Source: Candidatus Parcubacteria bacterium (lineage in GTDB: Bacteria > Patescibacteriota > Minisyncoccia > Phycocordibacterales > PALSA-1337). From it: a DNA stretch of 64,000 nucleotides. Made by a program: the position numbers and the translations under genes. The stretch covers positions 8,454 through 72,453 of the forward strand of contig JBDLTF010000004.1 of assembly GCA_039799225.1 (NCBI GenBank), read 5' to 3'. Shown here one piece after another: positions 1-64,000 of this stretch. The notes beneath the pieces are model-generated. The model had not been told where the DNA came from. It ran no database searches and was given only the letters and a program-made list of their open reading frames with translations. Positions within the stretch are counted from its first letter, which is position 1; every line of letters begins with the position of its first letter.

Positions 1-1
1 G

Positions 2-241
2 ACTGGAACACCGAATATGTTCACCAAGCTCCAGAAGCCCGTGGCGATAGACCTCGACCAACTCGCCCTTTCACCTGAGGAGCGCTCCATTTGTACATAT
101 ATAAGGAATGAAAGTTTGTCGGCAACTGACCTTATTGAGAAAACTTCTCTATCCGTATCGAGCTTCAACATACTCATCACCGAACTCGAGCTCAAAGGGC
201 TCGTGAGAGGTGAAGGTGGACGTTGGAGGATGAAGGTATAA
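2..241 (+). CDS. dprA: DNA processing protein DprA, C-terminal winged-helix part (5' end cut by window edge)
   Basis: Reading frame is open from the window edge with no stop before pos 241. The C-terminal motif LSPEE..L..EL.....LELKGLV...GG.W matches the DprA C-terminal wHTH domain. Position immediately upstream of topA matches the conserved dprA-topA synteny. Confidence 0.6.
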   Translation, partial: TGTPNMFTKLQKPVAIDLDQLALSPEERSICTYIRNESLSATDLIEKTSLSVSSFNILITELELKGLVRGEGGRWRMKV

Positions 242-280
242 TTTGCCACCTTCTCTACTATCATGTAATACTTAGCCTCA

Positions 281-2587
281 ATGAAGCTCGTCATAGTCGA
301 GTCCCCATCCAAATCAAAGACCATCACCAAATATCTCGGTGACGGTTTCGTTGTGCGTGCATCAGTCGGACACGTGCGTGACCTCCCCAAGTCCAGCACC
401 AAGGCCATCGATATCCCTGGAGGATTCGTCCCTCACTATGAAGTCGTCGCCAAGAAAGAAGATGTCATCGCTGATATCGCCGCTCAGGCCAAGAAAGCTG
501 ATGAGATTATTCTCGCGTCAGATCCGGACCGTGAAGGAGAAGCTATTGCGTGGCACGTTGCTGAAGTACTCCGTGATCGACTCGGCAAGAGCGTCAACAA
601 GAAACTCAAGCGCATCACCTTCCACGAGATTACCAAGGAAGCTATTCTCGATGCACTCGCTCATCCACGCGAGATCGATGAAAATCTCAAGGAGGCTCAA
701 GAGGCTCGCCGCGTGCTCGATCGCATCGTGGGATACGATCTCTCCGGCATCATCTGGAAGAAGGTTCGTTACGGCCTATCAGCTGGACGTGTGCAGTCCC
801 CTGCGTTGCGCATAATAGTAGAGCGCGAACGCGAGATCAAAGCGTTCATTCCTGAGACCTACTGGGCTATCGCCGGACAATGGAAAACACCGAAAGGTGA
901 AACTCTCAGCCTCATCTGCTCCAAGGAACCTCGCGAGAAGAAAGAGGTTGATGAGATTCTTGCAAAAGCGAAGAAAGAATCGTGGAAGATTGTAGATGTC
1001 GAAGAGTCTGAACAGAAGAGATCCCCACGCGCACCATTCATCACCTCCACACTCCAGCAGGCAGCCAGCTCACGCCTCGGATTTTCACCATCACGCACCA
1101 TGGGTATCGCACAGAAACTCTATGAGTCTGGAGCTATCACCTACATGCGTACTGACTCCACCAACCTTGGTCAACAAGCGCTCGATCAGATCGGCTTCAT
1201 CGTCAAGAAAGAATACGGCGAGAAATATCTTTCATTCCGCAAATACAACGCCAAGAGCAAGAATGCACAGGAAGCTCACGAAGCCATTCGTCCGACACAT
1301 TTCGACAAACAGAATGCTGGTCACAATGACGAGCAGAAGAGACTCTATCGTTTGATTTGGCAGAGAGCAGTTGCATCACAGATGGCAGATGCTCAGCTCG
1401 CTCGTACCAAGATTATCGCCAATATTGAGAGCGATGAGATTCCAGACTTCGAGGCAACTGGTTCACGCGTCATCTTCGATGGCTGGCTCAAAGCTGATCC
1501 TGAGTCCAACGGTGAAGAAGTTACTCTTCCTGCTTGCGCGCGTGAAGAAAAGCTCAACCTCATCTCTATCGAATCACAAGAGAAGCAGACTCTCCCACCA
1601 CCTCGCTATACTGAAGCTGGCCTCATCAAGGAGCTCGAGAAGCGCGGTATTGGACGTCCATCAACGTATGCTTCGATTTGTAAGACTATCGAAGACCGTG
1701 GCTATGTAGAGAAAGAAGGTCGCTCGCTCAAACCTACCGATACTGGTGAGGTCGTTTCCTCATTCCTGGAAGAATACTTCTCCACTTACATCAGTGATAC
1801 CTTCACCGCGGAAATGGAAGACAAGCTCGACGGTATCGCCAATGGTACACACAAATATCTCACGACACTCAAGGAATTCTACGGACCATTCCACAAAGAT
1901 GTGAAGTCCAAGGAGAAAGTTGCCAAGGCTACCAACCTCGGTGCAGCAGATGCAAAATTTAAGTGTCCGAAGTGTGGAGCATCTCCTATGGAAATCAAAC
2001 TCGGCAGGAATGGTAAATTCATTTCTTGTTCACGTTATCCTGATTGTGAAGGTGCACTCACGCTCGATGGTGTTGAATTCAAGAAGGACGAACCTATCGG
2101 TATCGATCCAACAACCAATCTTCCTATATTCGTCTTGAATGGTCGTTTCGGTCCGTATGTTCAGCTCGGTGCCAAAGTTCCAAAGGTTAAGAAAGTGAAG
2201 AAGCCAAAAAAGCCTAAGGCGAAGAAGGGCAAGAAAAAAGAAGTTGTCGAAGTCGCTCCAGAAACACCAGTTGTCGTAGAAGTTCCCGCTGCGCCTGCCG
2301 TCAAACCACGCATGGCCTCCATTCCTAAGACTATGGATCCGTCCAAGGTCACTATCGCGGATGCTCTCAAGTACTTGAGTCTTCCCCGCACACTCGGTGT
2401 AGATCCCAAGACTGGTTTGGATATAGTTGCGAACAATGGTCGCTTCGGTCCATATGTCGTTTCCAATGGAAATTTCAGATCTATCAAGGCTCCTCTCGAT
2501 GTCTATGAGGTCACTCTCGAACAAGCACTTGCTTTGCTCGCTATCGAGAAGAAACCACGCGGATTCCAGAAGAAGAAAAAGGATTAG
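281..2587 (+). CDS. topA: DNA topoisomerase I
   Basis: N-terminal Toprim motif MKLVIVESPSKSKTI...GHVRDLP, catalytic core, C-terminal Cys4 zinc ribbon (CPKCG...CSRYPDC), two GRFGPYV repeats and a Lys-rich tail. Confidence 0.95.
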   Translation: MKLVIVESPSKSKTITKYLGDGFVVRASVGHVRDLPKSSTKAIDIPGGFVPHYEVVAKKEDVIADIAAQAKKADEIILASDPDREGEAIAWHVAEVLRDRLGKSVNKKLKRITFHEITKEAILDALAHPREIDENLKEAQEARRVLDRIVGYDLSGIIWKKVRYGLSAGRVQSPALRIIVEREREIKAFIPETYWAIAGQWKTPKGETLSLICSKEPREKKEVDEILAKAKKESWKIVDVEESEQKRSPRAPFITSTLQQAASSRLGFSPSRTMGIAQKLYESGAITYMRTDSTNLGQQALDQIGFIVKKEYGEKYLSFRKYNAKSKNAQEAHEAIRPTHFDKQNAGHNDEQKRLYRLIWQRAVASQMADAQLARTKIIANIESDEIPDFEATGSRVIFDGWLKADPESNGEEVTLPACAREEKLNLISIESQEKQTLPPPRYTEAGLIKELEKRGIGRPSTYASICKTIEDRGYVEKEGRSLKPTDTGEVVSSFLEEYFSTYISDTFTAEMEDKLDGIANGTHKYLTTLKEFYGPFHKDVKSKEKVAKATNLGAADAKFKCPKCGASPMEIKLGRNGKFISCSRYPDCEGALTLDGVEFKKDEPIGIDPTTNLPIFVLNGRFGPYVQLGAKVPKVKKVKKPKKPKAKKGKKKEVVEVAPETPVVVEVPAAPAVKPRMASIPKTMDPSKVTIADALKYLSLPRTLGVDPKTGLDIVANNGRFGPYVVSNGNFRSIKAPLDVYEVTLEQALALLAIEKKPRGFQKKKKD

Positions 2588-2677
2588 AATATAGTTTGAC
2601 TTCTGTCAAACAGATAGGTATTGTTTATTTAGCAAAGAAATCGTTCTTTGTGAACCCCAACAAAATAGGAACTAGTA

Positions 2678-3076
2678 ATGAAAACAGTACTCGTCGTCGG
2701 AAGCGATGAGGTGCTCAAGATGATCATCAAGAAATTGAATTCGATCTTCATAAACACCTTCTCTTTCTTCGAAGTATCGCAGGGCCAAGCAGCCTTGCTT
2801 GCTCTCAAAAGACTCGCTAGCGAAGGTACACCCGTCGTAGCCGTCATCAGTGAATTCAAGCTATCAATGTCACCTATCAATGGTGCAGGCTTCATCAACC
2901 AAATGAACCTCCAGGGATACGGGAACATACCCGTCTTCTTTCTATCAACCACGGATGTGGCTGACAGCATTGTGCTCAATTACAGTCATCGCCTCATCAA
3001 GAGAGCGCCGAACGGCAATGTGTACTTCGGCGACCTCAATGTAGCTTTCGAGTCACTCGCAAAAGCTGATCCTTAA
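2678..3076 (+). CDS. single-domain CheY-like receiver protein lacking the phospho-acceptor Asp (pseudo-receiver)
   Basis: 132 aa with a receiver-like beta-alpha pattern (VLVVGS..., AVISEFKLSMSPINGAGF, IPVFFLSTTD). The acidic pocket residues are replaced. Has its own terminator. Confidence 0.35.
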   Translation: MKTVLVVGSDEVLKMIIKKLNSIFINTFSFFEVSQGQAALLALKRLASEGTPVVAVISEFKLSMSPINGAGFINQMNLQGYGNIPVFFLSTTDVADSIVLNYSHRLIKRAPNGNVYFGDLNVAFESLAKADP

Positions 3077-3094
3077 CATCAGCTTCACACCATC

Positions 3095-3123
3095 AACCGC
3101 CTCCCCCGAGGCGGTCTTTTTAT
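3095..3123 (+). terminator. rho-independent terminator
   Basis: ccgcctc-cccc-gaggcgg hairpin followed by a T-run. Confidence 0.6.
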
Positions 3124-3132
3124 ACAAAAGTC

Positions 3133-3170
3133 CCGCCGATACCATAGATATCGGCGGGGTTGAATATGGA
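3133..3170 (-). terminator. hairpin terminator for the 3174..3446 gene
   Basis: 10-bp stem cccgccgata/tatcggcggg. On the minus strand it is followed by a U-rich tract. Confidence 0.4.
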
Positions 3171-3173
3171 CTA

Positions 3174-3446
3174 TCAGCGCGGAAAAAGTTCGGCGATGAT
3201 ATCGGAAATGACTGGATAGGTATCCCTGTTCGCGAAGCGGGTCAAGCTATTCCCGATACTGCGACAATTTACCATGCCATAGCTGGCGAGCAAACTTCTG
3301 ACTCGGTTGCGAATCATCGGATCATCAGGATCAGAACAAAGATCCTTGAACGGCTCCGATTCGAAAAACGCATGTTTGCCTTCAGCGAAAGATGCTTCGG
3401 GTACATGCATATCCAACTCCAACTGGGCGGTTGTGGTTGCACTCAT
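3174..3446 (-). CDS. hypothetical protein (90 aa)
   Basis: ORF with its own downstream hairpin. No recognisable motif. Confidence 0.35.
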   Translation of the reverse strand: MSATTTAQLELDMHVPEASFAEGKHAFFESEPFKDLCSDPDDPMIRNRVRSLLASYGMVNCRSIGNSLTRFANRDTYPVISDIIAELFPR

Positions 3447-3774
3447 AATATAAGAACCTCCAGGGGCAAGTATACCTCATCGCCGCAACTATTCAATGCG
3501 AATTCACATTGACAACAATCCCCTATATGCAAGAATTGTTCCGGAGCACTCCTGTATGCGAACATGATGCACGCCATGACTAAAGCTCTTTACGTGCTAT
3601 CCAGACTTCCGGCCTCTGTCCTTCGAGGGGCGCTGCCACCTTGGCTGTAGGGAGGAAATCACAGCCATATGAGGTTCGCACCTCTAGGCATCTGGAAAGG
3701 TCCGCACTAGCCCAACGGAAGATTGTAGGTGCGCGACTTGACGAACGGGTATTAAGATATCATGCCTAACGTCT

Positions 3775-3818
3775 CAAAAAATAACGCCAGCCGCACAGGA
3801 GCGGCTGGTTTTTTTATT
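3775..3818. terminator. bidirectional intrinsic terminator (A-run, GC hairpin, T-run)
   Basis: Hairpin ccagccgc-acagga-gcggctgg flanked by A6 and T9. Terminates parB on the minus strand. Confidence 0.6.
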
Positions 3819-3828
3819 ATACCTAAAC

Positions 3829-4803
3829 CTACAACGAGAAATTCTTGAGTGAGTAAATCTCCTCATTCTCTTCTTTGGCAGCCTCAGCAGGAGCACGATC
3901 ATCGACTGGTGCGGCGTCAGCAGCAGGAGCATCTGGCATCTGAACAGCCTCTTTCGAAACTGATGCTTCAGACTTCTGATTGTTCAATTTCTCAAGAAGA
4001 GTCCTGAGATCATCGGGACTGAAGAAATCAATCGTGACAGTACCTCCCTCCTTGGTTTTCTCGATACGCACGCGCGTGCCAAGAGTTTCGGTGAAGTTCT
4101 TCTCCATCTCAATCATCGTAGGGTCGAGATACTTGCCCTTATTGCGAATGCGCTCAGTGGCGACGCGGCGAGAAAGTGATTCTGCTTCACGGACAGTGAG
4201 CTTCTTGGACATGATCTCCTTGAAGAGCACAACCTGTTCATCAGGACGATCGGTCAACATCAAGAGTGGGCGAGTATGACCTTCTGAAATCTTACCTTCT
4301 TCGAGTGCAGTAATCATATCGTCTGGAAGAGCGAGGATACGCATACTGTTGGAAACATATTCACGGCTCTTACCCACCTTCTCAGCGATCTGAGCCTGCT
4401 TGAGTCCGAATTCTTTTGCGAGACGCTCGAATGAACGGGCACGGTCAACAGGATTGAGATCTTCGCGCTGGAGGTTCTCAATGATAGCCATCTCGAGCTT
4501 GAGCTGACTGTCCTGCTCTCCACTGCGGATGAGGACGGGTACCTGAGCGAGACCAGCGAGCTTGGATGCGCGGAGACGGCGCTCTCCTGAGACGAGCTCA
4601 TACTCGACGGTCATACCTCCTCCTTCATGGAACACTTCATTACGAGTCACGACAAGCGGCTGGAGCACGCCATACATGCGGATAGATTCTGACAAACTCT
4701 TGAGGGCTTCCTGGTCAAATTCGCGGCGCGGCTGATAAGGGTTGGGGCTCACCTTCTCGATCTCGACCCAGAAGATAGCATCGTTTACATAATTTGAAGA
4801 CAT
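3829..4803 (-). CDS. parB: ParB/Spo0J-family partition protein
   Basis: Conserved ParB N-domain (GERRLRASKLAG, VPVLIR), HTH region (QAQIAEKVGKSREYVSNSMRIL) and an acidic C-terminal tail. No parA is adjacent. Confidence 0.9.
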   Translation of the reverse strand: MSSNYVNDAIFWVEIEKVSPNPYQPRREFDQEALKSLSESIRMYGVLQPLVVTRNEVFHEGGGMTVEYELVSGERRLRASKLAGLAQVPVLIRSGEQDSQLKLEMAIIENLQREDLNPVDRARSFERLAKEFGLKQAQIAEKVGKSREYVSNSMRILALPDDMITALEEGKISEGHTRPLLMLTDRPDEQVVLFKEIMSKKLTVREAESLSRRVATERIRNKGKYLDPTMIEMEKNFTETLGTRVRIEKTKEGGTVTIDFFSPDDLRTLLEKLNNQKSEASVSKEAVQMPDAPAADAAPVDDRAPAEAAKEENEEIYSLKNFSL

Positions 4804-4851
4804 GCCCGTATTTTATCAGAGCGCAGCGATAATGAGAAATATCAGTGCCTG

Positions 4852-4879
4852 TTTGATTTCAGGCCGTTTTCGGGTAGAC
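4852..4879 (+). promoter_or_regulatory. sigma70-like promoter TTGATT-N16-TAGACT upstream of tRNA-Leu(CAA)
   Basis: Hexamers with 16-nt spacing end about 11 nt before the tRNA 5' end. Confidence 0.35.
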
Positions 4880-4890
4880 TGTCAGGTATC

Positions 4891-4975
4891 GCCGGGATGG
4901 CGGAATTGGTAGACGCACACGACTCAAAATCGTGCGGAGTAATCCATGGGAGTTCGATTCTCCCTCCCGGCACCA
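4891..4975 (+). tRNA. tRNA-Leu(CAA): tRNA-Leu(CAA), type II, CCA encoded
   Basis: Cloverleaf folded by hand: acceptor gccggga/tcccggc, anticodon loop cuCAAaa, long variable arm, T-arm gggag-ttcgatt-ctccc, discriminator A, CCA. Confidence 0.9.
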
Positions 4976-5136
4976 CAAAACAATAAGACTATCCGGAACT
5001 CAATGCCGGGAAGTGAGTCGCCTGCGCGACTCACGTGGGAGAATCGAAAAGGTTGAGCATATTTTCGAAGAGCTCTGCTCTGAGAAAATGCGAAACCTGT
5101 ACAGGTCCTGTAGGGACCGATTCCCTCCCGGCACCA
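4976..5136 (+). ncRNA. conserved tRNA-Leu 3'-trailer structured element, copy 1 (unclassified)
   Basis: About 160 nt directly after the tRNA. Hairpin 5013..5034 (gtgagtcgc-ctgc-gcgactcac) and hairpin 5062..5088. Conserved blocks CGAAAAGGYTGAGCAT and GCGAARCC. Ends with a second copy of the tRNA T-arm and acceptor 3' strand (cgattccctcccggcacca). A homolog with compensatory stem changes lies at 22508..22663. Confidence 0.4.
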
Positions 5137-5199
5137 CAAAACGAAATATAAAAAAGGACCGCCAAAGCGATCCTGTGAAAGGTTACGAGAATTCGAGCA

Positions 5200-5910
5200 T
5201 CACCGCACCGCAATACGTCCGATGACATTGTCAATCTCAACTTGAAGCGGGGTGACGAGCCAAAGCTGGCGATTCACTTCCCTGACCAAAGATCCAACGA
5301 ACTCCTTGAGACCCCACAACATGAACCAACCAATGAAACGATCTCTCTCAAAGAGAGGCCTCAAAAACTCAGGTGTGATTTCGACCAACCGATTACTGTT
5401 TGGTATCCACATATAGTTTCCCGTATTCGCAATGACCACCATGGCACCGACGTACCCTTCGAGCCCGGGGATTATCGAAGGGGGGACCACTGGATTAAAT
5501 TCGCGAGGATAAAAACTTGCAAATACTTTGATTTCTTCGCGCAACACCCCTTCAGGAAGCTCGGGCTGAGAATCATTCCGAGCATCTACCAACTGAGCTT
5601 CTTCAAGGGTCTTCGTGGGTACACGAAGGTGGTGCTCACATTTTGAATTAACATGCCCGAGCGCCCGCATGACGATCTGAGCCAAAACCTCTGCAGGGAT
5701 TTCAGTCAACTTTACCATATCCTTGCCATAGATTACCGTCGCGAGACGATATGTCTCATCATCCTCGAATCGCTTCAAATCAATCCGTTGCGGATGCAGC
5801 TCCTGAGCTCGACGCAACGTCGCACTCAACCTGAGTGCTCTCGGTGAAAATTCACCTGTGCCTTTCTCTACACCTTCGGGAGGTTTCGTTTCTTGATTCA
5901 TAGTTTTCAA
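5200..5910 (-). CDS. hypothetical protein (236 aa)
   Basis: Longest ORF in this interval. Chosen over the antisense 5242..5646 ORF. No recognisable motif. Confidence 0.45.
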   Translation of the reverse strand: MKTMNQETKPPEGVEKGTGEFSPRALRLSATLRRAQELHPQRIDLKRFEDDETYRLATVIYGKDMVKLTEIPAEVLAQIVMRALGHVNSKCEHHLRVPTKTLEEAQLVDARNDSQPELPEGVLREEIKVFASFYPREFNPVVPPSIIPGLEGYVGAMVVIANTGNYMWIPNSNRLVEITPEFLRPLFERDRFIGWFMLWGLKEFVGSLVREVNRQLWLVTPLQVEIDNVIGRIAVR

Positions 5911-5964
5911 TCTTTCTGTTGTGTTCGCCTTCGTGGCGATTCTACAAAAAACCCTACATTAAAT

Positions 5965-5992
5965 TTGTAAAAAAGTAAATACCTGCTATACT
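5965..5992 (+). promoter_or_regulatory. sigma70-like promoter TTGTAA-N16-TATACT upstream of miaA
   Basis: Hexamers sit 19 nt before the miaA ATG in an AT-rich divergent region. Confidence 0.35.
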
Positions 5993-6010
5993 CTCCTTTC
6001 GAACATATTC

Positions 6011-6928
6011 ATGACCACCTCAGCCGCAAAACCAAAGCTTATCGTCATCGTCGGCCCTACCGCGTCTGGTAAGAGCGACCTTGCAGTACGCATGGCACAA
6101 AAATACAACGGTGAAGTCATCTCCGCCGACTCACGCCAGGTATACACTGGCCTCGACATTGGTACGGGAAAGATCACCACTGCCGAAATGCAGGGTGTCC
6201 CTCATCATCTCCTCGATGTCATGAGTCCACACGAACGCATGACTGCCATCGACTGGAAGGTTCTCGCTGAGAAAGCAATCGACGATATCATTTCCCGCGG
6301 CAAGCTCCCTATCATCTGTGGTGGCACTGGTTTCTATATCTCCGCACTCATCGATGATCTCGGTTTCCCTGACGTGGAAGCAGATACGGATGAACAGAAA
6401 GAGCTCGAGGAGAAGTCTGTCGACGAACTCTTCATAGAGCTCAAGAAGGTAGATCCTGCTCGCTCCTCGACCATCGACCCCAAGAACAAGCGTCGCCTCG
6501 CACGCGCCATCATCATCGCTCGCAGATTGGGCGCGGTACCTCCAGTGACCAAACCAGTCGAACCGAAATACGACGTACTCATGATTGGTATCAAGTGGTC
6601 GGATGAAGAGCTCAAGGATCGCATTCAGAAAAGATTGATCTCTCGCGTTGATGGAGGAATGATTGAGGAGGCTCAGAAATTGAACTCACCTGAAGGTGTA
6701 AACCTCTCATTCGAGCGCATGGAAGAGATGGGACTCGAATATAGATATCTCGCATATCTCTTGAAAAAAGAATTGACCAAAGAACAGCTCGTTGAGCGTC
6801 TCTCATCCAAAATCTGGCAGTATGCCAAGAGGCAGATGACCTGGTTTAAGAAAGATACTCGTATCCAGTGGTTCGCACCAAATGAGTTTGGTGATGCTGA
6901 GAAGAAGATCGAGGAATTCACCAAATAA
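6011..6928 (+). CDS. miaA: tRNA dimethylallyltransferase
   Basis: P-loop GPTASGKS and the conserved ADSRQVY, ITTAE and PIICGGTGFY blocks. Confidence 0.9.
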   Translation: MTTSAAKPKLIVIVGPTASGKSDLAVRMAQKYNGEVISADSRQVYTGLDIGTGKITTAEMQGVPHHLLDVMSPHERMTAIDWKVLAEKAIDDIISRGKLPIICGGTGFYISALIDDLGFPDVEADTDEQKELEEKSVDELFIELKKVDPARSSTIDPKNKRRLARAIIIARRLGAVPPVTKPVEPKYDVLMIGIKWSDEELKDRIQKRLISRVDGGMIEEAQKLNSPEGVNLSFERMEEMGLEYRYLAYLLKKELTKEQLVERLSSKIWQYAKRQMTWFKKDTRIQWFAPNEFGDAEKKIEEFTK

Positions 6929-7185
6929 AAAAGCGACATCCGAGGAGGACGTCGCTTAAGTGGAACCGGAGGAGTGTTCTGCCATTCGATTTGCTCTGCC
7001 ATGAAAAGGCGCGAGCGTACGAAACAACTTCCTCAGATATGGTCATCTCGCCGAATTCTCACGAGAGACAGGTCCTTGGCTATGAAAAAGCGTGGAGACC
7101 AATCGCGGGAATGCGAACGGAAAGAAACATATCTACCTCATGGTATGGTACTTGATTCCGTTAACTATTATAGCACACTAAATAT

Positions 7186-7225
7186 AAAAAATCAAGCGCA
7201 CCCCATAGAAGCGGTGCGCTTGTGA
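7186..7225 (-). terminator. hairpin terminator downstream of aroD
   Basis: aagcgcacc...ggtgcgctt stem. A U-tract follows on the minus strand. Confidence 0.4.
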
Positions 7226-7242
7226 TTACGAAGCAGTCGAGC

Positions 7243-7935
7243 TCATTCATCGACGAGCTCAGCCAGTCTCTCCCTGATCTCCGATGCTTTCCATTGGCCA
7301 GACACAACTTTGCCACTAAGAAAGCCATAGACAAGCGTCGTCTTGGCAGAACCGAAGAGAAGGCGGGATACCTTTCCATATGCTGGACCCATCGCCATAG
7401 CGGCAACTGGAATGCCATATCGAGCCTCGAGGCTACCAGCACAGGTGATGAACTGTCCGAGCTCCGCCAAGGTATCGGGGAAAAAAGCCACCTTGAATAT
7501 GTCACCCCTTTGCACAGTGCACGCGACCGCCGCATTGCACACATCGAGAGGATCGAACGGGCTTTCGAATACGTGTAAGGAGATGATAAGTCCGACACCT
7601 TGCTTCTTCGCCTTGTCGATAACTTGTTTCATCTGGATAGCCGTTGATGCCTCGACATCAATGAGTGTAGCGAGGTCCAAGTAACGCAGGTAGAGCGCGA
7701 TACGCTTTCGCGGATCGAGAGGGGCATTACCCCTTTCTCCCGCACAACGGACAGTGATGATGAGCGGCCGCTCCAGTTTTTTGAGCAAGCGCTTGTTAGG
7801 GGCATACTTGTCTGCCCGGAGTTCGAAGAGGTCGATACTCCCGGGATGGTCGACGGCTAGCCACAGGTCATCTTCCGACGCTATGACGCCCACGACATTG
7901 GTTCTGCCGAGGATTTTCTTGAGTTTTGTTTTCAT
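7243..7935 (-). CDS. aroD: type I 3-dehydroquinate dehydratase
   Basis: Alignable blocks with AroD from memory: PLIITVR vs PLLFTFR, ISLH-F-SP vs SNHDFHKTP, FKVAF-P vs IPKIALMP, PVAAMAMGPAYGKVSRLL...FGSA vs PIITMSMAKTGVISRL..FGSA. Confidence 0.7.
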   Translation of the reverse strand: MKTKLKKILGRTNVVGVIASEDDLWLAVDHPGSIDLFELRADKYAPNKRLLKKLERPLIITVRCAGERGNAPLDPRKRIALYLRYLDLATLIDVEASTAIQMKQVIDKAKKQGVGLIISLHVFESPFDPLDVCNAAVACTVQRGDIFKVAFFPDTLAELGQFITCAGSLEARYGIPVAAMAMGPAYGKVSRLLFGSAKTTLVYGFLSGKVVSGQWKASEIRERLAELVDE

Positions 7936-8002
7936 AGGTTCACTCCAATCTGAACCTATCCAACCATAAATATAAAAAGGTGTAAAGCACTTGTTTGCAA
8001 AT

Positions 8003-8040
8003 AAAAAAGGCGACTCATATGAGCCGCCTTGAAACTAACA
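8003..8040 (-). terminator. hairpin + U-run terminator downstream of 8045..8389
   Basis: aaggcg-ctcatatgag-cgcctt structure. T6 follows on the minus strand. Confidence 0.45.
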
Positions 8041-8044
8041 AAAC

Positions 8045-8389
8045 CTACTTCCCTTTGTCGAACTGCATGTGACTCGGCGGAAGAGCCGGTGGTTCACATG
8101 TGCGTCTGAACGTGATTTTCCTGACACCATTGATCTTCGCCGGAGATTCATCAGCCTTAACCCAGATATGTTGCTGGGCCATAAACCGATAGAATAACCT
8201 CCGAGAAAGCGGTGCGCCGAAGGTTTTGAGCATCCTACGGAGATCTTCCCCTTCAACAGCCTTACCGTTCAGAAGCGTCGGCAACAACCGACGAGCTTTT
8301 TCGAGATTGTGAGCTACCAAGACGACTCTGGCGATGACTATGAGAGCCCCGATAACTGCTGCCACTAAGATGATTTTCATGTAGTCCAT
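8045..8389 (-). CDS. small single-pass membrane protein, paralog 1 of 3
   Basis: N-terminal TM helix followed by an ~85-aa basic cytoplasmic domain. Shared pattern with the next two genes (L..K, G..E.LR..LK..G..LS...FY..M, C-terminal RR cluster). Confidence 0.5.
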   Translation of the reverse strand: MDYMKIILVAAVIGALIVIARVVLVAHNLEKARRLLPTLLNGKAVEGEDLRRMLKTFGAPLSRRLFYRFMAQQHIWVKADESPAKINGVRKITFRRTCEPPALPPSHMQFDKGK

Positions 8390-8424
8390 AACCTAAACCT
8401 ACCTTTCTTTTGAGAGAACCTGTG

Positions 8425-8763
8425 TTATCCGACCGATCTATCTGACAATTTCCGCCGGCGGTACCGCATGAAGAATCCAACCTCGCCAGTAGAATCATCA
8501 TCTACTTCTTCACTGATGATGTATGTCTTCAAACTCTTGGCGACTGCGCGCAGGAGACGTGGACCAACGCTAATGTCCCGCTTCCTCAGGTTAATGATGA
8601 TCTCATGCTCGCTGGAGAATTCGTCTTTCATCAATCCTGGCAGAGCTTCGCGTACTTTACTGCTCAAGTGCTGTCTACGAATGATGTAGATCAGACACGC
8701 TGCGACTACCGCCGATACGATGTATATCATGGTGTTCCTTTTGGTTGTGTTGTACTTTTGCAA
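8425..8763 (-). CDS. small single-pass membrane protein, paralog 2 of 3
   Basis: Same architecture as 8045..8389 and 8887..9210. Confidence 0.5.
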   Translation of the reverse strand: MQKYNTTKRNTMIYIVSAVVAACLIYIIRRQHLSSKVREALPGLMKDEFSSEHEIIINLRKRDISVGPRLLRAVAKSLKTYIISEEVDDDSTGEVGFFMRYRRRKLSDRSVG

Positions 8764-8794
8764 AACAATACCACTTTATACAATAAAGTCAACG

Positions 8795-8870
8795 GTGAAT
8801 TAAAAAGACCGGACATCATCGCGATGTCCGGTCTGTCGTGGTCACTGTTCACCCTGTTTAAATGACCGCG
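8795..8870 (-). repeat. intergenic repeat copy A: terminator hairpin plus conserved flanking motif
   Basis: aaaaagaccggacatcatcgcgatgtccggtc (10-bp stem) followed by a conserved gttcaccct.tttaa block. About 80 percent identical to 9270..9345. Confidence 0.6.
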
Positions 8871-8886
8871 ACAAAGTAATCTGCAA

Positions 8887-9210
8887 TCAACCCACCCGAA
8901 TAATTTCTGGACGCAACTGATACTGTCGTCTTTGTATTTGAACTCCATCGACATATACCGGAACATCTCTCTGGTTGATCATCCCTTCTAAAGTCGACAT
9001 GTGGTTATAGAATGCAACGCCAGATAGACTTACACCCCGCTCTTTGAGTTTCTTTCTAACCTCTCGAGCATCGATCCATTCGTGACCAATGATGTCTCCA
9101 GGAATCATGCTGCTGGCCTTTTTGAGTTCGCACTGATTATATAGACCCCAAACAAACATGATTGTTCCGAGAAACACCGCCAAAAGTATTACACCCACGA
9201 GAGTTTCCAT
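8887..9210 (-). CDS. small single-pass membrane protein, paralog 3 of 3
   Basis: Same architecture. The HTH-like segment ERGVSLSGVAFYNHMSTLEG is suggestive only. Confidence 0.5.
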   Translation of the reverse strand: METLVGVILLAVFLGTIMFVWGLYNQCELKKASSMIPGDIIGHEWIDAREVRKKLKERGVSLSGVAFYNHMSTLEGMINQRDVPVYVDGVQIQRRQYQLRPEIIRVG

Positions 9211-9269
9211 ACGTGCCTTTCGTTTTTTTGTTTGTACCTGTTTATTCAGATAATACGATATTTAGAAGA

Positions 9270-9345
9270 TAAGTCAAATTAAAAAGGCCGGACATCATCG
9301 CGATGCCCGGCCCCGTCGAGACCCTAGTTCACCCTTATTTAAGAA
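9270..9345 (-). repeat. intergenic repeat copy B (terminator hairpin plus conserved motif)
   Basis: aaaaaggccggacatcatcgcgatgcccggcc ... gttcacccttatttaa. Acts as terminator for 9339..9881 on the minus strand. Confidence 0.6.
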
Positions 9346-9881
9346 GTCTCGACAGATTCTGTACCTTCCAGCTCATACCACGGTAATGGCCGAAGCTTCC
9401 TGTTAATATCAATGAGATACCGGACACTGAGTCGTTCACACTCTTTTGGGATTGCAGCACGAACCTGCTCCACAATCATCCGATCAAACATGTCGATGCG
9501 ACACTGAACATCGCAGTGCAGAGCAGATGATACCCTTATAACCGTCGAACGTTTGATGGCCATCTCATGTGCCATCCAATTTACGTCTCCTGGTCCCGGC
9601 ATCTCAACCTGTTCCAATGCCTTCAAGGTCTGTAGACGCACCAGTCGAATGTACAACCACTCCGGCAAGACACAGTCGACAACCTTGGCATCCGAACTAC
9701 TCATCGTAATGAGTCCTGTTGATGTAAACTCCGGTATTTCCTTACAATCACAGAGCACATCTCTCAACACTTCCATAAATGTCCTCATAAAAAAGATCCT
9801 TTCAGGAACATTTATACACCTAAATACATATGTTGTCAAGTAACAAAAACCACCCCTTTCGGGGCGGCTTCTGTTGTGCAC
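9339..9881 (-). CDS. hypothetical Cys-containing cytoplasmic protein
   Basis: The ORF-track start is GTG. The likely start is the internal MRTFMEVL. CDC and HCDVQC motifs. No TM segment. Confidence 0.4.
   Translation of the reverse strand: MHNRSRPERGGFCYLTTYVFRCINVPERIFFMRTFMEVLRDVLCDCKEIPEFTSTGLITMSSSDAKVVDCVLPEWLYIRLVRLQTLKALEQVEMPGPGDVNWMAHEMAIKRSTVIRVSSALHCDVQCRIDMFDRMIVEQVRAAIPKECERLSVRYLIDINRKLRPLPWYELEGTESVETS
9842..9870 (-). terminator. hairpin + U-run downstream of 9896..10375
   Basis: ccgccccgaaaggggtgg followed by TTTTTG on the minus strand. Confidence 0.45.
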
Positions 9882-9895
9882 TATGCACTGAGAGG

Positions 9896-10375
9896 TTACT
9901 TATTGTTCACTGCCTCGAGAGCCTTGAAGACTGACGCGGTGTTGGAATAACGAGTAGACCTGACAACTGCGAGACTTGAGCCGGTGGCAGTACCTGACTG
10001 GCATGCCTGAGCTGAAGTCGCACATCCGATCTCGAAGGAGAGGCCTGAGAGGCCTGCCTCTGCTGCGGACGGAATCCAGGTAGCTGTGCCATCATTGGCA
10101 GTAGCGCCAGAGATCGTACGGACCACTTCATAACGATTTGGATTGCTCGAAACCTTGCGGATAAGACGGATACTGACCGTCGATCCAGAATAGTTCGATG
10201 AAGACCACTTAATCGTCTGAGCCTGTCCCATCTCGAAGTTTCCAGAGACAGGAGCCTTGAGAGTGAGCTTAGCGCTCGACGTAGCTGCCTCTGCCATTAC
10301 AGAGCTAGCGACAACGGCGAGAGTAATTATGGCAATGATCACAATAACGTTCCTGAACATGCTGGTTTTCTTCAT
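9896..10375 (-). CDS. secreted Ser/Thr-rich protein with signal peptide
   Basis: Signal peptide MKKTSMFRNVIVIIAIITLAVVASSVMA. Beta-rich, Ser/Thr-rich mature part. Confidence 0.55.
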   Translation of the reverse strand: MKKTSMFRNVIVIIAIITLAVVASSVMAEAATSSAKLTLKAPVSGNFEMGQAQTIKWSSSNYSGSTVSIRLIRKVSSNPNRYEVVRTISGATANDGTATWIPSAAEAGLSGLSFEIGCATSAQACQSGTATGSSLAVVRSTRYSNTASVFKALEAVNNK

Positions 10376-10427
10376 ATCTGAATATGATTATTTGTAACGT
10401 TATATATTATATCATATCTAGATTTAT

Positions 10428-10447
10428 TGTCAATAGGCATATTGACA
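10428..10447. promoter_or_regulatory. palindromic operator-like site TGTCAATA-N4-TATTGACA in a divergent AT-rich promoter region
   Basis: Perfect 8-bp inverted repeat overlapping a TTGACA -35-like hexamer, between the divergent genes 9896..10375 and 10487..11056. Confidence 0.3.
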
Positions 10448-10486
10448 TGCCCAAAATAGCTTGGTATTCTCTCACAGAAAGCACTT

Positions 10487-11056
10487 TTGAAATCTATGAA
10501 CAAAATCTTCATCGTTACAGCGGGCGAAACAACGCTCAGCCCCTCCTTGCACCTAGCTGCACTCTCTGAAAAAGGTATGTGGCAGGCTTCATGCATTAAT
10601 ACAACGCTCGAGACATCATTCGGCTTGATATTGTATGCTCCAACCGCGGGTGCATCACAGACTGCACATATCATCGCTGGAGTAGAATCAGCTCTTCCCG
10701 AGCGGATGACTGAGCTTTGCTACCAACAAGGTGGCGAGGATGAACACAATATCTCCATGTCGCTAAAAATTGTCGGTGATACTGCACCTATATCTGAACA
10801 CTTTCGTCGAGGTATGGAAGATTCTCTCCGGAGACTGGGATCTGCGGCGCATATGCGGATCATGAATCTCATTGAGGCACGGAAGCCTCGATCGACACTG
10901 ATCATCGCTGATCCGCTCATTGCACCAGTTCTCGCATTTATGATGAGCGAGAAACATCACTCATCGAGAAGGTTTACCGAACGAGCACTCGGTCCGTGTC
11001 AGGGATACATGCTTAGTTCGAATGGTAATGGGTTCGTGCAGGTAGCTGAGATCTGA
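10487..11056 (+). CDS. hypothetical protein (189 aa)
   Basis: ORF with a strong downstream terminator. Weak resemblance to the histidine-phosphatase fold, but the RHG motif is absent. Confidence 0.45.
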   Translation: MKSMNKIFIVTAGETTLSPSLHLAALSEKGMWQASCINTTLETSFGLILYAPTAGASQTAHIIAGVESALPERMTELCYQQGGEDEHNISMSLKIVGDTAPISEHFRRGMEDSLRRLGSAAHMRIMNLIEARKPRSTLIIADPLIAPVLAFMMSEKHHSSRRFTERALGPCQGYMLSSNGNGFVQVAEI

Positions 11057-11077
11057 TTACCTAGAATACCCTACGCA

Positions 11078-11110
11078 AACCCCGTCACAAAATGACGGGG
11101 TTTTTATTTT
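11078..11110 (+). terminator. rho-independent terminator
   Basis: ccccgtca-caaaa-tgacgggg followed by a T-run. Confidence 0.65.
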
Positions 11111-11111
11111 A

Positions 11112-11185
11112 TGGCGGGCGATCGAGGAATCGAACCTCGGACAGCGGTTTTGGAGACCGCAGTTATGCCACTTAACTAATCGCCC
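11112..11185 (-). tRNA. tRNA-Trp(CCA): tRNA-Trp(CCA), CCA encoded
   Basis: Reverse complement folds as acceptor gggcgat/atcgccc, anticodon loop with CCA, T-arm cgagg-ttcgatt-cctcg, discriminator G, CCA. Confidence 0.85.
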
Positions 11186-11245
11186 ATTAAAAAAGAGAGT
11201 GGACTAATCCTACCCTCTTTTTTGTCGTTATGCAAAGCGCTGAGA

Positions 11246-11401
11246 CTATTTCTTCGCTTCCTTGAAGACTACGTGCTTGCGGAGGACAGCACTGTACTTC
11301 TTAAGCTCGATCTTGCGCTCGACCTTCTTCTTATTCTTGCGGGTCCAATAGGTCTCGCCAGTCGACTTGTTCTTGATTTGTATGAGTTGGTCCTGTGACA
11401 T
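11246..11401 (-). CDS. rpmG: 50S ribosomal protein L33
   Basis: Hand translation gives MSQDQLIQIKNKSTGETYWTRKNKKKVERKIELKKYSAVLRKHVVFKEAKK (51 aa). Below the ORF-track size cutoff. Confidence 0.75.
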   Translation of the reverse strand: MSQDQLIQIKNKSTGETYWTRKNKKKVERKIELKKYSAVLRKHVVFKEAKK

Positions 11402-11463
11402 GTGGGTAAAATGATGTCGCTGTACTATACCCTATCAGACGAGCGAATGCAAGGCTTGAGACA

Positions 11464-11500
11464 CCAGTCAGGGACAAAAAAGACCGCCACGATTGCTCGG
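11464..11500 (-). terminator. hairpin + U6 terminator downstream of 11536..12585
   Basis: agaccgcc...ggcggtct stem followed by TTTTTT on the minus strand. Confidence 0.5.
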
Positions 11501-11535
11501 GGCGGTCTACTGAATCTCACATAGTCAATCGGCTG

Positions 11536-12585
11536 TTAACCCTTGCCGCCGGTGTAATAGAACTGCGGCTGGCCGAACTTGGTCCAGTTGAATTTCACGA
11601 TACGGTACTCGCCGGCCGGGAATTTCATTTCCGTAGGCTTGGTCGTATCGAGATCGACCGTAAGCACCCTACCCTGCGTGATGAGTTCGATTTCCATCGA
11701 GTATGGGCGCTCGAGATACGGCTTACCATCCTGAACGAGCCCGAGCACATCAATGGTCATATCCTGCTTGCCGACAAGGTTCAGATAGGCCGTCGGAAGT
11801 GCGTAGGTCTCCAGAATCTTGAGCGTAGCGGATCCCGCTGAAGCAGTCGTGAGCTGATAGTGCCCATCGACCGAATAGTTGTCCATCTCATAGGTAGAGG
11901 TTGCCGGCTTTGCGACCGGGTCGCTCACTTTGTAGGTGACAACTTTGCCATCGGTATATTTGACCCACACGATCATGTTGGTATACCGAGACAACCATTC
12001 AGGCCAGAACAACTGACCGTCCCTGACCTGCACGTAGACAGCATCTGCGGTTTGTCCGTCCTCATTGAGAACGAGCACATTCGCTTCGCTGACGTCACTG
12101 AGAATGGGGATTTCCCACATCCAAAGATTGACGTGGATACCATTGGTAGGAGTGATGTTCTTGGCGATGGCATTACCATTGCCATAGAACAACAGATTCC
12201 AGTTCGTATCGTACAGATACGCGTATGAATCGACGCGGTCGTCTTGATTCTTTATCCAATAGCTAAACGGCACGGCGAAGAGTTTCTTGAGGATATCTTC
12301 ACCTGATGTACCATTCGTGTCCGTCGAGTTCACAGTTCCCTTGCGACTCCAATCCATACTGGGGGAATATGTGTACCGCCCGCCGTAGGCCGCGATCTTG
12401 AGCGCATAACTGCGCAAGAGATCAGGGCTCTGAATTTGAGGCAAACTAGTCGGGTGATCTGCAGCGATGGCCGTGAATGAGAGAAGCGCCGCCAGGATGG
12501 CGAGCGCGAACAGGTTCTTCAGTTTCATAGTTTCTTTCGTTTCTGTATTTCCGTATTGTTTTCGTTGTTTTTTGTTTGCTACCAA
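11536..12585 (-). CDS. secreted hypothetical protein (signal peptide)
   Basis: Likely start at the internal MKLKNLFALAILAALLSFTAIAA (around 12525). Trp/Tyr-rich beta-type sequence. Confidence 0.5.
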   Translation of the reverse strand: MVANKKQRKQYGNTETKETMKLKNLFALAILAALLSFTAIAADHPTSLPQIQSPDLLRSYALKIAAYGGRYTYSPSMDWSRKGTVNSTDTNGTSGEDILKKLFAVPFSYWIKNQDDRVDSYAYLYDTNWNLLFYGNGNAIAKNITPTNGIHVNLWMWEIPILSDVSEANVLVLNEDGQTADAVYVQVRDGQLFWPEWLSRYTNMIVWVKYTDGKVVTYKVSDPVAKPATSTYEMDNYSVDGHYQLTTASAGSATLKILETYALPTAYLNLVGKQDMTIDVLGLVQDGKPYLERPYSMEIELITQGRVLTVDLDTTKPTEMKFPAGEYRIVKFNWTKFGQPQFYYTGGKG

Positions 12586-13026
12586 TTACTGTTGTTCCGC
12601 GGCTTTGCGCTTCTGCGCTTCGATAAGCTCACGGATCTGCGCTTCGGGAATAGGCGTAGGCCTTTGATCTGTTGACGACCCGAATGCAAAGCTTCCACGC
12701 TGTTCTGTGATAGCGATCGACGTATCGACCACCACCGGCGCTGAGACAACCTCAATCGCCATTTCTTGTTCGACCGGAACGACTTCAGTTGCAACTTGCA
12801 CTTCAGTCGGTTCAGGAACAGGATCATTCGATGCCGTTGCCTTCTTGCGACACGTGAGTGCTACAAGAATTACCACGACAAGCATGACCGCTGCGCCGAG
12901 GGTCAACAAACTGGGTTTTTGACTGTTGGTCTTCATAGGTTCTCCGTTTCGAGCACCAAACAAATCACACACTCTCACAGCCATGCGAGAGATATCATCG
13001 TTTTGATTGACATATGTGGTTTGCAA
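12586..13026 (-). CDS. membrane-anchored hypothetical protein
   Basis: Internal start MKTNSQKPSLLTLGAAVMLVVVILVAL is likely. TM helix followed by an acidic Pro/Val/Glu-rich region. Abuts the downstream gene. Confidence 0.4.
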   Translation of the reverse strand: MQTTYVNQNDDISRMAVRVCDLFGARNGEPMKTNSQKPSLLTLGAAVMLVVVILVALTCRKKATASNDPVPEPTEVQVATEVVPVEQEMAIEVVSAPVVVDTSIAITEQRGSFAFGSSTDQRPTPIPEAQIRELIEAQKRKAAEQQ

Positions 13027-13151
13027 GGAGCAAAAAAGCCCATAACGGGCTCATATAAGGTTTGGGAGTAGTATAGCATATATAAATGCATTTGTCAATG
13101 CTCCTCTGAAAGCCGCCTTGAAATACAGCCACAGAAGAGTACAATGGCCAT

Positions 13152-14351
13152 ATGAAAGGCCTCCTCACCTGGCTCTCTCGCCGACGCTACCCCTACCAGC
13201 CGCTTATCACGGTCAATATCTCTCGCCGTCGCCTCATCGCCAATCTGCACCGATTCATGGAGATAGCTCCCAAGCACGCCGTCGCACCAGTACTCAAGAG
13301 CAACGCATACGGTCATGGGCTCATCGAGGTTGCCAAAATTCTTGAGATGGAACGACGTCGTCCGACCTCAAAGAATGGATCGATCCCCTTCTTCGTTATC
13401 GACTCATACTTCGAGGCACTCGCTCTGCGTGCCGCTGGTATCAGAACTCCGCTCCTCATCATCGGATATACTCGTCCAGAAATTATTGCCAATGCACGAC
13501 TCAGAGGAGTATCGTTCACAATCACGAGCATGGAAACTCTTCGTCATGTGGTGAACTTCCAACCGTCCACATTGAGCTTTCCTCCCTACAAAAAAATCTC
13601 TGTGCACCTCAAGATAGATACAGGTATGCATCGCCAAGGAATCTTGCCTGAGGAACTCTCTCAACTCAACGAAATTCTCGAGGTAAATCCCGCTATTGTG
13701 GTGACCGGCATCTGCTCTCACCTTTCCGATGCCGACAATCAAGATCCTTCCAATACTGAATCTCAACTAAATGTCTGGAATGATATTGTGAAGAAACTAT
13801 CTGCGAATTATTTAACCATCGAGCACATTCACATAAGTAACACTGATGGACATCGTTTCGTCGCAGATGCACATGCAACACTTTCTCGTCTCGGCATCGG
13901 TCTTTATGGAATTGCTGACACTGCTCCACTCGGCGAACATATGTCTCTCGAGCCTGTTATGCGTATGGAGACCATAATTACTGGTGTGAAGAATCTCAAG
14001 CGCGACGAAACTGTCAGCTATGGAAATTCATTCAAGGCGGAATCAGATATGCTCATCGCAACTATTCCCGTCGGCTACTATGAAGGTATCGATCGACGTC
14101 TCTCAAACATCGGTACAATATTGGTCGGTGATGAAGATGTTCCCTGCCGCATCCTTGGACGCGTCAGTATGAACATCACTATCATTGATGTCACTCATGT
14201 ACCTGACGCAAAAATTGGCATGAAAGTAACTGCTATTAGTAATGATACAGAGGATCAGAACTCTATCGTGCAAATAGCCAAGAAATGCCAGACCATCCCT
14301 TACGAGATTGTAGTGCACATTCCTGAGCAACTGAAGAGAGTGGTGATATAG
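13152..14351 (+). CDS. alr: alanine racemase
   Basis: PLP-lysine motif PVLKSNAYGHG and the C-terminal GRVSMN block. Confidence 0.85.
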   Translation: MKGLLTWLSRRRYPYQPLITVNISRRRLIANLHRFMEIAPKHAVAPVLKSNAYGHGLIEVAKILEMERRRPTSKNGSIPFFVIDSYFEALALRAAGIRTPLLIIGYTRPEIIANARLRGVSFTITSMETLRHVVNFQPSTLSFPPYKKISVHLKIDTGMHRQGILPEELSQLNEILEVNPAIVVTGICSHLSDADNQDPSNTESQLNVWNDIVKKLSANYLTIEHIHISNTDGHRFVADAHATLSRLGIGLYGIADTAPLGEHMSLEPVMRMETIITGVKNLKRDETVSYGNSFKAESDMLIATIPVGYYEGIDRRLSNIGTILVGDEDVPCRILGRVSMNITIIDVTHVPDAKIGMKVTAISNDTEDQNSIVQIAKKCQTIPYEIVVHIPEQLKRVVI

Positions 14352-14388
14352 AGAATAACCGTAGGGCTTGAGGTTACTCTTGTGATAA

Positions 14389-14417
14389 ATCAAAAAACTG
14401 CTAGAATCATGGAGTTA
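14389..14417 (+). promoter_or_regulatory. sigma70-like promoter TTGTGA-N16-TAGAAT upstream of tRNA-Tyr
   Basis: Hexamers with 16-nt spacing about 9 nt before the tRNA 5' end. Confidence 0.4.
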
Positions 14418-14425
14418 TCGAAAAT

Positions 14426-14508
14426 GCGCCGTTCGGATAGCGGCTATTCCAGGGGACTGTAAATCCCCGGCCCTATGGGCATCGCTGGTTCGAGTCCAGC
14501 ACGGCGCA
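14426..14508 (+). tRNA. tRNA-Tyr(GTA): tRNA-Tyr(GTA), type II
   Basis: Acceptor gcgccgt/acggcgc, anticodon loop cuGUAaa, long variable arm, T-arm gctgg-ttcgagt-ccagc. Confidence 0.85.
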
Positions 14509-14525
14509 CAAACACAATGTAAACG

Positions 14526-14553
14526 AAAAAGCGCCCATACTCTGAGCGCTTTT
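14526..14553. terminator. bidirectional terminator between tRNA-Tyr and clpB
   Basis: aaaaagcgc...gcgctttttt. Confidence 0.6.
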
Positions 14554-14555
14554 TT

Positions 14556-17255
14556 CTACTTCTGCGCCATAACACTCGGCATCACGATAGGACTCTCGCC
14601 TTTCTGTTTCTTCTTCACTTCGAAAGTGAATGAAGGTTGAACTTCACCTTTACCTGCTGGCTTGATACCAACTTCGATGATACCTCCCTTGCTGACAGAC
14701 TGTGCAATAAGAAGATTTGCGACTGGCGTGAGAATCTTGGTCTGAATGAGACGCTTGAGCGGACGAGCACCATACTGTGGGTTGTAACCCTCCTTGGCGA
14801 GATATTCGTAGACTGCAGGAGAGATGTTAAGAGTGATCTGCTTCTCAGTGAGACGCTTGACCACCTGCTCCACCTGGATCCTGACGATATCCTTGATAGC
14901 CTCATGCGAGAGGATGTCGAAGATGATGGTGTCATCGAGACGATTGAGGAATTCTGGTCTGAAATACTCCTTGAGAGATGACATAACCTTGTCTTTAGCT
15001 TCGAGATAGTTGTTCTTGTCGCGATTGTCAGTGTCACGAGCGAAGCCAAGCTTCTCCATGCGCTCGATGTGCTGAGCACCAATGTTAGAAGTCATGATGA
15101 TGACAGTATTGCGGAAATTGACCACGCGACCCTTGGAGTCAGTGAGACGACCGTTGTCGAGCACCTGAAGGAGTACGTTGAATACTTCTGGATGAGCCTT
15201 CTCGATCTCATCGAAGAGAATGACGGCGTACGGACGATGACGAACCATTTCGGTGAGACCTCCTGCTTCATCATAGCCAACATATCCTGGAGGTGCACCG
15301 ACGAGCTTGGAGACACTGTGCTTCTCCATGAACTCTGACATATCTACGCGAATGAGTGCCTTGTCATCATTGAAAAGGAATTCTGCGAGTGCCTTGGTGA
15401 GCTCAGTCTTACCTACACCGGTAGGTCCGAGGAAGATGAATGAACCGATCGGACGATTTGGATCAGCGATGCCTGCGCGTGAACGGCGGATAGTATCTGA
15501 AATTTTCGAGACTGCCTCATCCTGACCGACGATGCGCTTCTTGAGCTCGTCTTCCATGCGAGTGAGCTTGATAGCCTCTGACTCGAGCATTCTTGTAACA
15601 GGGATTCCTGTCCAGCGAGAAACTACACCAGCGATATCTTCGGCGTTGATTTCCTCCTTGAGGATGCGGCGTGATGACTGGAGCTTCTTGAGACGCTTGG
15701 ACTTCTGATCAAGCTCCTTCTCGAGTGCAGGAATGGTGCCGTAGCGGATTTCAGCGGCCTTGGAGAGATCTGCGCGTGCCTCTGCCATCTCTGCTTCCAT
15801 ACGGAATGATTCGAGTTCCTTCTTGATGCGCTTGATCTCGCTGATAGTCTCCTTCTCATTGGTCCACTTGAGCTCAAGCTCTGAGGTGCCTTCCTTGAGA
15901 TCAGCAATCTCCTTCTCGATCTTGGCCATACGAGCCTTTGATTCCTTATTGGTCTCCTTCTTGAGAGCTTCACGCTCTATCTCGAAGCGCATAATCTTGC
16001 GACGAGTCTCTTCGAGCGCAGGAGGCATATTCTCGAGTGAGATGCGGAGACTAGAAGCGGCCTCATCGATGAGGTCGACGACTTTGTCTGGCAAGAATCG
16101 GTCGGTGATATAACGGCTGGCGAGATTGACTGAGGCAATGATGGCATCATCCGTGATACGAACGCCGTGGAAGAGCTCATACTTCTCTTTGACACCGCGG
16201 AGGATAGCGATAGCATCATCTGGTGACGGCTCGTTGACGAATACTGGCTGGAAACGGCGAGTGAGTGCAGGATCCTTCTCGATGTATTTCTGATATTCCT
16301 TGAGAGTGGTTGCTCCGATAGCACGAAGTTCACCACGTGCGAGCGCCGGCTTGAGCATGTTGGATGCGTCCATAGAACCCTCTGATGCACCAGCACCAAC
16401 GAGCGTATGGATCTCATCGATGAAGAGGATGATTTTGCCGTCAGACTTCTCAACTTCCTTCAAAATATTCTTGAGACGCTCTTCGAATTCGCCACGATAC
16501 TTGGTACCAGCGATGAGAGAGCCGAGATCGAGCGAGACGAGCTCCTTATCCTTGAGAGATTCAGGAACATCACCCTGCGCCATGCGAAGCGCGAGACCTT
16601 CTGCGATAGCAGTCTTACCGACACCAGCTTCTCCGATGAGAATCGGGTTGTTCTTGGTGCGGCGTGAGAGGATCTGGATGATACGCATGATTTCTGCGTC
16701 ACGACCGATGACAGGATCGAGGCGATTTTCCTTGGCGAGCTTGGTGAGTGAGCGAGCATACTTGAAAAGTGTACGAAGCTTCTTAGGCTCGGTCTCTTTG
16801 ATAGCTGGATCTTTCTTGAGCTCTTCGATAATCTTGGATACAGCTTCACGCTCAATCTTGAAACGTGAGAGTATGTCGCGTGCGATACATGGTGTATCGA
16901 ATACCGAGAGGAAGAGATGTTCGGTTGAAACAAACTCATCCTTGAGAGCCGTAGCAACGCGCATCGAATTGTCCAAGATCTGCGCGAGATCTGGTGTGAG
17001 GTATATCTGATATGACGGTGAGAGCACATTTGATCCCTCAGGAGCCTCGATCTGTTCGAGGACAACGTCGAGCATCATAGGTGTGTCGATCTCCATCTTA
17101 TCGAGGATAGATGCGACCATACTCTCTTCCTGTAGCATAAGGGCGCACAAGAGGTGCGCAGGATTCACGTGGTTCTGGCCGCGCTCAATCGCGAGCTCGT
17201 GTGCTCGGCGGAGGGCTTCGCGGGCCTTAGTTGTGAGCTTATTCATTGGAGGCAT
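14556..17255 (-). CDS. clpB: ATP-dependent chaperone ClpB
   Basis: Clp N-domain, two AAA+ modules ([18 protein letters not shown]) and the long coiled-coil middle domain typical of ClpB. 899 aa. Confidence 0.95.
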
Positions 17256-17403
17256 ATGTATATATAGTACTACGAAAATGAGTGTTTAGTCAAACATGTC
17301 CCCTATCCTGCTTAGTGCGACGAACGAGACTCAAATTTCTTTCATGAAAGAACCTCCAGTACACATAAAGTGTACAGGGTAACGCAGAAAATGTGAAGTT
17401 TGA

Positions 17404-19674
17404 CTACTTCGCGACCTTGATTGCCTCATCAAACTGGATAGAGAGGAGCCTTGATGCCCCATCGGCACCCATAGTGACACCATAGAGCACACCGGCGCGC
17501 GACATAGTCTCGCGGTTGTGGGTGATAAGAATGAGCTGGGAATGCTTGGAAAGATTCTCAATCATGTCGCCATACTTCTTGGAGTTTGCTTCATCAAGTG
17601 CCGCGTCAGTCTCGTCGAGAATAATAAATGGTGGTGGATTGACCTGTGATACTGCGAAAAGGAGTGCGATTGAAGTAAGTGCACGTTCACCACCCGAGAG
17701 CATCATAAGACCCTTCACCTTCTTACGTGGAAGACTGACACTGACTTCAAGACCTTCCGGACCATCCTCCTGACCTTCTTCTACATTCATGCCATCTTCA
17801 GGCATTTCTCCTGAGAGTGCGTCGCTCAAATCATCCATGTCACTCTTCTTGCGGCGTTTCGTTTCCCTGATAACAGAAAGTTCAGCCTTACCACCACCGA
17901 ACATGAGTGAGAAATATTTCTGGAACTCAGTATTGATCTTGAGGATACCTGATTTGAATTCATAGTCGATGCGAGTATCGAGATCAGCAATAAGCATGAG
18001 GAGTTCCTTCTTGGCACGTGCGAGATCTTCAAGCTCCTTGCCGAGGAACATGTCGCGCTCCTCAGTCTCACGATATTCCTTCATGACCTCCACACCGCCA
18101 GCCGCACCAGAGTCTTCGAGACGAATCTTTATCTTCTCGATCTGCTTGCGACGAGCTTCTTGTGCAGGACGATCCTGTGCCGCAAGCTCACTGATATCAC
18201 GAGGATACTGCACGGCTTCCCTACCTGCCATCATTCCCGCTTCACCAAGCTCACGTTTGAATGCTTCCTCTTTATATGAGATATCATTCAAGCGCGCAGT
18301 GAGGTCATTCACCATATGTCTGACCTCATTCTGGCGTGCGATGATGCGGAATACATCTTTCTCAGCATCACGGTTGGTATCCTTCTCTTTTTCGATGTTC
18401 CTCTTGAGCTCGTCGTAGTCACGAACAAGCTTGGCCTCCTCTTCGGAGATCGAAGTCAACCTTCCTTCCAATCGGGAACGCTCGCGAGAGATCTTCTCGA
18501 TTTCCTTCTCCGCTTCACCAATGAAAGCTGAGTCTGTATTCGTACGATGACTAGCAATGAAACTGCGGAGTGCAGAAACAACTTCGACGAATAATTTCTT
18601 AGCATCCTCAATTGATTTGAAATCCTCAATAGTGCGCACGATCTCCTCAACATCCTTGAGATAAACAGTCTTCAACTCTTCATTCCTAATTCTCGACTGC
18701 TCCTTCTCAATAGCGCGCCTATTCGCGGAAATTTCACCTTCAATGCGACCCAATTCACGACCAATCTGATCTTTCTCGGTGCGAGTAATAGAAAGTTTAC
18801 CCTCAAGCATAATGAGTGCATCACTTTTCCTGTCAGCAGTCTTGGAATCAGTCAGTATCTTCTTGGCGTGTTCCAATTCCCTGTCGAGCTGCGCCAATTC
18901 CGCCTTGGGACCAGCAACCTCTTTCTCCAATCGAGAACGCTCGCTCGCGAGATGTGCGTCCTCATGTGCAAAATATTCCTGATACAGGGTGACCAATTCT
19001 TTGCGCATCTCTTCAGCCTTCTCTACCTTCTCGACCTGCTTCTTCAAAAATTTCAAATGAGGTGCAATCTCTCTGCGAAGCGACTCGACACGTTCCATGT
19101 TCTCGTCAGTCTTCTCCAATTTCCTGATGCTCTCCAATTTCTTCCACTGGTATATTTTCAAACCAAGCGCATCTTCAATCATCTCTCTGCGTTCACGAAT
19201 AGATGCAGAAAGTATTCTGTCAGCTTCACCCTGAGAGATGATATGGTGACCAGTCGCACCGATATGAGCTGTCGCCAGAAGTTCAACAATATCCTTCAAG
19301 CGCACCTGCGTTCCATTCAAGAGATATTCATTCGTATTGTCGCGATGCACAACGCGCTCGATGGAAACTTCATCGAAATCAATTCCTGCAAAAAGACGGC
19401 TCGAGTTATCGAATGTCACCTTCACGCTCGCCCTGTTTGCTCTACCAGCCGCTGCAGGTCCATCTCCACCTCCGTTCCAGATCATGTCTTCACCTCTCTT
19501 CCCACGGAGTGATTTGATCGACTGTTCACCAAGAACGAAGCGAAAAGCTTCAGCAGTATTTGATTTTCCTGAGCCATTTGGACCAACAATACTTGTTATC
19601 GATGTCGTGAACGACAAAGACGACTTCTTGGCGAAAGATTTGAAGCCGGAAAGTTCGAGAGACTTGAGATACAT
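17404..19674 (-). CDS. smc: SMC-family chromosome-segregation ATPase, short form without recognisable hinge
   Basis: N-terminal Walker A GPNGSGKSN, long coiled coil, C-terminal signature LSGGERALTSIALLFA and Walker B FIILDETDAALD. Only 756 aa. Confidence 0.75.
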   Translation of the reverse strand: MYLKSLELSGFKSFAKKSSLSFTTSITSIVGPNGSGKSNTAEAFRFVLGEQSIKSLRGKRGEDMIWNGGGDGPAAAGRANRASVKVTFDNSSRLFAGIDFDEVSIERVVHRDNTNEYLLNGTQVRLKDIVELLATAHIGATGHHIISQGEADRILSASIRERREMIEDALGLKIYQWKKLESIRKLEKTDENMERVESLRREIAPHLKFLKKQVEKVEKAEEMRKELVTLYQEYFAHEDAHLASERSRLEKEVAGPKAELAQLDRELEHAKKILTDSKTADRKSDALIMLEGKLSITRTEKDQIGRELGRIEGEISANRRAIEKEQSRIRNEELKTVYLKDVEEIVRTIEDFKSIEDAKKLFVEVVSALRSFIASHRTNTDSAFIGEAEKEIEKISRERSRLEGRLTSISEEEAKLVRDYDELKRNIEKEKDTNRDAEKDVFRIIARQNEVRHMVNDLTARLNDISYKEEAFKRELGEAGMMAGREAVQYPRDISELAAQDRPAQEARRKQIEKIKIRLEDSGAAGGVEVMKEYRETEERDMFLGKELEDLARAKKELLMLIADLDTRIDYEFKSGILKINTEFQKYFSLMFGGGKAELSVIRETKRRKKSDMDDLSDALSGEMPEDGMNVEEGQEDGPEGLEVSVSLPRKKVKGLMMLSGGERALTSIALLFAVSQVNPPPFIILDETDAALDEANSKKYGDMIENLSKHSQLILITHNRETMSRAGVLYGVTMGADGASRLLSIQFDEAIKVAK

Positions 19675-19692
19675 TGTAGTTTGAATATTTTA

Positions 19693-19722
19693 ACATAAAA
19701 AGCGCCCTAGGTTGGGCGCTTG
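19693..19722 (-). terminator. hairpin terminator downstream of 19726..19986
   Basis: aaaagcgccc-taggtt-gggcgctt. Confidence 0.5.
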
Positions 19723-19725
19723 AAA

Positions 19726-19986
19726 TCATACTTTCTCATCACCTTCTCCAGAACCATCGACACCCCAAAGATCCGCGCAAAGGATACGTTCTTCACCATT
19801 GGGCGCCCTGATAATGATCTGACAACCATCTCCTTCAAAATGCTGTAACGAATCGAGCAACATTAGAGAACGCCTAAATACCGAGGTTAGGTCTAGACCA
19901 CTCTTTTCCATTATTTCTGATATTCTTTGACGAACTTCGGGAGTAAGAACTATGTTGATTTCACCAGGCAACTGTTCTCCAGCCAT
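19726..19986 (-). CDS. small ribbon-helix-helix-like protein
   Basis: N-terminal beta-strand INIVLTPEV followed by helices RQRISEIMEKSGLDLTSVFRRSLMLL, which fits the RHH pattern. Confidence 0.35.
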   Translation of the reverse strand: MAGEQLPGEINIVLTPEVRQRISEIMEKSGLDLTSVFRRSLMLLDSLQHFEGDGCQIIIRAPNGEERILCADLWGVDGSGEGDEKV

Positions 19987-20037
19987 AATAAATACCTTTC
20001 GTTGAATTTAACAGACTATACCAGAAGATAGTGCTCC

Positions 20038-20757
20038 CTACCACCCCTTAGCCTCCAACGCCTTCTCTGCTGCTTGCTGCTCTGCTTCCTGCTTGGACAT
20101 ACCCGTTCCTGCTGCGACTTGAACATCCCTAAGGAATACACCGAGAGTGAATTTCTTGTCATGATCAGGACCAACTTCTTTGAGTGTCTTATAGGTCGGC
20201 GTGATACCCATCTTCTCCTGTGCCTTCTCCTGGAAGCGACTCTTGGCATCGATCCAGAGCTTATCTTTCACAATGATATCGATGTCGATGTAATTCAAGA
20301 TCTGATCTGAAATGAACTGCGCAGCTGCATGATATCCCTGATCCATATAGATGGCACCGATGAGAGCCTCGACTGCATTTGCGAGAATGACCGAACGGGC
20401 ACGACCAGTATCTTTGGCCTCACCCTTCGAGAGGAGCATGAATTCATTGAGACCAATATGTTCAGCGACCTTCGTGAGACTGACGGTGTTCACGATAGCT
20501 GAACGATATGCGGTGAGCTCACCTTCTGCCTTGTGCGGATATTTCAAGAAGAGGAATCCGGTGACCGCCAACTCCAAAACAGCGTCTCCGAGAAATTCGA
20601 GGCGCTCATTGTGTTCCATGCCAGTACCCTTGTTCTCATTGAGGTACGAGCGATGTGTACATGCTGCACGGAGCAAGTTTACATCGTTGAATGAAACGCT
20701 GATCTTTTTCGAGAGTTTTTCGAGATTCTGTTGCATGTTACTTCTCCTCACTAACAA
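20038..20757 (-). CDS. rnc: ribonuclease III
   Basis: RNase III signature ERLEFLGDAVLE and a C-terminal dsRBD. The likely start is the internal Met near 20736, adjacent to the stop of the upstream gene. Confidence 0.9.
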   Translation of the reverse strand: MLVRRSNMQQNLEKLSKKISVSFNDVNLLRAACTHRSYLNENKGTGMEHNERLEFLGDAVLELAVTGFLFLKYPHKAEGELTAYRSAIVNTVSLTKVAEHIGLNEFMLLSKGEAKDTGRARSVILANAVEALIGAIYMDQGYHAAAQFISDQILNYIDIDIIVKDKLWIDAKSRFQEKAQEKMGITPTYKTLKEVGPDHDKKFTLGVFLRDVQVAAGTGMSKQEAEQQAAEKALEAKGW

Positions 20758-21643
20758 TCGTCACTGCTTTGGTAACTATCGGGAGGATATCATTATAGAA
20801 ATTGAGTTCGAGAATGTCGGCGAGCTTGAACCACTTAGCATCATCAAGTCCTGGCTTCTTCGCAAGAGCGAGGTCAGTAAACTTCGACTCTGCGAGATAG
20901 TAGTGAACCTGTTTCCTGATCTTACCAATCTCAGGATCGTTGGCAATATATTCATTCTGACCGAGGTCTTCCTTAATCTTCACATCGAGACCGATTTCTT
21001 CTTTGACTTTGGCGACGGTGCCATCCTTTGGATCCATATCCTGAGGGATTTTTCCCTTGGAAAGGGTCCAGTGGCCGAAAATGTCGTGCACGAAGGCAAA
21101 GAAGATATCAGACTCATGGCGCGCATATACGATGGCGCCTCCGAGATGCTGGACAGGCATCTGTTCATACGGGACCTCGGCAGGTTTCTTCTTCTTGGGA
21201 GCCTGTGGAGCGTCCTTACCTGGCTCACCAAGCTCCTTGTAGACCGCACCGAGCACACCGTTTACGAACCTACCCGATGTTTCGCCGCCGAATGTCTTGG
21301 CGAGCTCGATAGCTTCGTTGATAGCAACCTTGGCAGGAACCTCATCACGGTCAGAGAAGATGAGTTCGAAGAGACCGAGGCGGAGAACATTACGATCAAC
21401 CGGAGAAATCTTCTCGAGTGGCCAGTCAGGAGCGGCCTTGGTGATGATATCGTTGAGATCCTGCTTCTTGGCGATAATACCCTTCAAAAGGGCTTCTATG
21501 AATGAGACATCAGTCACACCTGGAGCAAATTCCTTGGCATTACGAGTAACAATGGCGGAAACGTTTTCGTCATGCTGTCCACGAGCATCCCACTCGAAGA
21601 GTGATTGGAGAACTACAGACCTTGAGAGGTGTCTATTTGCCAT
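20738..21643 (-). CDS. nusB: transcription antitermination factor NusB fused to a C-terminal Nudix-like domain
   Basis: NusB blocks (LQSLFEWD, NVLRLGLFEL, AINEAIELAKTFGGETSGRFVNGVLG). A Lys/Pro linker leads to a Nudix-fold-like region whose Nudix box (GKIPQDMDPKDGTVAKVKEEIGL) is only partly conserved. Confidence 0.7.
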   Translation of the reverse strand: MANRHLSRSVVLQSLFEWDARGQHDENVSAIVTRNAKEFAPGVTDVSFIEALLKGIIAKKQDLNDIITKAAPDWPLEKISPVDRNVLRLGLFELIFSDRDEVPAKVAINEAIELAKTFGGETSGRFVNGVLGAVYKELGEPGKDAPQAPKKKKPAEVPYEQMPVQHLGGAIVYARHESDIFFAFVHDIFGHWTLSKGKIPQDMDPKDGTVAKVKEEIGLDVKIKEDLGQNEYIANDPEIGKIRKQVHYYLAESKFTDLALAKKPGLDDAKWFKLADILELNFYNDILPIVTKAVTIVSEEK

Positions 21644-21748
21644 TGTAATGAAAGAACTTGGTGATGGATTATGTGCTTCTACGAAACCTTCAATTCAAAG
21701 TCAGAAACATTCCTGACGTTTTGGACTTTGAACTTCCTATTTCGAACC

Positions 21749-21967
21749 CTATTTCTTGGCAGCCGTTGCCTTCTTCGCCTTCTTGGCGACCTTAGCAGCG
21801 AGGTCAAGGACCTTGCGTCCATTGTACCATCCACAGCTCATACAAACCGTGTGTGCCTTGCGGCTTGCGCCACAATTGGAACATGTCGAAGCGCGCCCTG
21901 CTGAGAGAGCGTGATGCGAACGGCGGTTATTACGATGTGAGCGCGTTGCGCGCATGCGGACTACCAT
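21749..21967 (-). CDS. rpmF: 50S ribosomal protein L32
   Basis: RSHRNNRRSHHAL... with the CxxC..CxxC zinc ribbon and a Lys/Ala tail. Confidence 0.85.
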   Translation of the reverse strand: MVVRMRATRSHRNNRRSHHALSAGRASTCSNCGASRKAHTVCMSCGWYNGRKVLDLAAKVAKKAKKATAAKK

Positions 21968-22179
21968 GGGAAGTAGTATTGCATATTATTTTATTTTTCG
22001 CAAGAAGTGGGTCTTTTTGAGCACCCTAAATCAAACATAGTTTGCCAATTACGAGAAAATACGGTAGATTGTTCTGTACGTGGTTTGTTCTGATAGTGCG
22101 CCCATATCTTCGCTTTGCTCGATATAGGCGCTGCGCTCGGACGAACCGCGAATGCAAGCATTCACGATCGTCCTCACTT

Positions 22180-22252
22180 GCGCCCATAGCTCAGCTGGTA
22201 GAGCAGATCCCTCTTAAGGATAAGGTCGTAGGTTCGATCCCTACTGGGCGCA
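22180..22252 (+). tRNA. tRNA-Lys(CTT): tRNA-Lys(CTT)
   Basis: Acceptor gcgccca/tgggcgc, D-arm gctc-agctggta-gagc, anticodon loop cuCUUaa, T-arm gtagg-ttcgatc-cctac. No CCA encoded. Confidence 0.85.
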
Positions 22253-22279
22253 CAAATCGAGGGCTCGCAGATTTGTGCG
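22249..22279 (+). other. 10-bp inverted repeat hairpin overlapping the tRNA-Lys 3' terminus
   Basis: cgcacaaatc-gagggctcgca-gatttgtgcg. The 5' arm includes the last 4 nt of the tRNA. Confidence 0.5.
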
Positions 22280-22425
22280 AGCCGCAGGCCTGACGAGGCC
22301 GAGCGGGCGACCAGCAGGTCGTGCCGGCGGAGGCTTCGCGAGATTTTCTAGCAAGAAAATACTCGTGACCACAAATCAAAATAAAGTCGCGTAGAAATAT
22401 GTTAGGCTAGTAGATACGATTTCCC

Positions 22426-22507
22426 GCCGGGGTGGCGAAATTGGTAGACGCACGTGGCTTAGGACCACGCGGAGCAATCCTTGGAGGTTCGAGTCCTCTC
22501 CCCGGCA
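22426..22507 (+). tRNA. tRNA-Leu(TAG): tRNA-Leu(TAG), type II
   Basis: Acceptor gccgggg/ccccggc, anticodon loop cuUAGga, long variable arm, T-arm ggagg-ttcgagt-cctct. No CCA encoded. Confidence 0.85.
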
Positions 22508-22663
22508 CAAACGAACGAAGTGAGTTTTGTGTTGGGAGCAAAGCGCCTGCGCGCTTTGCGAGAGAGGACTCGAAAAGGCTGAGCATGTTTTCTCGGAGCA
22601 AGCTCCGAGAAAACGCGAAGCCTATACCGCGCCTGTAAGGCGAGAGTCCTCTCCCCGGCCACA
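22508..22663 (+). ncRNA. conserved tRNA-Leu 3'-trailer structured element, copy 2 (unclassified)
   Basis: Homolog of 4976..5136. Hairpin 22537..22558 (gcaaagcgc-ctgc-gcgctttgc) and hairpin 22587..22612 (ttttctcggagc-aa-gctccgagaaaa). Same conserved blocks. Ends with a copy of this tRNA's own 3' end (gagtcctctccccggc). Confidence 0.4.
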
Positions 22664-22676
22664 CTAATATCCACAC

Positions 22677-23087
22677 TTGACACGGACATCTTTCCGTGCT
22701 ATTTTTGTGTTTGGAAAACCTGTTCTTACTATTACTATGATACTGATGCCCACTGAAACCAATCGGACTCCTGTCGTTTCACCTGCAGCTCCCCAAAAAA
22801 TCAGAGGCCACATCTTGGTCCTGATCGCCGGAGAATCGACCCGTGAAGTTGTTCGGATCGGACTCGAAAGGGTTGGATATACGGTAACCGCCCTCAGTTG
22901 CCCCGTGAAGGCGCTCTGCAAGTTTGCAAGCGACCCTTTCATCAAGCAGATTATCGTCTGCGAACAGATCGCCTGCGATGACGGTAGCGACCTCATGCGC
23001 CGGGCAAACAAACTCGGTAAGCAGGTTGTCCCGTTCACCTACGGAAACAGTGTCGACCCGACTGACATCCTTAGTTTGACCTCATAA
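22677..23087 (+). CDS. single-domain CheY-like receiver protein lacking the phospho-acceptor Asp (pseudo-receiver)
   Basis: Likely start at MILMPTE (around 22737). Receiver-like pattern HILVLIAGE ... IIVCEQIACDDGSDL with the acidic pocket degenerate. Confidence 0.35.
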   Translation: MTRTSFRAIFVFGKPVLTITMILMPTETNRTPVVSPAAPQKIRGHILVLIAGESTREVVRIGLERVGYTVTALSCPVKALCKFASDPFIKQIIVCEQIACDDGSDLMRRANKLGKQVVPFTYGNSVDPTDILSLTS

Positions 23088-23114
23088 CACACTCACTCAC
23101 CTCACCGCCGCACT

Positions 23115-23148
23115 GGTTCAACTAGTGCGGCGTTTTTATTTCCAAACC
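23115..23148 (+). terminator. rho-independent terminator
   Basis: ccgccgcact-ggttcaa-ctagtgcggcg followed by a T-run. Confidence 0.65.
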
Positions 23149-23186
23149 CCATTATAAGGTCTCATTTTAGGCCTTTTTCGAGGGTA

Positions 23187-23215
23187 TTGACTTTTCCCAT
23201 ATATAGTAGTATAAT
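23187..23215 (+). promoter_or_regulatory. strong sigma70-like promoter TTGACT-N17-TATAAT
   Basis: Consensus-like hexamers with 17-nt spacing upstream of the 23284 start. RBS aaaggaa. Confidence 0.6.
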
Positions 23216-23283
23216 AGCGCCCAGATACTGTCCTACAGTGAGTGCTGTTTGACAACGACATACACGACAACAAAAGGAACCCC

Positions 23284-25956
23284 ATGTCCGCGCCTACTAT
23301 GAACCATACGAAAGTATGGATTGACGGAACGAACCTGTGTTGGGAGGGAGAGGTTGATATGTCCGATTTGGCCATTATCATTCCCCTTTCCAACTCAAAA
23401 CTGTATCAGTTCGTCATTGCCCCCCTCCATTTCAACGGAGGAACATCCTCATCACCGAAGATTGGACTCTGCGATATCACCCCGGCGTACTCCATTGTGA
23501 TTGAAAGACTTTTCGGCGTCTACGCGTTGAAAGACGCATCTAGACTGCCGTTGAGCCTATCATTCCAGATGGGAGTCTCGCCGACGATGTACAGAAGCAC
23601 CAAACTCGGTGAGTCAACGAGTGATCAACTGATCTCTCGACAACTGGTCCGAGAAGACCTCCCCGATGAGCGTTTGTGCACTGTCACCTTCGATCCGCGA
23701 AAGTGGGTCGAACAGATGAACGAGCAGAAAGCTCAGGAGGAAGTCCTTCACGAACATCAGGTAAACGAGAAACCTCCCGGTCTGTTCAGATCAATACTAT
23801 CGGGAATCTCGCACGTACTAAACCTTAGTTATACAAACCGTATTACAATCTCACAAACTGAACTCGTCGAGATTGAAAAACAAACTAATGGTCACGTGCC
23901 CGCATCTCCGACAATAACCGAAATCGAAACCAACGGCCACGCATCTGCGGAGGCCACAACAAATCAAACCAAACCAGAAACGACAGACAAACCTACACAG
24001 AAAGAACCGATTGCTATGATAAATTATAAAGTTGAACTGACGGGCGGCACGCTTATCGTAAGCGAGCTCCCCTCAACGGTCGTCGACGTCTCGATCCAAC
24101 TCTTCGATGGAGATACTGCGCTGAGTCAAGAAATCCTCGCAGTAAGCCAACGTGGTGTCATCATCACTGATGGTACACTCAAAGTTGAAGACGTGTTCCA
24201 CAGACTCGACCTCGAAGTGGGGAAAGTTCCGAACACGGTCATCCTCCTCAAGATCACTCCGAAAAGTTCGGATGCATCAGAGGAAATTAAGCCGGTTAAT
24301 CATGTCGTGAACGGAAGCGAGATCATCGACATTCTCACGCCTGTAGCGCAAGCCGCTCCAGCTGTGATGTTCGCTCCTATCCTTGTACCGACTCCAGCTC
24401 CTACACCCACCACCCCTCCGGCTCCTGAACCGTTGCCTGAGGAAAAGGTGTTGGATACACAGCAAGGTCGGCTCAATAAGCTCAAGAACGACCTCAGGAA
24501 CAAGAAACTGATGAGCCAGGTCTTGTTGGTATATCTCGTGGAGATGGCAAACGCCATCGATAGCACCTTGTGCACCCTGCGGGACAAGAAGTTCGCCAAT
24601 AACGAACGTGCTCAGAAACTCCTGCCGGAAGCGGTCGAGACCGCGAAAGCAATCAACTATATCCGTGTTGAAAAATGGGAAAAATGGCCCGAACTCAGCG
24701 ATATCCTTGATGAACTCAATACACGCATCCGCAATCTCGGATGTACGGAAGGTCAACCGGGGGCCGCACTCAAGAACGAGCTCGACCAAATCGCAGAGTC
24801 CGTACACAAAAAGAATTGGAGCTCTGTGACACCAAAAATCCTCGAACAGGCCCTAAATAATGCCAGGGGGCTCATCAAGAAATTGGCTGCGGCTGAGGAT
24901 GAAGTGATCAAGCGGTCCGGAGAGTTGGAAAAAGAACTCGCCGAACAGCGCAAGAAGACTGAGGAACAGGCTGCTGAAACTGCGCGGCTCACCGCGGAAC
25001 TGGAAGAAGCTCGAAATAAGCCGGCTCAAACGCCGTCTCCGAACAGCCCTCCGGCACCGACGGTAGCTGCGCCTGCACAGGCACCAGCTCAGACTGAGAC
25101 CGCAACGGCGGGAGCACCTCCCGCAGGAGCTCCGCCGACAACATCGACGACTCCGAGTTCAGCAAGCAATCCGCTCGTGATCATATTAGCGGTCGTGGCG
25201 GCACTGCTCGCTGTAATGCTCATCGTGAGCCTCATCCAAGATCGTAAGTGGACATCGGACGCGGTACCACCAAATGGCACCGTGGACTCGAGACCTCCGC
25301 TTCCGATGCCGACGACAAATCGGCTGCCTGACTGGGCGAACCCGCGGATACTGGGTTACTACCAGGCACTCGTTGCAGCAGGAGTATTGTCGGGAACGAA
25401 CGTTTCGTCGTCTGGTTCTGTTTCTGCCATGAACAATAGCAGTAACTACATCAACGGCCACAGCTTCGTGAACGGCAATGGGTTCCAGCTCAACTACATG
25501 TTGCCGCCGACGAACCAGCCGACTATCATTGTGACCAATGTTAGTATCACGGTCACGAACGTGACGGCTTACGAGCCTCAACAAAAAGGTTGCACAACAC
25601 CGCCGCAAGCACCGGCATGCGGAGATGGAACACCTCGTCAAAGTTGCATTCCAAGTGGAGCGCAACTCTTGTCCGACGGGAGTTGGGTATTCAAAAGAGA
25701 CCTCAACCCCGGCGAGATGCACGAATACCGTGGGGATCAACAGATGATCCTGTCCGTAGTCTGGGCGAATGCTCCGACTCCGTACTTCACGGTCAAGCAT
25801 CAGCGAGATGACGGGTCATGGGAATCAGAAGACTCAAACTCTGATACGGATACCACGGACTCCACACACCGGTTAGTGCTCGACAGGAATGCTCCTCATT
25901 CAGCACAAATTACCGCGACATGGCGTCCGAGGCACACCGTTCAACGACGAGCATAG
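23284..25956 (+). CDS. large bitopic membrane protein: coiled-coil and Pro-rich N-region, single TM, Ser/Thr/Asn-rich extracellular C-region
   Basis: Start chosen at the ATG after the RBS (the ORF track begins at an upstream alternative start). TM helix PLVIILAVVAALLAVMLIVSLI. PAPTPTTPPAPEP and AQAPAQTETATAGAPPAGAPP low-complexity tracts. Confidence 0.6.
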   Translation: MSAPTMNHTKVWIDGTNLCWEGEVDMSDLAIIIPLSNSKLYQFVIAPLHFNGGTSSSPKIGLCDITPAYSIVIERLFGVYALKDASRLPLSLSFQMGVSPTMYRSTKLGESTSDQLISRQLVREDLPDERLCTVTFDPRKWVEQMNEQKAQEEVLHEHQVNEKPPGLFRSILSGISHVLNLSYTNRITISQTELVEIEKQTNGHVPASPTITEIETNGHASAEATTNQTKPETTDKPTQKEPIAMINYKVELTGGTLIVSELPSTVVDVSIQLFDGDTALSQEILAVSQRGVIITDGTLKVEDVFHRLDLEVGKVPNTVILLKITPKSSDASEEIKPVNHVVNGSEIIDILTPVAQAAPAVMFAPILVPTPAPTPTTPPAPEPLPEEKVLDTQQGRLNKLKNDLRNKKLMSQVLLVYLVEMANAIDSTLCTLRDKKFANNERAQKLLPEAVETAKAINYIRVEKWEKWPELSDILDELNTRIRNLGCTEGQPGAALKNELDQIAESVHKKNWSSVTPKILEQALNNARGLIKKLAAAEDEVIKRSGELEKELAEQRKKTEEQAAETARLTAELEEARNKPAQTPSPNSPPAPTVAAPAQAPAQTETATAGAPPAGAPPTTSTTPSSASNPLVIILAVVAALLAVMLIVSLIQDRKWTSDAVPPNGTVDSRPPLPMPTTNRLPDWANPRILGYYQALVAAGVLSGTNVSSSGSVSAMNNSSNYINGHSFVNGNGFQLNYMLPPTNQPTIIVTNVSITVTNVTAYEPQQKGCTTPPQAPACGDGTPRQSCIPSGAQLLSDGSWVFKRDLNPGEMHEYRGDQQMILSVVWANAPTPYFTVKHQRDDGSWESEDSNSDTDTTDSTHRLVLDRNAPHSAQITATWRPRHTVQRRA

Positions 25957-25969
25957 TGCTCTGAACATT

Positions 25970-26012
25970 CACGCCCCTCACTTATCTACGGATAGGTGAG
26001 GGGCTTTTTTAT
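25970..26012 (+). terminator. rho-independent terminator
   Basis: gcccctcac...gtgaggggc followed by a T-run. Confidence 0.6.
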
Positions 26013-26059
26013 ACCTCAAAAACCCCTCAACTAGGCCTTTATTGGTGATAAGCCTAAAC

Positions 26060-26089
26060 TTGACTTTTGCATATAAAGTGTGCTATAAT
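26060..26089 (+). promoter_or_regulatory. strong sigma70-like promoter TTGACT-N18-TATAAT
   Basis: Very similar in extended sequence to the promoter at 23187..23215. Confidence 0.6.
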
Positions 26090-26211
26090 ATATGCAGAAT
26101 TGTGAAGCTGTATCCGTGTGGATACTCCCCTTTGACAATCGAATACGGTTTCAACAAAACAACACCTGGGTGGCTGAAATGCTGCCCTACAAAGAGAAAG
26201 AAAGATAGTAT

Positions 26212-27246
26212 ATGAAAGAAAGAACCCCTGCACCTCCTTTGAGGTTTCCTAAAACAACGGTAGGCGAGTCTGCTGAGAAAGAGATCCCTTTGAAGAAATT
26301 CAAGGAGACCCCTCTGAACATCCGATTCGTCCACGGAATAGATGTAGGCGCATTGGTAATAAATTTACTGTGCGTCATCTTCCTATTCATTGTTATCCGT
26401 TTCATCCTTGGGAGCGCCCAAGGGATCAGGATTCATCCTGCGCTATTGTTGGCAATTCCATCGATATGCGTGACTGCAATCATAGTGTTCTTCCAGCATC
26501 GCATGTGGATGGTCGCCGACGCTCAGACCGCGGTGAAGTATCTCGACCCGCTTATCAGCGTCATCGACGTGTACTTCCAAGGTTTTCATTTCGTTCCTTG
26601 GTATTCAAAATCCGAGAACGATGTGACAAACTTCCAGAAGCACACCGAGATCAATGCACGACAAGCCGATAATACGGCTATCACATTCCAAACACTGGAC
26701 GGATACGACGTTGCGGTAAATCTCGTTTGTTTCTTCAATAGACGAGAAGAAGAGTCTGCTCTCAAGAAGTCCTTGAAGTACACAATGGAAGGACTCAACA
26801 CGAGAACACGTGCCATGATCGCATCGAGACTCTCTACCTTCGGTGGATTAAACACCTATCAGACTCTTCTTGAAAACAAGGACGGAGTCGCTGAGTGGAT
26901 CTCGGCGATGTTCGGCGGTGAAAATTCAACTTCACCGTATGAAGAAGAGGCTGGGTTACGCATCTTCGATCCGCTCATGGTTTCATTCGACCTGACAGCT
27001 GATTCGAAGAGAATCTATGCGGACAAAGCAAAAGCAGCTGCCTTCACTAGTTCATTCAGAGAACTGGCTGGAGAAGATGCCAAGCTCAATCCAAAAGATG
27101 CTGCCGATGCAGTACAAGTTGCAACTGGCACCGCCACGCGCAATATCAATAGTCACACGCACGAATATGTAGGTATCACCCCAGGAATCACAGTATTCGC
27201 ACCCGGAGGTGGGGACATCGCCGTCGGAACGAGAGGAGGTAAGTGA
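26212..27246 (+). CDS. membrane protein with SPFH/band-7-like domain (tentative)
   Basis: Two N-terminal TM segments, then a region resembling the SPFH core (GFHFVPW, ITFQTLDGYDVAVNLVCFFNR) and an Ala/Lys-rich coiled coil. Confidence 0.4.
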   Translation: MKERTPAPPLRFPKTTVGESAEKEIPLKKFKETPLNIRFVHGIDVGALVINLLCVIFLFIVIRFILGSAQGIRIHPALLLAIPSICVTAIIVFFQHRMWMVADAQTAVKYLDPLISVIDVYFQGFHFVPWYSKSENDVTNFQKHTEINARQADNTAITFQTLDGYDVAVNLVCFFNRREEESALKKSLKYTMEGLNTRTRAMIASRLSTFGGLNTYQTLLENKDGVAEWISAMFGGENSTSPYEEEAGLRIFDPLMVSFDLTADSKRIYADKAKAAAFTSSFRELAGEDAKLNPKDAADAVQVATGTATRNINSHTHEYVGITPGITVFAPGGGDIAVGTRGGK

Positions 27247-27249
27247 GTT

Positions 27250-27735
27250 ATGGCTGAAACAAAAGAAAAAGCAAAAGAAGGCAAGGAAAACAAGGGTGCG
27301 TTGAAGAAGAAGTTATGGATCGTTGGGATACTGGCTGTAATAATTCTCTTCTTGTCATTCCTGTTCACCTCTCCGAGCGTCGAGAATACAGGTGCCCACG
27401 TCAAAGGATTCGTATCCTGTGGCGTCGTCACCGTTGACAATACGCTCAGCGAGAGTATTGAAGTCGGACCAGACGAAGATATCGTCCAACAGAAAGTCAC
27501 TCGCGGCGTCGAATGGGAAAAATTCATCAATGGTCGGCTCGTCAGATATTACCCTGTCGGAAAACCATGGGTAGATGTCATCCCAGACGATCAGATCGGA
27601 GAGATTGAAACCGTTTCGTACCGAGTACGAGGCGACCAGCATGTCACTATGCAGATCGCTTACGCCAAGTTCCCAAAGGGAGCAAAAGTACCACAGGAGT
27701 GGTACCAAGCTGCATTGGCAACTATCGGTAAGTAG
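27250..27735 (+). CDS. membrane-anchored hypothetical protein (161 aa)
   Basis: Lys-rich N-terminus, one TM, beta-rich domain. Probably co-transcribed with 26212..27246 (4-nt gap). Confidence 0.5.
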   Translation: MAETKEKAKEGKENKGALKKKLWIVGILAVIILFLSFLFTSPSVENTGAHVKGFVSCGVVTVDNTLSESIEVGPDEDIVQQKVTRGVEWEKFINGRLVRYYPVGKPWVDVIPDDQIGEIETVSYRVRGDQHVTMQIAYAKFPKGAKVPQEWYQAALATIGK

Positions 27736-27755
27736 CCAAGAAAACACAAAGCCCG

Positions 27756-27786
27756 CGAAGCAATTCGCGGGCTTTTTTCATGGATG
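27756..27786. terminator. bidirectional terminator
   Basis: gcccgcgaa-gcaa-ttcgcgggc followed by a T-run. Serves the convergent genes on both strands. Confidence 0.65.
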
Positions 27787-27804
27787 AATGTATGACTCGG
27801 TTCC

Positions 27805-28089
27805 TTACCTTCCTAGTTCTAGAACTGTATTCGATATGACGTAGATAATTCCCCAGGCAGATGTCATGATGAACATGCCAATAATGCCACCAATCATACT
27901 CTTCTTGCCTGCCTCTCGAGATTCATCCTTGCCCCAGACGACCTGGAAAACTCCATAGGTGAACACGACTATAGCAATCGCGAACATTAAGCCAACGACT
28001 GGTTGGATGATGTTCGATATGATGGGATTGAGCACATTGCCGAATGCGTTGGCATCAACCTTTGCATAGGCTGTGGATACGAGATCCAT
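27805..28089 (-). CDS. small two-TM protein, VirB2/TrbC-pilin-like architecture (array member 1 of 5)
   Basis: 94 aa. Two hydrophobic helices separated by a short charged loop (GKDESREAGKK). Confidence 0.45.
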   Translation of the reverse strand: MDLVSTAYAKVDANAFGNVLNPIISNIIQPVVGLMFAIAIVVFTYGVFQVVWGKDESREAGKKSMIGGIIGMFIMTSAWGIIYVISNTVLELGR

Positions 28090-28094
28090 GGAGG

Positions 28095-28454
28095 CTAGTT
28101 GACCTGGTCAGGATACTGAACGCGAGGATACTGGTTGACAGGAGCGGTAGTATCGGTGCGGAAGGTGTTGCTCAAGATGCGTACGAGACCCCAGATAGAC
28201 AAGATGACGAAGAGACCAACGATACCCCAGATAATGCCACCCTGATACTCCTTGCGCTTGTCTTCTGAATTACCACTCATGATGAAGCGGACAACGTTGA
28301 AGATGATCCAAATAACCGCAAAAGCGATAAGAATCTGGATGAAGGTGTTACCAAGATTGGTAAGCTTATAAGTAAGTGTGTTGACGTCGGTGATTGCCTG
28401 GGCAAAAGCGACTGACGGCAAGAAAGAAACGAGGGCTGCTATGATCTTTTTCAT
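28095..28454 (-). CDS. small secreted two-TM protein, VirB2/TrbC-pilin-like architecture (array member 2 of 5)
   Basis: Signal peptide MKKIIAALVSFLPSVAFA. Two TM helices with loop SGNSEDKRKEYQGG. Confidence 0.5.
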   Translation of the reverse strand: MKKIIAALVSFLPSVAFAQAITDVNTLTYKLTNLGNTFIQILIAFAVIWIIFNVVRFIMSGNSEDKRKEYQGGIIWGIVGLFVILSIWGLVRILSNTFRTDTTAPVNQYPRVQYPDQVN

Positions 28455-28565
28455 AATAATGCGTTGATTTATATGGATAACTGATTATAGGTACTATTAT
28501 ATCACAGGAGATTACGTGTCTATGGCCAAATGTGGATTACTCCTGATTACTTTCCTAAGGAAATA

Positions 28566-29006
28566 CTAACGAGGCACTTGATTCAAGCTACCATTTGAAA
28601 GCGGAACCTGGTTGAGGCTACCATTGGATGTTGGGCTTGAACCCCCTCCTGGGAATATATTGGTGAATGAATTCCATCCGGCAGGCCTATTGGTGTCATT
28701 TTGGAGCCCAAAAGTATTCTGGAGGATATTGACGAGACCCCACATAGAGAGGATGACGAAGAAACCGATCAAACTCCACATGACATAAGGTCCAGCCTCT
28801 TTCCTCTCAGCATCGGCCATAATGAAGTATTTGATGACATGATAGACGAACATCACCACGGCAATACCCATCATGAGGACGAGAATCCTATTCGCATAGG
28901 TGATTATGAGATCTATGAGCGAAGCGAGGGTCTTATTCGTTGCCGCGAATGCAACTGTTGGAAGAATACTTGAAACGAAAGTGAAAAGAGCTATTTTTTT
29001 ATTCAT
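28566..29006 (-). CDS. small secreted two-TM protein, VirB2/TrbC-pilin-like architecture (array member 3 of 5)
   Basis: Signal peptide MNKKIALFTFVSSILPTVAFA. Loop ADAERKEAGPY. C-terminal repeat SNGSLNQVP x2. Confidence 0.5.
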   Translation of the reverse strand: MNKKIALFTFVSSILPTVAFAATNKTLASLIDLIITYANRILVLMMGIAVVMFVYHVIKYFIMADAERKEAGPYVMWSLIGFFVILSMWGLVNILQNTFGLQNDTNRPAGWNSFTNIFPGGGSSPTSNGSLNQVPLSNGSLNQVPR

Positions 29007-29020
29007 AAAATTTACATGTA

Positions 29021-29488
29021 TTAATTATTCAAGGCGTTTTGTGCGCTCTGTATAGTACGCTGATCCACGACACCGCTCGCCGACAAGGTGTTAATCACTA
29101 CTTGTATGATGATGCGCGCACCGATCACCACAGCTACTCCTATAATAATCCAGGAAAGCCATCCTTTGAGCCTGTTCATCTCCTCTGGATTACCACGAGC
29201 AAGAATGAATTTTAAGCCCACCCAAATGAGAGCAAGTACAGCAGCGAGAACGACAATATAGCTGAATATTTCGACAAAGCTCTGAATGAGACCACCGACA
29301 GAATCGACTTTAAGCGGATTGGTAAGTTTTACAAACCCTTGACTATTGGTTGGCTGACGATTGACGTCATCAGGTTGTCTATTTACATCATCAGCCGCAA
29401 ACAATGGAGACGGAATAACTACCGAGAGGAGAAGCAGGCTGCCTAAAACCCATCTGACGCACTTATTTTTTATAGTGATAAATTTCAT
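29021..29488 (-). CDS. small secreted two-TM protein, VirB2/TrbC-pilin-like architecture (array member 4 of 5)
   Basis: Start taken at the ATG for MKFITIK (the ORF track extends to 29527). Signal peptide, DDVNRQP x2 repeat, loop ARGNPEEMNRLKGW. Confidence 0.5.
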   Translation of the reverse strand: MKFITIKNKCVRWVLGSLLLLSVVIPSPLFAADDVNRQPDDVNRQPTNSQGFVKLTNPLKVDSVGGLIQSFVEIFSYIVVLAAVLALIWVGLKFILARGNPEEMNRLKGWLSWIIIGVAVVIGARIIIQVVINTLSASGVVDQRTIQSAQNALNN

Positions 29489-29492
29489 AGGT

Positions 29493-29966
29493 TTAAGGAT
29501 TTCCGAGCAGAGTCTTGAACGCCGCATTATCAGTCAACCAACTCAGTATCTGATACACGATGAACCATGCTGATAGCATAATTATAAACCCTGTGAAGAT
29601 TTTCGGAAAGATGGCATGAGCCTTCGTTTTGTTGGCAGGGACACCACTGATGTAGAGCCAGCCAGCCCATGAAAATGCAGCTATCGAAGCGAATACACCA
29701 AGCACCATCATAATATTGATGAGGTGTTGTACCTGAAGCATGATGCCATTGAAATCGCAGGGTACATATTTTGGATCCTTTGCAGTATTCGCACCAGCAG
29801 GACCATCACAGACAACAATCTTGAAGGTTGACTTGGTCGGATCAGAATATGCTGGATTAACTTCGGTCGCAGCATACACTGACAGAGATCCTGTAGTAAT
29901 GAACAAAAAGCCTAGAAATATAACTGCTGCTTTTGAGAGTATGTTCTTCATATTATTTGGTTGCAT
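29493..29966 (-). CDS. small secreted two-TM protein, VirB2/TrbC-pilin-like architecture (array member 5 of 5)
   Basis: Signal peptide ...AVIFLGFLFITTGSLSVYA. Loop GVPANKTKAHAIFPK. Two Cys residues. Confidence 0.5.
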   Translation of the reverse strand: MQPNNMKNILSKAAVIFLGFLFITTGSLSVYAATEVNPAYSDPTKSTFKIVVCDGPAGANTAKDPKYVPCDFNGIMLQVQHLINIMMVLGVFASIAAFSWAGWLYISGVPANKTKAHAIFPKIFTGFIIMLSAWFIVYQILSWLTDNAAFKTLLGNP

Positions 29967-31251
29967 TCTTGAGAATTATATCGTATTCATTCCCGGCATC
30001 TTGAAGAGCCTGTATCATAATCTTGCGTCCGCTCGAAATCGCCTCTGTCATATCAGCGAATATACTTCTCGAAGCTGCAGGATCAGCATCGACCCATGTC
30101 TTACCGATAAGCGCTGCCTGATTGAATATCGTCACATACGGATCTGTAGAACCTCGAGCAATCACATCCCTACGCACTGTTGGAAGGTAGAGAGACTCAT
30201 TCAACTGAGCGAGGTTGTCTGGAGAAGTGAGGATGGACATGACTTGGAACACTGCATTCGGGACCGGTGAAGCTCGGACTATCGAGAATCCATTGAGACG
30301 TGCATACGCAGCTTTGACTCCCCCCGTGCGAATCTGTGGAAGTGGAGCGACATCGAAGTTCAAGTTCGGATTCTTGGTACGAATATCGTTGAGCTCTGAT
30401 GCGAAGCCGAAGTATGTGGCGAGCGTACTCGAAAGGAATGCTGATTTCGAAGGTGGGAGGCCTCTGTTCCAGGAATAGTCAGCATTTGTTGGATCGATGA
30501 ACTTAGTGAAGAATTCGAGCGCTGGAGCAGGATCAGCTGAAGCATTCACTTTGAGTGTACTCTCCGCAAAACCATCCGCATTAACCACGGTCACTGGGTT
30601 GCCGACCTGCATGATGAGCGTGCCGAGTATCTCGCGTGCATTGGTGAGATTGGTGAAATCTCCGAGAGCTATGGCTGTCTTACGAATGTTACCATTTTGA
30701 TCCTTGGTGGTGAGACGCTTATTAAGGCCGGTGAATTCATCCCAGTAGCGCGGATAGGCTGCGATACCTGCAGCGTTGAATGTATCTCTATTCCAATACA
30801 TCATGAGTGGATCTACGGTAAATGGGAGGGCGAGAATGCCATTATCATTGAGATATATACGTGCCTCATCGATATAACTATCGATAAATGTGCGTTGTGG
30901 CAGAGCAGTATATGGGACAAGCGCGAGCTTATCATAGTGCGGCAACAGCATATCGACAGGTATCAAGATGCCATCAGGACCAGTACCACGTGCCAAGGCT
31001 GCAATAAAGTCTTGAGAGAAATTTGAGGTAGTCTTCTGTACATAAGTAACAGAAAGTGGCTGCGCCAGATTGGTGTTTATCTTGGAGACATAGAGATCGA
31101 AAGTGTCCTTAGGAAATGTTCCCCAGATAGTTACTGCCGGTATCGTCTCATCTACTGACGATCCCTTGTAGAGCGCGAATGCAGCGACTCCCCCGATAAG
31201 AAAAAGAATGAACAGTGCGAGGGTAATGAGTTGGAATTTACTTATCTTCAT
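29953..31251 (-). CDS. membrane-anchored extracellular solute-binding protein (family-1-like SBP), no adjacent permease or ATPase
   Basis: N-terminal TM anchor. SBP_bac_1-like blocks (VTIWGTF, GTGPDGILIP, YPRYWDEF). Confidence 0.6.
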   Translation of the reverse strand: MKISKFQLITLALFILFLIGGVAAFALYKGSSVDETIPAVTIWGTFPKDTFDLYVSKINTNLAQPLSVTYVQKTTSNFSQDFIAALARGTGPDGILIPVDMLLPHYDKLALVPYTALPQRTFIDSYIDEARIYLNDNGILALPFTVDPLMMYWNRDTFNAAGIAAYPRYWDEFTGLNKRLTTKDQNGNIRKTAIALGDFTNLTNAREILGTLIMQVGNPVTVVNADGFAESTLKVNASADPAPALEFFTKFIDPTNADYSWNRGLPPSKSAFLSSTLATYFGFASELNDIRTKNPNLNFDVAPLPQIRTGGVKAAYARLNGFSIVRASPVPNAVFQVMSILTSPDNLAQLNESLYLPTVRRDVIARGSTDPYVTIFNQAALIGKTWVDADPAASRSIFADMTEAISSGRKIMIQALQDAGNEYDIILKNATK

Positions 31252-31267
31252 AGTGATGAATGTTTAT

Positions 31268-31783
31268 CTATCGAGCAAATACGAGACCGTAATGGTGATC
31301 TCCGGCATTAAAAGAATCCTCGAACTTGAATCCGTTTTTTACAAAAAGCGCCTGAGCTTTTGCCGCTGATACGAGATTCTGGGGACTCATCGGACTCACC
31401 TCGCTCCAATCGATAACAAGTACTTTGCCACCCGGCTTCAGAATGCGCTTGAGCTCAAGACAGAAATCATCGGGCTTCTCTATCTGAAAGAGCACATTCG
31501 AGGCAATAACGCGGTCAGCAATCGATTCGCGGAGCTTGGTGCCACCAATCTTCTCAGCATTGCCCCAGACAACCTCTATGTTTCTGACACCCTGATTACT
31601 TGCAACTGTACGCAGACGCTCGAGCAAATCCTTCTGAACGTCTACAGCATACACACGACCACTCGAACCAACTCTCTTGGCGGCTTCTATACTATAGAAT
31701 CCTGATCCGGCGCCAATATCGACTACCTTCATACCATCGATGAGGCCAACTTTGGCCAGATTTGCAACTGGGTCGGAAAACAT
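31268..31783 (-). CDS. class I SAM-dependent methyltransferase
   Basis: Motif I VVDIGAGSGFYS, motif II VYAVD, post-II VIASNVLF. The ORF-track N-terminal extension overlaps tRNA-Ser, so the start was set at MFSDPV. Confidence 0.7.
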   Translation of the reverse strand: MFSDPVANLAKVGLIDGMKVVDIGAGSGFYSIEAAKRVGSSGRVYAVDVQKDLLERLRTVASNQGVRNIEVVWGNAEKIGGTKLRESIADRVIASNVLFQIEKPDDFCLELKRILKPGGKVLVIDWSEVSPMSPQNLVSAAKAQALFVKNGFKFEDSFNAGDHHYGLVFAR

Positions 31784-31847
31784 AGCCTTATTATACGGCC
31801 AAAATGACCTATCACGAAATAGGGTTTGGGGACAATGATTACTCCTG

Positions 31848-31934
31848 CGGAGGGTAGGAGATTCGAACTCCTGATACCCGTTAAGGTATGCCACCTTTCC
31901 AAGGTGGTGCACTAGACCACTATGCGAACCCTCC
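31848..31934 (-). tRNA. tRNA-Ser(GGA): tRNA-Ser(GGA), type II
   Basis: Reverse complement: acceptor ggagggt/accctcc, anticodon loop uuGGAaa, long variable arm, T-arm ggagt-tcgaatc-tcc. Confidence 0.85.
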
Positions 31935-32015
31935 ATGCAGACGCCACAATACCACGAAACTTCCCTTCTTTCCATTTTTTGAGCGCAGGGAAGGCATATT
32001 TTCTTGAAAACCGTT

Positions 32016-32939
32016 CTACCACCTTCCACTTGATCCGCCGCCGCCAGAGGAACCTCCTCCGAAGCCGCCGAAGCCTCCCGACTTACCACCATGTCCACCG
32101 AGGACCATTGGCCAGAATCCTCCTCCACCGGAGCCTGGCGGTCTCTTAGAAACGATAAAATCAAAAAGGAGGCCGAAGAGAGTGAGGAGTACAATCGCAC
32201 CGATACCTATAGGGAAGAAGCCGGTGAAGATTCCTACGATTCCACCCGCGAGAGCACCAAGAATGCCGCCGAGCCACCACGATTTCGTGGCGCCCAAGAT
32301 ACGACTCAATATATTTATGACAATAATGAAAGCAAAAAATATTCCCTGGAAATTCCAACCCGACGAACCAGTTGATTTTGGTTCCACAGAATATTGCGCT
32401 GCCTCAGGAGAACCACTGATGATTGCCGTCAGTGCATCTACTGCATCAGAAATTCCCTGTCCATACTTTCCTTCTTTGAAAGCCGGCGTCATGACATTCC
32501 TTATGATGTTTCCCGCCTGAATATCAGTCACCGCACCCTCTATACCGTAACCAGTCTCTATACGCATCTGACGATCATTCACTGCTACAAGGAGTAGAAG
32601 TCCGGTATCTGTTTCCTTATTGCCAATCCCCCATTCTTTGAACAATTTTTCAGCATACGACTCAATAGTCTCATCGTCACCAATAGTTGAAATAGTTACA
32701 ACAACAACCTCCGCTCCTGTCGTTTGATTCAAGCTGATCAGTTTCTGACCTATACTCTGAATTTCTTGACTAGAAATGATTCCTGCAAAATCATTCACCA
32801 GACCAGTCGGCTTACCAGGACTTGTGTAGGCGAAAGAGGTAGGGGGAAGAAAGAAGGAGGAAGAAAGAATTGCTACACATACAAAGAAAACCCACGGAAT
32901 AGCGCGGGTCTTCTTCTTACTTCTTACTTCATACTCCAT
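32016..32939 (-). CDS. TPM-domain (TLP18.3/Psb32/MOLO-1-like) protein with C-terminal TM segments and Gly-rich tail
   Basis: LVNDFAGIIS...VVVVTI...LLLVAVNDRQMRIETGYG is typical of the TPM phosphatase domain. GGGSSGGGG tail. Confidence 0.75.
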   Translation of the reverse strand: MEYEVRSKKKTRAIPWVFFVCVAILSSSFFLPPTSFAYTSPGKPTGLVNDFAGIISSQEIQSIGQKLISLNQTTGAEVVVVTISTIGDDETIESYAEKLFKEWGIGNKETDTGLLLLVAVNDRQMRIETGYGIEGAVTDIQAGNIIRNVMTPAFKEGKYGQGISDAVDALTAIISGSPEAAQYSVEPKSTGSSGWNFQGIFFAFIIVINILSRILGATKSWWLGGILGALAGGIVGIFTGFFPIGIGAIVLLTLFGLLFDFIVSKRPPGSGGGGFWPMVLGGHGGKSGGFGGFGGGSSGGGGSSGRW

Positions 32940-32946
32940 GCTTCTT

Positions 32947-33507
32947 TTACTGTACCAAATCTACCTTAGGTGCATTTTCTGCTCCAGTCTGAGCTTCAAA
33001 ATATTCAATCACATCGAAACCGAACAATGATGCAAAGATATTCTTCGGGAATTTCTTGATAGTCGTGTTGAATGTCTTAACACTCTCGTTGAAACGGCCA
33101 CGTTCGACAGAAATCCTATTCTCGCTACCTTCAAGCTGAGTCATGAGGTCCCGAACGGTCTCAGATGATTTCAATGTCGGATAGTTCTCGACAATAACGA
33201 GAAGGCGGCTCAATGCAGATTCCACTTGGTTTGCAGCAGTAGCCTTGTCTCCGACAGACTGAGCACCAGAATACTTTGCACGAGCATTGGCAATATCCGC
33301 AAAAACGGTCTGTTCTTGATTGAGGACACCTTTGACTGATGCTACGAGATTGGGAATAAGATCGAAGCGGCGCTGATAGAGAGTCTCAACCTGTTGCCAC
33401 TGAGCGGTCACCGCTTCACGTGCAGCAACGAGACCATTGTATGAAGACCATGTATAAACGACCGCGACGAGGGCAAGAATACCAACGATAAGGAGCGTTT
33501 TCTTCAT
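32947..33507 (-). CDS. lemA: LemA family protein
   Basis: N-terminal TM followed by LemA blocks (NGLV..RE.V...W.QVE..YQRR.DLIPNLV, VENYP.LK). Forms the conserved LemA-TPM gene pair. Confidence 0.85.
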   Translation of the reverse strand: MKKTLLIVGILALVAVVYTWSSYNGLVAAREAVTAQWQQVETLYQRRFDLIPNLVASVKGVLNQEQTVFADIANARAKYSGAQSVGDKATAANQVESALSRLLVIVENYPTLKSSETVRDLMTQLEGSENRISVERGRFNESVKTFNTTIKKFPKNIFASLFGFDVIEYFEAQTGAENAPKVDLVQ

Positions 33508-33525
33508 AGATTGGATGTTATTTGA

Positions 33526-34221
33526 TTATTTAGCTGGGCTTACTGTGGTCTCATCCTTACCCTGAGGTCCAACAACGAATGCGAATGTCTTAACCATATC
33601 TGTGAATGCTACATCCGTAGAAGCGACGATAGCTTTGTTGTTGTTCTGAGCCTGAGTTATGTTTGATCCAGTCAAACCCTTGTTTGCAGGGTCAAGAGTG
33701 ATGGATGAGAAGCTGAACATATAACAGACGCCTTCCTTCTGAAGTGAGTACATGCGGTTGAAGTAGTTGCGACCCTGAACCAAGTTGCTCATAGAGATTG
33801 TGTTCAAAGTGCTCTCTCCGACCTTGATAGTGCCACGATCCTTGATGGTGGTCACCGGTGGGAATGAACACTTGCCTGAGAAGACATTGATGTCTGACTG
33901 GAGCTTGGCGACGGTAGAAACCTGCGCCTTATCTATAGGAATGATGAATGATACACCAAGGTCAGCCTCGGCCTTCTCCCAGACAGTCGGATATTTGACC
34001 GAGAAACCGAGCTCAGCATTCTGATACTCAGATGTCTGACTTGAGACCTTGGTAGTCTCAGAAACCGGCGCTGAGACTGTATCATCACCACGATCTGATG
34101 ATGAAGTCTTGGAATCTGTCGGTGCTCCGCGGAAATACGAGACTGCGACAACTGCGAGGATTATGATAACGATGCCGATGATAAGTTTCTTCATGATAGG
34201 GATTGGCGCACTAGGGCGCAC
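33526..34221 (-). CDS. membrane-anchored hypothetical protein
   Basis: Likely start MKKLIIGIVIIILAVVAV. Ser/Thr-rich linker then a beta-rich domain. Confidence 0.5.
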   Translation of the reverse strand: MRPSAPIPIMKKLIIGIVIIILAVVAVSYFRGAPTDSKTSSSDRGDDTVSAPVSETTKVSSQTSEYQNAELGFSVKYPTVWEKAEADLGVSFIIPIDKAQVSTVAKLQSDINVFSGKCSFPPVTTIKDRGTIKVGESTLNTISMSNLVQGRNYFNRMYSLQKEGVCYMFSFSSITLDPANKGLTGSNITQAQNNNKAIVASTDVAFTDMVKTFAFVVGPQGKDETTVSPAK

Positions 34222-34352
34222 AGCTTATAAATAAAAGGTATGTCCCAGTATACCACCTATAGAGCGGTCAATACATATTGACATACATGCAAATTATATT
34301 TCATAAAGTTCTCGACTTGCATAAACTCGCAGGTATGCTACCATGCATGGCA

Positions 34353-34574
34353 ATGAAGTCTCTCCTCCCGTATATACAGATCATCTTGTCGGTGTTTCTG
34401 ATTGCCGCTATCCTCATACAGCGCACAGGCGCTCAAGTCGGCGGAGCTTTCGGTGGTGGCGACAATTTCAGTTCAGCATTCCATACCCGCCGCGGATTCG
34501 AAAAGAGCCTCTTCATTGCAACTATCATCATCGCAGTACTCTTCGCAGCCTCAGCATTGATCAACCTCCTCTAG
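34353..34574 (+). CDS. secG: preprotein translocase subunit SecG
   Basis: MKSLLPYIQIILSVFLIAAILIQRTGAQVGGAFGGGDNFS... two TM helices with the Gly-rich loop typical of SecG. The ORF track starts upstream at 34278. Confidence 0.7.
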   Translation: MKSLLPYIQIILSVFLIAAILIQRTGAQVGGAFGGGDNFSSAFHTRRGFEKSLFIATIIIAVLFAASALINLL

Positions 34575-34629
34575 AGATTCTCTCTAGTTCCGCTCGGGCT
34601 CAGGATTTCTGAATTCCCTTTTATACACC

Positions 34630-36369
34630 GTGACCGAAATATCTCAAAAAGAATTCCGTTGGAAGCGCGGACAACGCATCCTCGACTATATCAATCGCTT
34701 CTCATCTACCGAAAAAGCGATATTCGGCTTTTTTTGCATCGCAGGCGTCATCTCTGCGCTCATCATGGCCCAATCCATCAATATCCGATTCTCAACCAAA
34801 GTTCCGGCCCGTGGCGGTTCAATCCATGAAGGTGTCGTCGGCTTGCCACGCAATATAAACCCAATACTCGCCATCACCGATGTAGATCGTGATATCTCAT
34901 CTCTCGTCTATTCTGGCCTTATGAAGTACTCCGACGGAAAACTGGTGACTGACCTCGCTCAATCATACAAAGTATCCGATGACGGACTAGTATACAGCTT
35001 CAAGCTCAAGCCAAATGCATCATTCCACGACGGCAAACCTCTAACTGCTGAAGATATCGCCTTTACCATACAGAAGGTGCAAGACCCTGCACTCAAGAGT
35101 CCTCGCCGTATCGACTGGGCCGACATATCGGTCAAGGTAGTTTCCGCCACCGAGATAGAATTTATCTTGAAGCAATCCTATACACCGTTCCTCTCGAATA
35201 CCACCATAGGTATCTTGCCCAAGCACATCTGGGGCTCAGTGAGCGATGATCAATTCATCTTCAGCCAATACAATACAACTCCAATAGGATCTGGTATCTA
35301 TAAGATATCTTCGGTCTCTCATGATTCTGGAGGTATACCAACATCATATGATCTCGTGTCATGGCGCGGATATTACGGCAAGGCACCTTATATACCTCGT
35401 ATCTCTTTTGAATTCTTCGCCGATGAAGAAGATGCGCTCATCGCTCTCGATCAAGGATATATAGATAGTATTCCTTCACTATCTCCATCCGCTGCTCACA
35501 CTCTCGCGACAAACACAGCTCAAGGATACGATGTACTCTCTGCACCACTCCCACGCATATTCGGCATATTCTTGAACCAGAGCCAGGCACCCATCCTCTC
35601 CGACAAGGTCGTGAGACAGGCTCTCGACATGTCCATAGATCGTACCGCTCTCGTAGAGGCTATCCTCAAAGGATACGGAGCTCCCGTCAACGGTCCAACA
35701 CTCCTTACTATATCTACAAGCACAAATCTCATTGCTGCATCATCGAGCGGTATGGTTTCCGCACAGGCACTCCTCGTCAGGAATGGCTGGAAGCATGGTG
35801 AGGATGGTGTGATGAGTAAGAGACCAAGCAAGTCGACCGCAAGTACAACTATCTCTTTTAATATTTACACTGCAGACAGCCCAGACCTCAAGCAAGCTGC
35901 TGAACTCGTAAAAGAAACATGGAATGCCATGGGCGCTCAAGTCGAGGTCAAGGTCTATGAGCAGAATGACCTCTACCAAAACATTATTCGCACACGCAAA
36001 TATGATGCTTTGCTCTTCGGAGAAGCAATCGGTAAGGACCGCGACTTGTATGCCTTCTGGCATTCATCCCAGCGCAACGCCCCAGGCCTCAATATCGCCA
36101 TGTATGCAAACAGTAAGACCGACAAGATCCTCGAAGATATGCGTACAACGAACGACGATGCTGAGCGAGTAACGAAATATACCCAGTTCGACCAGCTTGT
36201 TCGCGCCGACATCCCTGCAATATTCCTCTATGTTCCTGACTTCATCTACGCAGTTCCGAAGTCAGTGAGGGGTATAAACCTCGGATCGATGTCGGCGCCA
36301 GCAGATCGTTGGAGTTCCGTCGGAAACTGGTATATAGAGACCGAACGCGTATGGAATATATTTAATTAA
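34630..36369 (+). CDS. ABC transporter substrate-binding protein, family 5 (peptide/nickel type), N-terminal TM anchor
   Basis: SBP_bac_5-like size and blocks (ARGGSIHEGVVG, YSGLMKY). Confidence 0.8.
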   Translation: MTEISQKEFRWKRGQRILDYINRFSSTEKAIFGFFCIAGVISALIMAQSINIRFSTKVPARGGSIHEGVVGLPRNINPILAITDVDRDISSLVYSGLMKYSDGKLVTDLAQSYKVSDDGLVYSFKLKPNASFHDGKPLTAEDIAFTIQKVQDPALKSPRRIDWADISVKVVSATEIEFILKQSYTPFLSNTTIGILPKHIWGSVSDDQFIFSQYNTTPIGSGIYKISSVSHDSGGIPTSYDLVSWRGYYGKAPYIPRISFEFFADEEDALIALDQGYIDSIPSLSPSAAHTLATNTAQGYDVLSAPLPRIFGIFLNQSQAPILSDKVVRQALDMSIDRTALVEAILKGYGAPVNGPTLLTISTSTNLIAASSSGMVSAQALLVRNGWKHGEDGVMSKRPSKSTASTTISFNIYTADSPDLKQAAELVKETWNAMGAQVEVKVYEQNDLYQNIIRTRKYDALLFGEAIGKDRDLYAFWHSSQRNAPGLNIAMYANSKTDKILEDMRTTNDDAERVTKYTQFDQLVRADIPAIFLYVPDFIYAVPKSVRGINLGSMSAPADRWSSVGNWYIETERVWNIFN

Positions 36370-36404
36370 TCAATAGAAAAACATTAACACCGTAACAGAC
36401 TAGA

Positions 36405-38468
36405 ATGAACAATATCAATCAACCAAACAATCAGAAGCCTGCTGAACAACCAGCAGGACAAGGCGCAGGACCTTCCCCTCGTCCACGCTTCCAATATCGT
36501 GGTGGTCACCGTCATGGAGGTCATACGCGCACACTCCGACCTGATGGAGCACGCCCTCCTCATCAGGGTAAACCTTCTGATGGACGTCCTGCACCTGCAG
36601 GCTCTCCACATCGCGTTGTGCTTGGACGTGGCGCACACAAACCGCTACCTACTGGCAGCAAGCCGGGGGTCAAACACGTCGCTGGAGCACGCATGCAGAT
36701 CGTCCGTCCTGATGCCGCAAAACCTATGCGCCGTGGACCAGCATCCAAGCCACTCATCCGTCGCGAAGGAGACAGAATTCCTGCTCTTGCAGCCGACAGT
36801 ATCCGTATCATTCCACTCGGCGGTGTTGAAGAAATCGGTAAGAACATGACTGCTATCGAGTATGGCGACGACATCATCGTGGTCGACATCGGTATCCAGT
36901 TCACCAACGAGAACACTCCTGGTGTCGATTTCATCTTGCCCAACACTCATTACCTCGAGGAACGCCAGGATCGCGTACGCGCCGTTCTCATCACTCACGG
37001 CCACCTCGACCATATCGGTGCTATACCATATATCATGCCTCGTATCGGCAATCCGCCGCTCTATACACGCCTCCTTACTTCCGTTTTGATACAGAAGCGC
37101 CAAGAAGAATTCCCTCATGTGCCTAAGCTCGATATTCAGGTTGTTGAGAAAAACAGCACCATCACTGTCGGTAAGCTCAAGGTTAAGTTCTTCTCAGTCA
37201 CCCACACCATTCCTGACGCTATGGGTCTCATCATCGAGACTCCATACGGTTCTATCGTACACACCGGCGACCTCAAGCTCGACCATATGGATGGTATCGT
37301 TTCCGACGAAGAGACTGCTGAATACGATCGTGCCTTCGCCAATGAGAAGGTGCTCATGCTCATGGCAGACTCGACCAACGTTGAGAACCCTGGCTTCTCA
37401 ATGCCTGAGAAGACCGTGCACAAGAACCTTGAGATGATCATTCAGAACATGCAGGGCCGCCTCATTATCGCTACGTTCTCGTCACTCCTCGAACGTCTTC
37501 TCAAGATTACCGAGTATGCTGAGAAATATGGCAAGAAAGTCATCGTCGAAGGACGCAGTCTCAAACAGAACATTGAGATTTGTAAGAGCCTCGGTCTCGT
37601 GAAGGCAAAGAAGGAGACTTTCATCTCTGTCGATGATATCGATAGCTATCCTCCAGAACGTATCGTTATTCTTTCGACCGGAGCTCAGGCCAACGACTTC
37701 TCCGCTCTCGTGCGCATGTCCCAGAAGAACCATGCCAAGATCAAGCTCACTCCACGTGACACTGTCGTCCTCTCGTCATCAGTCGTCCCAGGAAATGAGC
37801 GCGCCGTTCAGACCCTCAAAGACAACCTGTCTCGTCAGGGTGTAAAGATTCTCCACTATCGTATTGCCGACGTTCACTCGTCAGGTCATGCGAATCGTGA
37901 TGAGACCGCTTGGATTCACCGCAAGATCAAGCCGAAGTTCTTCATGCCACTCCACGGATACCACTACATGCTCCGTGCGCACTGTGACATCGCCAAGGAT
38001 ACCAACGGCCTCGCTGAGAGCGACGTAGTCATCCCAGACAATGGTTCAGTCATCGAGATACAGAGTGCGGGAACAAAGATAGTGAAGCTCAAAGAGAAGG
38101 CTCCATCAGGTCTCGTGCTTGTGGATGGATTCTCAGTCGGTGATGTGCAGGAAGTGGTCATCCGTGACCGCCAGGCACTCGCTCAGGATGGTATCTTCAT
38201 CATCTTCGGTATCGTCAACGCCCAGACTGGTAAGCTCCGCAAGTCCCCTGATATCATTTCCCGCGGATTCGTCTATCTCCGTGAATCACAGGAACTCCTC
38301 CATGAGGTACGTATCCTCATCAAGGAAACCGTCGAGAAGTCTTCCCAAGGCCAGAATCCAATCAATATGGATGTGGTCAAGGAAAACATTACCGACGCTG
38401 TGTCCCGATTCCTCATGCAGCAGACTGCGAAGAGACCGATGGTCATCCCTGTGTTGCTTACTATATAG
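36405..38468 (+). CDS. rnj: ribonuclease J with ~125-aa basic Pro/Gly/His/Arg-rich N-terminal extension
   Basis: Metallo-beta-lactamase HxHxDH motif (THGHLDHIG), beta-CASP and C-terminal domain matching RNase J. The low-complexity N-terminus comes before the core starting at IRIIPLGGVEEIG. Confidence 0.85.
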   Translation: MNNINQPNNQKPAEQPAGQGAGPSPRPRFQYRGGHRHGGHTRTLRPDGARPPHQGKPSDGRPAPAGSPHRVVLGRGAHKPLPTGSKPGVKHVAGARMQIVRPDAAKPMRRGPASKPLIRREGDRIPALAADSIRIIPLGGVEEIGKNMTAIEYGDDIIVVDIGIQFTNENTPGVDFILPNTHYLEERQDRVRAVLITHGHLDHIGAIPYIMPRIGNPPLYTRLLTSVLIQKRQEEFPHVPKLDIQVVEKNSTITVGKLKVKFFSVTHTIPDAMGLIIETPYGSIVHTGDLKLDHMDGIVSDEETAEYDRAFANEKVLMLMADSTNVENPGFSMPEKTVHKNLEMIIQNMQGRLIIATFSSLLERLLKITEYAEKYGKKVIVEGRSLKQNIEICKSLGLVKAKKETFISVDDIDSYPPERIVILSTGAQANDFSALVRMSQKNHAKIKLTPRDTVVLSSSVVPGNERAVQTLKDNLSRQGVKILHYRIADVHSSGHANRDETAWIHRKIKPKFFMPLHGYHYMLRAHCDIAKDTNGLAESDVVIPDNGSVIEIQSAGTKIVKLKEKAPSGLVLVDGFSVGDVQEVVIRDRQALAQDGIFIIFGIVNAQTGKLRKSPDIISRGFVYLRESQELLHEVRILIKETVEKSSQGQNPINMDVVKENITDAVSRFLMQQTAKRPMVIPVLLTI

Positions 38469-38484
38469 TTCCCTAACAAATAAA

Positions 38485-38515
38485 AAACTCCCTTCGAAGG
38501 GAGTTTTTTATTTGT
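38485..38515. terminator. bidirectional terminator
   Basis: aaaaaactccc-ttcg-aagggag followed by a T-run. Confidence 0.65.
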
Positions 38516-38520
38516 AATCC

Positions 38521-39975
38521 CTACAATCCCTGCAATGGATTTATCATAGTACGCTGAATCTTCTCTGCATTCGCCATTGCGCTAGTACCGTAGTTCAAAA
38601 TCCATCCTGAAGCTGGACATGCTTTGCCGGAGAAGTATTTACATGCCGCATTGCGTTCAGCCGTATAGGTCTGCCCTCCCGCTCCATTATCTTTTAGAAG
38701 CATCGATGCTGCCATAAATGCATGTTCTGGACTCCATGGATTGGGCATAGATGATATTCCAAGGGCAGCTCTCAAACGATTTACATACAGCACCCAGGTA
38801 GAAGGTATAAACTGAGCTGGACCCATAGCACCACCCCAACCAATTGGCGCACCACTATTATCATATACTGGCTGCCAACACGAAACACGAGTCGTATTTG
38901 GATCTCCATTGAGAGCCTCCACAATATTCAAGAATGGAGGCACATCACGCGTGGGATGCATGACGCGAGACTGAATACTTCCTGTATTTGCCCCACGACC
39001 ATTTCCTGTCGTTGGGTCTGTCATGTAGCACGATCCGATCTGTTTACCAAAAGTTGCATCACTACCCAAACTTGATTCCTGGGCGAATATACCGAGAAGG
39101 AATGCTGCTCTAACACCTGTCTTTCCCTCTGCCTCAAGTGCATATCGATATGCATCGCCGAATGGAATCGCTTGCCCTCCACCAGCAAGAGGAAAGAGTG
39201 CTGCACGTATCTGTGCGGCTTGTGCGGCCTTTTGTGCTATCAATGTCGAGTACTCCTTCTCATTCAACTTACTGATTGTCAGAAGGTTCTGCTTCTCTTT
39301 CTCATCAGCTTGAATATTCTTCTGCTCCTGCTGGATGGCATAGCGTGCATCCGTCTCTGTATTGCGACGCTTCTCAAGACTGCTTTTCTCTGCTTGAGTT
39401 TCAGATTTGTCCGACCTGATTTGCTCGAATGTAGACTTGAGACTCTCTTGGACAGAAGCGAGTGTGTCGAGGTCCTTCAAAGCTCCAGAGACACTCAACT
39501 GTGACAAGAGCACCTCTGGCAGGCTGTATGAGCCCGTCTCATTGGTTTTGCGCATGATGACTGCCAAGGTATCTTTGCCACGCTCAATACGTCCATCGAG
39601 CGTATTGATATGACTCTCTTTGCTCTTGATATCCTTTCCAAGACTCTCGATAAGGAGATTCTTGGCCTTGATATTGAGCTGAGCAACCTTGATCTTGGCA
39701 TCAAGAACGGCAATATCTCTCTGGAGTGACGAGCTCTGTGCTTGAGTAGTCAACAGAGCTGCCTCAGCCTGCTTCTTTTCAGCCTCGACCTGTACAAGAT
39801 CCTTCTCGAGCTTAGCTTTCTGCGCAGGGGTTAATTCTTGGGCCAATACGGAAGGAATCGTCAGGGGAATGAACAGAGAAAAAACTGGGGAAAGCATAGC
39901 TATCCCGACAATAAGAAAAACAGTATATTTGGGCATGTATCGGACAGTATTCATGTAGTTCTTATAGTATAGCAA
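38521..39975 (-). CDS. cell-wall hydrolase: N-terminal coiled coil plus C-terminal lytic transglycosylase (MltB/SLT-like) domain
   Basis: Signal/TM, long Lys/Glu/Gln-rich coiled coil, then FLLGIFAQESSLG...GAMGPAQFIPSTW, typical of the lytic transglycosylase fold. Confidence 0.6.
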   Translation of the reverse strand: MLYYKNYMNTVRYMPKYTVFLIVGIAMLSPVFSLFIPLTIPSVLAQELTPAQKAKLEKDLVQVEAEKKQAEAALLTTQAQSSSLQRDIAVLDAKIKVAQLNIKAKNLLIESLGKDIKSKESHINTLDGRIERGKDTLAVIMRKTNETGSYSLPEVLLSQLSVSGALKDLDTLASVQESLKSTFEQIRSDKSETQAEKSSLEKRRNTETDARYAIQQEQKNIQADEKEKQNLLTISKLNEKEYSTLIAQKAAQAAQIRAALFPLAGGGQAIPFGDAYRYALEAEGKTGVRAAFLLGIFAQESSLGSDATFGKQIGSCYMTDPTTGNGRGANTGSIQSRVMHPTRDVPPFLNIVEALNGDPNTTRVSCWQPVYDNSGAPIGWGGAMGPAQFIPSTWVLYVNRLRAALGISSMPNPWSPEHAFMAASMLLKDNGAGGQTYTAERNAACKYFSGKACPASGWILNYGTSAMANAEKIQRTMINPLQGL

Positions 39976-39996
39976 GACGTAACAAAAAATCGTACC

Positions 39997-40030
39997 TTAC
40001 AGTACGATTTTTATGTGATGATTATTATAG
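39997..40030. terminator. bidirectional terminator downstream of rplY
   Basis: aaaaaatcgtac-cttaca-gtacgattttt. Confidence 0.6.
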
Positions 40031-40032
40031 TC

Positions 40033-40701
40033 TTATTTCTTCTCAGGAGCCTTTGCGTCAGCAGCAGGAGCATCGCCTTCAGCCTCAACCTTACCCTTCT
40101 TCTCAACTTCGATAGCAGACATGTCGATTGCTGCAGGAGCCTCCTCAACCTCTTCCTTGGCAACTGCGATAGATGCAATGACCTCATCAGCGCTAATCTT
40201 GAGCTCAACACCCTTAGGGAGTGCGAGATCACCAGCCTTGATAACATCAGTGAGCTGAGCGAGCTTGGTGACATCAACAGTGATGTCGTGTGGGAGATCG
40301 CGAGGAGCAGCCTCGATTTCGAGCTCACGGTGAACCTTAACGAGAATACCACCGAAGTCCTTGACTGCAGGAGCTGTTCCAACGAACACGAGAGGAACTG
40401 AAACCTCAACCTTCTTACCCTTCTCGATTACATAAAAATCTGCATGACGAGCATCACCAGAAAGTGGATGAACATCAACCTCGTGAATGAGAGCTTCGTG
40501 CTCGGCACCAGCGGCATCCTTGAGAATAATGACTGATGACTCGCCCGCTTTCTTCCAAACCTTAGTGAACTCCTTTGCGTTGATAGATATAGCGGTGGAA
40601 GCTTCCTTAGGACCGTAAAATACCGCTGGCATAAAGCCAGTAGCACGCACTTTCTCAGGCGTGAGCTTCAAATCGCGCTTTTCGATGGTTAATGACAACA
40701 T
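40033..40701 (-). CDS. rplY: 50S ribosomal protein L25 / general stress protein Ctc, with acidic and Ala-rich C-terminal extension
   Basis: MLSLTIEKR...RATGFMPAVFYG...HEVDVHPL matches the L25/Ctc N- and beta-barrel domains. Confidence 0.8.
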   Translation of the reverse strand: MLSLTIEKRDLKLTPEKVRATGFMPAVFYGPKEASTAISINAKEFTKVWKKAGESSVIILKDAAGAEHEALIHEVDVHPLSGDARHADFYVIEKGKKVEVSVPLVFVGTAPAVKDFGGILVKVHRELEIEAAPRDLPHDITVDVTKLAQLTDVIKAGDLALPKGVELKISADEVIASIAVAKEEVEEAPAAIDMSAIEVEKKGKVEAEGDAPAADAKAPEKK

Positions 40702-40742
40702 GGGGGCTATCTTACACTATTATTGAGCGAGATGCAAGGATG

Positions 40743-41555
40743 CTATGGGCTTTGTATTGATTTGTTATAGATAGCAAACCTATCTAGGTACCCTCTGAGT
40801 CCGATTGAACCGAAGCCTCCGATATAAAGAGGTGCACTACCTGTCCACGTAAGCATGGGACTATTTGAATAAGCATCCTTCTTGCCATCAATATAAATTA
40901 CCCATTTCTCACTTGCGGAATTCGACCAAGATATGAGAACGTGAGACCATTGGTTTAATGGCAATGATTTTGTTGATGCTATAACGATAGAATCACCGAA
41001 AGCGACATTATTCCCAAGCCGGATTTGGCCGCTACTGCTGAATTGTATCCACCTACTCCCGACAAAACCAATGAGATCATTATCTGCTATTGAGGTGGGA
41101 TACACCCAGAAGGATATACTGCCATTATTCACATCGAATTTTGCTATAGTGTAATCATATGGATTCCTATTACAAGCGGTGCTGGCATTTGAATAAAGTA
41201 CCATACCTAATGATCCAATGTTACCTCCAGTGGTCGAAATCGAACTGACATCTCTAATTTGTGCGCTTGAACACGCAAGAGTCGCTGAATAACTAGCGGT
41301 ATTTGTAAGCGTCACTCCCATTGCAACAGGAGTCGTTGTGGCAGTATTGAAATCAAATAGAGCTACCGCATCCGCTCCCCAAGCTTGATATAAATTCCCT
41401 TCAAATGTCTGTACCGAAGCAATCCTCCCTTTCTCCCTTGCACCATTAAGGCTCACCAACACAACACTCGAGAGCATACCTATGATCGAGATGACCACAA
41501 GAAGCTCAATGAGCGTGAAGCCCTTGTTCCCTCTATGATTTGAGGTGATATTCAT
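40743..41555 (-). CDS. type IV pilin-like protein with C-terminal LamG/concanavalin-like lectin domain
   Basis: Prepilin N-terminus KGFTLIELLVVISIIGMLSSVV (class III signal with the conserved Glu). The C-terminus resembles a LamG domain (ISFWVYP...NDLIGF...IRLGNN). Confidence 0.7.
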   Translation of the reverse strand: MNITSNHRGNKGFTLIELLVVISIIGMLSSVVLVSLNGAREKGRIASVQTFEGNLYQAWGADAVALFDFNTATTTPVAMGVTLTNTASYSATLACSSAQIRDVSSISTTGGNIGSLGMVLYSNASTACNRNPYDYTIAKFDVNNGSISFWVYPTSIADNDLIGFVGSRWIQFSSSGQIRLGNNVAFGDSIVIASTKSLPLNQWSHVLISWSNSASEKWVIYIDGKKDAYSNSPMLTWTGSAPLYIGGFGSIGLRGYLDRFAIYNKSIQSP

Positions 41556-41566
41556 AATCGAAGTAA

Positions 41567-41686
41567 TTAAAGGAAGTACTTGATGACAATGATCGTGGCG
41601 ACGATGTTCGCAACGACAGTCATGGAGAAAATGATGTAGATAGATCTCGGGAGCTTGGGATGATGTGTCTTAAATTTTAGCTTCAT
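41567..41686 (-). CDS. 39-aa putative TM peptide sharing a C-terminal ...IVIKYFL with the next gene
   Basis: Hand translation gives MKLKFKTHHPKLPRSIYIIFSMTVVANIVATIIVIKYFL. Below the ORF-track cutoff. Speculative. Confidence 0.25.
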   Translation of the reverse strand: MKLKFKTHHPKLPRSIYIIFSMTVVANIVATIIVIKYFL

Positions 41687-41937
41687 AGGAAGTATTTTAT
41701 TACGACGAACGTGATAATAATATTAATGATGACCATTCCAATAAGTATCGCTTGTCCCATATTAGGCGACTTCACAATACCCTTCTTCATGAGCCACTGA
41801 ATCATCTTCGGCTCATTCCCGCCCATCTGCTGCCCCGGGAAACTATACTGCTGCTGAGTCTGCTGAAAACCACCCGCAGCAGGGATATGCCGCGCGTATT
41901 TCAGGCTATCCTCATCGAATTCAACACCTGATGACAT
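41683..41937 (-). CDS. 84-aa protein with Gln/Gly-rich N-part and C-terminal TM helix ending VVIKYFL
   Basis: The ORF has a C-terminal TM helix AILIGMVIINIIITFVVIKYFL. Confidence 0.4.
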   Translation of the reverse strand: MSSGVEFDEDSLKYARHIPAAGGFQQTQQQYSFPGQQMGGNEPKMIQWLMKKGIVKSPNMGQAILIGMVIINIIITFVVIKYFL

Positions 41938-42009
41938 AATGGTAGGTTAATTATAGCAAATACCGCTGCTTACCTTGTGTCTAGAATGGGGACAGCTCGA
42001 GAAGGATGC

Positions 42010-42873
42010 TTATGCTCCCGTAACGATTCTGAGCTTCTCTTCGATAACCTTCTGCATAGCCAACTTAGCTGATTTGAGATACTTATAGGGAGCGACCTCG
42101 TCTGGATTGTCAGAAAAGGCCTTGAGAAGACCAGATCTATACGCGATACGGAGCTCTGTATTCACATGAACGATGGCGACGCCCGCTTTGACTGAAGCGC
42201 GAATATCTTCGGCACTGTTACCAGAAGCTCCATGAAGGACGAGTGATACACCTGCGGCACCTGAAATTTCTCCAACACGCTCAGTATTGAGCGCAGGATC
42301 ACCTCCTTTGACGACGCCGTGAATGTTTCCGACGGCTGGAGCAAGGAGATCAACTCCTGTTTCCTGTACGAATTTCGCTGCATCTTCAGGCTTGGTCATA
42401 GCGGCGTCACCGACTACAGCTCCCTCAGGGATAGCGTCGAGAATCTTCGAGGAAGTACCAATGAAGCCAAGCTCACCCTCTATGAGCACATCGCGACCCG
42501 AAGCACGGGCATATTCGACGCATTTCTTGGCCTGAGCAATGTTTTCTTCGAAACTGAGCTGTGCACCATCGAAGATAGCCGCATCGAAACCTGCATCAAT
42601 AGCCTCTTTGACGCGTTCAAATGAGTAGGTGTGATCCGCATTCAAGAAAACAGGCTGTCCACGCTCTTCACGGATACTCTTCACAATAGCGGCAATCTGA
42701 TGGACACCGACATAGTCGCGCTCACCCTCAGAAACACCGATAATAACAGGGACATTGAGCTCCTTGGCTGCATCGACGACTGCCCAGACTCCATCAAGTG
42801 TTGAAATATTAAAATGACCTATGGCGACGTGATTTTTCCTCGCCTCAGCGATATATTCTCGTAGTGATTTCAT
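42010..42873 (-). CDS. fba: class II fructose-/tagatose-bisphosphate aldolase
   Basis: The MKSLREYIAEARKNHVAIGHFNISTL N-terminus and the DLLAPAVGNIHG and LVLHGASG blocks match the class II aldolase family. Start set at MKSLREY. Confidence 0.85.
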   Translation of the reverse strand: MKSLREYIAEARKNHVAIGHFNISTLDGVWAVVDAAKELNVPVIIGVSEGERDYVGVHQIAAIVKSIREERGQPVFLNADHTYSFERVKEAIDAGFDAAIFDGAQLSFEENIAQAKKCVEYARASGRDVLIEGELGFIGTSSKILDAIPEGAVVGDAAMTKPEDAAKFVQETGVDLLAPAVGNIHGVVKGGDPALNTERVGEISGAAGVSLVLHGASGNSAEDIRASVKAGVAIVHVNTELRIAYRSGLLKAFSDNPDEVAPYKYLKSAKLAMQKVIEEKLRIVTGA

Positions 42874-42951
42874 AGGGCAATTATAGCATATTAGGAAATA
42901 GGAGCCCGTCCCCACCTGACGAGTAGACACAATTCATGATAAAATAATCCT

Positions 42952-43950
42952 ATGTTCCACAAGAAGCTCGACCTCATCGCCATTGGCGACATAACCACCG
43001 ACGCGTTTATTCGCCTCAAGGAAGCAGAAGTTCACTGCAAGATAGACCATGGAGCATGCGAGATCTGCATGCCATTCGGTGACAAGATTCCCTTCGAATA
43101 TGCAAAAGTTGTCAAAGGTGTTGGTAATGCCGCCAATGCCGCTGTCGCTGGCGCACGCCTCGGACTCAATTCCGCCCTCATAGCCAACATCGGTGACGAC
43201 CAGAATGGCCGTGAATGTAGACTCGAGCTCCAGAAGAATGATGTTATCGAAACATATGTGAAGACGAACAAGGGTAAAGCGACGAACTACCACTTCGTGC
43301 TCTGGTACGGCGATGAACGTACTATCCTCGTCAATCACGTGGATTATGATTACGAGCTCCCTAAGAAACTTCCTGCACCCAAGTGGCTCTACCTCACATC
43401 GATGGCTTCGAACACATTCCCGTACCACATGGCCATCGCTGACTATATAGAAGCAAACCCTGATACACGTCTCGCATTCCAGCCAGGAACATTCCAGATG
43501 AAGCTCGGATTCGATGAGCTCAAGCGTATCTACGCACGCACTGATATCTTCATCGTCAACGTCGAGGAAGCTCAGCGTATGCTCAAAACCGATAACAGAG
43601 ACGTCAAAGAGCTGATGAAAAAGCTCCATAGCTATGGCCCTAAGCTCATTCTCGTCACCGATGGACCGAAGGGTGCCTACATGTTCGATGGTGATCACTA
43701 TTACTTCATGCCGATATATCCGGATCCGAAGCCTCCGATAGAGCGCACTGGCTGTGGAGATGCATTTGCTTCAACATTCGTCTGTGCACTCGCAAAAGGA
43801 AAATCACCCCTTGAGGCTCTTACCTACGCTCCAGTCAATCCGATGTCAGTCGCGCAGTTCGTCGGTGCACAAGAAGGTCTCCTCACTGATCAGCAGATCG
43901 AATGGTGGCTCAAGCAAGCCCCAAACGACTATCGTGCTCGCGAAATCTAG
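42952..43950 (+). CDS. PfkB-family carbohydrate kinase (ribokinase-like)
   Basis: PfkB signature 2 (RTGCGDAFASTF) and the N-terminal GG-type motif. 332 aa. Confidence 0.8.
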   Translation: MFHKKLDLIAIGDITTDAFIRLKEAEVHCKIDHGACEICMPFGDKIPFEYAKVVKGVGNAANAAVAGARLGLNSALIANIGDDQNGRECRLELQKNDVIETYVKTNKGKATNYHFVLWYGDERTILVNHVDYDYELPKKLPAPKWLYLTSMASNTFPYHMAIADYIEANPDTRLAFQPGTFQMKLGFDELKRIYARTDIFIVNVEEAQRMLKTDNRDVKELMKKLHSYGPKLILVTDGPKGAYMFDGDHYYFMPIYPDPKPPIERTGCGDAFASTFVCALAKGKSPLEALTYAPVNPMSVAQFVGAQEGLLTDQQIEWWLKQAPNDYRAREI

Positions 43951-45134
43951 CTTCGTGACTTTTTGAATTCTTCCCAAGTACCATCAACAATGGCTTTTCG
44001 TGCGTCTTTCGCGAGATGCACCAGGAAGTAGAGATTGTGAATCGATACGAGCGTCGCAGCAAACATTTCCTTGGCCCTGAAAAGGTGTGCGAGATACGCC
44101 TTTGTGTAATTTGTACAGGTATAACAACCACATCCTGCATCTATCGGTGCAAAATCTGTCTTGAATTCTGAATTGAGGAGATTGATTGTTGATTTTCCCT
44201 TACTTCGTACGTAAGCAGAACCGTTACGTGCAATCCTCGTCGGTGCAACACAGTCGAAGGTATCGATACCATTCTCAATACCGAGTATAAGATCCTCTGG
44301 TGCACCGATGCCAAGCAAGTGACGTGGCTTACCCTCGGGTAATTCATCGACGACCCAACCGACCGCGATAGCGATATCTTCTTTGTCGAACGAACCACCG
44401 ATACCGAAACCATCGAAGTCCATACCGCCAATCGTACGTGCGCTTTCTTTTCTCAAATCTTCATGCCGACCACCTTGGACAATGCCGAACAATGCGCGAT
44501 TCCCCTCTTTATTCATTTTTTTGTGAGCCTCGAGACTTCTACCTGCCCAACGATGCGTGCGATCCATAGCTTCTCTCTGATATTCATATGAAGCCTGCGG
44601 TGAAGTACATTCGTCAAAAGCGAAAATGATATCTGCAGCGATTGCATGCTGTATTTCAATAGATCTCTCTGGTGTAAAGAAATGTGTGCTTCCATCAAGC
44701 ACTGATCTAAACTCGACACCGTCTTCAGTAACCTTGGCAAAATTCTCGCCATGGGTCTCTTCTGCTTCTTTTTCAACTTCGCGACCACCGCGCGCACCAA
44801 TCTTGGACGCAGTCTTGTTGAACGCCGCACCAAGTGAGAATGCCTGGAAACCTCCGGAATCAGTAAATGTAGGTCCTGGCCAATTCATGAACTTCCCGAG
44901 TCCACCAGCTTTCGTAAGTATTTCAGTCCCTGGTTGGAGATAGAGATGATAGGTATTGGCGAGAATGGCGTCTGCACCGAGCGTTTTGACCTGCTCAGGA
45001 GCGAGTGACTTCACCGTCGCCTTGGTACCTACAGGTATGAATGCTGGTGTCTCAATAGCGCCATGAGGAGTCTGGATGGTGCCTGCGCGGCCACGACCGT
45101 TGGGGAGCTTCGCGTGAATATCGAATTTGAGCAT
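43947..45134 (-). CDS. tgt: queuine tRNA-ribosyltransferase
   Basis: MLKFDIHAKLPNGRGRAGTIQTPHGAIETPAFIPVGT is the typical TGT N-terminus, plus the C-terminal zinc site (CGCYTC...H). The ORF-track start (45188, GTG) is an artefact of the inverted repeat. Confidence 0.9.
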   Translation of the reverse strand: MLKFDIHAKLPNGRGRAGTIQTPHGAIETPAFIPVGTKATVKSLAPEQVKTLGADAILANTYHLYLQPGTEILTKAGGLGKFMNWPGPTFTDSGGFQAFSLGAAFNKTASKIGARGGREVEKEAEETHGENFAKVTEDGVEFRSVLDGSTHFFTPERSIEIQHAIAADIIFAFDECTSPQASYEYQREAMDRTHRWAGRSLEAHKKMNKEGNRALFGIVQGGRHEDLRKESARTIGGMDFDGFGIGGSFDKEDIAIAVGWVVDELPEGKPRHLLGIGAPEDLILGIENGIDTFDCVAPTRIARNGSAYVRSKGKSTINLLNSEFKTDFAPIDAGCGCYTCTNYTKAYLAHLFRAKEMFAATLVSIHNLYFLVHLAKDARKAIVDGTWEEFKKSRS

Positions 45135-45164
45135 GTGAGTCAAGAATACGGAATTATCGTGGAG

Positions 45165-45292
45165 AGCGCAAGCAGCACAGCGCGGCACGTGTGTTTTGTA
45201 TGTGCCATGTTTCGTACTGAAAACTAAAATTTATTTAACCAAATAAGCATGGCACATACAAAACACACGTGCCGCGCTGTGCTGCTTGCGCT
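45165..45292. repeat. perfect 45-bp inverted repeat (arms 45165..45209 and 45248..45292) with 38-bp AT-rich spacer, in the tgt/LOG divergent promoter region
   Basis: agcgcaagcagcacagcgcggcacgtgtgttttgtatgtgccatg and its exact reverse complement. Explains why both flanking ORF-track entries begin MPRCAACAL. Confidence 0.9.
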
Positions 45293-45352
45293 TTGTGCGC
45301 TCGGAGGTCACAAGTGGCATACATCCTTACTTGGAGATATAATAGGACGACT

Positions 45353-46045
45353 ATGCATAATGAACACACCGGACCCCTGTCGCGCAAAGACATTCACGCC
45401 GACACGACCAAACGCCACCTCGATCAGATTAACAAGGAGTTCAAGGACGGTTTCGATTTCTTGAGGAAGTATCCAAAATCAGTCACTATCTACGGATCTG
45501 CACGCACCAAGCATGGTAGCCATGAATGGAAGCAGGCTGAAGAGCTTGGACACAAGATCGCCAAAGAACTCAAATACGCCGTCATCACTGGCGGAGGACC
45601 AGGCACCATGGAGGCTGCTCACAAAGGAACCAAAGAAGCCGGCGGACAATCTGTTGCACTCGGTATTGAATTGCCACATGAAGGTAACACAAATCCATAT
45701 GCTACAGACCGTCTTCAATTCACGTATTTCTTCTCAAGGAAGGCGATGTTGAACTTCGCCGCAGAAGCGTATGTATTCTTCCCCGGAGGTTACGGAACTT
45801 TCGACGAGCTCTTCAGCACAATGACTCTCATCCAGACACGTAAGATTCCATCAGTACCGGTCATTCTTGTCGGATCGAAATTCTGGAATGGTCTCTCTGA
45901 CTTCATCATCAAGAATATGCTCCAGCAGCAAGAAGCAATCGCTGACTATGATATGGATATATTCAAGATCACTGACGACCTTGACCAGGTCATCGAGATC
46001 ATCCGCACAGCGCCAGTCAGTGAGTGGTGGAGAAACATCAACTAA
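45353..46045 (+). CDS. LOG-family (TIGR00730 / Rossmann-fold nucleotide-binding) protein
   Basis: VTIYGSARTK...ITGGGPGTMEAA...FPGGYGTFDELFS match the LOG family. Start set at MHNEHTG. Confidence 0.8.
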   Translation: MHNEHTGPLSRKDIHADTTKRHLDQINKEFKDGFDFLRKYPKSVTIYGSARTKHGSHEWKQAEELGHKIAKELKYAVITGGGPGTMEAAHKGTKEAGGQSVALGIELPHEGNTNPYATDRLQFTYFFSRKAMLNFAAEAYVFFPGGYGTFDELFSTMTLIQTRKIPSVPVILVGSKFWNGLSDFIIKNMLQQQEAIADYDMDIFKITDDLDQVIEIIRTAPVSEWWRNIN

Positions 46046-46065
46046 TATAATTGAGTTAGGTACGA

Positions 46066-46098
46066 AAAACACCGCAGTTCCCTGCGGTGTTTTTTGAT
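46066..46098. terminator. bidirectional terminator
   Basis: aaaaacaccgcag-ttccc-tgcggtgtttttt. Confidence 0.6.
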
Positions 46099-46129
46099 CA
46101 AGCTATTATTTCCTAGAGTCTGAAATACG

Positions 46130-49100
46130 TTAGATAAGATAATTCTCAACAACCCAACCTATTATTCCGTTGAAAGTAACATACCACCAATAATAACCTC
46201 CGGCTGAAACACCATTTGAGGCATTTGCAACAATTGTACCTAAGGTACCATCAACAACGGTGCCCAAAACAGTAGCTGTTGCCGACGGAGCAGAGCGGAT
46301 ATTTAAGAATGTTCCTGTTCCAGAAACTCGAACCTGTTGACCAGTAGTGAAAGCACCTTGGCTTTGGGATGACGAGGTTGATGGAACAGTGACCATGGAG
46401 ACGGTAGCTGGGGCTGTAGCACCACTGACGATAGATCCGTAATCATTCGGATAGCATGTTGTTGCGCTGAATGTGCCACTATTATTCAGACTACGTGATT
46501 CCCAACAAAGCTGGGCTGGAGACTTATTAACCTTACCTGCAGCGTCGCCAGTGCCACCAGAAACATCAGGACCAATAAGTGGCCATGGAACTGAAACTGG
46601 GAACCAGGAAGGTTTGGAACTATAAATCATAGAAGCAGGAATTGTCTGGTTTGATGGTACCGCTACATCAGAGGAAACCTCAGAAGCGACGAAACGTGAG
46701 GCATCATTGAAGTAGTCATAGTTACCCCAACGAACCAAGGTAGAGCTAACCTTAGGATCAGGATAGCCGCTAGGAATTGCGTAGTTATCGTACGCAGTAG
46801 TACTACAATTGCTGATGTTTGGGTATCCGAACTGATAAACACCAGGGGCGTTACAGCCAGTAGCATATGCTGCAGGATTCTGTTGTGAAGACCCGAGCAC
46901 GTTACCAACGATGTTGTAGTAGTAGCCGAAGCGCTTGATCCAGACAGCATCTCCCCTTGCAGTCGAACCATTCGGATTGAAGCCGGTGAAATAGTTGCGC
47001 AACAGAGTTCCTTGACCCGCACCACCGAAGTAACCATCCATACCCCACATCTCACCAGTGTTTCCTTCGTAAAGGTTATAAGCATTATACGGAGCATGGC
47101 CATCATCAAAGGTCCAAGTCACCATATATGAACCACCTCCCCAATCGACTGATCCATAAACATAGTTGTAGCCAATATAGAGACCACTGCTACTATTATT
47201 AACTTCAATTGCGGGGAAGTTCTTATTGAAGATATTATTCTCAACCCTCGCATTGCTATTGGCACCGTACGGACCACCGTAGAAGTTGAGACCGCTGTTA
47301 TTAGGTCCTGATGAGCCTTCGTGGATATATGAATCACGAACCTCAAGGTTAACAGTGCCGAGAATAGTGAAGTGGTAGCCGACGCTGCGACCTGATTCGA
47401 TACCCTTCATCCAACAGCTATCACAGTACTGAATGTCCGTGTTGCCGTTTGTAGTGTTGTGTTCAAGCTTGAGATCTTCAATACCGACATTCTTTGTAGT
47501 GCTCAGGAATGTATGTTTGATTTTCGGAGTGCCTTGAGAGAAATCAAAGATGAGCGGATTGCGAACAGTGATGGTATTCCCGCTAATCCCGGTAATGACA
47601 TTAACTTGAGTGAGTGAACGGCCAGCATCGTGACTAGCAACAAAGGTAGGATCATCGAGACGATCGAGCTCGAGCATCAATCCGACAGTGAGACCTGCAG
47701 TCGATGCGACAGTGAAGGACGAAGATCCTTTGGCACCACCTCCGGTAAGTGCTACGCCACTTGTCGAATTGTATCCGCTACCAATCCTAAGAATGTTACC
47801 ACCTGACAGAATAGTCTTGTCTGCTCCCGCACCACGGAGAGTAACATTACTGTTGTAAATCAGGATCTTGTCAGACAAGTTGTATGTGCCGGCATTGAGA
47901 AAGACGACGCCATTGTTACATGAGCTGATAGCACTGTTGATTGTTGCTGCGGTTGCCCCAGGATTGAGTGTGGCACAAATAGTAGTACGGTTTGGGATGC
48001 CTCCAGGAACACCGGTGTATTTCCAGTCGATGGTACGGTTAGCAGCTTGAAGAGAACTCAGAATATTAGTGCCGACAACAATCGTCACCGTCACACTCGC
48101 ACTCTTGCTCGTCGATACATTTCCTGCGGCATCCTTAGCCCAAGCATAGAGAGTCTTGGAGCCTGCGGATGCAAAGGTGTATGTAGTAGGAGCAGCTGAT
48201 GTCCAACCTGTAGCTGATGCTGTTGGTGCTGATGATGACTCGGTAATGAGGTATCCTGTTACACCGACTGCGTCTGTAGCAGTGAGAGTAGTGATAGGAA
48301 CTGTGAGAGATGATGAAGTTGAAGGGATGGTGAAGACTGAGACGACTGGGGCGGTGGTGTCGGAAGTTGGGATGGTGCCACCATAGTAGCAGGCGGACGA
48401 GTCGAATATCCCTCCTCCTGCGAGATTTTGGTTCTCGAAGCATTCTTGTGCAGGAATCTTTCCATTCAAGAGCGTCCCCGGATTGCTTGCGCTCGGACCA
48501 TACGCTGGCCAAGCAAGTCCACTTCTCCACCATGAAGGACGAGATGCTAGATAAAGCGAGTTAGGAATGTTCTTTGATGCATCTATTGTGTCCGGACGCT
48601 CAGCAACGTTCCATCTCACCGTGTTGGTCACAGAATCCCAATTACCCCACCTGAGCAGAGTATTCAAGGTTTGAATGTCATAATTCGATGTCGAAGGCTG
48701 TGCTGCATTCCAATATCCAATCGAATAAATCACATTATCACTTCCTAGATTGGTATTGTTAAACTCATATGTGCTCGTCTTTCCCGTGGTCCCCAGCACA
48801 TTACCGACGACAGTAGTGTTTAGGTGTTGTGCCCAGACATACAGCGCAATCCTGTAGGCAAAAACTGATGTATTTGTCGAATCATATCCATAGAGCCTAT
48901 TCCTCAATATAACCTCGTTACCTCCAGAACCCCAGCCGTTGTCCAACGAGATCGAGGTAAGAGCATTCCCTTCGTACAGGTTCGAATATGTGTGTCCGAC
49001 ATGAGGCTGTGCTCCAGCAGCCATAACGTTAGGCTCCGACTGCGGGTCGATGTAGTTATACGAGATCACTGAGCCGCTAACTGGAGTAGTCGGAACGATC

Positions 49101-52100
49101 TGCCATCCATTATTCATAATATTGTTCTCGATAAGATACGCCGAGCCTGAACCGAGCTCTATACCATAATGAGTAGGTCCTGCGCCGACAGAATCATGAA
49201 TATAACTGTCTCGAATCTCTCCTCTGTACGAGTACCAGCCGAAGTTCACAGCAGACCTCACGTGTCCGATTGTTTCGACGCCTTTTACCCAGCAGTTTGT
49301 ACAGAAATTGAAGGCAATGAGATCGCTCGCGGTGCCATTCTGCCCGTCAACTTTCAAGTTCTCGATGCCGGCATATTCCATATTCCCATTTGTCCAGGTG
49401 AATACTTGTGGAGACAGACTCGACTTGAACGTGAAGTAGAGCGGATTGTCCAAAGTGATAGTGTTCCCATTTATAGCTTTGATCTTCACGACCTGGAATT
49501 GTATCCTCGTGTTTCCACCATAGAATGATGTGCCATTCCTAACATTTGATTGAGTGCCATATGAGCCTGTCGGACTGACCTTCAAAGAAGTATCGTTCAA
49601 CTGATCGATGACAATCGTCTGATTCACTTTGAAAGCGGCCGGGACACTCGCGAGAGTAATGTTTGTACTTCCCTTCGTATATCCTCCCACAACATCGACG
49701 ACGGACAGAGAGCCTCCATCGCCACCTCCGTACGGCGAAAACTTTATAGAACTACCAACTTTGAGAATTGTCGATGCTCCTTCTCCTCGCAACACTACTG
49801 GTCGTGTGATGGATAGTCCATTTGAAAATGTATATGTTCCAGCAGGGATACGTATCACCGTCCTCAGAGGACAGTTACTTATCGCTGTCTGAATCGATGC
49901 CGCGTTTCCTGCGGTGACCGTATTCGTGGTGCAGTTAGCTAGGTTTGGTATTCCTTTGGTTCCATCTGATCCGATCACTCCCGCTTGCGTCCAATCGGTC
50001 GTACGATCGGCAGGTATTGCTTCAGCGCTTCCTGTCACAACCGTCACTGTCACACTTGCACTCTTGCTCGTCGATACATTTCCTGCAGTATCCTTAGCCC
50101 AAGCATAGAGAGTCTTGGAACCTGCAGATGTGAAGGTATATGTAGTAGGAGCAGCTGATGTCCAACCTGTAGCTGATGCTGTTGGTGCTGATGATGACTC
50201 GGTAATGAGGTATCCTGTTACACCGACTGCGTCTGTAGCAGTGAGAGTAGTGATAGGAACTGTGAGAGATGATGAAGTTGAAGGGATGGTGAAGACTGAG
50301 ACGACTGGGGCGGTGGTGTCGATGACCGTACCCGCCTGTGTCGTAGCCGATGCTCCTGCAGAGACTGCAGAGAGGTTACCTGCAGCGTCATATGCGCGAA
50401 CAGTGTAGGTATATGAGGTGCTTGGTGACAAACCAGTAGTGTTCTGGAAGGTTGTAGCTGCTGGGGTGATATTTGCGATCTGAACACCAGCTCTGAAGAC
50501 CTGATATCCTGTTACACCGACGTTGTCAGATGAAGCGCTCCATGAAAGATTGATTTGTGATGAAGAGACTGCGGTGGCGGTGAGGTTTGCGGGAATGGTA
50601 GGTGCGCTGGTGTCAGTGACAACAGTAGTGTTGAAGATTGCATTGACGCTTGTGTTTGCATTCAAAGTGAACGAACAAGTTGTTGCAGTACCAGTACATG
50701 CACCTGACCATCCTGCGAAGGTTGATCCAGCTGAAGCTGCAGCAGTCAATGTGACTGCCTGACCTGCGTTCCCTGTTGAAGTACAGGTGGTTCCGCAGTT
50801 GATTGAACCAGTCGAGGTGACTGTACCTGTGCCGGTTCCTGACTTGGTGACGGAGACGGTGTATGAAGTCTGAGTAGGTGGAGTGACCGAGCTATAAAGT
50901 GAGCTAACTTCAGCTGCGCTCAATGCACCATTGTATACGCGAACTTCATCAATCTTACCCTTGAAATATTCCGATGAGCCGTTCCATGAGCCTATGAGGA
51001 GGTTCGACGCAGTGTTGGTGAATGCACCAGCACCTGATGTGACAAGAGCTCCATCTATATATAGACGGTTAGTGGTTCCATCATATGTCTGGACGACGTG
51101 TTTCCAGACGCCTGAGGCGATAGGAGTTTGTATGACATTGGACCATGTTGAACCATTACCGACACTGGCGTACACTGTATTATTATTTCTAATTTCGAGA
51201 CCGAAAGAGTACTCTTTCATGATTATAGAACCCCATTCTCCTGCCTGAGTTGCGGAGAGATTGATCCATGCACTGAGAGAGAACTTCGCTGAACCAACGT
51301 TTCCAGCATTCAAATATGCACTGGTACCATTGAGTGTAAGACCATTGCCTGCTACACCCGTTGTCCATGTAGGACCACCAACGAGGGTGGCGGTACCAGA
51401 GTTTCCTGATGAATCAGTAGCGGTTGTACCTGAACTCTGGTTGAGGTTCCAGTTACGAAGAAGAGCTGTACCTGCTGGTGCTGCAGCGACTGTTACCGGA
51501 ACAGCGCTCGAAGTAGTAACTGCCCCGTCATTGTCGGTAGCACGTGCAGTGATGCTATATGTTCCTGCGGCTACACCAGTCCATGTATATACATACGGGA
51601 ATGAAGCGTCTGCACCGATAAGTGTTGATCCGCTGTAGAATTCAACATTAGTAATTGATCCATCAGAGTCAGTTGCAGTGACAGGAATGTAAAGAGCTGC
51701 TGCAGGAGCCGTTCCAGAGACAGATATAGTGCTTAGAGTGACCGCAGGAGCAACATTCGCCAGGGTCGTAACCGTCCTTCCAGATGTCTGTGCTGAATGA
51801 TTCCCTGCGGCGTCATATGCGTCGACGGTATATGTATATGATGTTCCCTTCGTGAGGCCGCTGTCATTGAATGAAGTATTAGTAACTGCTCTTATCGGTG
51901 TTCCATTGCGGAATACACGATATCCGGTGACTGCAACGTTATCCGTTGAGGCTGCCCACGAAAGAGTGAGTGATGTCTGTGTGACATTTATAACGTTCAT
52001 GTACGTTGGTATCGTAGGAGCGGTGACATCTGGAGGAGTTACTGTTGTAAATGTGTAGTTACCTGATGTAGTGAGGTTTCCTGCTGCATCACGAGACAAT

Positions 52101-53152
52101 ATCCTATAGTTGTAGAGTGTTCCTCCGGTAAGGCCCGAGAGTGACTGACTGCGAGAAGTTGCTCTTTGGGAGGGAGTAGTGACTGTGCTGTTACCGTACG
52201 AAGTAGTCAATCCATATTCGACATAATCATTAGAAGCTTCACTGGTGGTCCAGGAAACTGTAGCTCCTGTTTGAGAAATATTTGAAGCAGATACCGATGA
52301 GATTGTAGGAGCTGTGGTATCTGATGGAGGAGTGACTATGACGCTTGAAGGAAGCATCTCAAAATATGCATGTGCAATCTGTGCTCCTGATGTCGGAGCG
52401 GTAGTATTGAGAGTAACCGATGTGCCCGCACTGCTCGAAACTTTATTGCGTTGGATGATGGCGTAGCTATCTTGTCCTGATATATCATATGGATCACTTA
52501 CAGATTGTCCTGATCCTGGTACAGGAATTCCTGCCTGCTTCCAATCTGCAGTGACCATCCATCCCCATGATTGATCTCTCGTCGATGTATATGAATTATT
52601 AACTGTACCAGAGACTCCCCTGCCTCCACCGATTGCGCCTATTGGTTTTGCAGCATCAGCACCGGTGACAACAAGCACCTTGAGCATCGCATACCGTGTA
52701 CTCGGATTAGTCGACTGTTGAACCACGCTCACTCTTATCGGATCTGACGCAGTCACTGGTGCTGTATACACATAGACCAAAGTGTCATCTGTATTCACAG
52801 TCCCGTATTGAGCTCTCTGCGTATAAGTATTTACCCCGAGATTGTCTGTCACTGAAGAAATACTGTTGGGCTGGCCCACATTGGAGTTGGTAGCGATGAT
52901 AACATAGAGCATCGAGCCTGCCGGAGGAGTGAAGGAAGCCGTTCTCAAAATCTCCGCATTGCCCTTAACCGTTGCCGGTGTTGAACGATCAATCGTCAAA
53001 TTTCCCGCAGAAGCTACCTGTGCAACCTGCGAAATCGGCGCAACGATGGTGAGCGGTGAACTCGGCGATGCATTGAACACGATATAGCCGAGTGACAGAG
53101 CCGTTACGCAGAGCGCGACGACTGCAAGACCTACTGCTGGGAAACTCTTCAT
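46130..53152 (-). CDS. giant secreted surface protein (2340 aa): signal peptide, Fn3 repeats, LamG/ConA-like lectin domain, two Ig-like plus right-handed beta-helix modules, C-terminal SH3b-like domain
   Basis: Signal peptide MKSFPAVGLAVVALCVTALSLG. Fn3 modules with the DN.GV.GY.V.R motif. LamG block GTSAYLNAGN...WKHVVQTYDG...GKIDEVRVYN. Parallel beta-helix repeats (IENNIMNNG, VENNIFNKN, GYNYV). C-terminal ...GGYYWWYVTFNGIIGWVVENYLI. Confidence 0.85.
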   Translation of the reverse strand: MKSFPAVGLAVVALCVTALSLGYIVFNASPSSPLTIVAPISQVAQVASAGNLTIDRSTPATVKGNAEILRTASFTPPAGSMLYVIIATNSNVGQPNSISSVTDNLGVNTYTQRAQYGTVNTDDTLVYVYTAPVTASDPIRVSVVQQSTNPSTRYAMLKVLVVTGADAAKPIGAIGGGRGVSGTVNNSYTSTRDQSWGWMVTADWKQAGIPVPGSGQSVSDPYDISGQDSYAIIQRNKVSSSAGTSVTLNTTAPTSGAQIAHAYFEMLPSSVIVTPPSDTTAPTISSVSASNISQTGATVSWTTSEASNDYVEYGLTTSYGNSTVTTPSQRATSRSQSLSGLTGGTLYNYRILSRDAAGNLTTSGNYTFTTVTPPDVTAPTIPTYMNVINVTQTSLTLSWAASTDNVAVTGYRVFRNGTPIRAVTNTSFNDSGLTKGTSYTYTVDAYDAAGNHSAQTSGRTVTTLANVAPAVTLSTISVSGTAPAAALYIPVTATDSDGSITNVEFYSGSTLIGADASFPYVYTWTGVAAGTYSITARATDNDGAVTTSSAVPVTVAAAPAGTALLRNWNLNQSSGTTATDSSGNSGTATLVGGPTWTTGVAGNGLTLNGTSAYLNAGNVGSAKFSLSAWINLSATQAGEWGSIIMKEYSFGLEIRNNNTVYASVGNGSTWSNVIQTPIASGVWKHVVQTYDGTTNRLYIDGALVTSGAGAFTNTASNLLIGSWNGSSEYFKGKIDEVRVYNGALSAAEVSSLYSSVTPPTQTSYTVSVTKSGTGTGTVTSTGSINCGTTCTSTGNAGQAVTLTAAASAGSTFAGWSGACTGTATTCSFTLNANTSVNAIFNTTVVTDTSAPTIPANLTATAVSSSQINLSWSASSDNVGVTGYQVFRAGVQIANITPAATTFQNTTGLSPSTSYTYTVRAYDAAGNLSAVSAGASATTQAGTVIDTTAPVVSVFTIPSTSSSLTVPITTLTATDAVGVTGYLITESSSAPTASATGWTSAAPTTYTFTSAGSKTLYAWAKDTAGNVSTSKSASVTVTVVTGSAEAIPADRTTDWTQAGVIGSDGTKGIPNLANCTTNTVTAGNAASIQTAISNCPLRTVIRIPAGTYTFSNGLSITRPVVLRGEGASTILKVGSSIKFSPYGGGDGGSLSVVDVVGGYTKGSTNITLASVPAAFKVNQTIVIDQLNDTSLKVSPTGSYGTQSNVRNGTSFYGGNTRIQFQVVKIKAINGNTITLDNPLYFTFKSSLSPQVFTWTNGNMEYAGIENLKVDGQNGTASDLIAFNFCTNCWVKGVETIGHVRSAVNFGWYSYRGEIRDSYIHDSVGAGPTHYGIELGSGSAYLIENNIMNNGWQIVPTTPVSGSVISYNYIDPQSEPNVMAAGAQPHVGHTYSNLYEGNALTSISLDNGWGSGGNEVILRNRLYGYDSTNTSVFAYRIALYVWAQHLNTTVVGNVLGTTGKTSTYEFNNTNLGSDNVIYSIGYWNAAQPSTSNYDIQTLNTLLRWGNWDSVTNTVRWNVAERPDTIDASKNIPNSLYLASRPSWWRSGLAWPAYGPSASNPGTLLNGKIPAQECFENQNLAGGGIFDSSACYYGGTIPTSDTTAPVVSVFTIPSTSSSLTVPITTLTATDAVGVTGYLITESSSAPTASATGWTSAAPTTYTFASAGSKTLYAWAKDAAGNVSTSKSASVTVTIVVGTNILSSLQAANRTIDWKYTGVPGGIPNRTTICATLNPGATAATINSAISSCNNGVVFLNAGTYNLSDKILIYNSNVTLRGAGADKTILSGGNILRIGSGYNSTSGVALTGGGAKGSSSFTVASTAGLTVGLMLELDRLDDPTFVASHDAGRSLTQVNVITGISGNTITVRNPLIFDFSQGTPKIKHTFLSTTKNVGIEDLKLEHNTTNGNTDIQYCDSCWMKGIESGRSVGYHFTILGTVNLEVRDSYIHEGSSGPNNSGLNFYGGPYGANSNARVENNIFNKNFPAIEVNNSSSGLYIGYNYVYGSVDWGGGSYMVTWTFDDGHAPYNAYNLYEGNTGEMWGMDGYFGGAGQGTLLRNYFTGFNPNGSTARGDAVWIKRFGYYYNIVGNVLGSSQQNPAAYATGCNAPGVYQFGYPNISNCSTTAYDNYAIPSGYPDPKVSSTLVRWGNYDYFNDASRFVASEVSSDVAVPSNQTIPASMIYSSKPSWFPVSVPWPLIGPDVSGGTGDAAGKVNKSPAQLCWESRSLNNSGTFSATTCYPNDYGSIVSGATAPATVSMVTVPSTSSSQSQGAFTTGQQVRVSGTGTFLNIRSAPSATATVLGTVVDGTLGTIVANASNGVSAGGYYWWYVTFNGIIGWVVENYLI
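48135..48420 (-). repeat. intragenic near-identical ~290-bp repeat, copy 1 (Ig-like module of the giant protein)
   Basis: Encodes TTAPVVSVFTIPSTSSSLTVPITTLTATDAVGVTGYLITESSSAPTASATGWTSAAPTTYTF.SAGSKTLYAWAKD.AGNVSTSKSASVTVT. The identical antisense shadow ORF MEPADAKVYVV... appears at both copies. Confidence 0.85.
50115..50410 (-). repeat. intragenic near-identical ~290-bp repeat, copy 2
   Basis: Same peptide block as 48135..48420 with only a few substitutions. Confidence 0.85.
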
Positions 53153-53312
53153 AGTATTAATACGGTTAACCTTTTGTAATTACCCTATATTATATATTAT
53201 ATAGTGTATTCTTGCCCTTTACCTTGGGGAGAACCACCCATAAATTACTAGTTTAAATGGCTTAAAATATGAGATACATCTGCGTCTCTACCATTTACTC
53301 ATCATGCACGAA

Positions 53313-53340
53313 AAACACCGCTCGAAAGCGGTGTTTTTCT
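53313..53340. terminator. bidirectional terminator downstream of the RRM protein gene
   Basis: aaaaacaccgc-tcgaaa-gcggtgttttt. Confidence 0.6.
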
Positions 53341-53361
53341 GAGTAGTCTGTCCTCAGGCTA

Positions 53362-53613
53362 TTATGCCTTTGGGCGAGCCTCTGAGACGACGATCTTGCG
53401 ACCATCGAGCTCTGAGCCATTGAGCTTCTCGATAGCTGCTGATGCATCTGCATCAGAGCCCATCTCGACGAAACCGAAGCCCTTTGAGCGGCCGGACATC
53501 TTGTCCATGATAACTGCTGCCGACTCGACGGCACCTGCCTGTTCGAAGTGTGACTTCAGGGTCTGGTCAGTAGAACCCCAGGCAAGACTGCCTACGAAAA
53601 GTCTCTTTGACAT
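53362..53613 (-). CDS. RRM-type RNA-binding protein
   Basis: RNP2 LFVGSL and RNP1 KGFGFVEM motifs. 83 aa. Confidence 0.85.
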   Translation of the reverse strand: MSKRLFVGSLAWGSTDQTLKSHFEQAGAVESAAVIMDKMSGRSKGFGFVEMGSDADASAAIEKLNGSELDGRKIVVSEARPKA

Positions 53614-53737
53614 TTTCTTTGATTACCCGCACAACGAATCACTTGCGTAACACGCTAGCGGAACTCTCGTACATTATGCTAACGCGTGGAAGTGACGAGA
53701 AACTTACACAGGAGCAGTATAGCATACTATACAGCAA

Positions 53738-53772
53738 AAATCAAGCCCCTATAAGGCCTTGATTGAGCGTTC
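53738..53772 (-). terminator. imperfect hairpin + U5 downstream of the second giant gene
   Basis: aatcaaggcc-ttatagg-ggcttgatt followed by TTTTT on the minus strand. Confidence 0.45.
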
Positions 53773-53810
53773 TTATGCGATTATGAGAGTCTAAATGACT
53801 CTAGAAAAGG

Positions 53811-56800
53811 CTAGAACTCATATGCACCGCGAGACCAGGTCGATCGAGTTTTACCCACAAGATCCCTGCTCCACTCAGAGACATACCCTGAGACATTGCT
53901 GAGATTCATACCAGCAGTTGTATTGGACTTCAGAGTTAGGTTGTCAGTGCTGTAATCAGTGAAGAGTGCACTCGTGATACTTGTTTGAACATTTGCTTCA
54001 CTTGCTGATCCTGAATATGAAGTTGTGCCGTCATACGCATTATATGCACGAGTGGTAGCTGCACCATGCGAAGTACCTGGAGTGTTGAGCCAGAGGTTGT
54101 TGTAGACGAGATTGTTCGATCCTGTCTGGAATGCGATACCTTCATTGTAACCACTTACCTTATCGACGATGGTGTTATTGAAGACCTTCGCATTCGTGAA
54201 GTTTGAACTTGCAGCCTCGCTGAAGCCAAGTAGACCGTCACCAAGATCGGAGTTCCAGATAACATTTCCGTAGAACTGGAAGTTGTCAGCACCCGTCATA
54301 GCGATGATCGCTGTACCAGCTACACCACGGAACTTATTGAATCTGATGACGAAATTCTTACCGCAACCGTTGTAGTAACACGAGATCGCTTCTCCATGGT
54401 TATTGACGTTTGACTTGGTATTGTCGAAGGCATTGTATTCGACAAGCATGCCGTCGATATATTCACCGGTCGTCCTGCTCGCGAATATAGGCACGTTACC
54501 GTTCTTGAAGTATGAACGAGCAACTACGATGCCCTGCTGTGTTCCTGGATATCCTCCAAATGAGTAGAGGTCCAAGCTATAGCGACGAACTGCGGCAGTC
54601 TCGAGAGTTGTAGGTTGCTCGAGAACCATATTCTTGATCTGTATGTACGAGCTGTTCTTGCCGACATAGATCTGCTGTTGCGCGCCAGAAATCTTGAATC
54701 CGTAGCTGGTTGCATCGAACCAATCTGACTCATTACGAGCTGATCCATCGAAAACCCAGTAGCTGCTATTGAAATCAACAGTTCCGGTAATAGATGCTTG
54801 AGTCGTACCATACGAAGATGCCCAGCCTGTCTCAGTACCATGATCGGCTGTAGTCGCCTTCTTGAGAGTAATATAAGAAGAACCGCTTGGAGCCGTCGAG
54901 AATTCACGCTCTACATACGATCCTCCAGCGACATAGTATGTTACACCGCGAACAGGTACGAAGGTTGACCAGTTGAGTGGACTTGACCAGCTTGATCCAT
55001 CCCCTGCGCCATTCGAAGTGACATATTTACAAGTTCCCGTACAGCTTGAAGCAACTGTGCCGGTGAATTCATAGGCACCCATATCCCAGATACCGTCTGA
55101 TCCACGAGTCTTACCATCCATATCAGTATTGTATGGCGATGCAAGAGTAGTTGCACCAGAGTATGCAGAAGCGAGGCGGAAGTTCTTCGTAGCAGGGCTC
55201 ACGAATCTGCTCGAAACATACGATGCACTATCCATGATGATATTGTTGGCTACCGCATTTCCTGTTCCACTCGCATCTACAGAACAAACTCCGAGACAAT
55301 TAGCTACTGTATTGTTGTAGACGAAGCTATTTGAGAACGGCTTACTAGACCAGCCGGCGATAGATCCGTTGCTTATCGTGCTGTAAGTAGGGTTACCTGT
55401 CCTGAATATAAGGTTTCCATATACCTTCCAGCCACTTCCACTCATCATGATTACTCCTGTACCCTCGATATCCTCCCATGCATTGTATCGTACGACCGAG
55501 TTACTCGATCCATCACCAAACAATCCTTCAGAGTGCTCTTCACACGCAGTGGTATTGAGAGACTCGTTTCGAGCAATGTAGTTGTATTCGATGACACCGT
55601 TAGACATTCCCTCAAGGTCGAGGTTCATGTTACCGACATCATGTATATAGTTGTATGCAATATTGATGTTCGAATATGATCCGTAGTACATGAAGATACC
55701 CTTGTTGTGCAGAGTACAATTTGCACCATCATCTCCTCCTCCCTGTATCTCAGTATGTGCAATGGTCAAGTTGCTGAGAGTTGTCTGACTTCCGGTACAT
55801 GCTGCACCGACACAGACTGCGTATCCTGTATTTTTTGCGACCTTGAATCCGTAATCAATACTATTGAGATTGAGTGAACCTGCTCCCTTCTGTCCATCAA
55901 TCACAAGATCACCACCACGAATTTCCCATCCAGTAAACTGGGCTGCTCCTGTACCATACGAATCGCTCCAACCTGTGCTGGTTCCATGACACTGAGCAGT
56001 TGTCTTACCCAATGTTGAACAAGTAGCATTGTCGATCGCTTTCAAGACCGTAGCAGTACCTGTTCCTGAAGGATTGAAAATTTGAGCTCCATAGTTTCCG
56101 CTCGCAACATAGTATGTTGTACCGCGAGCGAGGGTGCTTGGAATAGCTCCGAGAGCATTGGTCCAGTCAGAACCATTTCCGGTCGCTCCAGAACGCACAT
56201 AGTATGTGGACCCTGTAGTCACGACTGTACCAGCTGTTTGGCTTGCTCCGCGCATAGTACCAACAAGACCTGACATATCAGTACGATACTGAGCAGCAAT
56301 AGTCGTATCACCTGCATTTGTTGCACTAATCAAAGAATAGTTCCCTGCTGCGCTGTTAACGAATGGATTTCCTGTTCCGATCTGACCAGTTGCTTCTGTT
56401 GGAACATTTGTAGCGCTGAAGTATGCATTGTAACTAGCTGCAACTCCTGCACTTACTGATGCTCTCGTATTATAAATTAAATTGTTTTTAACAATGTTTC
56501 CTGATCCACCGAAGCCGACCCAATCACCGAGCAGTGATGAGTTGAGGACTGTGTTGTTGTAGATCTTCGCATTGTTGAGCGGATATGCGGTAGTTCCTGC
56601 GACGATACCATTACCCACCATGACGGTATCAAATATGTTTCCGTATACTTCTACCCCGTTGAGAGGTCCATTGTTTGCGACAATAATACCTGTCATTGAA
56701 CCGCTATTTCCCTTGAAGAGATTGTACCTGACGATAGCGTTGGTGGTATTTCCGCTTGAATTGAACCACTCTCCATGATGCGCATCTGTAGATGCACCAT

Positions 56801-59800
56801 TGAGTGCAACGTTCCTCTCGAATATCCATCCATCTGCTGATCCATGAATATTAACTCCTCCCTGATATCCATTGAGGAGCGAATGATTCAAGGTTAGTCT
56901 GTTAACTGCAGTTACCTGAGTACCAACTTCGAGGAAAATCTTCTCGACATCGGTTGTTGGAGCCTTCGCTGCAACGTGAGAAATTGTTATATCGCTGAAT
57001 GTTCTATAGCTTGAATCTCCGATAAAGAAACCATTTGTGAGGCCGTCTGCGAACCTAAATCCATACGCATTCGGATCTGAGCTCATTGATCCTGTTACAC
57101 CATCAATATTCCAGTACGATGAGGTGATGTTGATTCCTGAACTGAATACAACTTGTCCAGATCCTGTACCCTTGATTGTGATAGCTTGTGTGCCACTCTC
57201 AGGAGTGCTAAGAGTTCTTCCTGCGTAAGTACCTGAAGAAAGTACATATGTATTACCGCGAACGAACGTAGTGCTCGACCATGTCGATGGAGTTACGTTG
57301 ATTGTCGTTCCAGACTGAGGAGCGGTGTACGAGGTGAGATAATTCTCAACTGCCCAACCAGTTACCCCGTTGAGAGTGACGTACCACCAGTAATACCCTC
57401 CTGCCGAAATGCCGTTTGCGGCATTTGCAACGACTGTACCAGTAGTACCATCAACTGCTGTACCTACAACTGAAGCGCTTGCTAATGCTGATGAACGAAT
57501 ATTGAGGAATGTTCCTGTTCCCGAAACCTGAATCTGCTGACCAGCAGAAAACTTGGTCGAGGTGGTAGGAGGAGTAACAATTACTTGAGTAACTGAGTTG
57601 TAGAGGGTGCTGACCTCAGCAGATGTAAGTGCCCCGTTATAAACGCGGACCTCATCGATCTTTCCATTGAAGAATTCTGATGAACCATTCCATGAACCGA
57701 TGAGAAGGTTCGATGATGTATTGGTGAGTGAACCTGTACCAGATGCGACAAGAACTCCATCTACATAGATGCGGTTGTTTGTACCATCATACGTCTGAAC
57801 AATATGCTTCCAGACACCTGAGGCAATAGGAGCTTGAACTGTGCCCGACCATGATGATCCATCACCGACTGATGCGTATACGACACCATTATTCATTTCG
57901 AAGCCGAAAGAATTCTGTTTGATGACAACGGAATGCCAAGCGCCTGAAGAATCAGGGGTTGCGTTGACCCATGCGCTCAATGTGAATGCTGCGGAACCAA
58001 CATTGCCTGCATTCAAGTACTGACTAGTACCATTGAGTGTAAGACCATTCCCTGCTACACCAGTAGTCCAAGTAGGGCTACCAACGAGAGTAGCGGTGCC
58101 TCCATTTCCTGATGAATCTGCAGCTGAAGTACCTGATGACTCATTGAGGTTCCAATAGCGAGATACAACTGTTGTGACTGGTGTCGCGACCTGTGTCGTT
58201 GCAGATGCTGCAGTAGAAGCAGCAGATGAATTTCCTGCAGCGTCATATGCGATAACAGTATATGAGTATGCTGTTGAAGCAGTAAGACCGGTGTTCTGAT
58301 AGGTAGTACCTGAAGTAACGAGTGCAATTTGTGTTCCTGCCCTCATGATTCTGTATCCTGCTACACCGACATTGTCGGTAGAAGCTGTCCACGAGAGATT
58401 GATTTGTGATGAAGAGACTGCTGAAGCAGTGAGAGACGTGGGGGTGGTAGGACCGCTGGTGTCGGTCGAGACTGGAGGAGTAACGATGGTTCCTGAACCG
58501 AAGTATGTCGTTCCCCTGTCGAGCCCATCACTTGCAGTACCCTTACCGAGTGATCCAACAGCGAGCTGCCATCCTGCCCAAGTAGTTGGGACAGTTCCAC
58601 CAACGAAGGTTGGGGTTCCGATGATTGAGTTGGTTCCGATAGCCTGTCCTGCAGTAGTACCGAGGTTATTATTTGCAGTACAGCTTGCTGCGCCACACCA
58701 ATATGGAGAAGCACTATTAACGAGAATGTTGTTCTTGAAGCTCAAGTTCGCAGAATCAACTCCTCCGTACTTACCCCAATTTGCATCACCCTGAGTATAG
58801 AAGGTGTTGTGCTCAATAACAGCACCGCTTGTTGGTGCGTTGTAGCTCCAATTGTGTCTTGAATTGGTGATGAGGTTGTTATTGAACTTCAATGCTGAAG
58901 TACCCCAGTCATGATGCTGGAGAGTGACTTCAACGTTGTCGAACCAGTTGCCGCTGACTACGATATTTGCGTTTGGAGCGGAGTCCACAATCTGGATAGA
59001 GTCACAGTGAGGATCATTGAGTGGATCAGATCCGCAGGGAGCCTGAAGAAGGTCCCTAAGAATATTTCCTGGGCCAATGATAATGTTGTTAACTGATCCG
59101 GCCATCTGGATACCGTCTCCCCCAGTCTTTGAGCCTGATGGAAGTGCTGCTCCAGGTTCACCTTGAATAAGGTTATTCTTGATAGTCACGCCGTTAACGG
59201 AAGTAATAGTAATCTTACCTTCACCTCCGGTTGCACGGGTCATGATCATCGTATTGCCATCAATGAGGATGTTTTTGTTCGAAGAGTCACAACCTTGTGC
59301 ATTATCGTTGACGCTAATACCTCCAGTGTCCTGAACCCAAGTGTTATTGACGAGCTGGATGTTGGTGCTACACCTGCTGATAGCGGCATTGCTCAACGTC
59401 ATACTCTCGAGACGGATATAGTCAGAGTTTGAGAAAACTGGACTCATTTGTGCGCTTACGCCCGAGACAGACTTCACCGTGACCATGCTGGTTCGAGCGA
59501 TGTCAGTAAAGTTGACTGCGCTATAGTTACCTGAGTTGAGACAGATGGTTGAATCTGCTGCTGCACTCGAGACAGCTGATGCAATGTTCGCACCCGTGCT
59601 CAAAGTCTGGGTACAACCAGCTGAAACTGTACCTGTATATTCATACGCACCCTTATCCCAAGTACCCCCTGTTCCTCGAGTATTTCCGAGAGCATCAACA
59701 TTGTATGGTGATGCGAGGCTTGCTCCAGAAGGAGTTGCTGCCTTGAGTCTGAAATCGAGGTTTACATAATCCACGAAAGGATCAGTGGTTCCTGTTGTTG

Positions 59801-62800
59801 CACCTGTTTCGCCAGTACCTGTAATGCTTGAAGTTATGTAGTGGTTATTGTCGAAGGTAGCAATCGAAGATTTTATACCTGTCGATACACCGTAGAACAA
59901 GTTGTTCGATGCGACGTTTCCTGTTACTGGTGCAGTGAAGAGTGCACCGAAGACAACACCGTTACGAATATTAACGAAGGTGTTGTTATAGACCTTGAGA
60001 TTGGTGACAGTACTTACTGTCCATGAACCGATCACACCGTTTCCTGCTTCCCATGTCTGTCCGGGAAGCTGATAGAAGACGTTACCATAGACTTTGAAGT
60101 CATTTCCTTCGAACATGAGACCTCCTGTTCCCTCTGCATATGCGAACAAGTTATTCCTGAAGGTCCAATTGCTTGATCCTCCCCAGATAGATGCAGTCTC
60201 TGCATGTTCTCCGGCAGTGCTCTCCATCATTCCTGTATATGTGTTCTCAATAACTACGCCTGTTGCTGCGACATTCGAGAAGAATATCGTGCGACCCATG
60301 TCATGCAAGTATGCGTATGACAAAGTGAATCCTGAGCTTGGTCCTGAGCGGAATGAGACGGCATCATTGTTCGGGAATGCTCCATCTATGTCGCCATGAT
60401 CTCCTTCAACTTCTATGTGTCTTACGGTTACACCAGTTCCTGAAGTGACGAGTATTCCCTCCTGACCGATTCCTGCATTCACTTTGAAACCAAATGGTGC
60501 ACTCAAACCTGTCCAATTACCGAGACCTCCTCCTGTCTGACCATCGACGAGAACATTGCTTGTGCTGAAGGCAAGAGTTCCTGAGAATATTGCCTGACCA
60601 TCTCCATATGTTGAGACCCAGCCAGTATTCGTACCATGATCAGCTACTGTAGCCTTCTTGATTGTTATCACTGTGGTTCCTGCATCATCCACTGTATAGC
60701 CAGGATATGATCCATCAGCTATGTAGTATGTGCTACCTCTTGTAAGAGTAGCTGGAAGAGCTGCAAGAGCGTTGGTCCAGTCAGCTCCGTTTCCAGTAGC
60801 TCCTGAGCGGATATAAACCGTGGTTCCAACAACTCCCTGCGTTGTAGCTGATGCTGCAGTAGAAGCAGCAGATGAATTTCCTGCGGCGTCATATGCGATA
60901 ACTGTATATGAGTATGCTGTTGAAGCAGTAAGACCAGTGTCCTGATAGGTAGTACCTGAAGTAACAAGAGCTACCTGAGTTCCTCCTCTCATGATTCTGT
61001 ACCCTGCTACACCGACATTGTCGGTAGAAGCTGTCCATGAGAGATTGATTTGTGATGAAGAGACTGCGGTTGCGGTGAGTGCAGAAGGAGTGGTAGGACC
61101 GCTGGTGTCGACAGTTGTATTGAATACTGCATTAACAATCGTATTAGCATTCAAGGTGAATGAACATGCTGCAGCAGTAGTACAACCAGTAGCACCTGAC
61201 CATCCTGCGAAGGTTGACCCGGAGGCAGGAGTAGCAGTCAAATTGACTGTCTGATCTGCGTTCCCTACTGAAGTACATGTGGTTCCACAGTTAATTGAAC
61301 CGGTCGAGGTGACTGTACCTACTCCTGTACCTGACTTGGTGACGGAGACGGTGTATGTGACTGGAGTAACTATTCCAGTGAATTCATACGCACCGATATC
61401 CCATCCAGCTCCCTGAGGGCGAGTGACACCATTCCTGTCGGTGGCATACTCTGAAGCAAGTGCTATTCCCGCATTGATAGCGGTTGATGCTGAGCTCAAG
61501 GTGTAGTCCTTGTTGGTAAGATTGGTGAACTGATCGACCGTTGTGACGAGGTTGTTGCTCTGAGCAGCAGTACCCCACGTAGGAGTAACTCCATTATTAT
61601 AGAAGAGGTTGTTGTATCCCGTTGAACCTGCTGAAAGGGCTGATTTGAAGGAAATCGACTCAGCAACAGGGCCTACAACGGTATTGTTATACAGAGTTAT
61701 GGTACCGCTATATGGACCACCTCCTTCTGCGTTACCTTGCGCAGTGACTGCCTGAGGATTTTTTACATTATTCGCAATATAGACTGCATCATGGAAAACG
61801 TTGTTGTATGCCTTCCAGTTTCCAGAATAGACGAAGTACAATCCCATGGTATCCCAGTTATAGATCTCATTGTTACGGAAAACCGAGTCTGGGGAATTCT
61901 GCAAGTAGGTCGTATTTGGGTGAATATCAACTCCTGCCGGCTGAAGCACGACGTCATGCAATTTTGTATACTCGATCAACATGTTTGGTGCACCTGCAAT
62001 CTGGATGAGCGTCTCTGATCCATGGAAATCAGAGTGGCTGATGGTTAAGTTCGGGAGCGTTTTACCACTGAAAAATCCTGCATACATTGCCCTTGTAGTG
62101 AGTGTATACGGATATGGTGCTGTTCCTGCTGGTCCTGCGACTTCCATATACTTGAACGTGATATTCGGCATCTGACTCAAAACCTGAATAGCGAGCTCTA
62201 GACCTACCCCTCCATGACCGAAAGCAATCTTAATTCCATACTCATAGCTTCCATCAAACGTGATATAAGCAGAATCAAAGATCTGTATTCTAGGGAAGAC
62301 GGCTTGACCGACTCCATATGCTGAGTTCCAACCAGTCTCAGTTCCATGAACGGTAGGAGATGCTTTCTTGATAGTTATGAGTTGAGTTCCAGATACGGGT
62401 GTATTCAAATTATAATATCCGTAGCTACCCGTCGCGAGATAGTAAGTTGCACCACGAACCAAGGTTGCTGGGAGTGCTCCAAGCGCATTGGTCCAATCAG
62501 ATCCATTACCTGTTGCACCTGGACGGACATAGTAGGTGGTGCCAGTAACAACTGCTGCAAACGTCGCAGTAACAGTCGTATTTGCATTCACTGTGATGAC
62601 GCAAGTAGATCCTGAGACTGTCGATCCACAACCTGTCCATGAGACGGTGTGTCCTGAGGTGGTAGGGGTTGCAGTGAGAGTTACTACTGTTCCTGCGGCA
62701 TAAGTAGTTGCATTAGGAGACCTTGAGATAGTACCTCCGGTTCCTGCAGCTGTGGTAGTGAGGGTGTATGTAGCACCTACCTGTGTCGTTGCAGATGCAG

Positions 62801-64000
62801 CGGTAGAAGGTGCAGATAGATTTCCTACAGCGTCATATGCACGAACAGTGTAGGTATATGAGGTGCTTGGCAACAAACCAGTAGTATTCTGGAAGGTTGT
62901 AGCTGCTGGAGTAATGTTAGCTATCTGAACACCAGCTCTGAAGACCTGATATCCTGCTACACCGACGTTGTCAGATGAAGCTGTCCATGAGAGATTGATT
63001 TGTGATGAAGAGACTGCGGTGGCGGTGAGGTTTGCAGGAATGGTAGGTGCGCTGGTGTCAGTTGTATTGAAGATTGCATTAACAGCTGTGTTTGCATTCA
63101 AAGTGAATGAACAAGTTGTTGCAGTACCAGTACATGCACCTGACCATCCTGCGAAGGTTGAACCTGCTGCCGGAGTAGCAGTGAGAGTAACTGCCTGACC
63201 TGCGTTCCCTGTTGAAGAACAAGTGGTACCACAGTTAATAGAGCCAGTCGAAGTGACGGTACCTGTACCAGTGCCTGACTTGGTGACGGAGACGGTGTAT
63301 GACGTTGGGTTTGAAGGAGTAACCGAATTGAAGAGCAAGCTAACTTCAGTTGCTGTGAGAGCACCGTTGTATACGCGAACTTCATCAATCTTACCCTTAA
63401 AATACTCCGATGAGCCGTTCCATGAGCCTATGAGAAGATTTGCTGAGCTATTTGTGAATGCACCAGCACCTGAGGCAACAAGAGCTCCATCTATATATAG
63501 ACGGTTGGTAGTTCCATCATATGTCTGAACAATGTGCTTCCACACACCTGAAGGTATGGTGGCCTGAACTGTATTAGTCCAAGCAGATCCGTTACCGACA
63601 CTAGCGTATACCCTGCCATTGCTCATCTCGAAACCGTAGGAGTTTTGCTTGATAACAATCGCATGCCAATCACTCGTCGCAGTAGTTGAAACATTGACCC
63701 ATGCGCTCAGACTGAACTTTGCAGGACCAATATTGCCTGCATTGAGATATGCGCTGGTGCCATTGAAGTCGAGACCATTCCCTACGACACCAGTAGTCCA
63801 TGTAGGACCACCGACGAGGGTGGCGGAGCCACTGTTGCCAGAAACATCCGCAGCAGTCGTTCCAGATGTCTGGTCCAACGTCCAATAACGAAGAAGTGTC
63901 GTTGAGGTAGGTGGCGGGGAGACTGTGACCGTGACGATATTTGAGGTGGACACTGCCCCATCGTTATCAGTTGCGCGCGCGGTGATATTGTATGCGCCAA
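53811..64000 (-). CDS. giant surface protein (more than 3380 aa, N-terminus beyond window): multiple LamG lectin domains, Fn3 repeats, beta-helix modules, internal SH3b-like domain. Paralog of 46130..53152
   Basis: No signal peptide at the first in-window Met and the frame stays open to the window edge, so it is 5'-truncated. Three LamG blocks, Fn3 DN.GV.GY motifs, PbH1-like repeats, internal GGYYWWYVTLNGVTGWAVENYLT. Confidence 0.85.
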   Translation of the reverse strand, partial: GAYNITARATDNDGAVSTSNIVTVTVSPPPTSTTLLRYWTLDQTSGTTAADVSGNSGSATLVGGPTWTTGVVGNGLDFNGTSAYLNAGNIGPAKFSLSAWVNVSTTATSDWHAIVIKQNSYGFEMSNGRVYASVGNGSAWTNTVQATIPSGVWKHIVQTYDGTTNRLYIDGALVASGAGAFTNSSANLLIGSWNGSSEYFKGKIDEVRVYNGALTATEVSLLFNSVTPSNPTSYTVSVTKSGTGTGTVTSTGSINCGTTCSSTGNAGQAVTLTATPAAGSTFAGWSGACTGTATTCSFTLNANTAVNAIFNTTDTSAPTIPANLTATAVSSSQINLSWTASSDNVGVAGYQVFRAGVQIANITPAATTFQNTTGLLPSTSYTYTVRAYDAVGNLSAPSTAASATTQVGATYTLTTTAAGTGGTISRSPNATTYAAGTVVTLTATPTTSGHTVSWTGCGSTVSGSTCVITVNANTTVTATFAAVVTGTTYYVRPGATGNGSDWTNALGALPATLVRGATYYLATGSYGYYNLNTPVSGTQLITIKKASPTVHGTETGWNSAYGVGQAVFPRIQIFDSAYITFDGSYEYGIKIAFGHGGVGLELAIQVLSQMPNITFKYMEVAGPAGTAPYPYTLTTRAMYAGFFSGKTLPNLTISHSDFHGSETLIQIAGAPNMLIEYTKLHDVVLQPAGVDIHPNTTYLQNSPDSVFRNNEIYNWDTMGLYFVYSGNWKAYNNVFHDAVYIANNVKNPQAVTAQGNAEGGGPYSGTITLYNNTVVGPVAESISFKSALSAGSTGYNNLFYNNGVTPTWGTAAQSNNLVTTVDQFTNLTNKDYTLSSASTAINAGIALASEYATDRNGVTRPQGAGWDIGAYEFTGIVTPVTYTVSVTKSGTGVGTVTSTGSINCGTTCTSVGNADQTVNLTATPASGSTFAGWSGATGCTTAAACSFTLNANTIVNAVFNTTVDTSGPTTPSALTATAVSSSQINLSWTASTDNVGVAGYRIMRGGTQVALVTSGTTYQDTGLTASTAYSYTVIAYDAAGNSSAASTAASATTQGVVGTTVYIRSGATGNGADWTNALAALPATLTRGSTYYIADGSYPGYTVDDAGTTVITIKKATVADHGTNTGWVSTYGDGQAIFSGTLAFSTSNVLVDGQTGGGLGNWTGLSAPFGFKVNAGIGQEGILVTSGTGVTVRHIEVEGDHGDIDGAFPNNDAVSFRSGPSSGFTLSYAYLHDMGRTIFFSNVAATGVVIENTYTGMMESTAGEHAETASIWGGSSNWTFRNNLFAYAEGTGGLMFEGNDFKVYGNVFYQLPGQTWEAGNGVIGSWTVSTVTNLKVYNNTFVNIRNGVVFGALFTAPVTGNVASNNLFYGVSTGIKSSIATFDNNHYITSSITGTGETGATTGTTDPFVDYVNLDFRLKAATPSGASLASPYNVDALGNTRGTGGTWDKGAYEYTGTVSAGCTQTLSTGANIASAVSSAAADSTICLNSGNYSAVNFTDIARTSMVTVKSVSGVSAQMSPVFSNSDYIRLESMTLSNAAISRCSTNIQLVNNTWVQDTGGISVNDNAQGCDSSNKNILIDGNTMIMTRATGGEGKITITSVNGVTIKNNLIQGEPGAALPSGSKTGGDGIQMAGSVNNIIIGPGNILRDLLQAPCGSDPLNDPHCDSIQIVDSAPNANIVVSGNWFDNVEVTLQHHDWGTSALKFNNNLITNSRHNWSYNAPTSGAVIEHNTFYTQGDANWGKYGGVDSANLSFKNNILVNSASPYWCGAASCTANNNLGTTAGQAIGTNSIIGTPTFVGGTVPTTWAGWQLAVGSLGKGTASDGLDRGTTYFGSGTIVTPPVSTDTSGPTTPTSLTASAVSSSQINLSWTASTDNVGVAGYRIMRAGTQIALVTSGTTYQNTGLTASTAYSYTVIAYDAAGNSSAASTAASATTQVATPVTTVVSRYWNLNESSGTSAADSSGNGGTATLVGSPTWTTGVAGNGLTLNGTSQYLNAGNVGSAAFTLSAWVNATPDSSGAWHSVVIKQNSFGFEMNNGVVYASVGDGSSWSGTVQAPIASGVWKHIVQTYDGTNNRIYVDGVLVASGTGSLTNTSSNLLIGSWNGSSEFFNGKIDEVRVYNGALTSAEVSTLYNSVTQVIVTPPTTSTKFSAGQQIQVSGTGTFLNIRSSALASASVVGTAVDGTTGTVVANAANGISAGGYYWWYVTLNGVTGWAVENYLTSYTAPQSGTTINVTPSTWSSTTFVRGNTYVLSSGTYAGRTLSTPESGTQAITIKGTGSGQVVFSSGINITSSYWNIDGVTGSMSSDPNAYGFRFADGLTNGFFIGDSSYRTFSDITISHVAAKAPTTDVEKIFLEVGTQVTAVNRLTLNHSLLNGYQGGVNIHGSADGWIFERNVALNGASTDAHHGEWFNSSGNTTNAIVRYNLFKGNSGSMTGIIVANNGPLNGVEVYGNIFDTVMVGNGIVAGTTAYPLNNAKIYNNTVLNSSLLGDWVGFGGSGNIVKNNLIYNTRASVSAGVAASYNAYFSATNVPTEATGQIGTGNPFVNSAAGNYSLISATNAGDTTIAAQYRTDMSGLVGTMRGASQTAGTVVTTGSTYYVRSGATGNGSDWTNALGAIPSTLARGTTYYVASGNYGAQIFNPSGTGTATVLKAIDNATCSTLGKTTAQCHGTSTGWSDSYGTGAAQFTGWEIRGGDLVIDGQKGAGSLNLNSIDYGFKVAKNTGYAVCVGAACTGSQTTLSNLTIAHTEIQGGGDDGANCTLHNKGIFMYYGSYSNINIAYNYIHDVGNMNLDLEGMSNGVIEYNYIARNESLNTTACEEHSEGLFGDGSSNSVVRYNAWEDIEGTGVIMMSGSGWKVYGNLIFRTGNPTYSTISNGSIAGWSSKPFSNSFVYNNTVANCLGVCSVDASGTGNAVANNIIMDSASYVSSRFVSPATKNFRLASAYSGATTLASPYNTDMDGKTRGSDGIWDMGAYEFTGTVASSCTGTCKYVTSNGAGDGSSWSSPLNWSTFVPVRGVTYYVAGGSYVEREFSTAPSGSSYITLKKATTADHGTETGWASSYGTTQASITGTVDFNSSYWVFDGSARNESDWFDATSYGFKISGAQQQIYVGKNSSYIQIKNMVLEQPTTLETAAVRRYSLDLYSFGGYPGTQQGIVVARSYFKNGNVPIFASRTTGEYIDGMLVEYNAFDNTKSNVNNHGEAISCYYNGCGKNFVIRFNKFRGVAGTAIIAMTGADNFQFYGNVIWNSDLGDGLLGFSEAASSNFTNAKVFNNTIVDKVSGYNEGIAFQTGSNNLVYNNLWLNTPGTSHGAATTRAYNAYDGTTSYSGSASEANVQTSITSALFTDYSTDNLTLKSNTTAGMNLSNVSGYVSEWSRDLVGKTRSTWSRGAYEF

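Follow-up and report, generated by a model that had tools for sequence, protein, structure and literature searches.

A highly structured non-coding insertion of about 140 nt is located directly behind tRNA and tmRNA genes of Patescibacteria (CPR bacteria), carries both an antisense and a sense copy of the 3' end of that tRNA, and looks like an undescribed kind of small site-specific mobile element. We identified it in a stretch of 64,000 nt from Candidatus Parcubacteria bacterium (GCA_039799225.1, contig JBDLTF010000004.1), hereinafter the window, where both tRNA-Leu genes are followed by homologous elements ending in a copy of the tRNA 3' part (Table 1). It had been noted in a first-pass annotation that the 3' end of tRNA-Leu(CAA) is repeated behind a conserved structured element with a homologue after tRNA-Leu(TAG), and this observation proved to be real. 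The accompanying interpretation was only partly supported, as detailed below.

Table 1. Features of the two window copies and their target genes (all on the + strand; tRNA positions in standard numbering).
Feature	Coordinates	Description	Support
tRNA-Leu(CAA)	4891..4975	Intact; target gene of copy 1. T-loop T54-T60 = 4953-4959; positions 61-73 = 4960-4972; encoded CCA = 4973-4975	ARAGORN; Rfam tRNA, 58.3 bits; identical in relatives L072 and L075, which lack the element
Copy 1, linker	4976..5003	Variable region between the tRNA 3' end and the antisense segment. In other copies it holds a GAGCGAAGCGAG-type hairpin cap or a terminator-like hairpin; in stand-alone copies 1-2 kb or more of accessory genes lie between the tRNA (where one is seen) and the element	
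Copy 1, P1 5' strand	5004..5011	TGCCGGGA; exact complement of tRNA positions 66-73	0 mismatches
Copy 1, hairpin P2	5013..5034	GTGAGTCGC-CTGC-GCGACTCAC; inserted exactly at the 66'/65' junction of the antisense tRNA segment	All 5 modelled pairs covary
Copy 1, P3 5' strand	5037..5048	GGGAGAATCGAA; exact complement of tRNA positions 54-65 (T-loop plus T-stem 3' strand)	0 mismatches; across the family perfect in 21 of 30 copies, at most 1 mismatch in 28 of 30
Copy 1, conserved core	5049..5118	P4 is AGGTT/AACCT; a tandem G·A pair (5055-5056 with 5092-5093) joins it to the P5 hairpin (5057-5091); J4/6 junction is GTACA; P6 hairpin (5104-5118) has a loop containing GUA	Folding, covariation
Copy 1, direct repeat	5119..5142	Repeat of tRNA positions 57-76 plus 6 nt of trailer; lacks 2 nt (TC) relative to the tRNA; forms the 3' strands of P3 and P1	Repeat comparison
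tRNA-Leu(TAG)	22426..22508	Intact; target gene of copy 2. T54 = 22488, G57 = 22491, A73 = 22507	ARAGORN; Rfam; locus empty in relatives L076-L079
Copy 2, linker hairpin and P1 5' strand	22509..22538	Linker hairpin (loop CGAACGAAGTGAG) and P1 5' strand (TTTTGTGTTGGGAG), complementary to tRNA positions 64-72 plus the trailer CACAAA, with two G·T pairs and one deletion	Same linker and P1 idiosyncrasies in loci L086 and L114
Copy 2, hairpin P2	22538..22559	GCAAAGCGC-CTGC-GCGCTTTGC	Folding, covariation
Copy 2, P3 5' strand	22563..22574	AGAGGACTCGAA; exact complement of tRNA positions 54-65; has A where the tRNA 5' strand has G49 of a G·U pair	Antisense-arm scoring
Copy 2, conserved core	22575..22643	P4, tandem G·A, P5 (22583-22616), J4/6 and P6	Folding, covariation
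Copy 2, direct repeat	22644..22662	Repeat of tRNA positions 57-73 with one extra C; followed by the promoter of the downstream gene, which in empty-site relatives lies directly after the tRNA	Repeat comparison; empty-site loci

In copy 1 an exact 21-nt repeat, TCCCTCCCGGCACCACAAAAC, occurs at 4961-4981 and again at 5122-5142, while the full repeat starts at G57 of the T-loop (4956 and 5119). In copy 2 an exact 16-nt repeat, GAGTCCTCTCCCCGGC, occurs at 22491-22506 and 22644-22659. The two intervening sequences are homologous, with 82% column identity including the tRNAs, and both score about 117-121 bits (E about 1e-32) against a covariance model of the family. The compensatory differences between the P2 and P5 hairpins of the two copies, reported in the first-pass annotation, were correct, and the blocks CGAAAAGGYUGAGCAU and GCGAARCC, described there as conserved, are invariant across 79 distinct family members. 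Both copies fold far better than shuffled sequences (z = -6.3 and -6.8). The element was also said to be absent after the Lys, Tyr, Trp and Ser tRNAs, which holds for the window but not for the family, as other genomes carry it behind all four. Finally, the segment gccggga in copy 1 had been taken for the tRNA 5' acceptor heptamer, but it is better described as the Watson-Crick complement of the 3' strand, since in copy 2 and in the tRNA-Ala copies this strand differs from the tRNA 5' strand exactly where the tRNA has a G·U pair.

To define the family, we searched with a covariance model (R1) and found 94 copies (79 distinct) scoring at least 68 bits, almost all of them in Patescibacteria. Of these, 73, counting identical duplicates, lie 4-46 nt downstream of a same-strand tRNA or tmRNA gene, covering about 20 tRNA species. 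The targets are tRNAs for Ala, Arg, Cys, Glu, Gly, His, Ile, Leu, Lys, Ser, Trp, Tyr and Val, and tmRNA; hence the suggestion that the element targets tRNA-Leu in particular was not supported. A scan of viral contigs with the core pattern gave no hits. Each copy has the same order: a linker, an antisense copy of the acceptor 3' strand, the constant hairpin P2, an antisense copy of the T-stem 3' strand plus the T-loop, the conserved core P4-P6, and a direct repeat of the tRNA from G57 onward. The acceptor-like and T-arm-like helices close a tRNA-like junction, as had been proposed.

The secondary structure is supported by very strong covariation: 96% of cells pair, 25 of 30 pairs show changes on both sides, and the covariation score is 0.632 against 0.168 for shuffles (0 of 500 reach it), while slid controls pair at only 30-44%. 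At the same time, the constant helices contain 1600 Watson-Crick pairs, 10 G·U pairs (0.6%) and 13 A·C mismatches, so that G·U pairs are no commoner than A·C and about ten times rarer than in tRNAs from the same loci (6.2%). About 40% of the genome-scan copies, as counted by eye, have a terminator-like hairpin between the tRNA and the element. Thus, the earlier conclusion that covariation points to a functional RNA goes too far, as both facts fit a DNA-level hairpin structure at least as well, although the low G·U content is indirect evidence only. The hairpins are capped by GCGAAGC or GCGTAGC with tandem G·A, and d(GCGAAGC) is an exceptionally stable DNA mini-hairpin; on the other hand, tandem G·A pairs and purine-rich junctions are also typical of RNA.

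The comparison of orthologous tRNA-Leu loci in relatives, suggested beforehand as a test for insertion, showed that the element is an insertion with duplication of the tRNA 3' end. For ParB, relatives were collected by a homologue search followed by contig look-ups. Four of four relatives (ParB 82-90% identical) have tRNA-Leu(CAA) without the element, and four of four relatives (NusB 83-93% identical) have tRNA-Lys and tRNA-Leu(TAG) without it. The position of the downstream gene's promoter in copy 2 is as expected if the downstream repeat is the host's original 3' end.

The antisense arm follows the upstream tRNA rather than the downstream repeat. Over 30 copies, the antisense P3 strand matches the upstream tRNA perfectly in 21, while the downstream repeat is perfect in only 17. 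Where the two tRNA 3' copies differ (window copy 1 and loci L020, L021, L023, L047, L052), the antisense arm matches the upstream one. It extends into the complement of the upstream trailer, not of the downstream flank, and the arms reach 18-23 perfect base pairs as scored, and longer by eye in L028, although the simple ungapped scoring mis-scores some copies that contain indels. The left end of the repeat is fixed in the T-loop, whereas the right end varies. Tandem arrays occur in L001, L086 and L119, and decayed copies and 3' remnants, in L037, L058, L083 and L116.

No known RNA family corresponds to the element, in agreement with the first-pass annotation. A search of the whole window against Rfam 15 at gathering thresholds, including group I/II intron, HDV-like, hammerhead, twister, tmRNA and tRNA-like families, yielded only five tRNAs; the region 4800-5300 at E up to 10 yielded the tRNA, an antisense-tRNA artefact and noise below 14 bits; and seven related loci yielded tRNAs only. 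Literature searches by topic and by the conserved sequence strings found no description. Group I introns reported in Patescibacteria tRNAs lie at position 35/36 of the anticodon loop (PMC13011429) and are unrelated; TIGR-Tas was considered and does not fit. Similarly, no recombinase, HUH transposase, integrase or reverse transcriptase gene was found next to any copy or in the window ORFs that were scanned. All-against-all clustering of 557 ORFs from 36 loci revealed only housekeeping synteny, and Pfam scans of flanks, "cargo" and multi-copy loci revealed no recombinase. A large serine recombinase in L019 and L001 is not linked to the element, and the minimal copies have no ORF.

The analysis itself establishes that the two window elements belong to a widespread, previously undescribed family of small, protein-free insertion elements of about 135-160 nt, specific for the 3' end of tRNA and tmRNA genes in Patescibacteria, and that both were acquired after the window's lineage split from close relatives. 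What follows on the mechanism, including the free form, the strand exchange and the enzyme, is our best reading but an inference, to which we assign a probability of roughly 0.45. In this view, each copy is the integrated form of a small hairpin or "dumbbell" element. In the free, circular, single-stranded form, one arm would be a sense copy of the tRNA from G57 to the 3' end plus a few trailer bases, pairing with the antisense arm (the P1 and P3 5' strands) into a duplex that mimics the double-stranded 3' part of the target gene. The linker hairpin would cap one end of this stem and the core P4-P6, the other, with P2 as a side branch placed exactly where the D and anticodon arms leave a tRNA. 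A single strand exchange in the T-loop, between positions 56 and 57, would then give exactly the observed order: tRNA(1-56), the element-supplied 57-76 plus trailer, the linker, the antisense arm with P2, the core, and finally the host's own 57-76 and flank. The tRNA would stay intact, and the displaced host 3' end would become the downstream repeat, free to decay. For window copy 1, the predicted circle junction would be GGGACC followed by GATTCTCCCTCCCGGCACCACAAAACAATAAGAC, with the TC that the downstream repeat lacks and continuing into the upstream-type linker. The permuted free form is predicted to fold as single-stranded DNA with z = -8.3 and -10.2.

Several facts speak against this model. 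The recombinase or transposase would have to act in trans, and none was identified among the proteins scanned; no free circular form or excision junction has been observed. The model does not explain how the two arms are re-matched when a new tRNA species is colonised, as copies in one genome share a core type but differ completely in their arms. Copies with the longest perfect upstream palindromes tend to have a downstream repeat whose acceptor part is strongly mutated, which the model explains only by later decay. L005 and L021, from one metagenome-assembled genome, have a 91-nt identical core but different P2 stems and arms, which looks like gene conversion rather than transposition. Finally, in the window no + strand terminator separates the tRNA from the element, and hence the two are probably co-transcribed here.

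The main alternative, which we consider unlikely but which remains a rival, is a functional tRNA-like small RNA, also raised in the first-pass annotation as an RNase P/Z-processed product. P1 (7 bp) stacked on the first 5 bp of P3, with P2 branching where nucleotides 8-48 leave a tRNA, would mimic the acceptor/T-arm minihelix; RNase P and the 3' processing and CCA-adding enzymes would release a stable RNA of about 135 nt with the function residing in the core, the copies of the tRNA 3' end being a by-product of how the gene arose. Indeed, P2 sits exactly at the acceptor/T-stem junction in all copies, the structure covaries strongly, the unpaired purine-rich blocks and the tandem G·A are invariant, the 3' tail after P1 begins with the discriminator base (in copy 1, with ACCA), the P6 loop CUGUAAG has the Y-U-NNN-R layout of an anticodon loop, and co-transcription is probable in the window. 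However, the scarcity of G·U pairs and the frequent terminator-like hairpins speak against this reading. In many copies the downstream acceptor strand has decayed, so P1 cannot form, yet the antisense strand is kept; the antisense arm pairs perfectly with the upstream tRNA and trailer for up to 23 bp or more, which in RNA would unfold the tRNA; the patchy distribution among close relatives means that the element is not essential; and the mimicry does not need local sequence, yet local sequence is always used. A ribozyme or intron attached to the tRNA, including the suggested T-loop intron-like insert, is very unlikely. HDV-like theta ribozymes also lie immediately 3' of phage tRNAs (PMC10879173), and the core is compact with invariant junction nucleotides, but no ribozyme or intron family matches even at E up to 10, the fold is fully nested and lacks the double pseudoknot of HDV-like ribozymes, the upstream tRNAs are complete cloverleaves, so nothing needs to be spliced, and the hammerhead-like UGA...GAAA (UGA...CGAAAC) lacks N7-G8-A9. 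A K-turn or box C/D reading of the tandem G·A was rejected, as the internal loop is a symmetric 2x2 loop with no 3-nt bulge.

Two further explanations seem improbable. The element could be a relic or satellite of integrase-type genomic islands, the structured segment being the attR-proximal end, such as an element-encoded small RNA or arm-site region, left after deletion of the cargo. The identity block from the T-loop to just past the 3' end of tRNA and tmRNA genes matches the T-loop sublocation class of integrase att sites, as reportedly defined by Williams 2002, and stand-alone copies lie downstream of accessory or defence genes (L101, AbiU2; L109, Schlafen/AlbA_2; L055, DUF4238 plus a UvrD-like helicase; L005, a nucleotidyltransferase; L058, an S24 peptidase; L110, a methyltransferase). 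However, no integrase was seen in any locus; about 73 of 94 copies are minimal and share the same precise architecture, unlike random deletion relics; one core serving about 20 tRNA targets cannot be explained by protein-only site recognition; and the antisense arms have no role. In L101 and L112 a partial old tRNA 3' end still precedes the linker, and hence the "cargo" is a later, independent island inserted at the same tRNA, not part of an autonomous version of the element. Alternatively, a reverse transcriptase could recognise a tRNA-like 3' end and make hybrid cDNAs by switching template to (pre-)tRNA, with integration by homologous recombination, as the Neurospora Mauriceville retroplasmid is reported to do (Chiang et al. 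1994). The tRNA-like helix with a 3' tail, the fixed 3' and variable 5' junctions, tRNA homology on both sides, and antisense segments that in some copies continue perfectly from a terminator hairpin, as snap-back synthesis would produce, are consistent with this. However, no CCA appears at the tRNA-linker junction where the gene lacks it (copy 2 and most other copies), on which ground a mature-tRNA retro-copy was also rejected; the repeats include unprocessed trailer; P2 interrupts the antisense copy, which simple copying does not give; G·U avoidance argues against an RNA-level structure; no reverse transcriptase gene was seen nearby, and a survey of complete genomes detected no group II introns in Patescibacteria (PMC13011429). 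A pseudo-tRNA origin, by duplication of a tRNA with replacement of its arms, was rejected, as the 5' strands are Watson-Crick complements of the 3' strands, with A opposite U70 in the tRNA-Ala copies and A49 in copy 2, and extend into the complement of the discriminator, the trailer and the T-loop.

Among known systems, the logic resembles the folded single-stranded attP of CTXphi and other Xer-exploiting integrative elements (IMEX), where two inverted copies of the target site, about 90 nt apart, fold into a hairpin mimicking the double-stranded chromosomal target, a single strand exchange plus replication integrates the element, the inverted arm, the loop and a hybrid site lie at one end of the integrated form, tandem arrays are common, and no integrase is encoded next to the site. 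Here, the corresponding hairpin is formed by the antisense arm with the sense copy of positions 57-76, but the target is clearly not dif, the arms differ from copy to copy, the whole element is only about 150 nt with no phage genome, and P2 and a conserved three-way core are added. IS200/IS605 ends, their non-autonomous derivatives (PATEs) and REPINs with RAYT enzymes are likewise small, protein-free and hairpin-rich; they are mobilised in trans as single-stranded DNA, insert next to a defined sequence, and have cleavage sites recognised by base pairing with guide bases next to the foot of a subterminal hairpin. In our element, the P1 5' strand lies directly 5' of the foot of P2 and pairs with the flanking target, and the P3 5' strand pairs with the element's 3' tip, over 8 + 12 nt or more compared to 4 nt in IS608. 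IS200/IS605 elements make no target duplication and carry no copy of the target, whereas here the target 3' part is present twice, and no Y1_Tnp domain was found in the proteins scanned, which did not cover whole genomes. Integron attC sites are structured single-stranded recombination sites (about 60-140 nt) conserved in structure rather than sequence, with covarying stems that avoid wobble pairs and extrahelical features marking one strand, but they are simple imperfect hairpins flanking gene cassettes, recombine with attI, and have neither a link to tRNA nor a conserved core. Integrase-type islands of the T-loop att class use the same target genes, leave the same type of direct repeat and regenerate the tRNA, but here there is no integrase or cargo, while antisense arms and a structured core shared across many targets are present in about 150 nt. 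Viral TLS, the tmRNA tRNA-like domain, the E. coli tyrT distal repeats with the tRNA-Tyr 3' end, and theta ribozymes have an acceptor/T-arm-like coaxial helix with a 3' tail, a position directly 3' of a tRNA, or a duplicated tRNA 3' end; in our case, the helix is built from the complement of the neighbouring tRNA's 3' strand, avoids G·U pairs and has no pseudoknotted ribozyme fold. The element does not fit a MITE, which has terminal inverted repeats of fixed sequence plus a short fixed-length target-site duplication: the inverted segments are copies of the local target that differ at every site, and the repeat is 9 to about 35 nt long with a variable right end.

A more far-reaching possibility, which we regard as doubtful, is that the element is a self-contained, nucleic-acid-guided insertion module, with two antisense segments flanking a scaffold hairpin, which would specify the 3' part of any tRNA or tmRNA gene by base pairing and would be re-templated from the new target at each colonisation. 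If so, it is a naturally programmable, protein-gene-free mobile element using a host or distant trans-acting enzyme, and its free form, about 160-190 nt, could be the smallest known circular hairpin replicon.

Being invisible to Rfam, the element could be mistaken in annotation for a pseudo-tRNA or an att relic. If the RNA reading is right, it represents a new, abundant class of tRNA-scaffolded small RNA. If, however, the mobile-element reading is right, CPR bacteria carry a widespread family of very small, protein-free mobile elements that home to tRNA and tmRNA genes by presenting a folded copy of the target itself, one conserved scaffold being adapted to about 20 different targets. That would extend hairpin-att or guide-pairing recombination, known from CTXphi, attC and IS200/IS605, to tRNA genes, and would imply an unidentified recombinase with programmable, homology-defined specificity. 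In that case, the family offers a structural explanation for why tRNA 3' ends are insertion hot-spots in these reduced genomes, and provides a new marker for genome plasticity in Patescibacteria.

Two tRNA-Leu genes of the window, tRNA-Leu(CAA) and tRNA-Leu(TAG), are each followed by a homologous segment of about 140 nt (82% column identity including the tRNAs), and both segments end in a copy of the tRNA 3' part that begins in the T-loop. In copy 1, behind tRNA-Leu(CAA), the repeat begins at G57 and the downstream copy lacks 2 nt, whereas copy 2, behind tRNA-Leu(TAG), contains an exact 16-mer (see the table). The two copies fold alike and far better than shuffled sequence (z = -6.3 and -6.8), and no Rfam family matches them, even at E up to 10. 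The observation made in the first-pass annotation therefore held, and the hairpins and conserved blocks it described are correct. Its interpretation was only partly supported, since the family turned out not to be specific for Leu, contrary to the suggestion of a tRNA-Leu-targeting element.

Coordinates of the features in the window and in other loci (L followed by a number denotes a retrieved locus)
Sequence	Position	Strand	Feature
Window	4891-4975		tRNA-Leu(CAA)
Window	4956 and 5119		Copy 1, start of the repeat at G57
Window	4961-4981 and 5122-5142		Copy 1, exact 21-mer
Window	5108-5114		Copy 1, P6 loop
Window	5155-5174	-	Terminator hairpin of the convergent gene downstream of copy 1
Window	20738-21643	-	NusB domain fused to a NUDIX hydrolase domain, 301 aa
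Window	22426-22508		tRNA-Leu(TAG)
Window	22491-22506 and 22644-22659		Copy 2, exact 16-mer
Window	22512-22524		Copy 2, hairpin-cap module in the linker
Window	22633-22639		Copy 2, P6 loop
Window	43947-45134	-	tRNA-guanine transglycosylase (TGT)
Window	46130-53152 and 53811-63626	-	Two giant ORFs of 2340 and 3271 aa
L013	1-230		Array with a unit lacking P1 and P2
L060	940-1095	-	Insert with a different or strongly divergent core
L072	2160-2190		Terminator hairpin in the empty-site relative
L079; L077	L079: 1231-1869; L077: 3436-3825 and 4589-4978		LAGLIDADG-type gene; two genes of the 23S_rRNA_IVP / bAvd-like family
L094	6973-7140	+	Insert with a different or strongly divergent core
L094	8822-8990	-	Insert with a different or strongly divergent core
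L119	5143-5291	-	Insert with a different or strongly divergent core
L125	521-666	-	Insert with a different or strongly divergent core

To find further copies, we scanned one genome per species for CGAAAAGGNTGAGCA...GCGAANCC, which gave 71 loci. About 40 of these hold true copies, nearly all in Patescibacteria genomes labelled Saccharibacteria, Paceibacterota or Taylorbacteria, and the rest are chance matches inside coding sequence. A covariance model (R1) was built from 32 copies; with a metagenome scan added, it finds 94 copies scoring 68-147 bits, of which 79 are distinct, while a scan of viral contigs found none. Where the upstream sequence is present, the element lies 4-46 nt downstream of a gene on the same strand, and these genes are tRNAs for Ala, Arg, Cys, Glu, Gly, His, Ile, Leu, Lys, Ser, Trp, Tyr and Val (about 20 anticodon species) and tmRNA. 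In four loci (L080, L124, L100 and L090) the gene upstream of the element ends in a T-arm and acceptor strand (GTAGGTTCGAATCCTACCCGCGGAGC) but is called neither tRNA nor tmRNA by ARAGORN; it is probably a divergent or cut-off tmRNA gene. Several genomes hold three or more copies. The window itself is from a Patescibacteria genome: its ParB is 100% identical to a protein listed by NCBI under a 'Candidatus' metagenome-assembled genome, and the nearest named homologues are from Patescibacteria, Pacebacteria and Taylorbacteria.

Every copy has the same order of parts. The tRNA 3' end and a short trailer 'a' are followed by a variable linker, often a hairpin capped by GAGCGAAGCGAG or GAACGAAGTGAG, or a terminator-like hairpin; then come the P1 5' strand, which is the complement of positions 66-73 and often of 'a', a constant hairpin, P2, and the P3 5' strand, which is the exact complement of positions 54-65, for example GGGAGAATCGAA. 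Next is a core with P4 (GGYU/ARCC), a tandem G·A, a variable P5, the junction UGUAC, and P6 with a loop containing GUA, and the element ends in a direct repeat of the tRNA from G57 onward. P2 sits exactly where the D and anticodon arms leave a tRNA, hence P1 plus the first 5 bp of P3 copy the acceptor/T-arm stack. The 5' strands are complements of the 3' strands, not copies of the tRNA 5' strands: they have A opposite U70 in the tRNA-Ala copies and A49 in window copy 2, and they continue into the complement of the trailer and the T-loop.

The 12-nt P3 strand matches the upstream tRNA perfectly in 21 of 30 copies and with at most 1 mismatch in 28 of 30, whereas the downstream repeat (57-65) is perfect in only 17 of 30, and P1 is perfect in 8 of 30. 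Where the two sense copies differ, the antisense arm agrees with the upstream one. The P1 stem extends at least 3 bp into the upstream trailer in 12 of 35 scorable copies and at least 8 bp in 6; it reaches 23 bp in locus L032, and reading by eye gives about 29 bp in L028. All of these pairs are Watson-Crick.

For the 79 distinct sequences, we observed that 96% of cells form standard pairs and that 25 of 30 pairs show changes on both sides. The covariation score is 0.632 against 0.168 for shuffles (0 of 500 reach it), and structures with the 3' partner slid by 1-3 columns pair at only 30-44%. Variant cores keep the architecture with fully compensated P4 stems, GGUU/AACC becoming CCCU/AGGG or ACUUU/AAAGU (loci L119, L125 and L094). 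In L060, L094, L119 and L125 other insert types use the same frame, that is, an antisense T-arm strand ending in AATCGAA, then an insert, then CGATT plus the T-stem 3' strand, but their cores are different or strongly divergent. In L119, tandem units share identical P1-P2-P3 5' segments but carry different cores, suggesting a superfamily, or swapping of cores by gene conversion. Locus L013 contains an array in which a unit lacks P1 and P2 altogether and has only the P3 5' strand, the core, P6 and the 57-65 repeat, and a third copy of the repeat follows, preceded by a GAACGAAGTGAG-type hairpin. The minimal unit may therefore be just the core closed by P3.

The conserved structure has, however, an odd signature. 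The constant helices (P2, P4/P5, P6) contain 1600 Watson-Crick pairs but only 10 G·U, against 13 A·C, while stems of 86 distinct tRNAs from the same loci contain 6.2% G·U. The hairpin caps are GCGAAGC or GCGTAGC, and d(GCGAAGC) is an unusually stable DNA mini-hairpin. Long perfect palindromes are centred on terminator-like hairpins, and such a hairpin lies between the tRNA and the element in about 40% of the genome-scan copies by our count. Together, these observations suggest that the structure is selected, or generated, at the DNA level rather than only in an RNA of one polarity, although in the window itself no + strand terminator separates the tRNA from the element, and so co-transcription is likely here. 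A small hairpin-cap module recurs at the tip of P5 and in the linker loop of many copies, for example in window copy 2 and in L001, L023, L060 and L061. It reads GA-GC-GAA-GC-GA, or ACGAAGT or GCGTAGC (a triloop on 2 bp flanked by tandem G·A), and in L005 and L042 it also occurs in the opposite orientation downstream of the repeat; it may be an independent mini-insert or a protein or primase site. The invariant P6 loop C-U-G-U-A-A/G-G has the U33-G34-U35 layout that TGT recognises in anticodon loops, and the genome encodes TGT, but the variant loop CCGUAGG breaks this motif, so the match may be coincidence.

Orthologous loci were fetched using ParB and NusB homologues. The parB / tRNA-Leu(CAA) / orf / miaA locus of four relatives (ParB 82-90% identical) has the tRNA but no element, and in two of them the tRNA is identical to that of the window. 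The nusB / tRNA-Lys / tRNA-Leu(TAG) locus of four relatives (NusB 83-93% identical) is likewise empty. In the case of copy 2, the promoter of the downstream gene directly follows the tRNA in the relatives, whereas in the window it follows the downstream repeat. The convergent gene downstream of copy 1 ends in a terminator hairpin that is conserved in position in the empty-site relative (locus L072), which helps to anchor the original flank. Thus, the element is an insertion. Other signs of a mobile, decaying family are tandem arrays (L001, L086, L119), 3' remnants (L037, L058), copies next to degenerate tRNA ends (L083, L116), and at least three different linker types behind tRNA-Leu(TAG) in different organisms, one of them shared by the window, L086 and L114.

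Stand-alone copies lie downstream of accessory or defence genes (AbiU2, Schlafen-like, DUF4238 with a helicase, a nucleotidyltransferase, an S24 peptidase, a methyltransferase). In L101 and L112 a partial old tRNA 3' end still precedes the linker, so those genes belong to later islands inserted at the same tRNA. No recombinase, transposase or reverse transcriptase was found beside any copy or in the window ORFs that were scanned. In relatives of the window (L079 and L077), a LAGLIDADG-type gene, identified by a weak Pfam hit, lies between tRNA-Lys and tRNA-Leu(TAG), and two genes of the 23S_rRNA_IVP / bAvd-like family flank the RNase III gene; regions around tRNA genes in these genomes are general hot-spots for selfish DNA. 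Elsewhere in the window, the fusion of a NusB domain with a NUDIX hydrolase domain is conserved, being at least 77% identical among the 120 listed hits, in homologues whose named members are all Patescibacteria or Paceibacterota, and the two giant ORFs fill the last 18 kb.

While the family, its architecture and its insertion behind tRNA genes follow from the sequence comparisons, the mechanism that we consider most likely, including any free form and the strand exchange, is inferred and remains tentative. The order sense, linker, antisense, core, sense is what results when a small single-stranded circle is opened at one point and inserted into the tRNA gene. In that circle, a sense arm (57-76 plus 'a') would pair with an antisense arm to form a stem capped by the linker at one end and by the core at the other, and the circle would be opened at the P6|G57 junction and joined into the tRNA gene at 56|57 by a single strand exchange. 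This reading would account for the fixed left boundary in the T-loop, the intact tRNA, the antisense arm matching the upstream copy and its trailer rather than the downstream flank, the decay of the downstream, in this view host-derived, repeat, the tandem arrays, the avoidance of G·U pairs, and the absence of an adjacent enzyme gene. The permuted form corresponding to the predicted circle folds as DNA with z = -8.3 and -10.2. The reading does not, however, account for the enzyme or for how both arms would become matched to a new tRNA. It also does not explain why L005 and L021, from one metagenome-assembled genome, share a 91-nt identical core but differ in P2 and in their arms, which looks like gene conversion between copies, or why copies with the longest palindromes have the most mutated downstream acceptor segment. 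The logic is that of the folded attP of CTXphi, of attC sites, and of the guide-to-cleavage-site pairing at IS200/IS605 ends.

Of the alternatives, a tRNA-like small RNA processed by RNase P and RNase Z is the strongest, although we consider it unlikely: it fits the exact tRNA-like geometry and the invariant junctions, but fits poorly with the G·U deficit, the intervening terminator-like hairpins, the decayed P1 partners and the patchy distribution. Less likely still is a relic of an integrase-type island, which does not explain the uniform minimal architecture, the antisense arms, or one core serving many targets. A retroelement with a tRNA-like end seems about as doubtful, being weakened by the absence of CCA at junctions, by trailer sequence in the repeats, and by P2 interrupting the antisense copy. 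A ribozyme or intron is very improbable, as it has no model or fold support and the tRNA is complete.

There is no Rfam family for the element, and literature searches by topic and for the conserved sequence strings found no paper describing it. In the sequences scanned, it fails at least one defining test each of integrase islands, of IS200/IS605 elements, of MITEs, of introns and of known tRNA-like RNAs. It shares a working principle with folded-hairpin att sites, and we class it, for the present, as a previously undescribed hairpin-site integrative element. There is nevertheless a substantial chance that it is something categorically new, namely a programmable, protein-free insertion module or a new class of tRNA-scaffolded RNA.

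Follow-up and report, generated by a model that had tools for sequence, protein, structure and literature searches.

Integrative elements that target tRNA and tmRNA genes at their 3' ends include the ssrA islands of Dehalococcoides, which insert midway along the T-loop, are bounded by a direct repeat of 20 bp, form tandem arrays, and carry a conserved motif upstream of the repeat (McMurdie et al. 2011, PMC3146451). The tRNA genes of Patescibacteria harbor group I introns, which are located in the anticodon loop (at 35/36 and at the canonical site), are spliced ribozymes, and mostly contain no endonuclease gene (Nakagawa et al. 2026, PMC13011429). The non-coding RNAs and mobile elements of this phylum are barely charted.

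Two further kinds of system have to be considered. Non-coding RNAs with tRNA-like ends can be freed through these ends by tRNA-processing enzymes, as in the case of mascRNA from MALAT1 and of sRNAs made from tRNA 3' trailers, e.g., 3'ETS-leuZ. The attC sites of integron cassettes are conserved in structure only.

Here, a segment located immediately downstream of a tRNA-Leu(TAG) gene was analyzed in the window (the whole stretch of 64,000 nucleotides studied, from a Candidatus Parcubacteria bacterium). It spans 22509-22660 and is a member of a family of unannotated, ORF-less, highly structured, non-coding cassettes of ca. 135-150 nt. A literature search revealed no description of such an element. 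An earlier note, made from the sequence alone, had presented it as a trailer specific to tRNA-Leu genes, a view that has to be abandoned: the same element is found behind many other tRNA genes and behind tmRNA, with repeats matched to each gene.

The two cassette copies in the window

The features of both copies are listed in Table 1. The copied segment of tRNA-Leu(TAG) comprises the last ca. 17 nt of the gene (22491-22507), that is, the 3' part of the T-loop, the 3' strands of the T-stem and of the acceptor, and the discriminator. In the whole window there are exactly two occurrences of the 16-mer GAGTCCTCTCCCCGGC, namely 22491-22506 and 22644-22659 (chance expectation, 0.01). The earlier note had located the duplicate correctly but had put the original at 22492-22507, off by one; it was right that CCA is not encoded after this copy (copy 2). 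Its statement that the 5' acceptor heptamer is missing holds only in part: GTTGGGA (22531-22537), which forms b', is a degenerate complement of CCCCGGC (6/7 pairs, two of them G-U).

Table 1. Features of the two cassette loci (positions within the window)
Feature	Position	Strand	Basis or remark
tRNA-Leu(CAA), CCA encoded	4891..4975	+	ARAGORN, Rfam
Cassette copy 1	5005..5136	+	fold, covariance model
Copy 1 b', GCCGGGA	5005-5011	+	
Copy 1 HP1	5013-5034	+	
Copy 1 a'	5037-5047	+	
Copy 1 core	5044-5102	+	
Copy 1 HP3	5103-5119	+	
Copy 1 direct repeat	5118-5136	+	2 nt of the tRNA sequence deleted; CCA and trailer included
Promoter-like site upstream of tRNA-Lys, TTGCCA-17-TAGATT	22042..22070	+	consensus scan
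tRNA-Lys(CTT)	22180..22253	+	ARAGORN; Rfam tRNA 68.5 bits
GC-rich, hairpin-dense spacer between tRNA-Lys and tRNA-Leu	22254..22425	+	fold z-score -4.9
tRNA-Leu(TAG)	22426..22508	+	ARAGORN, Rfam tRNA
Linker	22509..22530	+	mini-hairpin ACGAACGAAGTGAGT (tandem G.A, GAA triloop) and anti-trailer TTTTGTG
b', degenerate inverted acceptor 3' strand, GTTGGGA	22531..22537	+	predicted fold
HP1, 9-bp hairpin, loop CTGC	22538..22559	+	fold and covariation
a', inverted T-stem 3' strand and T-loop, GAGAGGACTCGA	22562..22573	+	P1 5' strand
Conserved core	22574..22627	+	invariant columns; P2 and HP2 covariation
HP3, conserved loop UGUAA	22628..22644	+	fold and covariation
Direct repeat of tRNA-Leu(TAG) 3' end, GAGTCCTCTCCCCGGC plus C	22644..22660	+	3' strands of P1 and P0
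Terminator-like hairpin and T run after cassette	22681..22708	+	first good terminator

The predicted partner of b' is either 22654-22659, with which it would form helix P0, or the tRNA's own 22501-22506, and for TTTTGTG, located upstream of b', the partner is the tRNA trailer. The a' segment is complementary to the tRNA's TCGAGTCCTCTC at 12 of 12 positions and to the downstream repeat at 10 of 12. The core comprises P2 (AGGCU/AGCCU), an invariant tandem G.A, G-C/C-G, an AU bulge, HP2, GCGAA, and the junction (A/G)UAC. A linker of the type seen at 22509..22530 is found again in many other cassette copies. No ORF is contained in the 135-nt cassette; minus-strand ORFs that overlap 22407-22689 cross the tRNA and are spurious.

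The proposal that the tRNA-Leu(CAA) locus has the same architecture was borne out, the intervening DNA of the two loci being homologous. A covariance model scored 118 bits for each copy (E about 1e-29) and matched nothing else in the window, and a 23-nt core, TCGAAAAGGYTGAGCATRTTTTC, is present at 5044 and 22570 only. The predicted folds of the two copies are similar, with z-scores of -6.8 and -6.2.

tRNA-Lys, tRNA-Leu, and the cassette all lie between a predicted promoter (22042) and a predicted terminator (22681). It is plausible from this arrangement that tRNA-Lys, the spacer (22253-22425), tRNA-Leu, and the cassette would be contained in one transcript. The first hairpin of the spacer (22254..22425) consists of the 3' end of tRNA-Lys, GCACAAATC, paired with GATTTGTGC, and the spacer terminates in a partial repeat, CCACAAATC. 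Weak similarity to Y-type and Z cassettes and to the tRNA-Lys trailer of locus L036 was observed; the spacer may be a cassette of a different family, an uncertain assignment.

Fold, conservation, and distribution of the family

Covariation supports all helices of the cassette. In a MAFFT alignment, which is blind to structure, 87% of cells pair, versus 30-45% in shifted controls. When 86 distinct sequences were aligned with the model, 94% of cells paired (29-43% in shifted controls), and 653 double-change cells were counted, compared with 180 in shuffles. In HP1, 98% of cells pair across the 86 sequences, with changes on both sides in 9/9 pairs. The compensatory changes claimed in the earlier note, for which an alignment could have failed to provide support, are thus statistically supported, while the helices number five (HP1, P1, P2, HP2, and HP3) rather than the two hairpins it described. 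Ca. 35 junction and loop nucleotides are invariant, in Saccharibacteria as well as in Paceibacteria, and several motifs are RNA-like (the pentaloop UGUAA, GNA triloops, and an invariant tandem G.A). In these respects the cassette resembles a functional RNA more closely than a selfish remnant, which speaks against the integrative reading favored below. A cassette transcript would fold with a' and b' on the repeat (P1 and P0, respectively), closing the conserved junction to yield a compact RNA domain. The frequencies of G-U and A-C (about 2% each) did not discriminate between folding as RNA and folding as DNA.

No family of Rfam 15 matches the cassette: the whole window yielded only tRNAs at the gathering threshold, and at E <= 10 the region 22100-22760 yielded the two tRNAs and chance-level matches, nothing else. 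Small self-cleaving ribozymes (hammerhead, twister, pistol, hatchet, and HDV-like) gave no match at E <= 10. By eye, a hammerhead was rejected because the cassette reads CUGAGCA versus CUGAUGA and is missing the essential G8, and a kink-turn reading of the GAGC/GCGA motif because there is no 3-nt bulge beside the G.A pairs.

In genome contigs, 45 copies of the family were found, all from MAGs that are either labelled Patescibacteria or unlabelled; metagenomes contributed a further 47 loci. Once duplicates had been removed, 64 copies remained from genomes and metagenomes of Patescibacteria. An annotated gene lies no more than 260 nt upstream of 49 of these 64, and the genes amount to at least 25 tRNA species (of types Gly, Ala, Ser, Tyr, Arg, Val, Lys, His, Trp, Cys, Ile, Glu, and Leu) and tmRNA. 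In every copy, the cassette is located directly 3' of the tRNA or tmRNA gene and has the same orientation. Neither a pattern scan of viral contigs nor a blastn search of phages and plasmids revealed a cassette match, and true matches were found in Patescibacteria only. The family is large, supported by covariation, not in Rfam, and apparently restricted to this phylum. Its distribution is patchy, and many tRNAs of cassette-bearing genomes are without one. An identical tRNA-Leu(TAG) gene is followed by a cassette in the window, L121, and L150, and by none in L060, L123, and L153 (these are different lineages, not strains). Variable stems are 0.74 identical within one genome versus 0.65 for the same tRNA across genomes, based on seven pairs only.

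A decaying partial tRNA duplicate (pseudogene), or a chance repeat, with neither function nor mobility would be one reading of a duplicated tRNA 3' end that is degenerate in some copies. However, the core is conserved with compensatory changes in at least 86 distinct copies at 25 tRNA species and tmRNA, the low chance expectation of the repeat argues against coincidence, and the Rfam tRNA model does not match the element. ARAGORN and the Rfam tRNA search were both empty at 22509-22663 and 5005-5136, where only the 3' strands of the T-stem and acceptor are present. We give this explanation next to no credence.

A more serious alternative is a family of host small-RNA genes in tRNA operons, in which P0 stacked on P1 imitates the acceptor/T-stem of the neighboring tRNA. 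RNase P and 3' tRNA-processing enzymes would excise a stable RNA of ca. 130 nt, the junction would bind a protein or a tRNA, and the repeats would serve folding or processing of the RNA and not insertion. The five-helix covariation, the invariant nucleotides, the RNA-like motifs, and the constant orientation immediately 3' of tRNA or tmRNA all speak for such genes, as do the repeat that stops at the discriminator, the location of the window terminator after the cassette and not before it, and, in copy 1, the identity of b' to the tRNA's 5' acceptor strand and the CCA after the repeat. Yet a canonical terminator (hairpin and T run) intervenes between tRNA and cassette in 16-19/47 copies. Only 60% of P0 cells pair, and many copies have no P0; where present, the helix often runs beyond the discriminator into the trailer, and the T-loop is paired away. 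Family-wide, b' is the Watson-Crick complement of the acceptor 3' strand, and a' is likewise a complement of the 3' strand, so that neither is a copy of the 5' strand. Cassettes located at tRNA-Ala and tmRNA have A3-U70 in place of the gene's G3.U70, so that aminoacylation mimicry is ruled out. In addition, G-U is no commoner than A-C, and host small-RNA genes would have to accommodate the patchy occurrence, the decayed repeats, and the gene cassettes located between the same repeats (see below), and they would give no reason for a frame that has to copy the adjacent tRNA. We consider such genes unlikely, though worth keeping in view; if they exist, they would constitute a phylum-wide small RNA at tRNA/tmRNA loci. 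A narrower candidate, an aminoacylatable tRNA mimic resembling tmRNA or a viral TLS, was rejected on account of A3-U70, of P0 often extending over the discriminator and trailer, and of the missing CCA in copy 2.

Copies of the gene 3' end and the proposed origin of the cassette

The cassette parts follow the order linker, b', HP1, a', nearly invariant three-way-junction core, and direct repeat, with the latter extending from mid T-loop to discriminator. Across 49 copies, an intact target gene is accompanied by a direct repeat of its 3' end that starts in the T-loop. The repeat corresponds to the last ca. 17-21 nt of the gene, its end falling on the discriminator or 1-3 nt past it. Both the inverted and the direct copies are matched to the adjacent gene, whichever tRNA or tmRNA this is. 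Where the 3'-end copies differ, the inverted copy agrees with the upstream (tRNA) copy 16 times and with the downstream copy four times (p 0.002), and in some cassettes the downstream repeat has decayed. Such a bias is expected if it was the cassette that brought both the inverted and the upstream copy, with decay of the displaced copy following afterwards. At L135, the downstream repeat fits the cassette's own a' and not the local tRNA, and a "wrong" a', CTAGG, was found at three different tRNAs (L121, L088/L141, and L042).

The same repeats bound gene-carrying cassettes and build arrays. Tandem or mixed arrays were observed at L001, L108, L036, and L155. The layout of L162 is tRNA-Ser-X-repeat-HIT gene-repeat, and that of L146 is tRNA-Glu-Y-repeat-[methyltransferase + ORF]-X-repeat. 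At L146 and L148, kilobases of cargo lie between the tRNA and cassettes that have the same fold with the local repeat. The inverted copy, the gene cassettes and arrays bounded by repeats, and the terminators located between tRNA and element in ca. 40% of copies were all missed by the earlier note. In view of them, an origin by insertion is more likely than a role as a trailer or in processing.

We tentatively favor, at somewhat below an even chance, the reading that the cassette is a miniature, non-autonomous, ORF-less integrative cassette at a T-loop/3'-end site, with a structured RNA domain into which transcription would continue from the tRNA promoter. Site-specific recombination inside the T-loop/3'-end segment would insert the cassette, the cassette's own 3'-end copy would complete the tRNA, and the resident 3' end would be displaced and become the downstream repeat. 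The window copy would be a fixed one, located within the tRNA-Lys/tRNA-Leu transcription unit. This reading is suggested by the sublocation and by the repeat type of ca. 20 bp, which are those of tRNA/tmRNA-targeting islands. The sequences themselves show the anatomy, the covariation, the association with tmRNA and many tRNA species, the arrays and gene cassettes bounded by the same repeats, and identical tRNA genes with and without the cassette; that it is inserted by recombination, that it is transcribed, and that its fold has a role we infer. The insertion model gives no reason for an inverted target copy split by HP1, and a double-stranded circle of 135 bp is an unlikely recombination substrate. 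Neither an excised circle nor an empty site at strain level was observed; exact look-ups of proteins encoded next to the cassette in the window, aimed at such empty sites, met with two proteins not on record and with one contig that ends before the locus.

In the loci examined, no recombinase was tied to the cassette, and no IntI-like, Xer-like, or HUH enzyme was linked to it. Large serine recombinases are the only recombinase family seen nearby and may be unrelated to the cassette. Their genes overlap tRNA 3' ends in L024, L140, L164, and L165-L172; this convergence with tRNA 3' ends in the same phylum indicates that integrative elements do target such ends there. A large serine recombinase as the maker of the repeats was not supported: the L024 gene inserts at the very end of the tRNA, has its own perfect inverted repeats of 117 nt, and shows no long direct repeat. 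In the case of the L171 recombinase, no distal repeat was found within 10 kb.

As another possibility, a folded single strand (ssDNA or RNA) would be the recombination site: a' and b' with the 3'-end copy would re-create the target duplex of the tRNA, or would act as a guide choosing the tRNA gene, with HP1 as a strand-marking bulge, the junction as a protein platform, and tRNA/tmRNA 3' ends in the role of attI. The topology is attC-like (outer b'/b, inner a'/a, a one-sided extrahelical element, and a variable or apical part), the L146 cassettes have ORFs upstream of the structured element, and the repeat boundaries are common to arrays. The strictly Watson-Crick inverted copy, with A3 opposite U70, the lack of any G-U excess over A-C, and the fact that a' follows the functional target also agree with such a site. 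GCGAAGC-type GNA mini-hairpins recur in the family; hairpins of this type are unusually stable in DNA. On the other hand, no IntI-like, Xer-like, or HUH enzyme was linked to the cassette in the loci examined, the invariant nucleotides are in the distal junction and not where crossover is presumed, the motifs (tandem G.A and bulge) are RNA-typical and specific to one strand, the single-stranded intermediates are hypothetical, and HP1 (22 nt) is far bigger than the extrahelical bases of attC. We regard a single-strand site as rather improbable. Equally doubtful is the broader conjecture that Patescibacteria possess a cassette system docking on tRNA/tmRNA 3' ends, in which non-coding or gene-carrying cassettes bring a self-folding module (an attC-like duplex or a programmable guide). 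If true, it would mean integron-like or guide-directed recombination with no known enzyme at dozens of tRNA species in a minimal-genome phylum; a fold that is a recombination site or guide would hint at a new recombination mechanism.

Alternatively, b' and a' might act in cis as an antisense switch, pairing with the 3' half and trailer of the tRNA (up to 29 bp) in read-through transcripts and controlling 3' maturation of the precursor, termination, or degradation, with the downstream repeat as a decoy that frees the tRNA. The linker and b' do form long hairpins with tRNA 3' ends and trailers (13 bp in L109; 25-29 bp, perfect, in L034, L036, and L066), a' fits the real tRNA better than the repeat, and in L034, L109, and L112 the upstream pairing is kept while the downstream acceptor repeat is absent. 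But a simple switch needs no conserved three-way junction, the distant cassettes of L146 and L148 keep their fold with the local repeat, many tRNAs of the same genomes have no cassette, and invasion of a folded tRNA would be kinetically unlikely. The chances of an antisense switch are, in our view, slim.

Comparison with known systems

If the reading as a miniature integrative element is used as a reference, several known systems share parts of its anatomy. MITEs are likewise small, ORF-less, multi-copy, structured, and patchy. The cassette differs from them by strict site and orientation specificity, and it was rejected as a MITE because it has no terminal inverted repeats and its flanking repeat is 17-37 nt of a gene end and not a duplication of 2-10 bp. 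Group I introns (PMC13011429) are also structured non-coding insertions in tRNA genes of the same phylum; the cassette, in contrast, lies outside a tRNA that is already complete, on its 3' side, is a good deal smaller, and matches neither Intron_gpI nor any other intron or ribozyme of Rfam.

With mascRNA (MALAT1) and 3'ETS-leuZ, the cassette shares the tRNA transcription unit, the location directly 3' of a tRNA, and terminal helices that are acceptor/T-stem-like. Unlike them, it has no T-loop, D, or anticodon arms, its helix often extends past the discriminator, it shows no sequence relation, and in many copies a terminator separates it from the tRNA. Because cassettes contain partial tRNA repeats, they can mislead tRNA and island-boundary annotation in Patescibacteria genomes.

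The likeness to integron attC sites and to the folded attP of CTX phage is structural only: inverted copies, two in number, paired with each other within one strand, an extrahelical feature confined to one side, and a variable part at the apex. Integron cassettes also form arrays at a fixed docking site, have a short direct repeat at each boundary, and in some cases contain promoterless ORFs upstream of the structured element. The cassette described here differs by the lack of a GTTRRRY/RYYYAAC core and of an IntI/Xer link (loci examined), by using a tRNA 3' end as docking site, and by an apical part that is, unlike that of attC, highly conserved in sequence.

As in the ssrA islands of Dehalococcoides (PMC3146451), tRNA and tmRNA targets are left intact, tandem arrays are separated by repeats, cargo genes are located between the repeats, and the repeat is immediately preceded by conserved sequence of the element. 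In contrast to the islands, the cassette is only ca. 135-150 nt long, has no ORF or integrase, and no recombinase is tied to it; it is distinguished by a phylum-wide covarying three-way-junction core, a hairpin-split inverted copy of the target, and versions for at least 25 tRNAs. If it is indeed a miniature integrative element, such cassettes would be the smallest site-specific tRNA-targeting insertions known, and they would illustrate the build-up of gene and RNA arrays behind the tRNA genes of streamlined genomes.

Two copies of one folded element in the window

The 16-mer GAGTCCTCTCCCCGGC is found at 22491-22506 and again at 22644-22659, with no third occurrence in 64 kb (chance expectation 0.01). 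The duplicated tRNA-Leu(TAG) 3' end reported in the earlier note is real, although its first coordinate was off by one (22491, not 22492). The homology proposed between this cassette (copy 2, 22509-22660) and the segment following tRNA-Leu(CAA) (copy 1, 5005-5136) is borne out: both score 118 bits with a covariance model, which detected no further copies in the window, and a 23-nt core is present at 5044 and 22570 only. The copies share one predicted fold (z-scores of -6.8 and -6.2) consisting, in order, of an outer stem P0, hairpin HP1, helix P1, and a three-way junction with P2/HP2 and HP3. In helix P1 the 5' strand, a' (GAGAGGACTCGA, 22562-22573), is a reverse-complement copy of the tRNA's T-loop and T-stem 3' strand, and b' stands in the same relation to its acceptor 3' strand. 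Thus, the cassette holds the tRNA 3' end in inverted form, divided by HP1, and terminates in a direct repeat of that segment. The description of the 5' acceptor heptamer as absent from copy 2 is correct only in part, as GTTGGGA (22531-22537) does pair with CCCGGC, two of the pairs being G-U. A cis antisense switch directed at the 3' half of the tRNA is another reading of these complementary segments, and a highly unlikely one.

No terminator hairpin was found between tRNA and cassette at either window copy. A terminator follows copy 2 (22681-22698) and a promoter-like site lies at 22042; in the window, transcription from the tRNA promoter probably continues through the cassette. The hairpin at 5155-5174 (minus strand) after copy 1 scores as the terminator of a converging minus-strand gene and not of the tRNA-Leu(CAA)/cassette unit; copy 1 itself therefore lacks an obvious terminator. 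The tRNA-Lys/tRNA-Leu spacer (22254-22425) is rich in hairpins (fold z-score -4.9), the first of which pairs the tRNA-Lys 3' end GCACAAATC with GATTTGTGC. It ends in CCACAAATC, is weakly similar to cassettes of family Y and to the tRNA-Lys trailer of another locus (L036), and may be a cassette of a different family. A 301-aa protein with a NusB domain and a weak NUDIX hit (20738-21643, minus strand) lies beside the genes for RNase III and SMC; this combination fits a Patescibacteria origin of the window.

Covariation and distribution of the family

In a structure-blind MAFFT alignment of 39 sequences, 87% of cells pair, versus 30-45% with slid partners. HP1, P1, HP2, and HP3 show many double changes and P2 shows UA/CG covariation; only 60% of P0 cells pair. 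In a model alignment of 86 distinct copies, which is fitted to the structure and hence biased in its favour, 94% of cells pair (29-43% with slid partners), and GC/CG exchanges are also seen in P2. Double-change cells number 653 versus 180 in shuffles, so the compensatory changes, which the earlier note proposed to check by alignment, are supported. A pseudogene or chance resemblance is extremely improbable. In a more distant tandem copy at L155, P2 reads ACCC/GGGU instead of AGGY/RCCU; the helix is therefore maintained despite sequence change. Some 35 nucleotides of the junction and loops do not vary, in part because the search pattern imposes it; among them are a tandem G.A beside G-C/C-G, an AU bulge, GCGAA, GUAC, and the HP3 loop UGUAA. 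G-U pairs are no more frequent than A-C mismatches (ca. 2% each), and wobble statistics are thus silent on which strand or nucleic acid folds. That the element is a folded single-strand att site or guide is, in our estimate, distinctly unlikely.

A mini-hairpin, C-GA-NN-GNA-NN-GA-G, with tandem G.A pairs placed two base pairs beneath a triloop (GAA or GTA), recurs at 22511-22525 and, at many loci including L043 and L109, in linkers and at the tip of HP2 (examples are ACGAACGAAGTGAGT and GGAGCGAAGCGAG). The core motif GAGC...GCGA takes the same form.

The cassette has no match in Rfam. Scanning a single genome of each species for a sequence pattern yielded at least 45 true copies in at least 41 loci; among the matches listed, copies sit only in Saccharibacteria, Paceibacterota, Taylorbacteria, Parcubacteria, "Patescibacteria group," or unlabelled MAGs, the other listed matches being chance hits in coding DNA. 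With a stricter pattern, 47 metagenome loci and no viral contigs carried the cassette, and blastn revealed none in phages or plasmids. The listed matches contain at least 64 non-redundant copies; 49 of 64 have an annotated same-strand gene no more than 260 nt upstream, together representing at least 25 tRNA species (Gly, Ala, Ser, Leu, Tyr, Arg, Val, Lys, His, Trp, Cys, Ile, and Glu) and tmRNA. Inverted and direct copies both fit the local gene, copy by copy. The cassette is therefore not a "tRNA-Leu trailer element," as it was first named; the duplication described in the earlier note is real and statistically sound, yet concerns a single member of a broad family. At L116 (11100-11230) and L159, identical in sequence, the cassette is preceded by a tRNA-like 3' end without annotation, GGTCGTAGGTTCGAATCCTACCCGCGGAGC, which ARAGORN does not call and which may belong to an intron-containing tRNA.

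Signs of insertion at tRNA 3' ends

An identical tRNA-Leu(TAG) gene is followed by the cassette in the window and at two other loci (L121, L150), and by unrelated sequence at three more (L060, L123, L153). All variable stems differ among the three cassettes. The L121 frame is unmatched (CCACTAG / CTAGGAC) and is also found behind tRNA-Tyr (L141, L088) and tRNA-Ser (L042), L141 and L121 being contigs of one metagenome. Variable-stem identity is 0.74 within a genome (n=7) versus 0.65 for the same tRNA in different genomes (n=33), over a background of 0.61. Indels have decayed the downstream repeat of window copy 1 and those at L026 and L036, whereas L034, L109, and L112 have lost its acceptor part. 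In cases of disagreement between the 3'-end copies, with the T-loop TCGA left out, the inverted copy sides 16 times with the real tRNA and four times with the repeat (Wilcoxon p 0.002), as expected if the inverted and upstream copies both came with the inserted DNA and the displaced resident copy drifts freely. At L135 the downstream repeat is unlike the local tRNA-Val and matches the cassette's own a', which suggests that the a'-core-repeat module is able to move as a unit.

Large serine recombinases (Resolvase, Recombinase, and Zn ribbon) converge on and overlap tRNA 3' ends at several loci (see table), which shows that insertion takes place actively at tRNA 3' ends in Patescibacteria. The proteins are ca. 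520-560 aa, their genes are always convergent with the tRNA gene and enter its 3' end antisense, and ca. 210 nt upstream are conserved from locus to locus. More than 6000 homologues exist, many on ca. 2-kb contigs; the few with named sources are from Paceibacteria, Magasanikbacteria, and Taylorbacteria. The L024 recombinase has its own 117-nt inverted repeats (100% complementary) starting in the last 4 nt of tRNA-Gly, with insertion at the very end of the tRNA, and L171 has no distal repeat within 10 kb; the cassette repeats therefore cannot be ascribed to this enzyme on these data. No recombinase tied to the cassette itself was found in the loci examined.

Coordinates of features in the window and at other loci
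Feature	Position	Adjacent tRNA	Called by
tRNA-Lys(CTT)	22180-22253		ARAGORN, Rfam
tRNA-Leu(TAG)	22426-22507/8		ARAGORN, Rfam
Large serine recombinase	L024:301-2153	tRNA-Gly 3' end	
Large serine recombinase	L140:1791-3386	tRNA-Val 3' end	
Large serine recombinase	L164:4001-5554	tRNA-Arg 3' end	
Large serine recombinase	L165-L172	tRNA-Glu 3' end	
Y/Z/W-type non-coding cassettes	L108:936-1110, L146:7059-7228, L036:2967-3142, L024:2400-2545, L036:4840-5021 (minus strand)		
HIT-family protein cassette between tRNA 3'-end direct repeats	L162:11765-12118	behind tRNA-Ser	
SAM methyltransferase and 173-aa protein (unknown family) between repeats	L146:7281-8663	behind tRNA-Glu	

A proposed miniature integrative element and its likeness to tRNA-targeting islands

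We tentatively favour the view that the cassette is a miniature, ORF-less integrative element at the T-loop/3'-end site of tRNA and tmRNA genes, carrying a conserved structured RNA domain whose closing helices would be formed by the att-derived repeat and its internal inverted copy. Candidate roles of the inverted copy and conserved junction are to close a cargo RNA with a stem, to guide the choice of target, or to re-create the target by folding as a single strand. A host small RNA processed by tRNA enzymes is an unlikely alternative. Several features speak against a tRNA-like RNA that is processed or charged: b' and a' complement the 3' strand in Watson-Crick fashion and do not copy the 5' strands, G3.U70 is replaced by A3-U70 behind tRNA-Ala and tmRNA, and the T-loop is sequestered by pairing. 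Furthermore, P0 often runs past the discriminator into the trailer and is missing from a sizeable minority of copies, and in 16-19 of 47 copies tRNA and cassette are separated by a canonical terminator (hairpin plus T run).

The same repeats also delimit unrelated structured cores (families Y, Z, and W), framed by an inverted copy and a terminal direct copy of the neighbouring tRNA 3' end, as well as protein genes. With X denoting the present cassette, the order is tRNA-Ser-X-repeat-HIT gene-repeat at L162 and tRNA-Glu-Y-repeat-[SAM methyltransferase, ORF173, terminator]-X-repeat at L146; tandem X-X arrays occur at L001, L098/L122, and L155. The direct repeat spans the T-loop to the discriminator or 1-3 nt past it, at times reaching up to 37 nt into the trailer, and so matches the classic extent of att repeats of islands that target tRNA and tmRNA genes. 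In the Dehalococcoides ssrA islands, insertion occurs midway along the T-loop with a 20-bp repeat, elements are stacked in tandem, and a conserved element motif adjoins the repeat (PMC3146451).

Follow-up and report, generated by a model that had tools for sequence, protein, structure and literature searches.

A conserved five-gene array of VirB2/TrbC-type pilin-like proteins behind a carbohydrate-type solute-binding protein in Candidatus Parcubacteria

Organization of the locus

The stretch of DNA analysed here, 64 kb from the MAG of a Candidatus Parcubacteria bacterium (the window), carries five adjacent ORFs on the minus strand at 27805-29966, which we named A to E in the direction of transcription. 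The array and the features around it are listed in that direction.

31268..31786, minus strand: small class I methyltransferase of about 172 aa (Pfam Methyltransf_31/11/25), first gene of the conserved block
29953..31251, minus strand: solute-binding protein of the carbohydrate/oligosaccharide type (SBP_bac_1 59.6 bits, SBP_bac_8 53.2 bits)
29493..29966, minus strand: pilin-like subunit A, 157 aa, or 152 aa from Met6, first gene after the binding protein
29021..29488, minus strand: pilin-like subunit B, 155 aa from Met14 (the ORF reaches 29527, 168 aa), matching PF18895 (50.0 bits) and PF04956
28566..29006, minus strand: pilin-like subunit C, 146 aa, PF18895 32.8 bits
28496-28506 and 28484-28490, minus strand: promoter-like -10 elements, TGTGATATAAT and CTATAAT respectively, in the 111-nt gap before D
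28095..28454, minus strand: pilin-like subunit D, 119 aa, PF18895 45.2 bits
27805..28089, minus strand: pilin-like subunit E, 94 aa, PF18895 39.4 bits
27748..27775, minus strand: terminator-like hairpin with a 12-bp stem (7 G-C pairs), followed by a T-rich run

The genes of the array are separated by tight gaps, and the stop of the binding-protein gene overlaps or abuts the start of A. The start of A may be Met6, as in one public gene call (152 aa), and B most likely begins at the internal Met14 (29488), the start used in the public annotation, where B is labeled “Type secretion system pilin”. Inspection for Shine-Dalgarno sequences at the alternative starts of the array genes gave no clear motifs. 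At the upstream end, the listed methyltransferase ORF (31268-32200) is over-extended, as it runs across a tRNA-Ser gene at 31847-31934.

The gap preceding D (where D is duplicated, the copy before E) measures 71-149 nt in all 39 related loci, and 30 of these 39 contain an exact TATAAT there, a density of 9.4 per kb, compared with 1.3 per kb in the remaining gaps of these arrays. In the window, a promoter consensus scan also flags 28522..28493. We infer that the conserved TATAAT before D-E is an internal promoter. The terminator-like hairpin starts 30 nt past the stop of E and closes the operon.

Family and architecture of the array proteins

We searched the five proteins against Pfam, and it turned out that four of them (B to E) pass the gathering threshold of PF18895 (T4SS_pilin, 26.6 bits). 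The threshold of PF04956 (TrbC/VirB2, 27.9 bits) is passed by B only (33.3 bits); E and D score 16.8 and 14.5 bits, and C and A give no match. A itself reaches 20.2 bits for PF18895, below the cut-off, and 35 of 39 A orthologues match this family at E<=0.01 (best E 1e-10). In addition, the A and B families align in hhalign with 93.6% probability (E 2e-7, 76 columns). Judged by these profiles, A is a divergent member of the PF18895 family. The earlier note had called the array VirB2/TrbC-pilin-like from its architecture, and these matches bear that out, with A as the divergent case. In NCBIfam, the best matches for four of the five proteins are NF045849 (“Mbov_0395 family pilin-like conjugal transfer protein”) and the pLS20_p028 family, which cover nearly the full model length but score 19.6-32.3 bits, below the 40-bit cut-off. 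When all ORFs of 50 aa or more in the six frames of the window were searched with HMMs of the five orthologue families, only A to E matched; the signal of the family far exceeds chance. A search of the B-family profile against PDB sequences retrieved no solved pilin, the sole match being a spurious bromodomain (E 0.26).

Hydropathy gives two strong hydrophobic segments, a helical hairpin, in each of A to E, and an extra N-terminal hydrophobic segment in A to D. The five small two-helix proteins of the earlier note are present at 27805-29966, and the charged loops quoted there were confirmed between the helices. Its statement that most have an N-terminal signal peptide holds for A to D, whose signal-peptide-like N-termini have an AxA-type end (hydropathy and sequence inspection). 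E is a bare hairpin that lacks a classical signal peptide and has just a 9-residue leader (MDLVSTAYA), which is conserved as a short leader in its orthologues of 94-99 aa.

The other four differ in what surrounds the hairpin. A has, between signal peptide and hairpin, a small extracellular stretch that contains two invariant cysteines (CDGP...PCDF), and C53, D54, G55, P56, C70 and F72 are invariant among orthologues. B has a variable N-terminal segment between the signal peptide and the first helix, then the hairpin, with an invariant Arg in its second helix (orthologue alignment), and a conserved C-terminal helix. Modelled with AF2, B shows helices at 64-96 and 101-137 with pLDDT of about 90, a confident helical hairpin, for which Foldseek found nothing significant in the PDB (best E 2.2). 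C ends in a low-complexity C-terminal tail, and D, whose signal peptide ends with AFA followed by QA, has a Pro/Gln-rich tail. The two internal peptide repeats that had been placed in variable tails both exist and are exact in the protein. SNGSLNQVP x2 indeed lies in the C-terminal tail of C, but DDVNRQP x2 belongs to the N-terminal segment of B. At the DNA level their copies differ at synonymous sites only (20/27 and 15/21 identical, respectively), and TRF reported no DNA tandem repeats under them.

B was also considered as DctQ (TRAP small subunit), which was rejected at 21.2 bits against a cut-off of 28.3; the match is probably mere similarity of hydrophobic helices.

A different kind of small membrane protein had been suggested as well, either holin-like or bacteriocin-immunity-like, and secreted effector subunits like pertussis toxin belong to the same line of thought. 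The array proteins are small and have signal peptides, they give weak matches to Phage_holin_2 (E 0.055) and Phage_holin_3_6 (E 0.02), and an analogy to pertussis toxin was drawn for TM7x (McLean et al. 2020, PMC7427843). However, in the search against the TrbC/VirB2 and holin families it was the pilin families that were matched, and the holin scores (14.2 bits versus a cut-off of 32, and 15.4 versus 28.4) are far weaker than those of PF18895. There are no phage, lysis or bacteriocin genes nearby, the context is one of housekeeping genes inherited vertically over 41 species, and the similarity to pertussis toxin S1 in McLean et al. is 11% identity (PMC7427843). Two strong transmembrane helices per protein make a soluble secreted toxin unlikely, too. 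We regard this whole class of explanations as very improbable.

Conservation of the array in related genomes

A synteny check in relatives revealed that the array is collinear in 41 other species-level genomes, in which the order A-B-C-D(-D')-E is strictly kept. In these genomes every one of the five positions is occupied by an orthologue of its own, and the positional order is also found in broader metagenomic arrays. Orthologues are 48-91% identical between species, versus 22-38% for the paralogues A to E among themselves. The positional orthologues of C share 54-82% identity, and D is the most conserved paralogue (70-91%). A search with D among 1.84 billion proteins yielded 5471 cluster representatives at E<=1e-3. 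D is duplicated (D-D') in 17 related loci (17 D-to-D gaps counted), and apart from D/D' there are no recent duplications in the array. Between species, variation affects the N-terminal segment of B, which is exposed, and the C-terminal tails; these regions carry short repeats. These comparisons identify the array as a set of distinct subunits that is old and fixed, and not as a cassette undergoing recent diversification.

The genomic context of the array consists of housekeeping genes. A mobile element or island was considered and rejected, given the strict synteny over 41 species, these neighbours and the lack of an integrase or relaxase.

The idea that the five paralogues serve antigenic or functional diversification found no support in this comparison. 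In its explicit form, they would be interchangeable pilin variants of one homopolymeric filament that diversify its antigens or host range, as in Bartonella or Anaplasma, an analogy raised in PMC12102498. The low identity within the array (22-38%) would fit, and so would the variable, repeat-bearing segments of B and the tails. Yet the same order with an own orthologue per position, in the 41 genomes and in the broader metagenomic arrays, argues against antigenic diversification, as does the scarcity of recent duplications. The architectures differ as well, A having a Cys-bridged domain and E no signal peptide. Moreover, the six array genes of Southlakia epibionticum are each individually essential, and hence not redundant. 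Together with the fused forms described below, which imply simultaneous use of the subunits, these observations leave interchangeable variants improbable.

Single polypeptides with 3, 6 or 8 PF18895 domains exist in related sequences, some of them inside binding-protein-linked arrays, and in two loci (L093 and L103) an SLT lytic transglycosylase (VirB1-like) domain is fused to the first pilin hairpin, which lends this first position a T4SS character. The fusion of 3-8 hairpins in one protein implies that the paralogues assemble together, and the subunits of the array probably do so. Proteins in which as many as 8 hairpins (16 helices) are fused are difficult to square with single-subunit extraction into a long dynamic filament.

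Association with a solute-binding protein

The protein at 29953-31251 starts with an N-terminal hydrophobic anchor or signal peptide. Among solved sequences it is closest to 4r9f (E 2e-11), which is a manno-oligosaccharide binding protein, and its AF2 model (pLDDT 67, moderate confidence) resembles oligosaccharide/MalE/UgpB binding proteins (Foldseek E about 1e-14). The gene immediately precedes the array at the 41 collinear genome loci, provided that the contig extends that far, and it holds the same position in the distant L049 module. Of 71 metagenomic loci from a distant clade, 70 show a pilin-like gene immediately after the binding protein. The binding protein is thus the most consistently linked partner of the array and not an incidental neighbour. 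By comparison, the gene just before the binding protein is an orthologue of the 172-aa methyltransferase in most of the 41 loci, where the upstream sequence suffices, and the methyltransferase is absent from the L049 module, so its presence is probably lineage-specific synteny rather than a core part.

We found no ABC permease in the window by Pfam scans of the large ORFs, and no ATPase genes accompany the binding protein in the window or in about 120 related loci. ORFs of 200-420 aa with at least five hydrophobic helices occur in only 13 of about 124 related loci. About one third of them are fused pilin domains (L069, L108, L120, L123), and the candidate in L007 overlaps an ABC-2 exporter gene called on the same contig. 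At none of about 120-124 related loci does a permease pair adjoin the binding protein. The earlier description of a lone solute-binding protein with no permease partner is therefore right about the permease, but the protein is not alone, being a constant neighbour of the pilin-like array.

Outside Saccharibacteria, pilin-like arrays almost always lie directly behind a dedicated carbohydrate-type binding protein without a transporter partner. To our knowledge, such a universal pairing is without precedent among known T4SSs, and a literature search, which was not exhaustive, returned no report tying a solute-binding protein to these pilins.

Type IV secretion genes and proposed mechanism

In line with the earlier note, Pfam scans of all large ORFs detected no VirB4, VirD4 or VirB6 in the window. 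Two ORFs of 904 and 484 aa without Pfam matches were rejected as VirB4/VirB6 for lack of a P-loop; one is a coiled coil with a single transmembrane segment, and the other a coiled coil with a weak SLT_2 motif. None of the 41 collinear genome loci has a VirB4 candidate up to 10 kb away from the module, and 80 metagenomic loci with flanks of 6 kb have none either. More generally, neither the window nor the 6-10 kb around about 120 related loci showed a T4SS ATPase, VirB6 or coupling protein. What ties the array to a T4SS is therefore its homology and the evidence from other lineages. The missing VirB4 does not refute it, because only 1135 of 1948 assemblies have their pilin genes close to virB4 (PMC12102498), which makes this proximity frequent but not obligatory, and because two module-bearing Taylorbacteria genomes (L034 and L036) are marked “VirB4: Yes” in Table S1 of that survey. 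A third module-bearing genome, with only 206 annotated CDSs, is marked “No” there.

The best explanation, which we hold with somewhat better than even confidence, is a heteromeric T4SS-dependent pilus or conduit working with a carbohydrate-type binding protein. As part of it, the five genes encode anciently diverged, non-interchangeable VirB2/TrbC-type pilin-like subunits of PF18895, a family typical of the T4SS on Patescibacteria chromosomes. The methyltransferase, the binding protein, A, B, C, the internal promoter, D, E and the terminator would form one transcription unit. Each subunit would be exported or inserted through Sec, A to D having AxA-type signal peptides and E just the short leader, and would sit in the membrane as a two-helix hairpin with the short charged loop in the cytoplasm. 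A to E may then join in a set arrangement to build a single heteromeric conduit, either pilus-like or spanning the envelope. Its abundant structural subunit would be D, perhaps together with E, and A would be a specialised Cys-bridged subunit that is enlarged with a lytic transglycosylase domain in other lineages. A VirB4/VirB6 machine with its genes elsewhere in the genome would drive assembly. The binding protein, on the outward side of the membrane, could capture a host-derived glycan-like ligand or help assembly. Counting against this reading are the lack of T4SS genes around the array, the failure of the structure and profile searches to retrieve a solved pilin, the single PF04956 match above cut-off, the fusions of many hairpins and the unprecedented pairing with a binding protein.

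The same linkage could also be read without any T4SS. Five hairpins (10 helices) might make up a heteromeric ring or bundle of fixed composition that acts as the membrane partner of the orphan binding protein, a non-canonical importer of host-derived oligosaccharide-like compounds. The constant adjacency of the binding protein in the 41 collinear loci (contig permitting), L049 and 70/71 metagenomic loci fits such a channel, as does the lack of an ABC permease beside it in about 120 loci or the window and of VirB4 near the module. The fused 3-8-hairpin proteins resemble the fused c-ring subunits of rotary ATPases, and the structure-based annotation of Wang et al. gives “F1F0 ATP synthase subunit C” as the fold match of one array member. 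However, the only homology is to T4SS pilin families (PF18895 and TrbC, with the NCBIfam pilin-like conjugal transfer protein below threshold), the weak DctQ match of B being below its threshold too. In Saccharibacteria the same family is inside a VirB4/VirB6 cluster without the binding protein, and more than half of Patescibacteria assemblies have pilin genes near virB4 (PMC12102498). No energising component is encoded with the module. We therefore consider a T4SS-independent channel rather unlikely, and return to the T4SS-dependent pilus or conduit as the preferred reading.

A bolder extension, to which we assign a low probability, is that the binding protein and the array are one uptake device across non-Saccharibacteria Patescibacteria, that is, a fixed heteromeric conduit derived from T4SS pilins, with the binding protein feeding it host-derived compounds. 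It is suggested because the linkage is near-universal, no canonical permease or ATPase is adjacent, and the fused 3-8-hairpin proteins point to a defined oligomer. If true, it would be a previously undescribed kind of uptake system and the missing mechanistic link for the idea that nutrients are acquired via the T4SS pilus.

Significance

The ultra-small Patescibacteria make up a large share of bacterial diversity, are without most biosynthesis and acquire material from hosts. In the one species tested, S. epibionticum, a T4SS and its unusual pilin array are essential (PMC10633639), and a review speculates on the pilus as a conduit (PMC12857230). A fixed array behind a sugar-type binding protein hints at how Patescibacteria may draw material from their hosts. 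Our analysis adds testable constraints, in that the pilin-like proteins are fixed distinct subunits rather than variants, probably co-assemble, and are almost always linked to a binding protein outside Saccharibacteria. The binding protein and its ligand offer experimenters a soluble and tractable handle, and a binding-protein-plus-pilin complex is a concrete prediction that bears on the idea of the pilus as an uptake conduit.

Comparison with known systems

Since tandem VirB2-like pilin arrays of Patescibacteria have been published (2020, 2023, 2025), this kind of array is already known, and the array in the window is an ordinary member of the described class. A survey reported 441 arrays in 383 Patescibacteria assemblies, each made of 2-11 VirB2-like genes that share about 25% identity with one another (PMC12102498), and our tandem set of five with 22-38% identity fits this description of divergent paralogues. 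The six-gene PF18895 array SEML1_0014-0019 of S. epibionticum (PMC10633639), the “Sec-secreted array” of TM7x and the 441 surveyed arrays share the Pfam family and the design of a signal peptide plus a two-helix hairpin with the array here. They likewise consist of tandem paralogues (5-6) with about 25% mutual identity, chromosomal and without a relaxase. In contrast to SEML1_0014-0019, which adjoins VirB6/VirB4, the present array is not beside VirB4, VirB6 or PrgI but behind a carbohydrate-type binding protein in a housekeeping neighbourhood, and the S. epibionticum T4SS cluster is without such a binding protein. A binding protein beside pilin arrays is not mentioned in the survey PMC12102498. 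Four points appear new, namely the fixed five-gene set, the partner binding protein, the internal promoter and the fused hairpins.

Among classical pilins, VirB2 of the Agrobacterium T-pilus, TrbC of RP4 and TraA of F (PF04956) are likewise made as small precursors with a leader, two helices and a short charged loop, and the likeness extends to B, which is above the PF04956 cut-off, and to members of the L049 module, which reach 41.8 bits. Only one of the five array proteins reaches that cut-off, however, and no solved pilin structure was retrieved. Classical systems occur in diderms and use one major pilin whose gene is part of the T4SS operon, whereas five different subunits are found here in a monoderm-type organism, away from ATPase genes. 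The VirB2 arrays of Bartonella and Anaplasma phagocytophilum are also tandem and made of sequence-divergent copies, but they are thought to be lineage-specific amplifications for antigenic variation, while the paralogues here are old, positionally orthologous and structurally different.

Other monoderm systems and fibres give partial parallels. The NF045849 proteins of Mollicutes ICEs and the pLS20_p028 family belong to monoderm conjugation systems of the MPF-FATA class, to which the patescibacterial VirB4 is related (PMC12102498), but they are single genes on mobile elements. By analogy only, type IV pili and type II secretion pseudopili have about five small subunits encoded in tandem in a conserved order that make one fibre, one subunit being abundant and the others priming or tipping it. 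Their fold, processing and assembly ATPases are unrelated to the array, which has no prepilin peptidase motif. Finally, the 29953-31251 protein shares its Pfam families and predicted fold with the MalE/UgpB/oligosaccharide binding proteins of ABC importers, but where those have permease and ATPase genes, its constant neighbours are the pilin-like genes.

VirB2-like pilin family membership

The earlier note described a VirB2/TrbC-pilin-like array of five minus-strand open reading frames (ORFs), and all five were found at the positions given. They are called A to E in the order of transcription, and two of them carry the peptide repeats that were also claimed:

29493-29966, minus strand, A, 157 aa
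29021-29527, minus strand, B, 168 aa (155 aa from Met14, as in public annotation P0001)
28566-29006, minus strand, C, 146 aa
28095-28454, minus strand, D, 119 aa
27805-28089, minus strand, E, 94 aa
29351-29392, DDVNRQP x2 repeat in B, copies identical at 15 of 21 DNA positions
28572-28628, SNGSLNQVP x2 repeat in C, copies identical at 20 of 27 DNA positions

It turned out that the pilin interpretation was correct in kind. With a PF18895 (T4SS_pilin) cut-off of 26.6 bits, B (50.0), D (45.2), E (39.4) and C (32.8) are above it and A (20.2) is below it, and B also passes PF04956 (TrbC/VirB2; 33.3 bits vs. a cut-off of 27.9). For A, most of the aligned orthologues (35 of 39) match PF18895 and alignment of the A and B profiles gives a probability of 93.6% (E 2e-7), so all five genes belong to one family. 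The A orthologues (n=39) share an invariant cysteine pair, CDGP...PCDF, ahead of the hairpin of two hydrophobic helices. When HMMs from the five orthologue families were run on all six-frame window ORFs of at least 50 aa, they matched only A to E, indicating that the signal is specific. For D alone, a library of 1.84 billion proteins yields 5,471 cluster representatives at E<=1e-3. The best NCBIfam match is NF045849, a “pilin-like conjugal transfer protein” of a Mollicutes ICE, with a score below its cut-off. The other identity offered for the array (holin-like or bacteriocin-immunity-like) is not supported, and neither is a toxin; the holin and other matches in Pfam are below threshold.

Hydropathy gave two strong hydrophobic segments in all five proteins and an extra N-terminal one in A to D, in agreement with the claimed two helices and signal peptides. 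The N-termini of A to D end with AxA-type motifs (VYA/A, LFA/A, AFA/A and AFA/Q, respectively); E has only a short leader, MDLVSTAYA, which is common to E orthologues. In the AF2 model of B, a disordered segment is followed by a hairpin of two helices, residues 64-96 and 101-137, modelled with confidence (pLDDT about 90), and comparison of B with solved structures gave no informative match. Both peptide repeats had been placed in variable tails, which holds for SNGSLNQVP in C and not for DDVNRQP, which in B is located after the signal peptide and before the first helix. The protein copies are exact in both cases, every DNA difference is synonymous, and TRF detected no DNA tandem repeat under either of them. 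B orthologues have different short repeats at the site of the DDVNRQP repeat.

A fixed subunit set in relatives

We scanned one genome per species and retrieved 44 loci, 41 of which (Paceibacteria, Taylorbacteria and relatives) have the same order as the window: methyltransferase, binding protein, A, B, C, D, E. An extra D copy (D') is present in 17 of the 41. Detailed comparison with three relatives gave 48-91% identity between the window proteins and their positional orthologues, and the window paralogues are mutually 22-38% identical. Judged by these sequence comparisons, A to E are an old, non-redundant subunit set, not a diversifying cassette. The suggestion that a paralogue array serves antigenic or functional diversification conflicts with this positional orthology, conserved across 41 loci; each array gene is moreover essential in S. 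epibionticum, and we consider antigenic diversification very unlikely.

The gaps between array genes are short, with one exception: the D gene immediately before E is preceded by 71-149 nt in all 39 of 39 loci. This gap contains an exact TATAAT in 30 of the 39, at a density of 9.4 per kb vs. 1.3 per kb in other array gaps. The corresponding signals in the window are:

28496-28506, TGTGATATAAT motif in the gap before D
28484-28490, CTATAAT motif in the gap before D
27748-27775, strong hairpin terminator after E

Linkage with a solute-binding protein

The window is ordinary chromosome, with TopA, ParB, MiaA, alanine racemase, ClpB, SMC, NusB, RNase J, L25, aldolase, TGT, six tRNAs and giant LamG/fn3 surface proteins. 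As claimed, VirB4, VirD4 and VirB6 are absent: Pfam found none of them in any sizeable window ORF, nor a relaxase or an ABC permease. In public records, both B and the binding protein next to A are annotated as “Candidatus Parcubacteria bacterium” (locus tag RLY66_395). The genes 5' of A are:

29953-31251, minus strand, SBP_bac_1/SBP_bac_8 solute-binding protein (Pfam), directly 5' of A
31268-32200, minus strand, methyltransferase ORF, 310 aa as called and over-extended; the real gene has the length seen in relatives, about 172 aa
31847-31934, same strand, tRNA-Ser (GGA), inside the 5' part of the over-extended methyltransferase ORF

The binding protein is of carbohydrate type. Its closest solved relative is 4r9f, a manno-oligosaccharide binding protein (E 2e-11), and its model, of moderate confidence, matches oligosaccharide, MalE and UgpB binding proteins (E about 1e-14).

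The same pairing is found in distant loci. In L049, a related locus with different flanking genes, a binding protein 30% identical to that of the window is followed by five genes, all above the PF18895 cut-off. When metagenomes were scanned with a binding-protein alignment, 80 loci were retrieved; their binding proteins share 36-48% identity with the L049 one. Downstream sequence of at least 400 nt is available for 71 of them, and in 70 of the 71 a pilin-like ORF begins on the same strand at -60 to +400 nt of the binding protein, so the pairing is near-universal. These loci have 1-9 such genes apiece, and no pilin-like match was found upstream of the binding protein or on the opposite strand. 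No permease pair lies beside the binding protein in about 120 related loci, and no VirB4-like ORF lies in their flanks. The binding protein had been called lone and without a permease partner; the missing permease stands, and “lone” does not, as a pilin-like gene comes next in 70 of 71 loci.

In many of the loci L052-L128, an ORF of about 810-830 aa precedes the binding-protein-plus-pilin unit by a few hundred bases, and the corresponding upstream gene in L003 and L005 is GyrA, which suggests that this module has a conserved chromosomal position.

First-position genes and fused hairpins

Usually, the binding protein is followed directly by a gene of a cysteine-motif type, CDGP..PCDF here and PCG..CTLCH elsewhere. 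In some distant lineages the first-position protein reaches 1,000-1,200 aa, with domains ahead of a terminal pilin hairpin, and other polypeptides carry 3, 6 or 8 tandem PF18895 domains (up to 820 aa):

L093 7312-10938, enlarged first pilin-like gene: fn3/He_PIG Ig-like and SLT lytic transglycosylase domain, C-terminal hairpin
L103 7416-10391, enlarged first pilin-like gene with the same domains and C-terminal hairpin
P0289, P0322, P0241 and P0247, and L108 7600-8604 and 9024-9875, multi-PF18895 fusions

Two three-domain fusions occur inside one binding-protein-linked array. Such fusion of paralogous subunits argues that the subunits lie side by side in one assembly. The multi-hairpin fusions, together with the constant absence of VirB4 nearby, would also fit the main rival reading, a closed membrane oligomer of hairpins that works directly for the orphan binding protein and needs no T4SS; we regard this as unlikely, given the homology to T4SS pilins and the arrangement in Saccharibacteria.

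Other genes around the array

A second solute-binding protein (34630-36369, plus strand; SBP_bac_5, peptide/oligopeptide type, 218 bits) is syntenic in L002 and has no permease or ATPase gene within the window. Convergent with the array are three plus-strand genes (23242-27735), encoding a 904-aa protein with a coiled coil, a Pro-rich linker, one transmembrane segment and no Pfam match, a 344-aa protein with two N-terminal transmembrane helices and weak Band_7/SPFH similarity, and a membrane-anchored 161-aa protein. The trio has the same place and similar sizes and order in L002, L003 and L005, and its sequences diverge fast.

Besides, two giant surface proteins are predicted back to back on the minus strand (46130-53152 and 53811-63953; 2,340 and 3,380 aa) with Laminin_G_3, fn3, bacterial Ig, right-handed beta-helix and SH3_3 domains, a composition typical for large adhesin-like proteins in ultra-small bacteria. 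A type IV pilin-like protein (40743-41555, minus strand), in which an N-terminal methylation motif is fused to Laminin_G_3, is part of a different filament system, not of the VirB2-like array. A secreted 484-aa coiled-coil protein (38521-39975, minus strand) contains “AQESSLG” and “GPAQFIPSTW”, motifs typical of lytic transglycosylases, in its C-terminal part, with Pfam SLT_2 at only E 0.02; the protein may be a divergent hydrolase of the cell wall, either VirB1-like or connected with division.

Proposed assembly and comparison with known arrays

We favour, with moderate confidence, a heteromeric pilus-like or wall-spanning structure driven by VirB4/VirB6 and working with the binding protein. 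The five subunits would co-assemble into one such structure. D and E are probably its abundant components, given their putative separate promoter, the highest conservation of D and its duplication, and A is probably a specialised subunit. Assembly would be driven by VirB4/VirB6 machinery with its genes elsewhere; Table S1 of PMC12102498 lists two genomes that have this module as VirB4-positive. The binding protein may capture its ligand at the pilin structure or help the assembly.

In the accessible literature on Patescibacteria pilins and their arrays, which is incompletely searchable, we could not find any mention of the binding-protein linkage, the fixed composition or fused multi-domain VirB2-like proteins, which are apparently unreported. 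The class itself is known, since arrays are already present in papers of 2020, 2023 and 2025. McLean et al. (2020) described 4-6 small Sec-signal proteins arrayed beside VirB4/VirB6 in Saccharibacteria and other CPR (PMC7427843), and Wang et al. (2023) found six PF18895 genes (SEML1_0014-0019) in a T4SS cluster to be essential for epibiotic growth (PMC10633639). In a survey of 3,035 genomes, Quinonero-Coronel et al. (2025) reported VirB2-like genes in 1,948 VirB4-positive assemblies, near virB4 in 1,135, with 441 arrays of 2-11 pilin genes and about 25% identity within an array (PMC12102498). The pilus might be a conduit through which uptake from the host takes place, as a review of 2025 speculates (PMC12857230).
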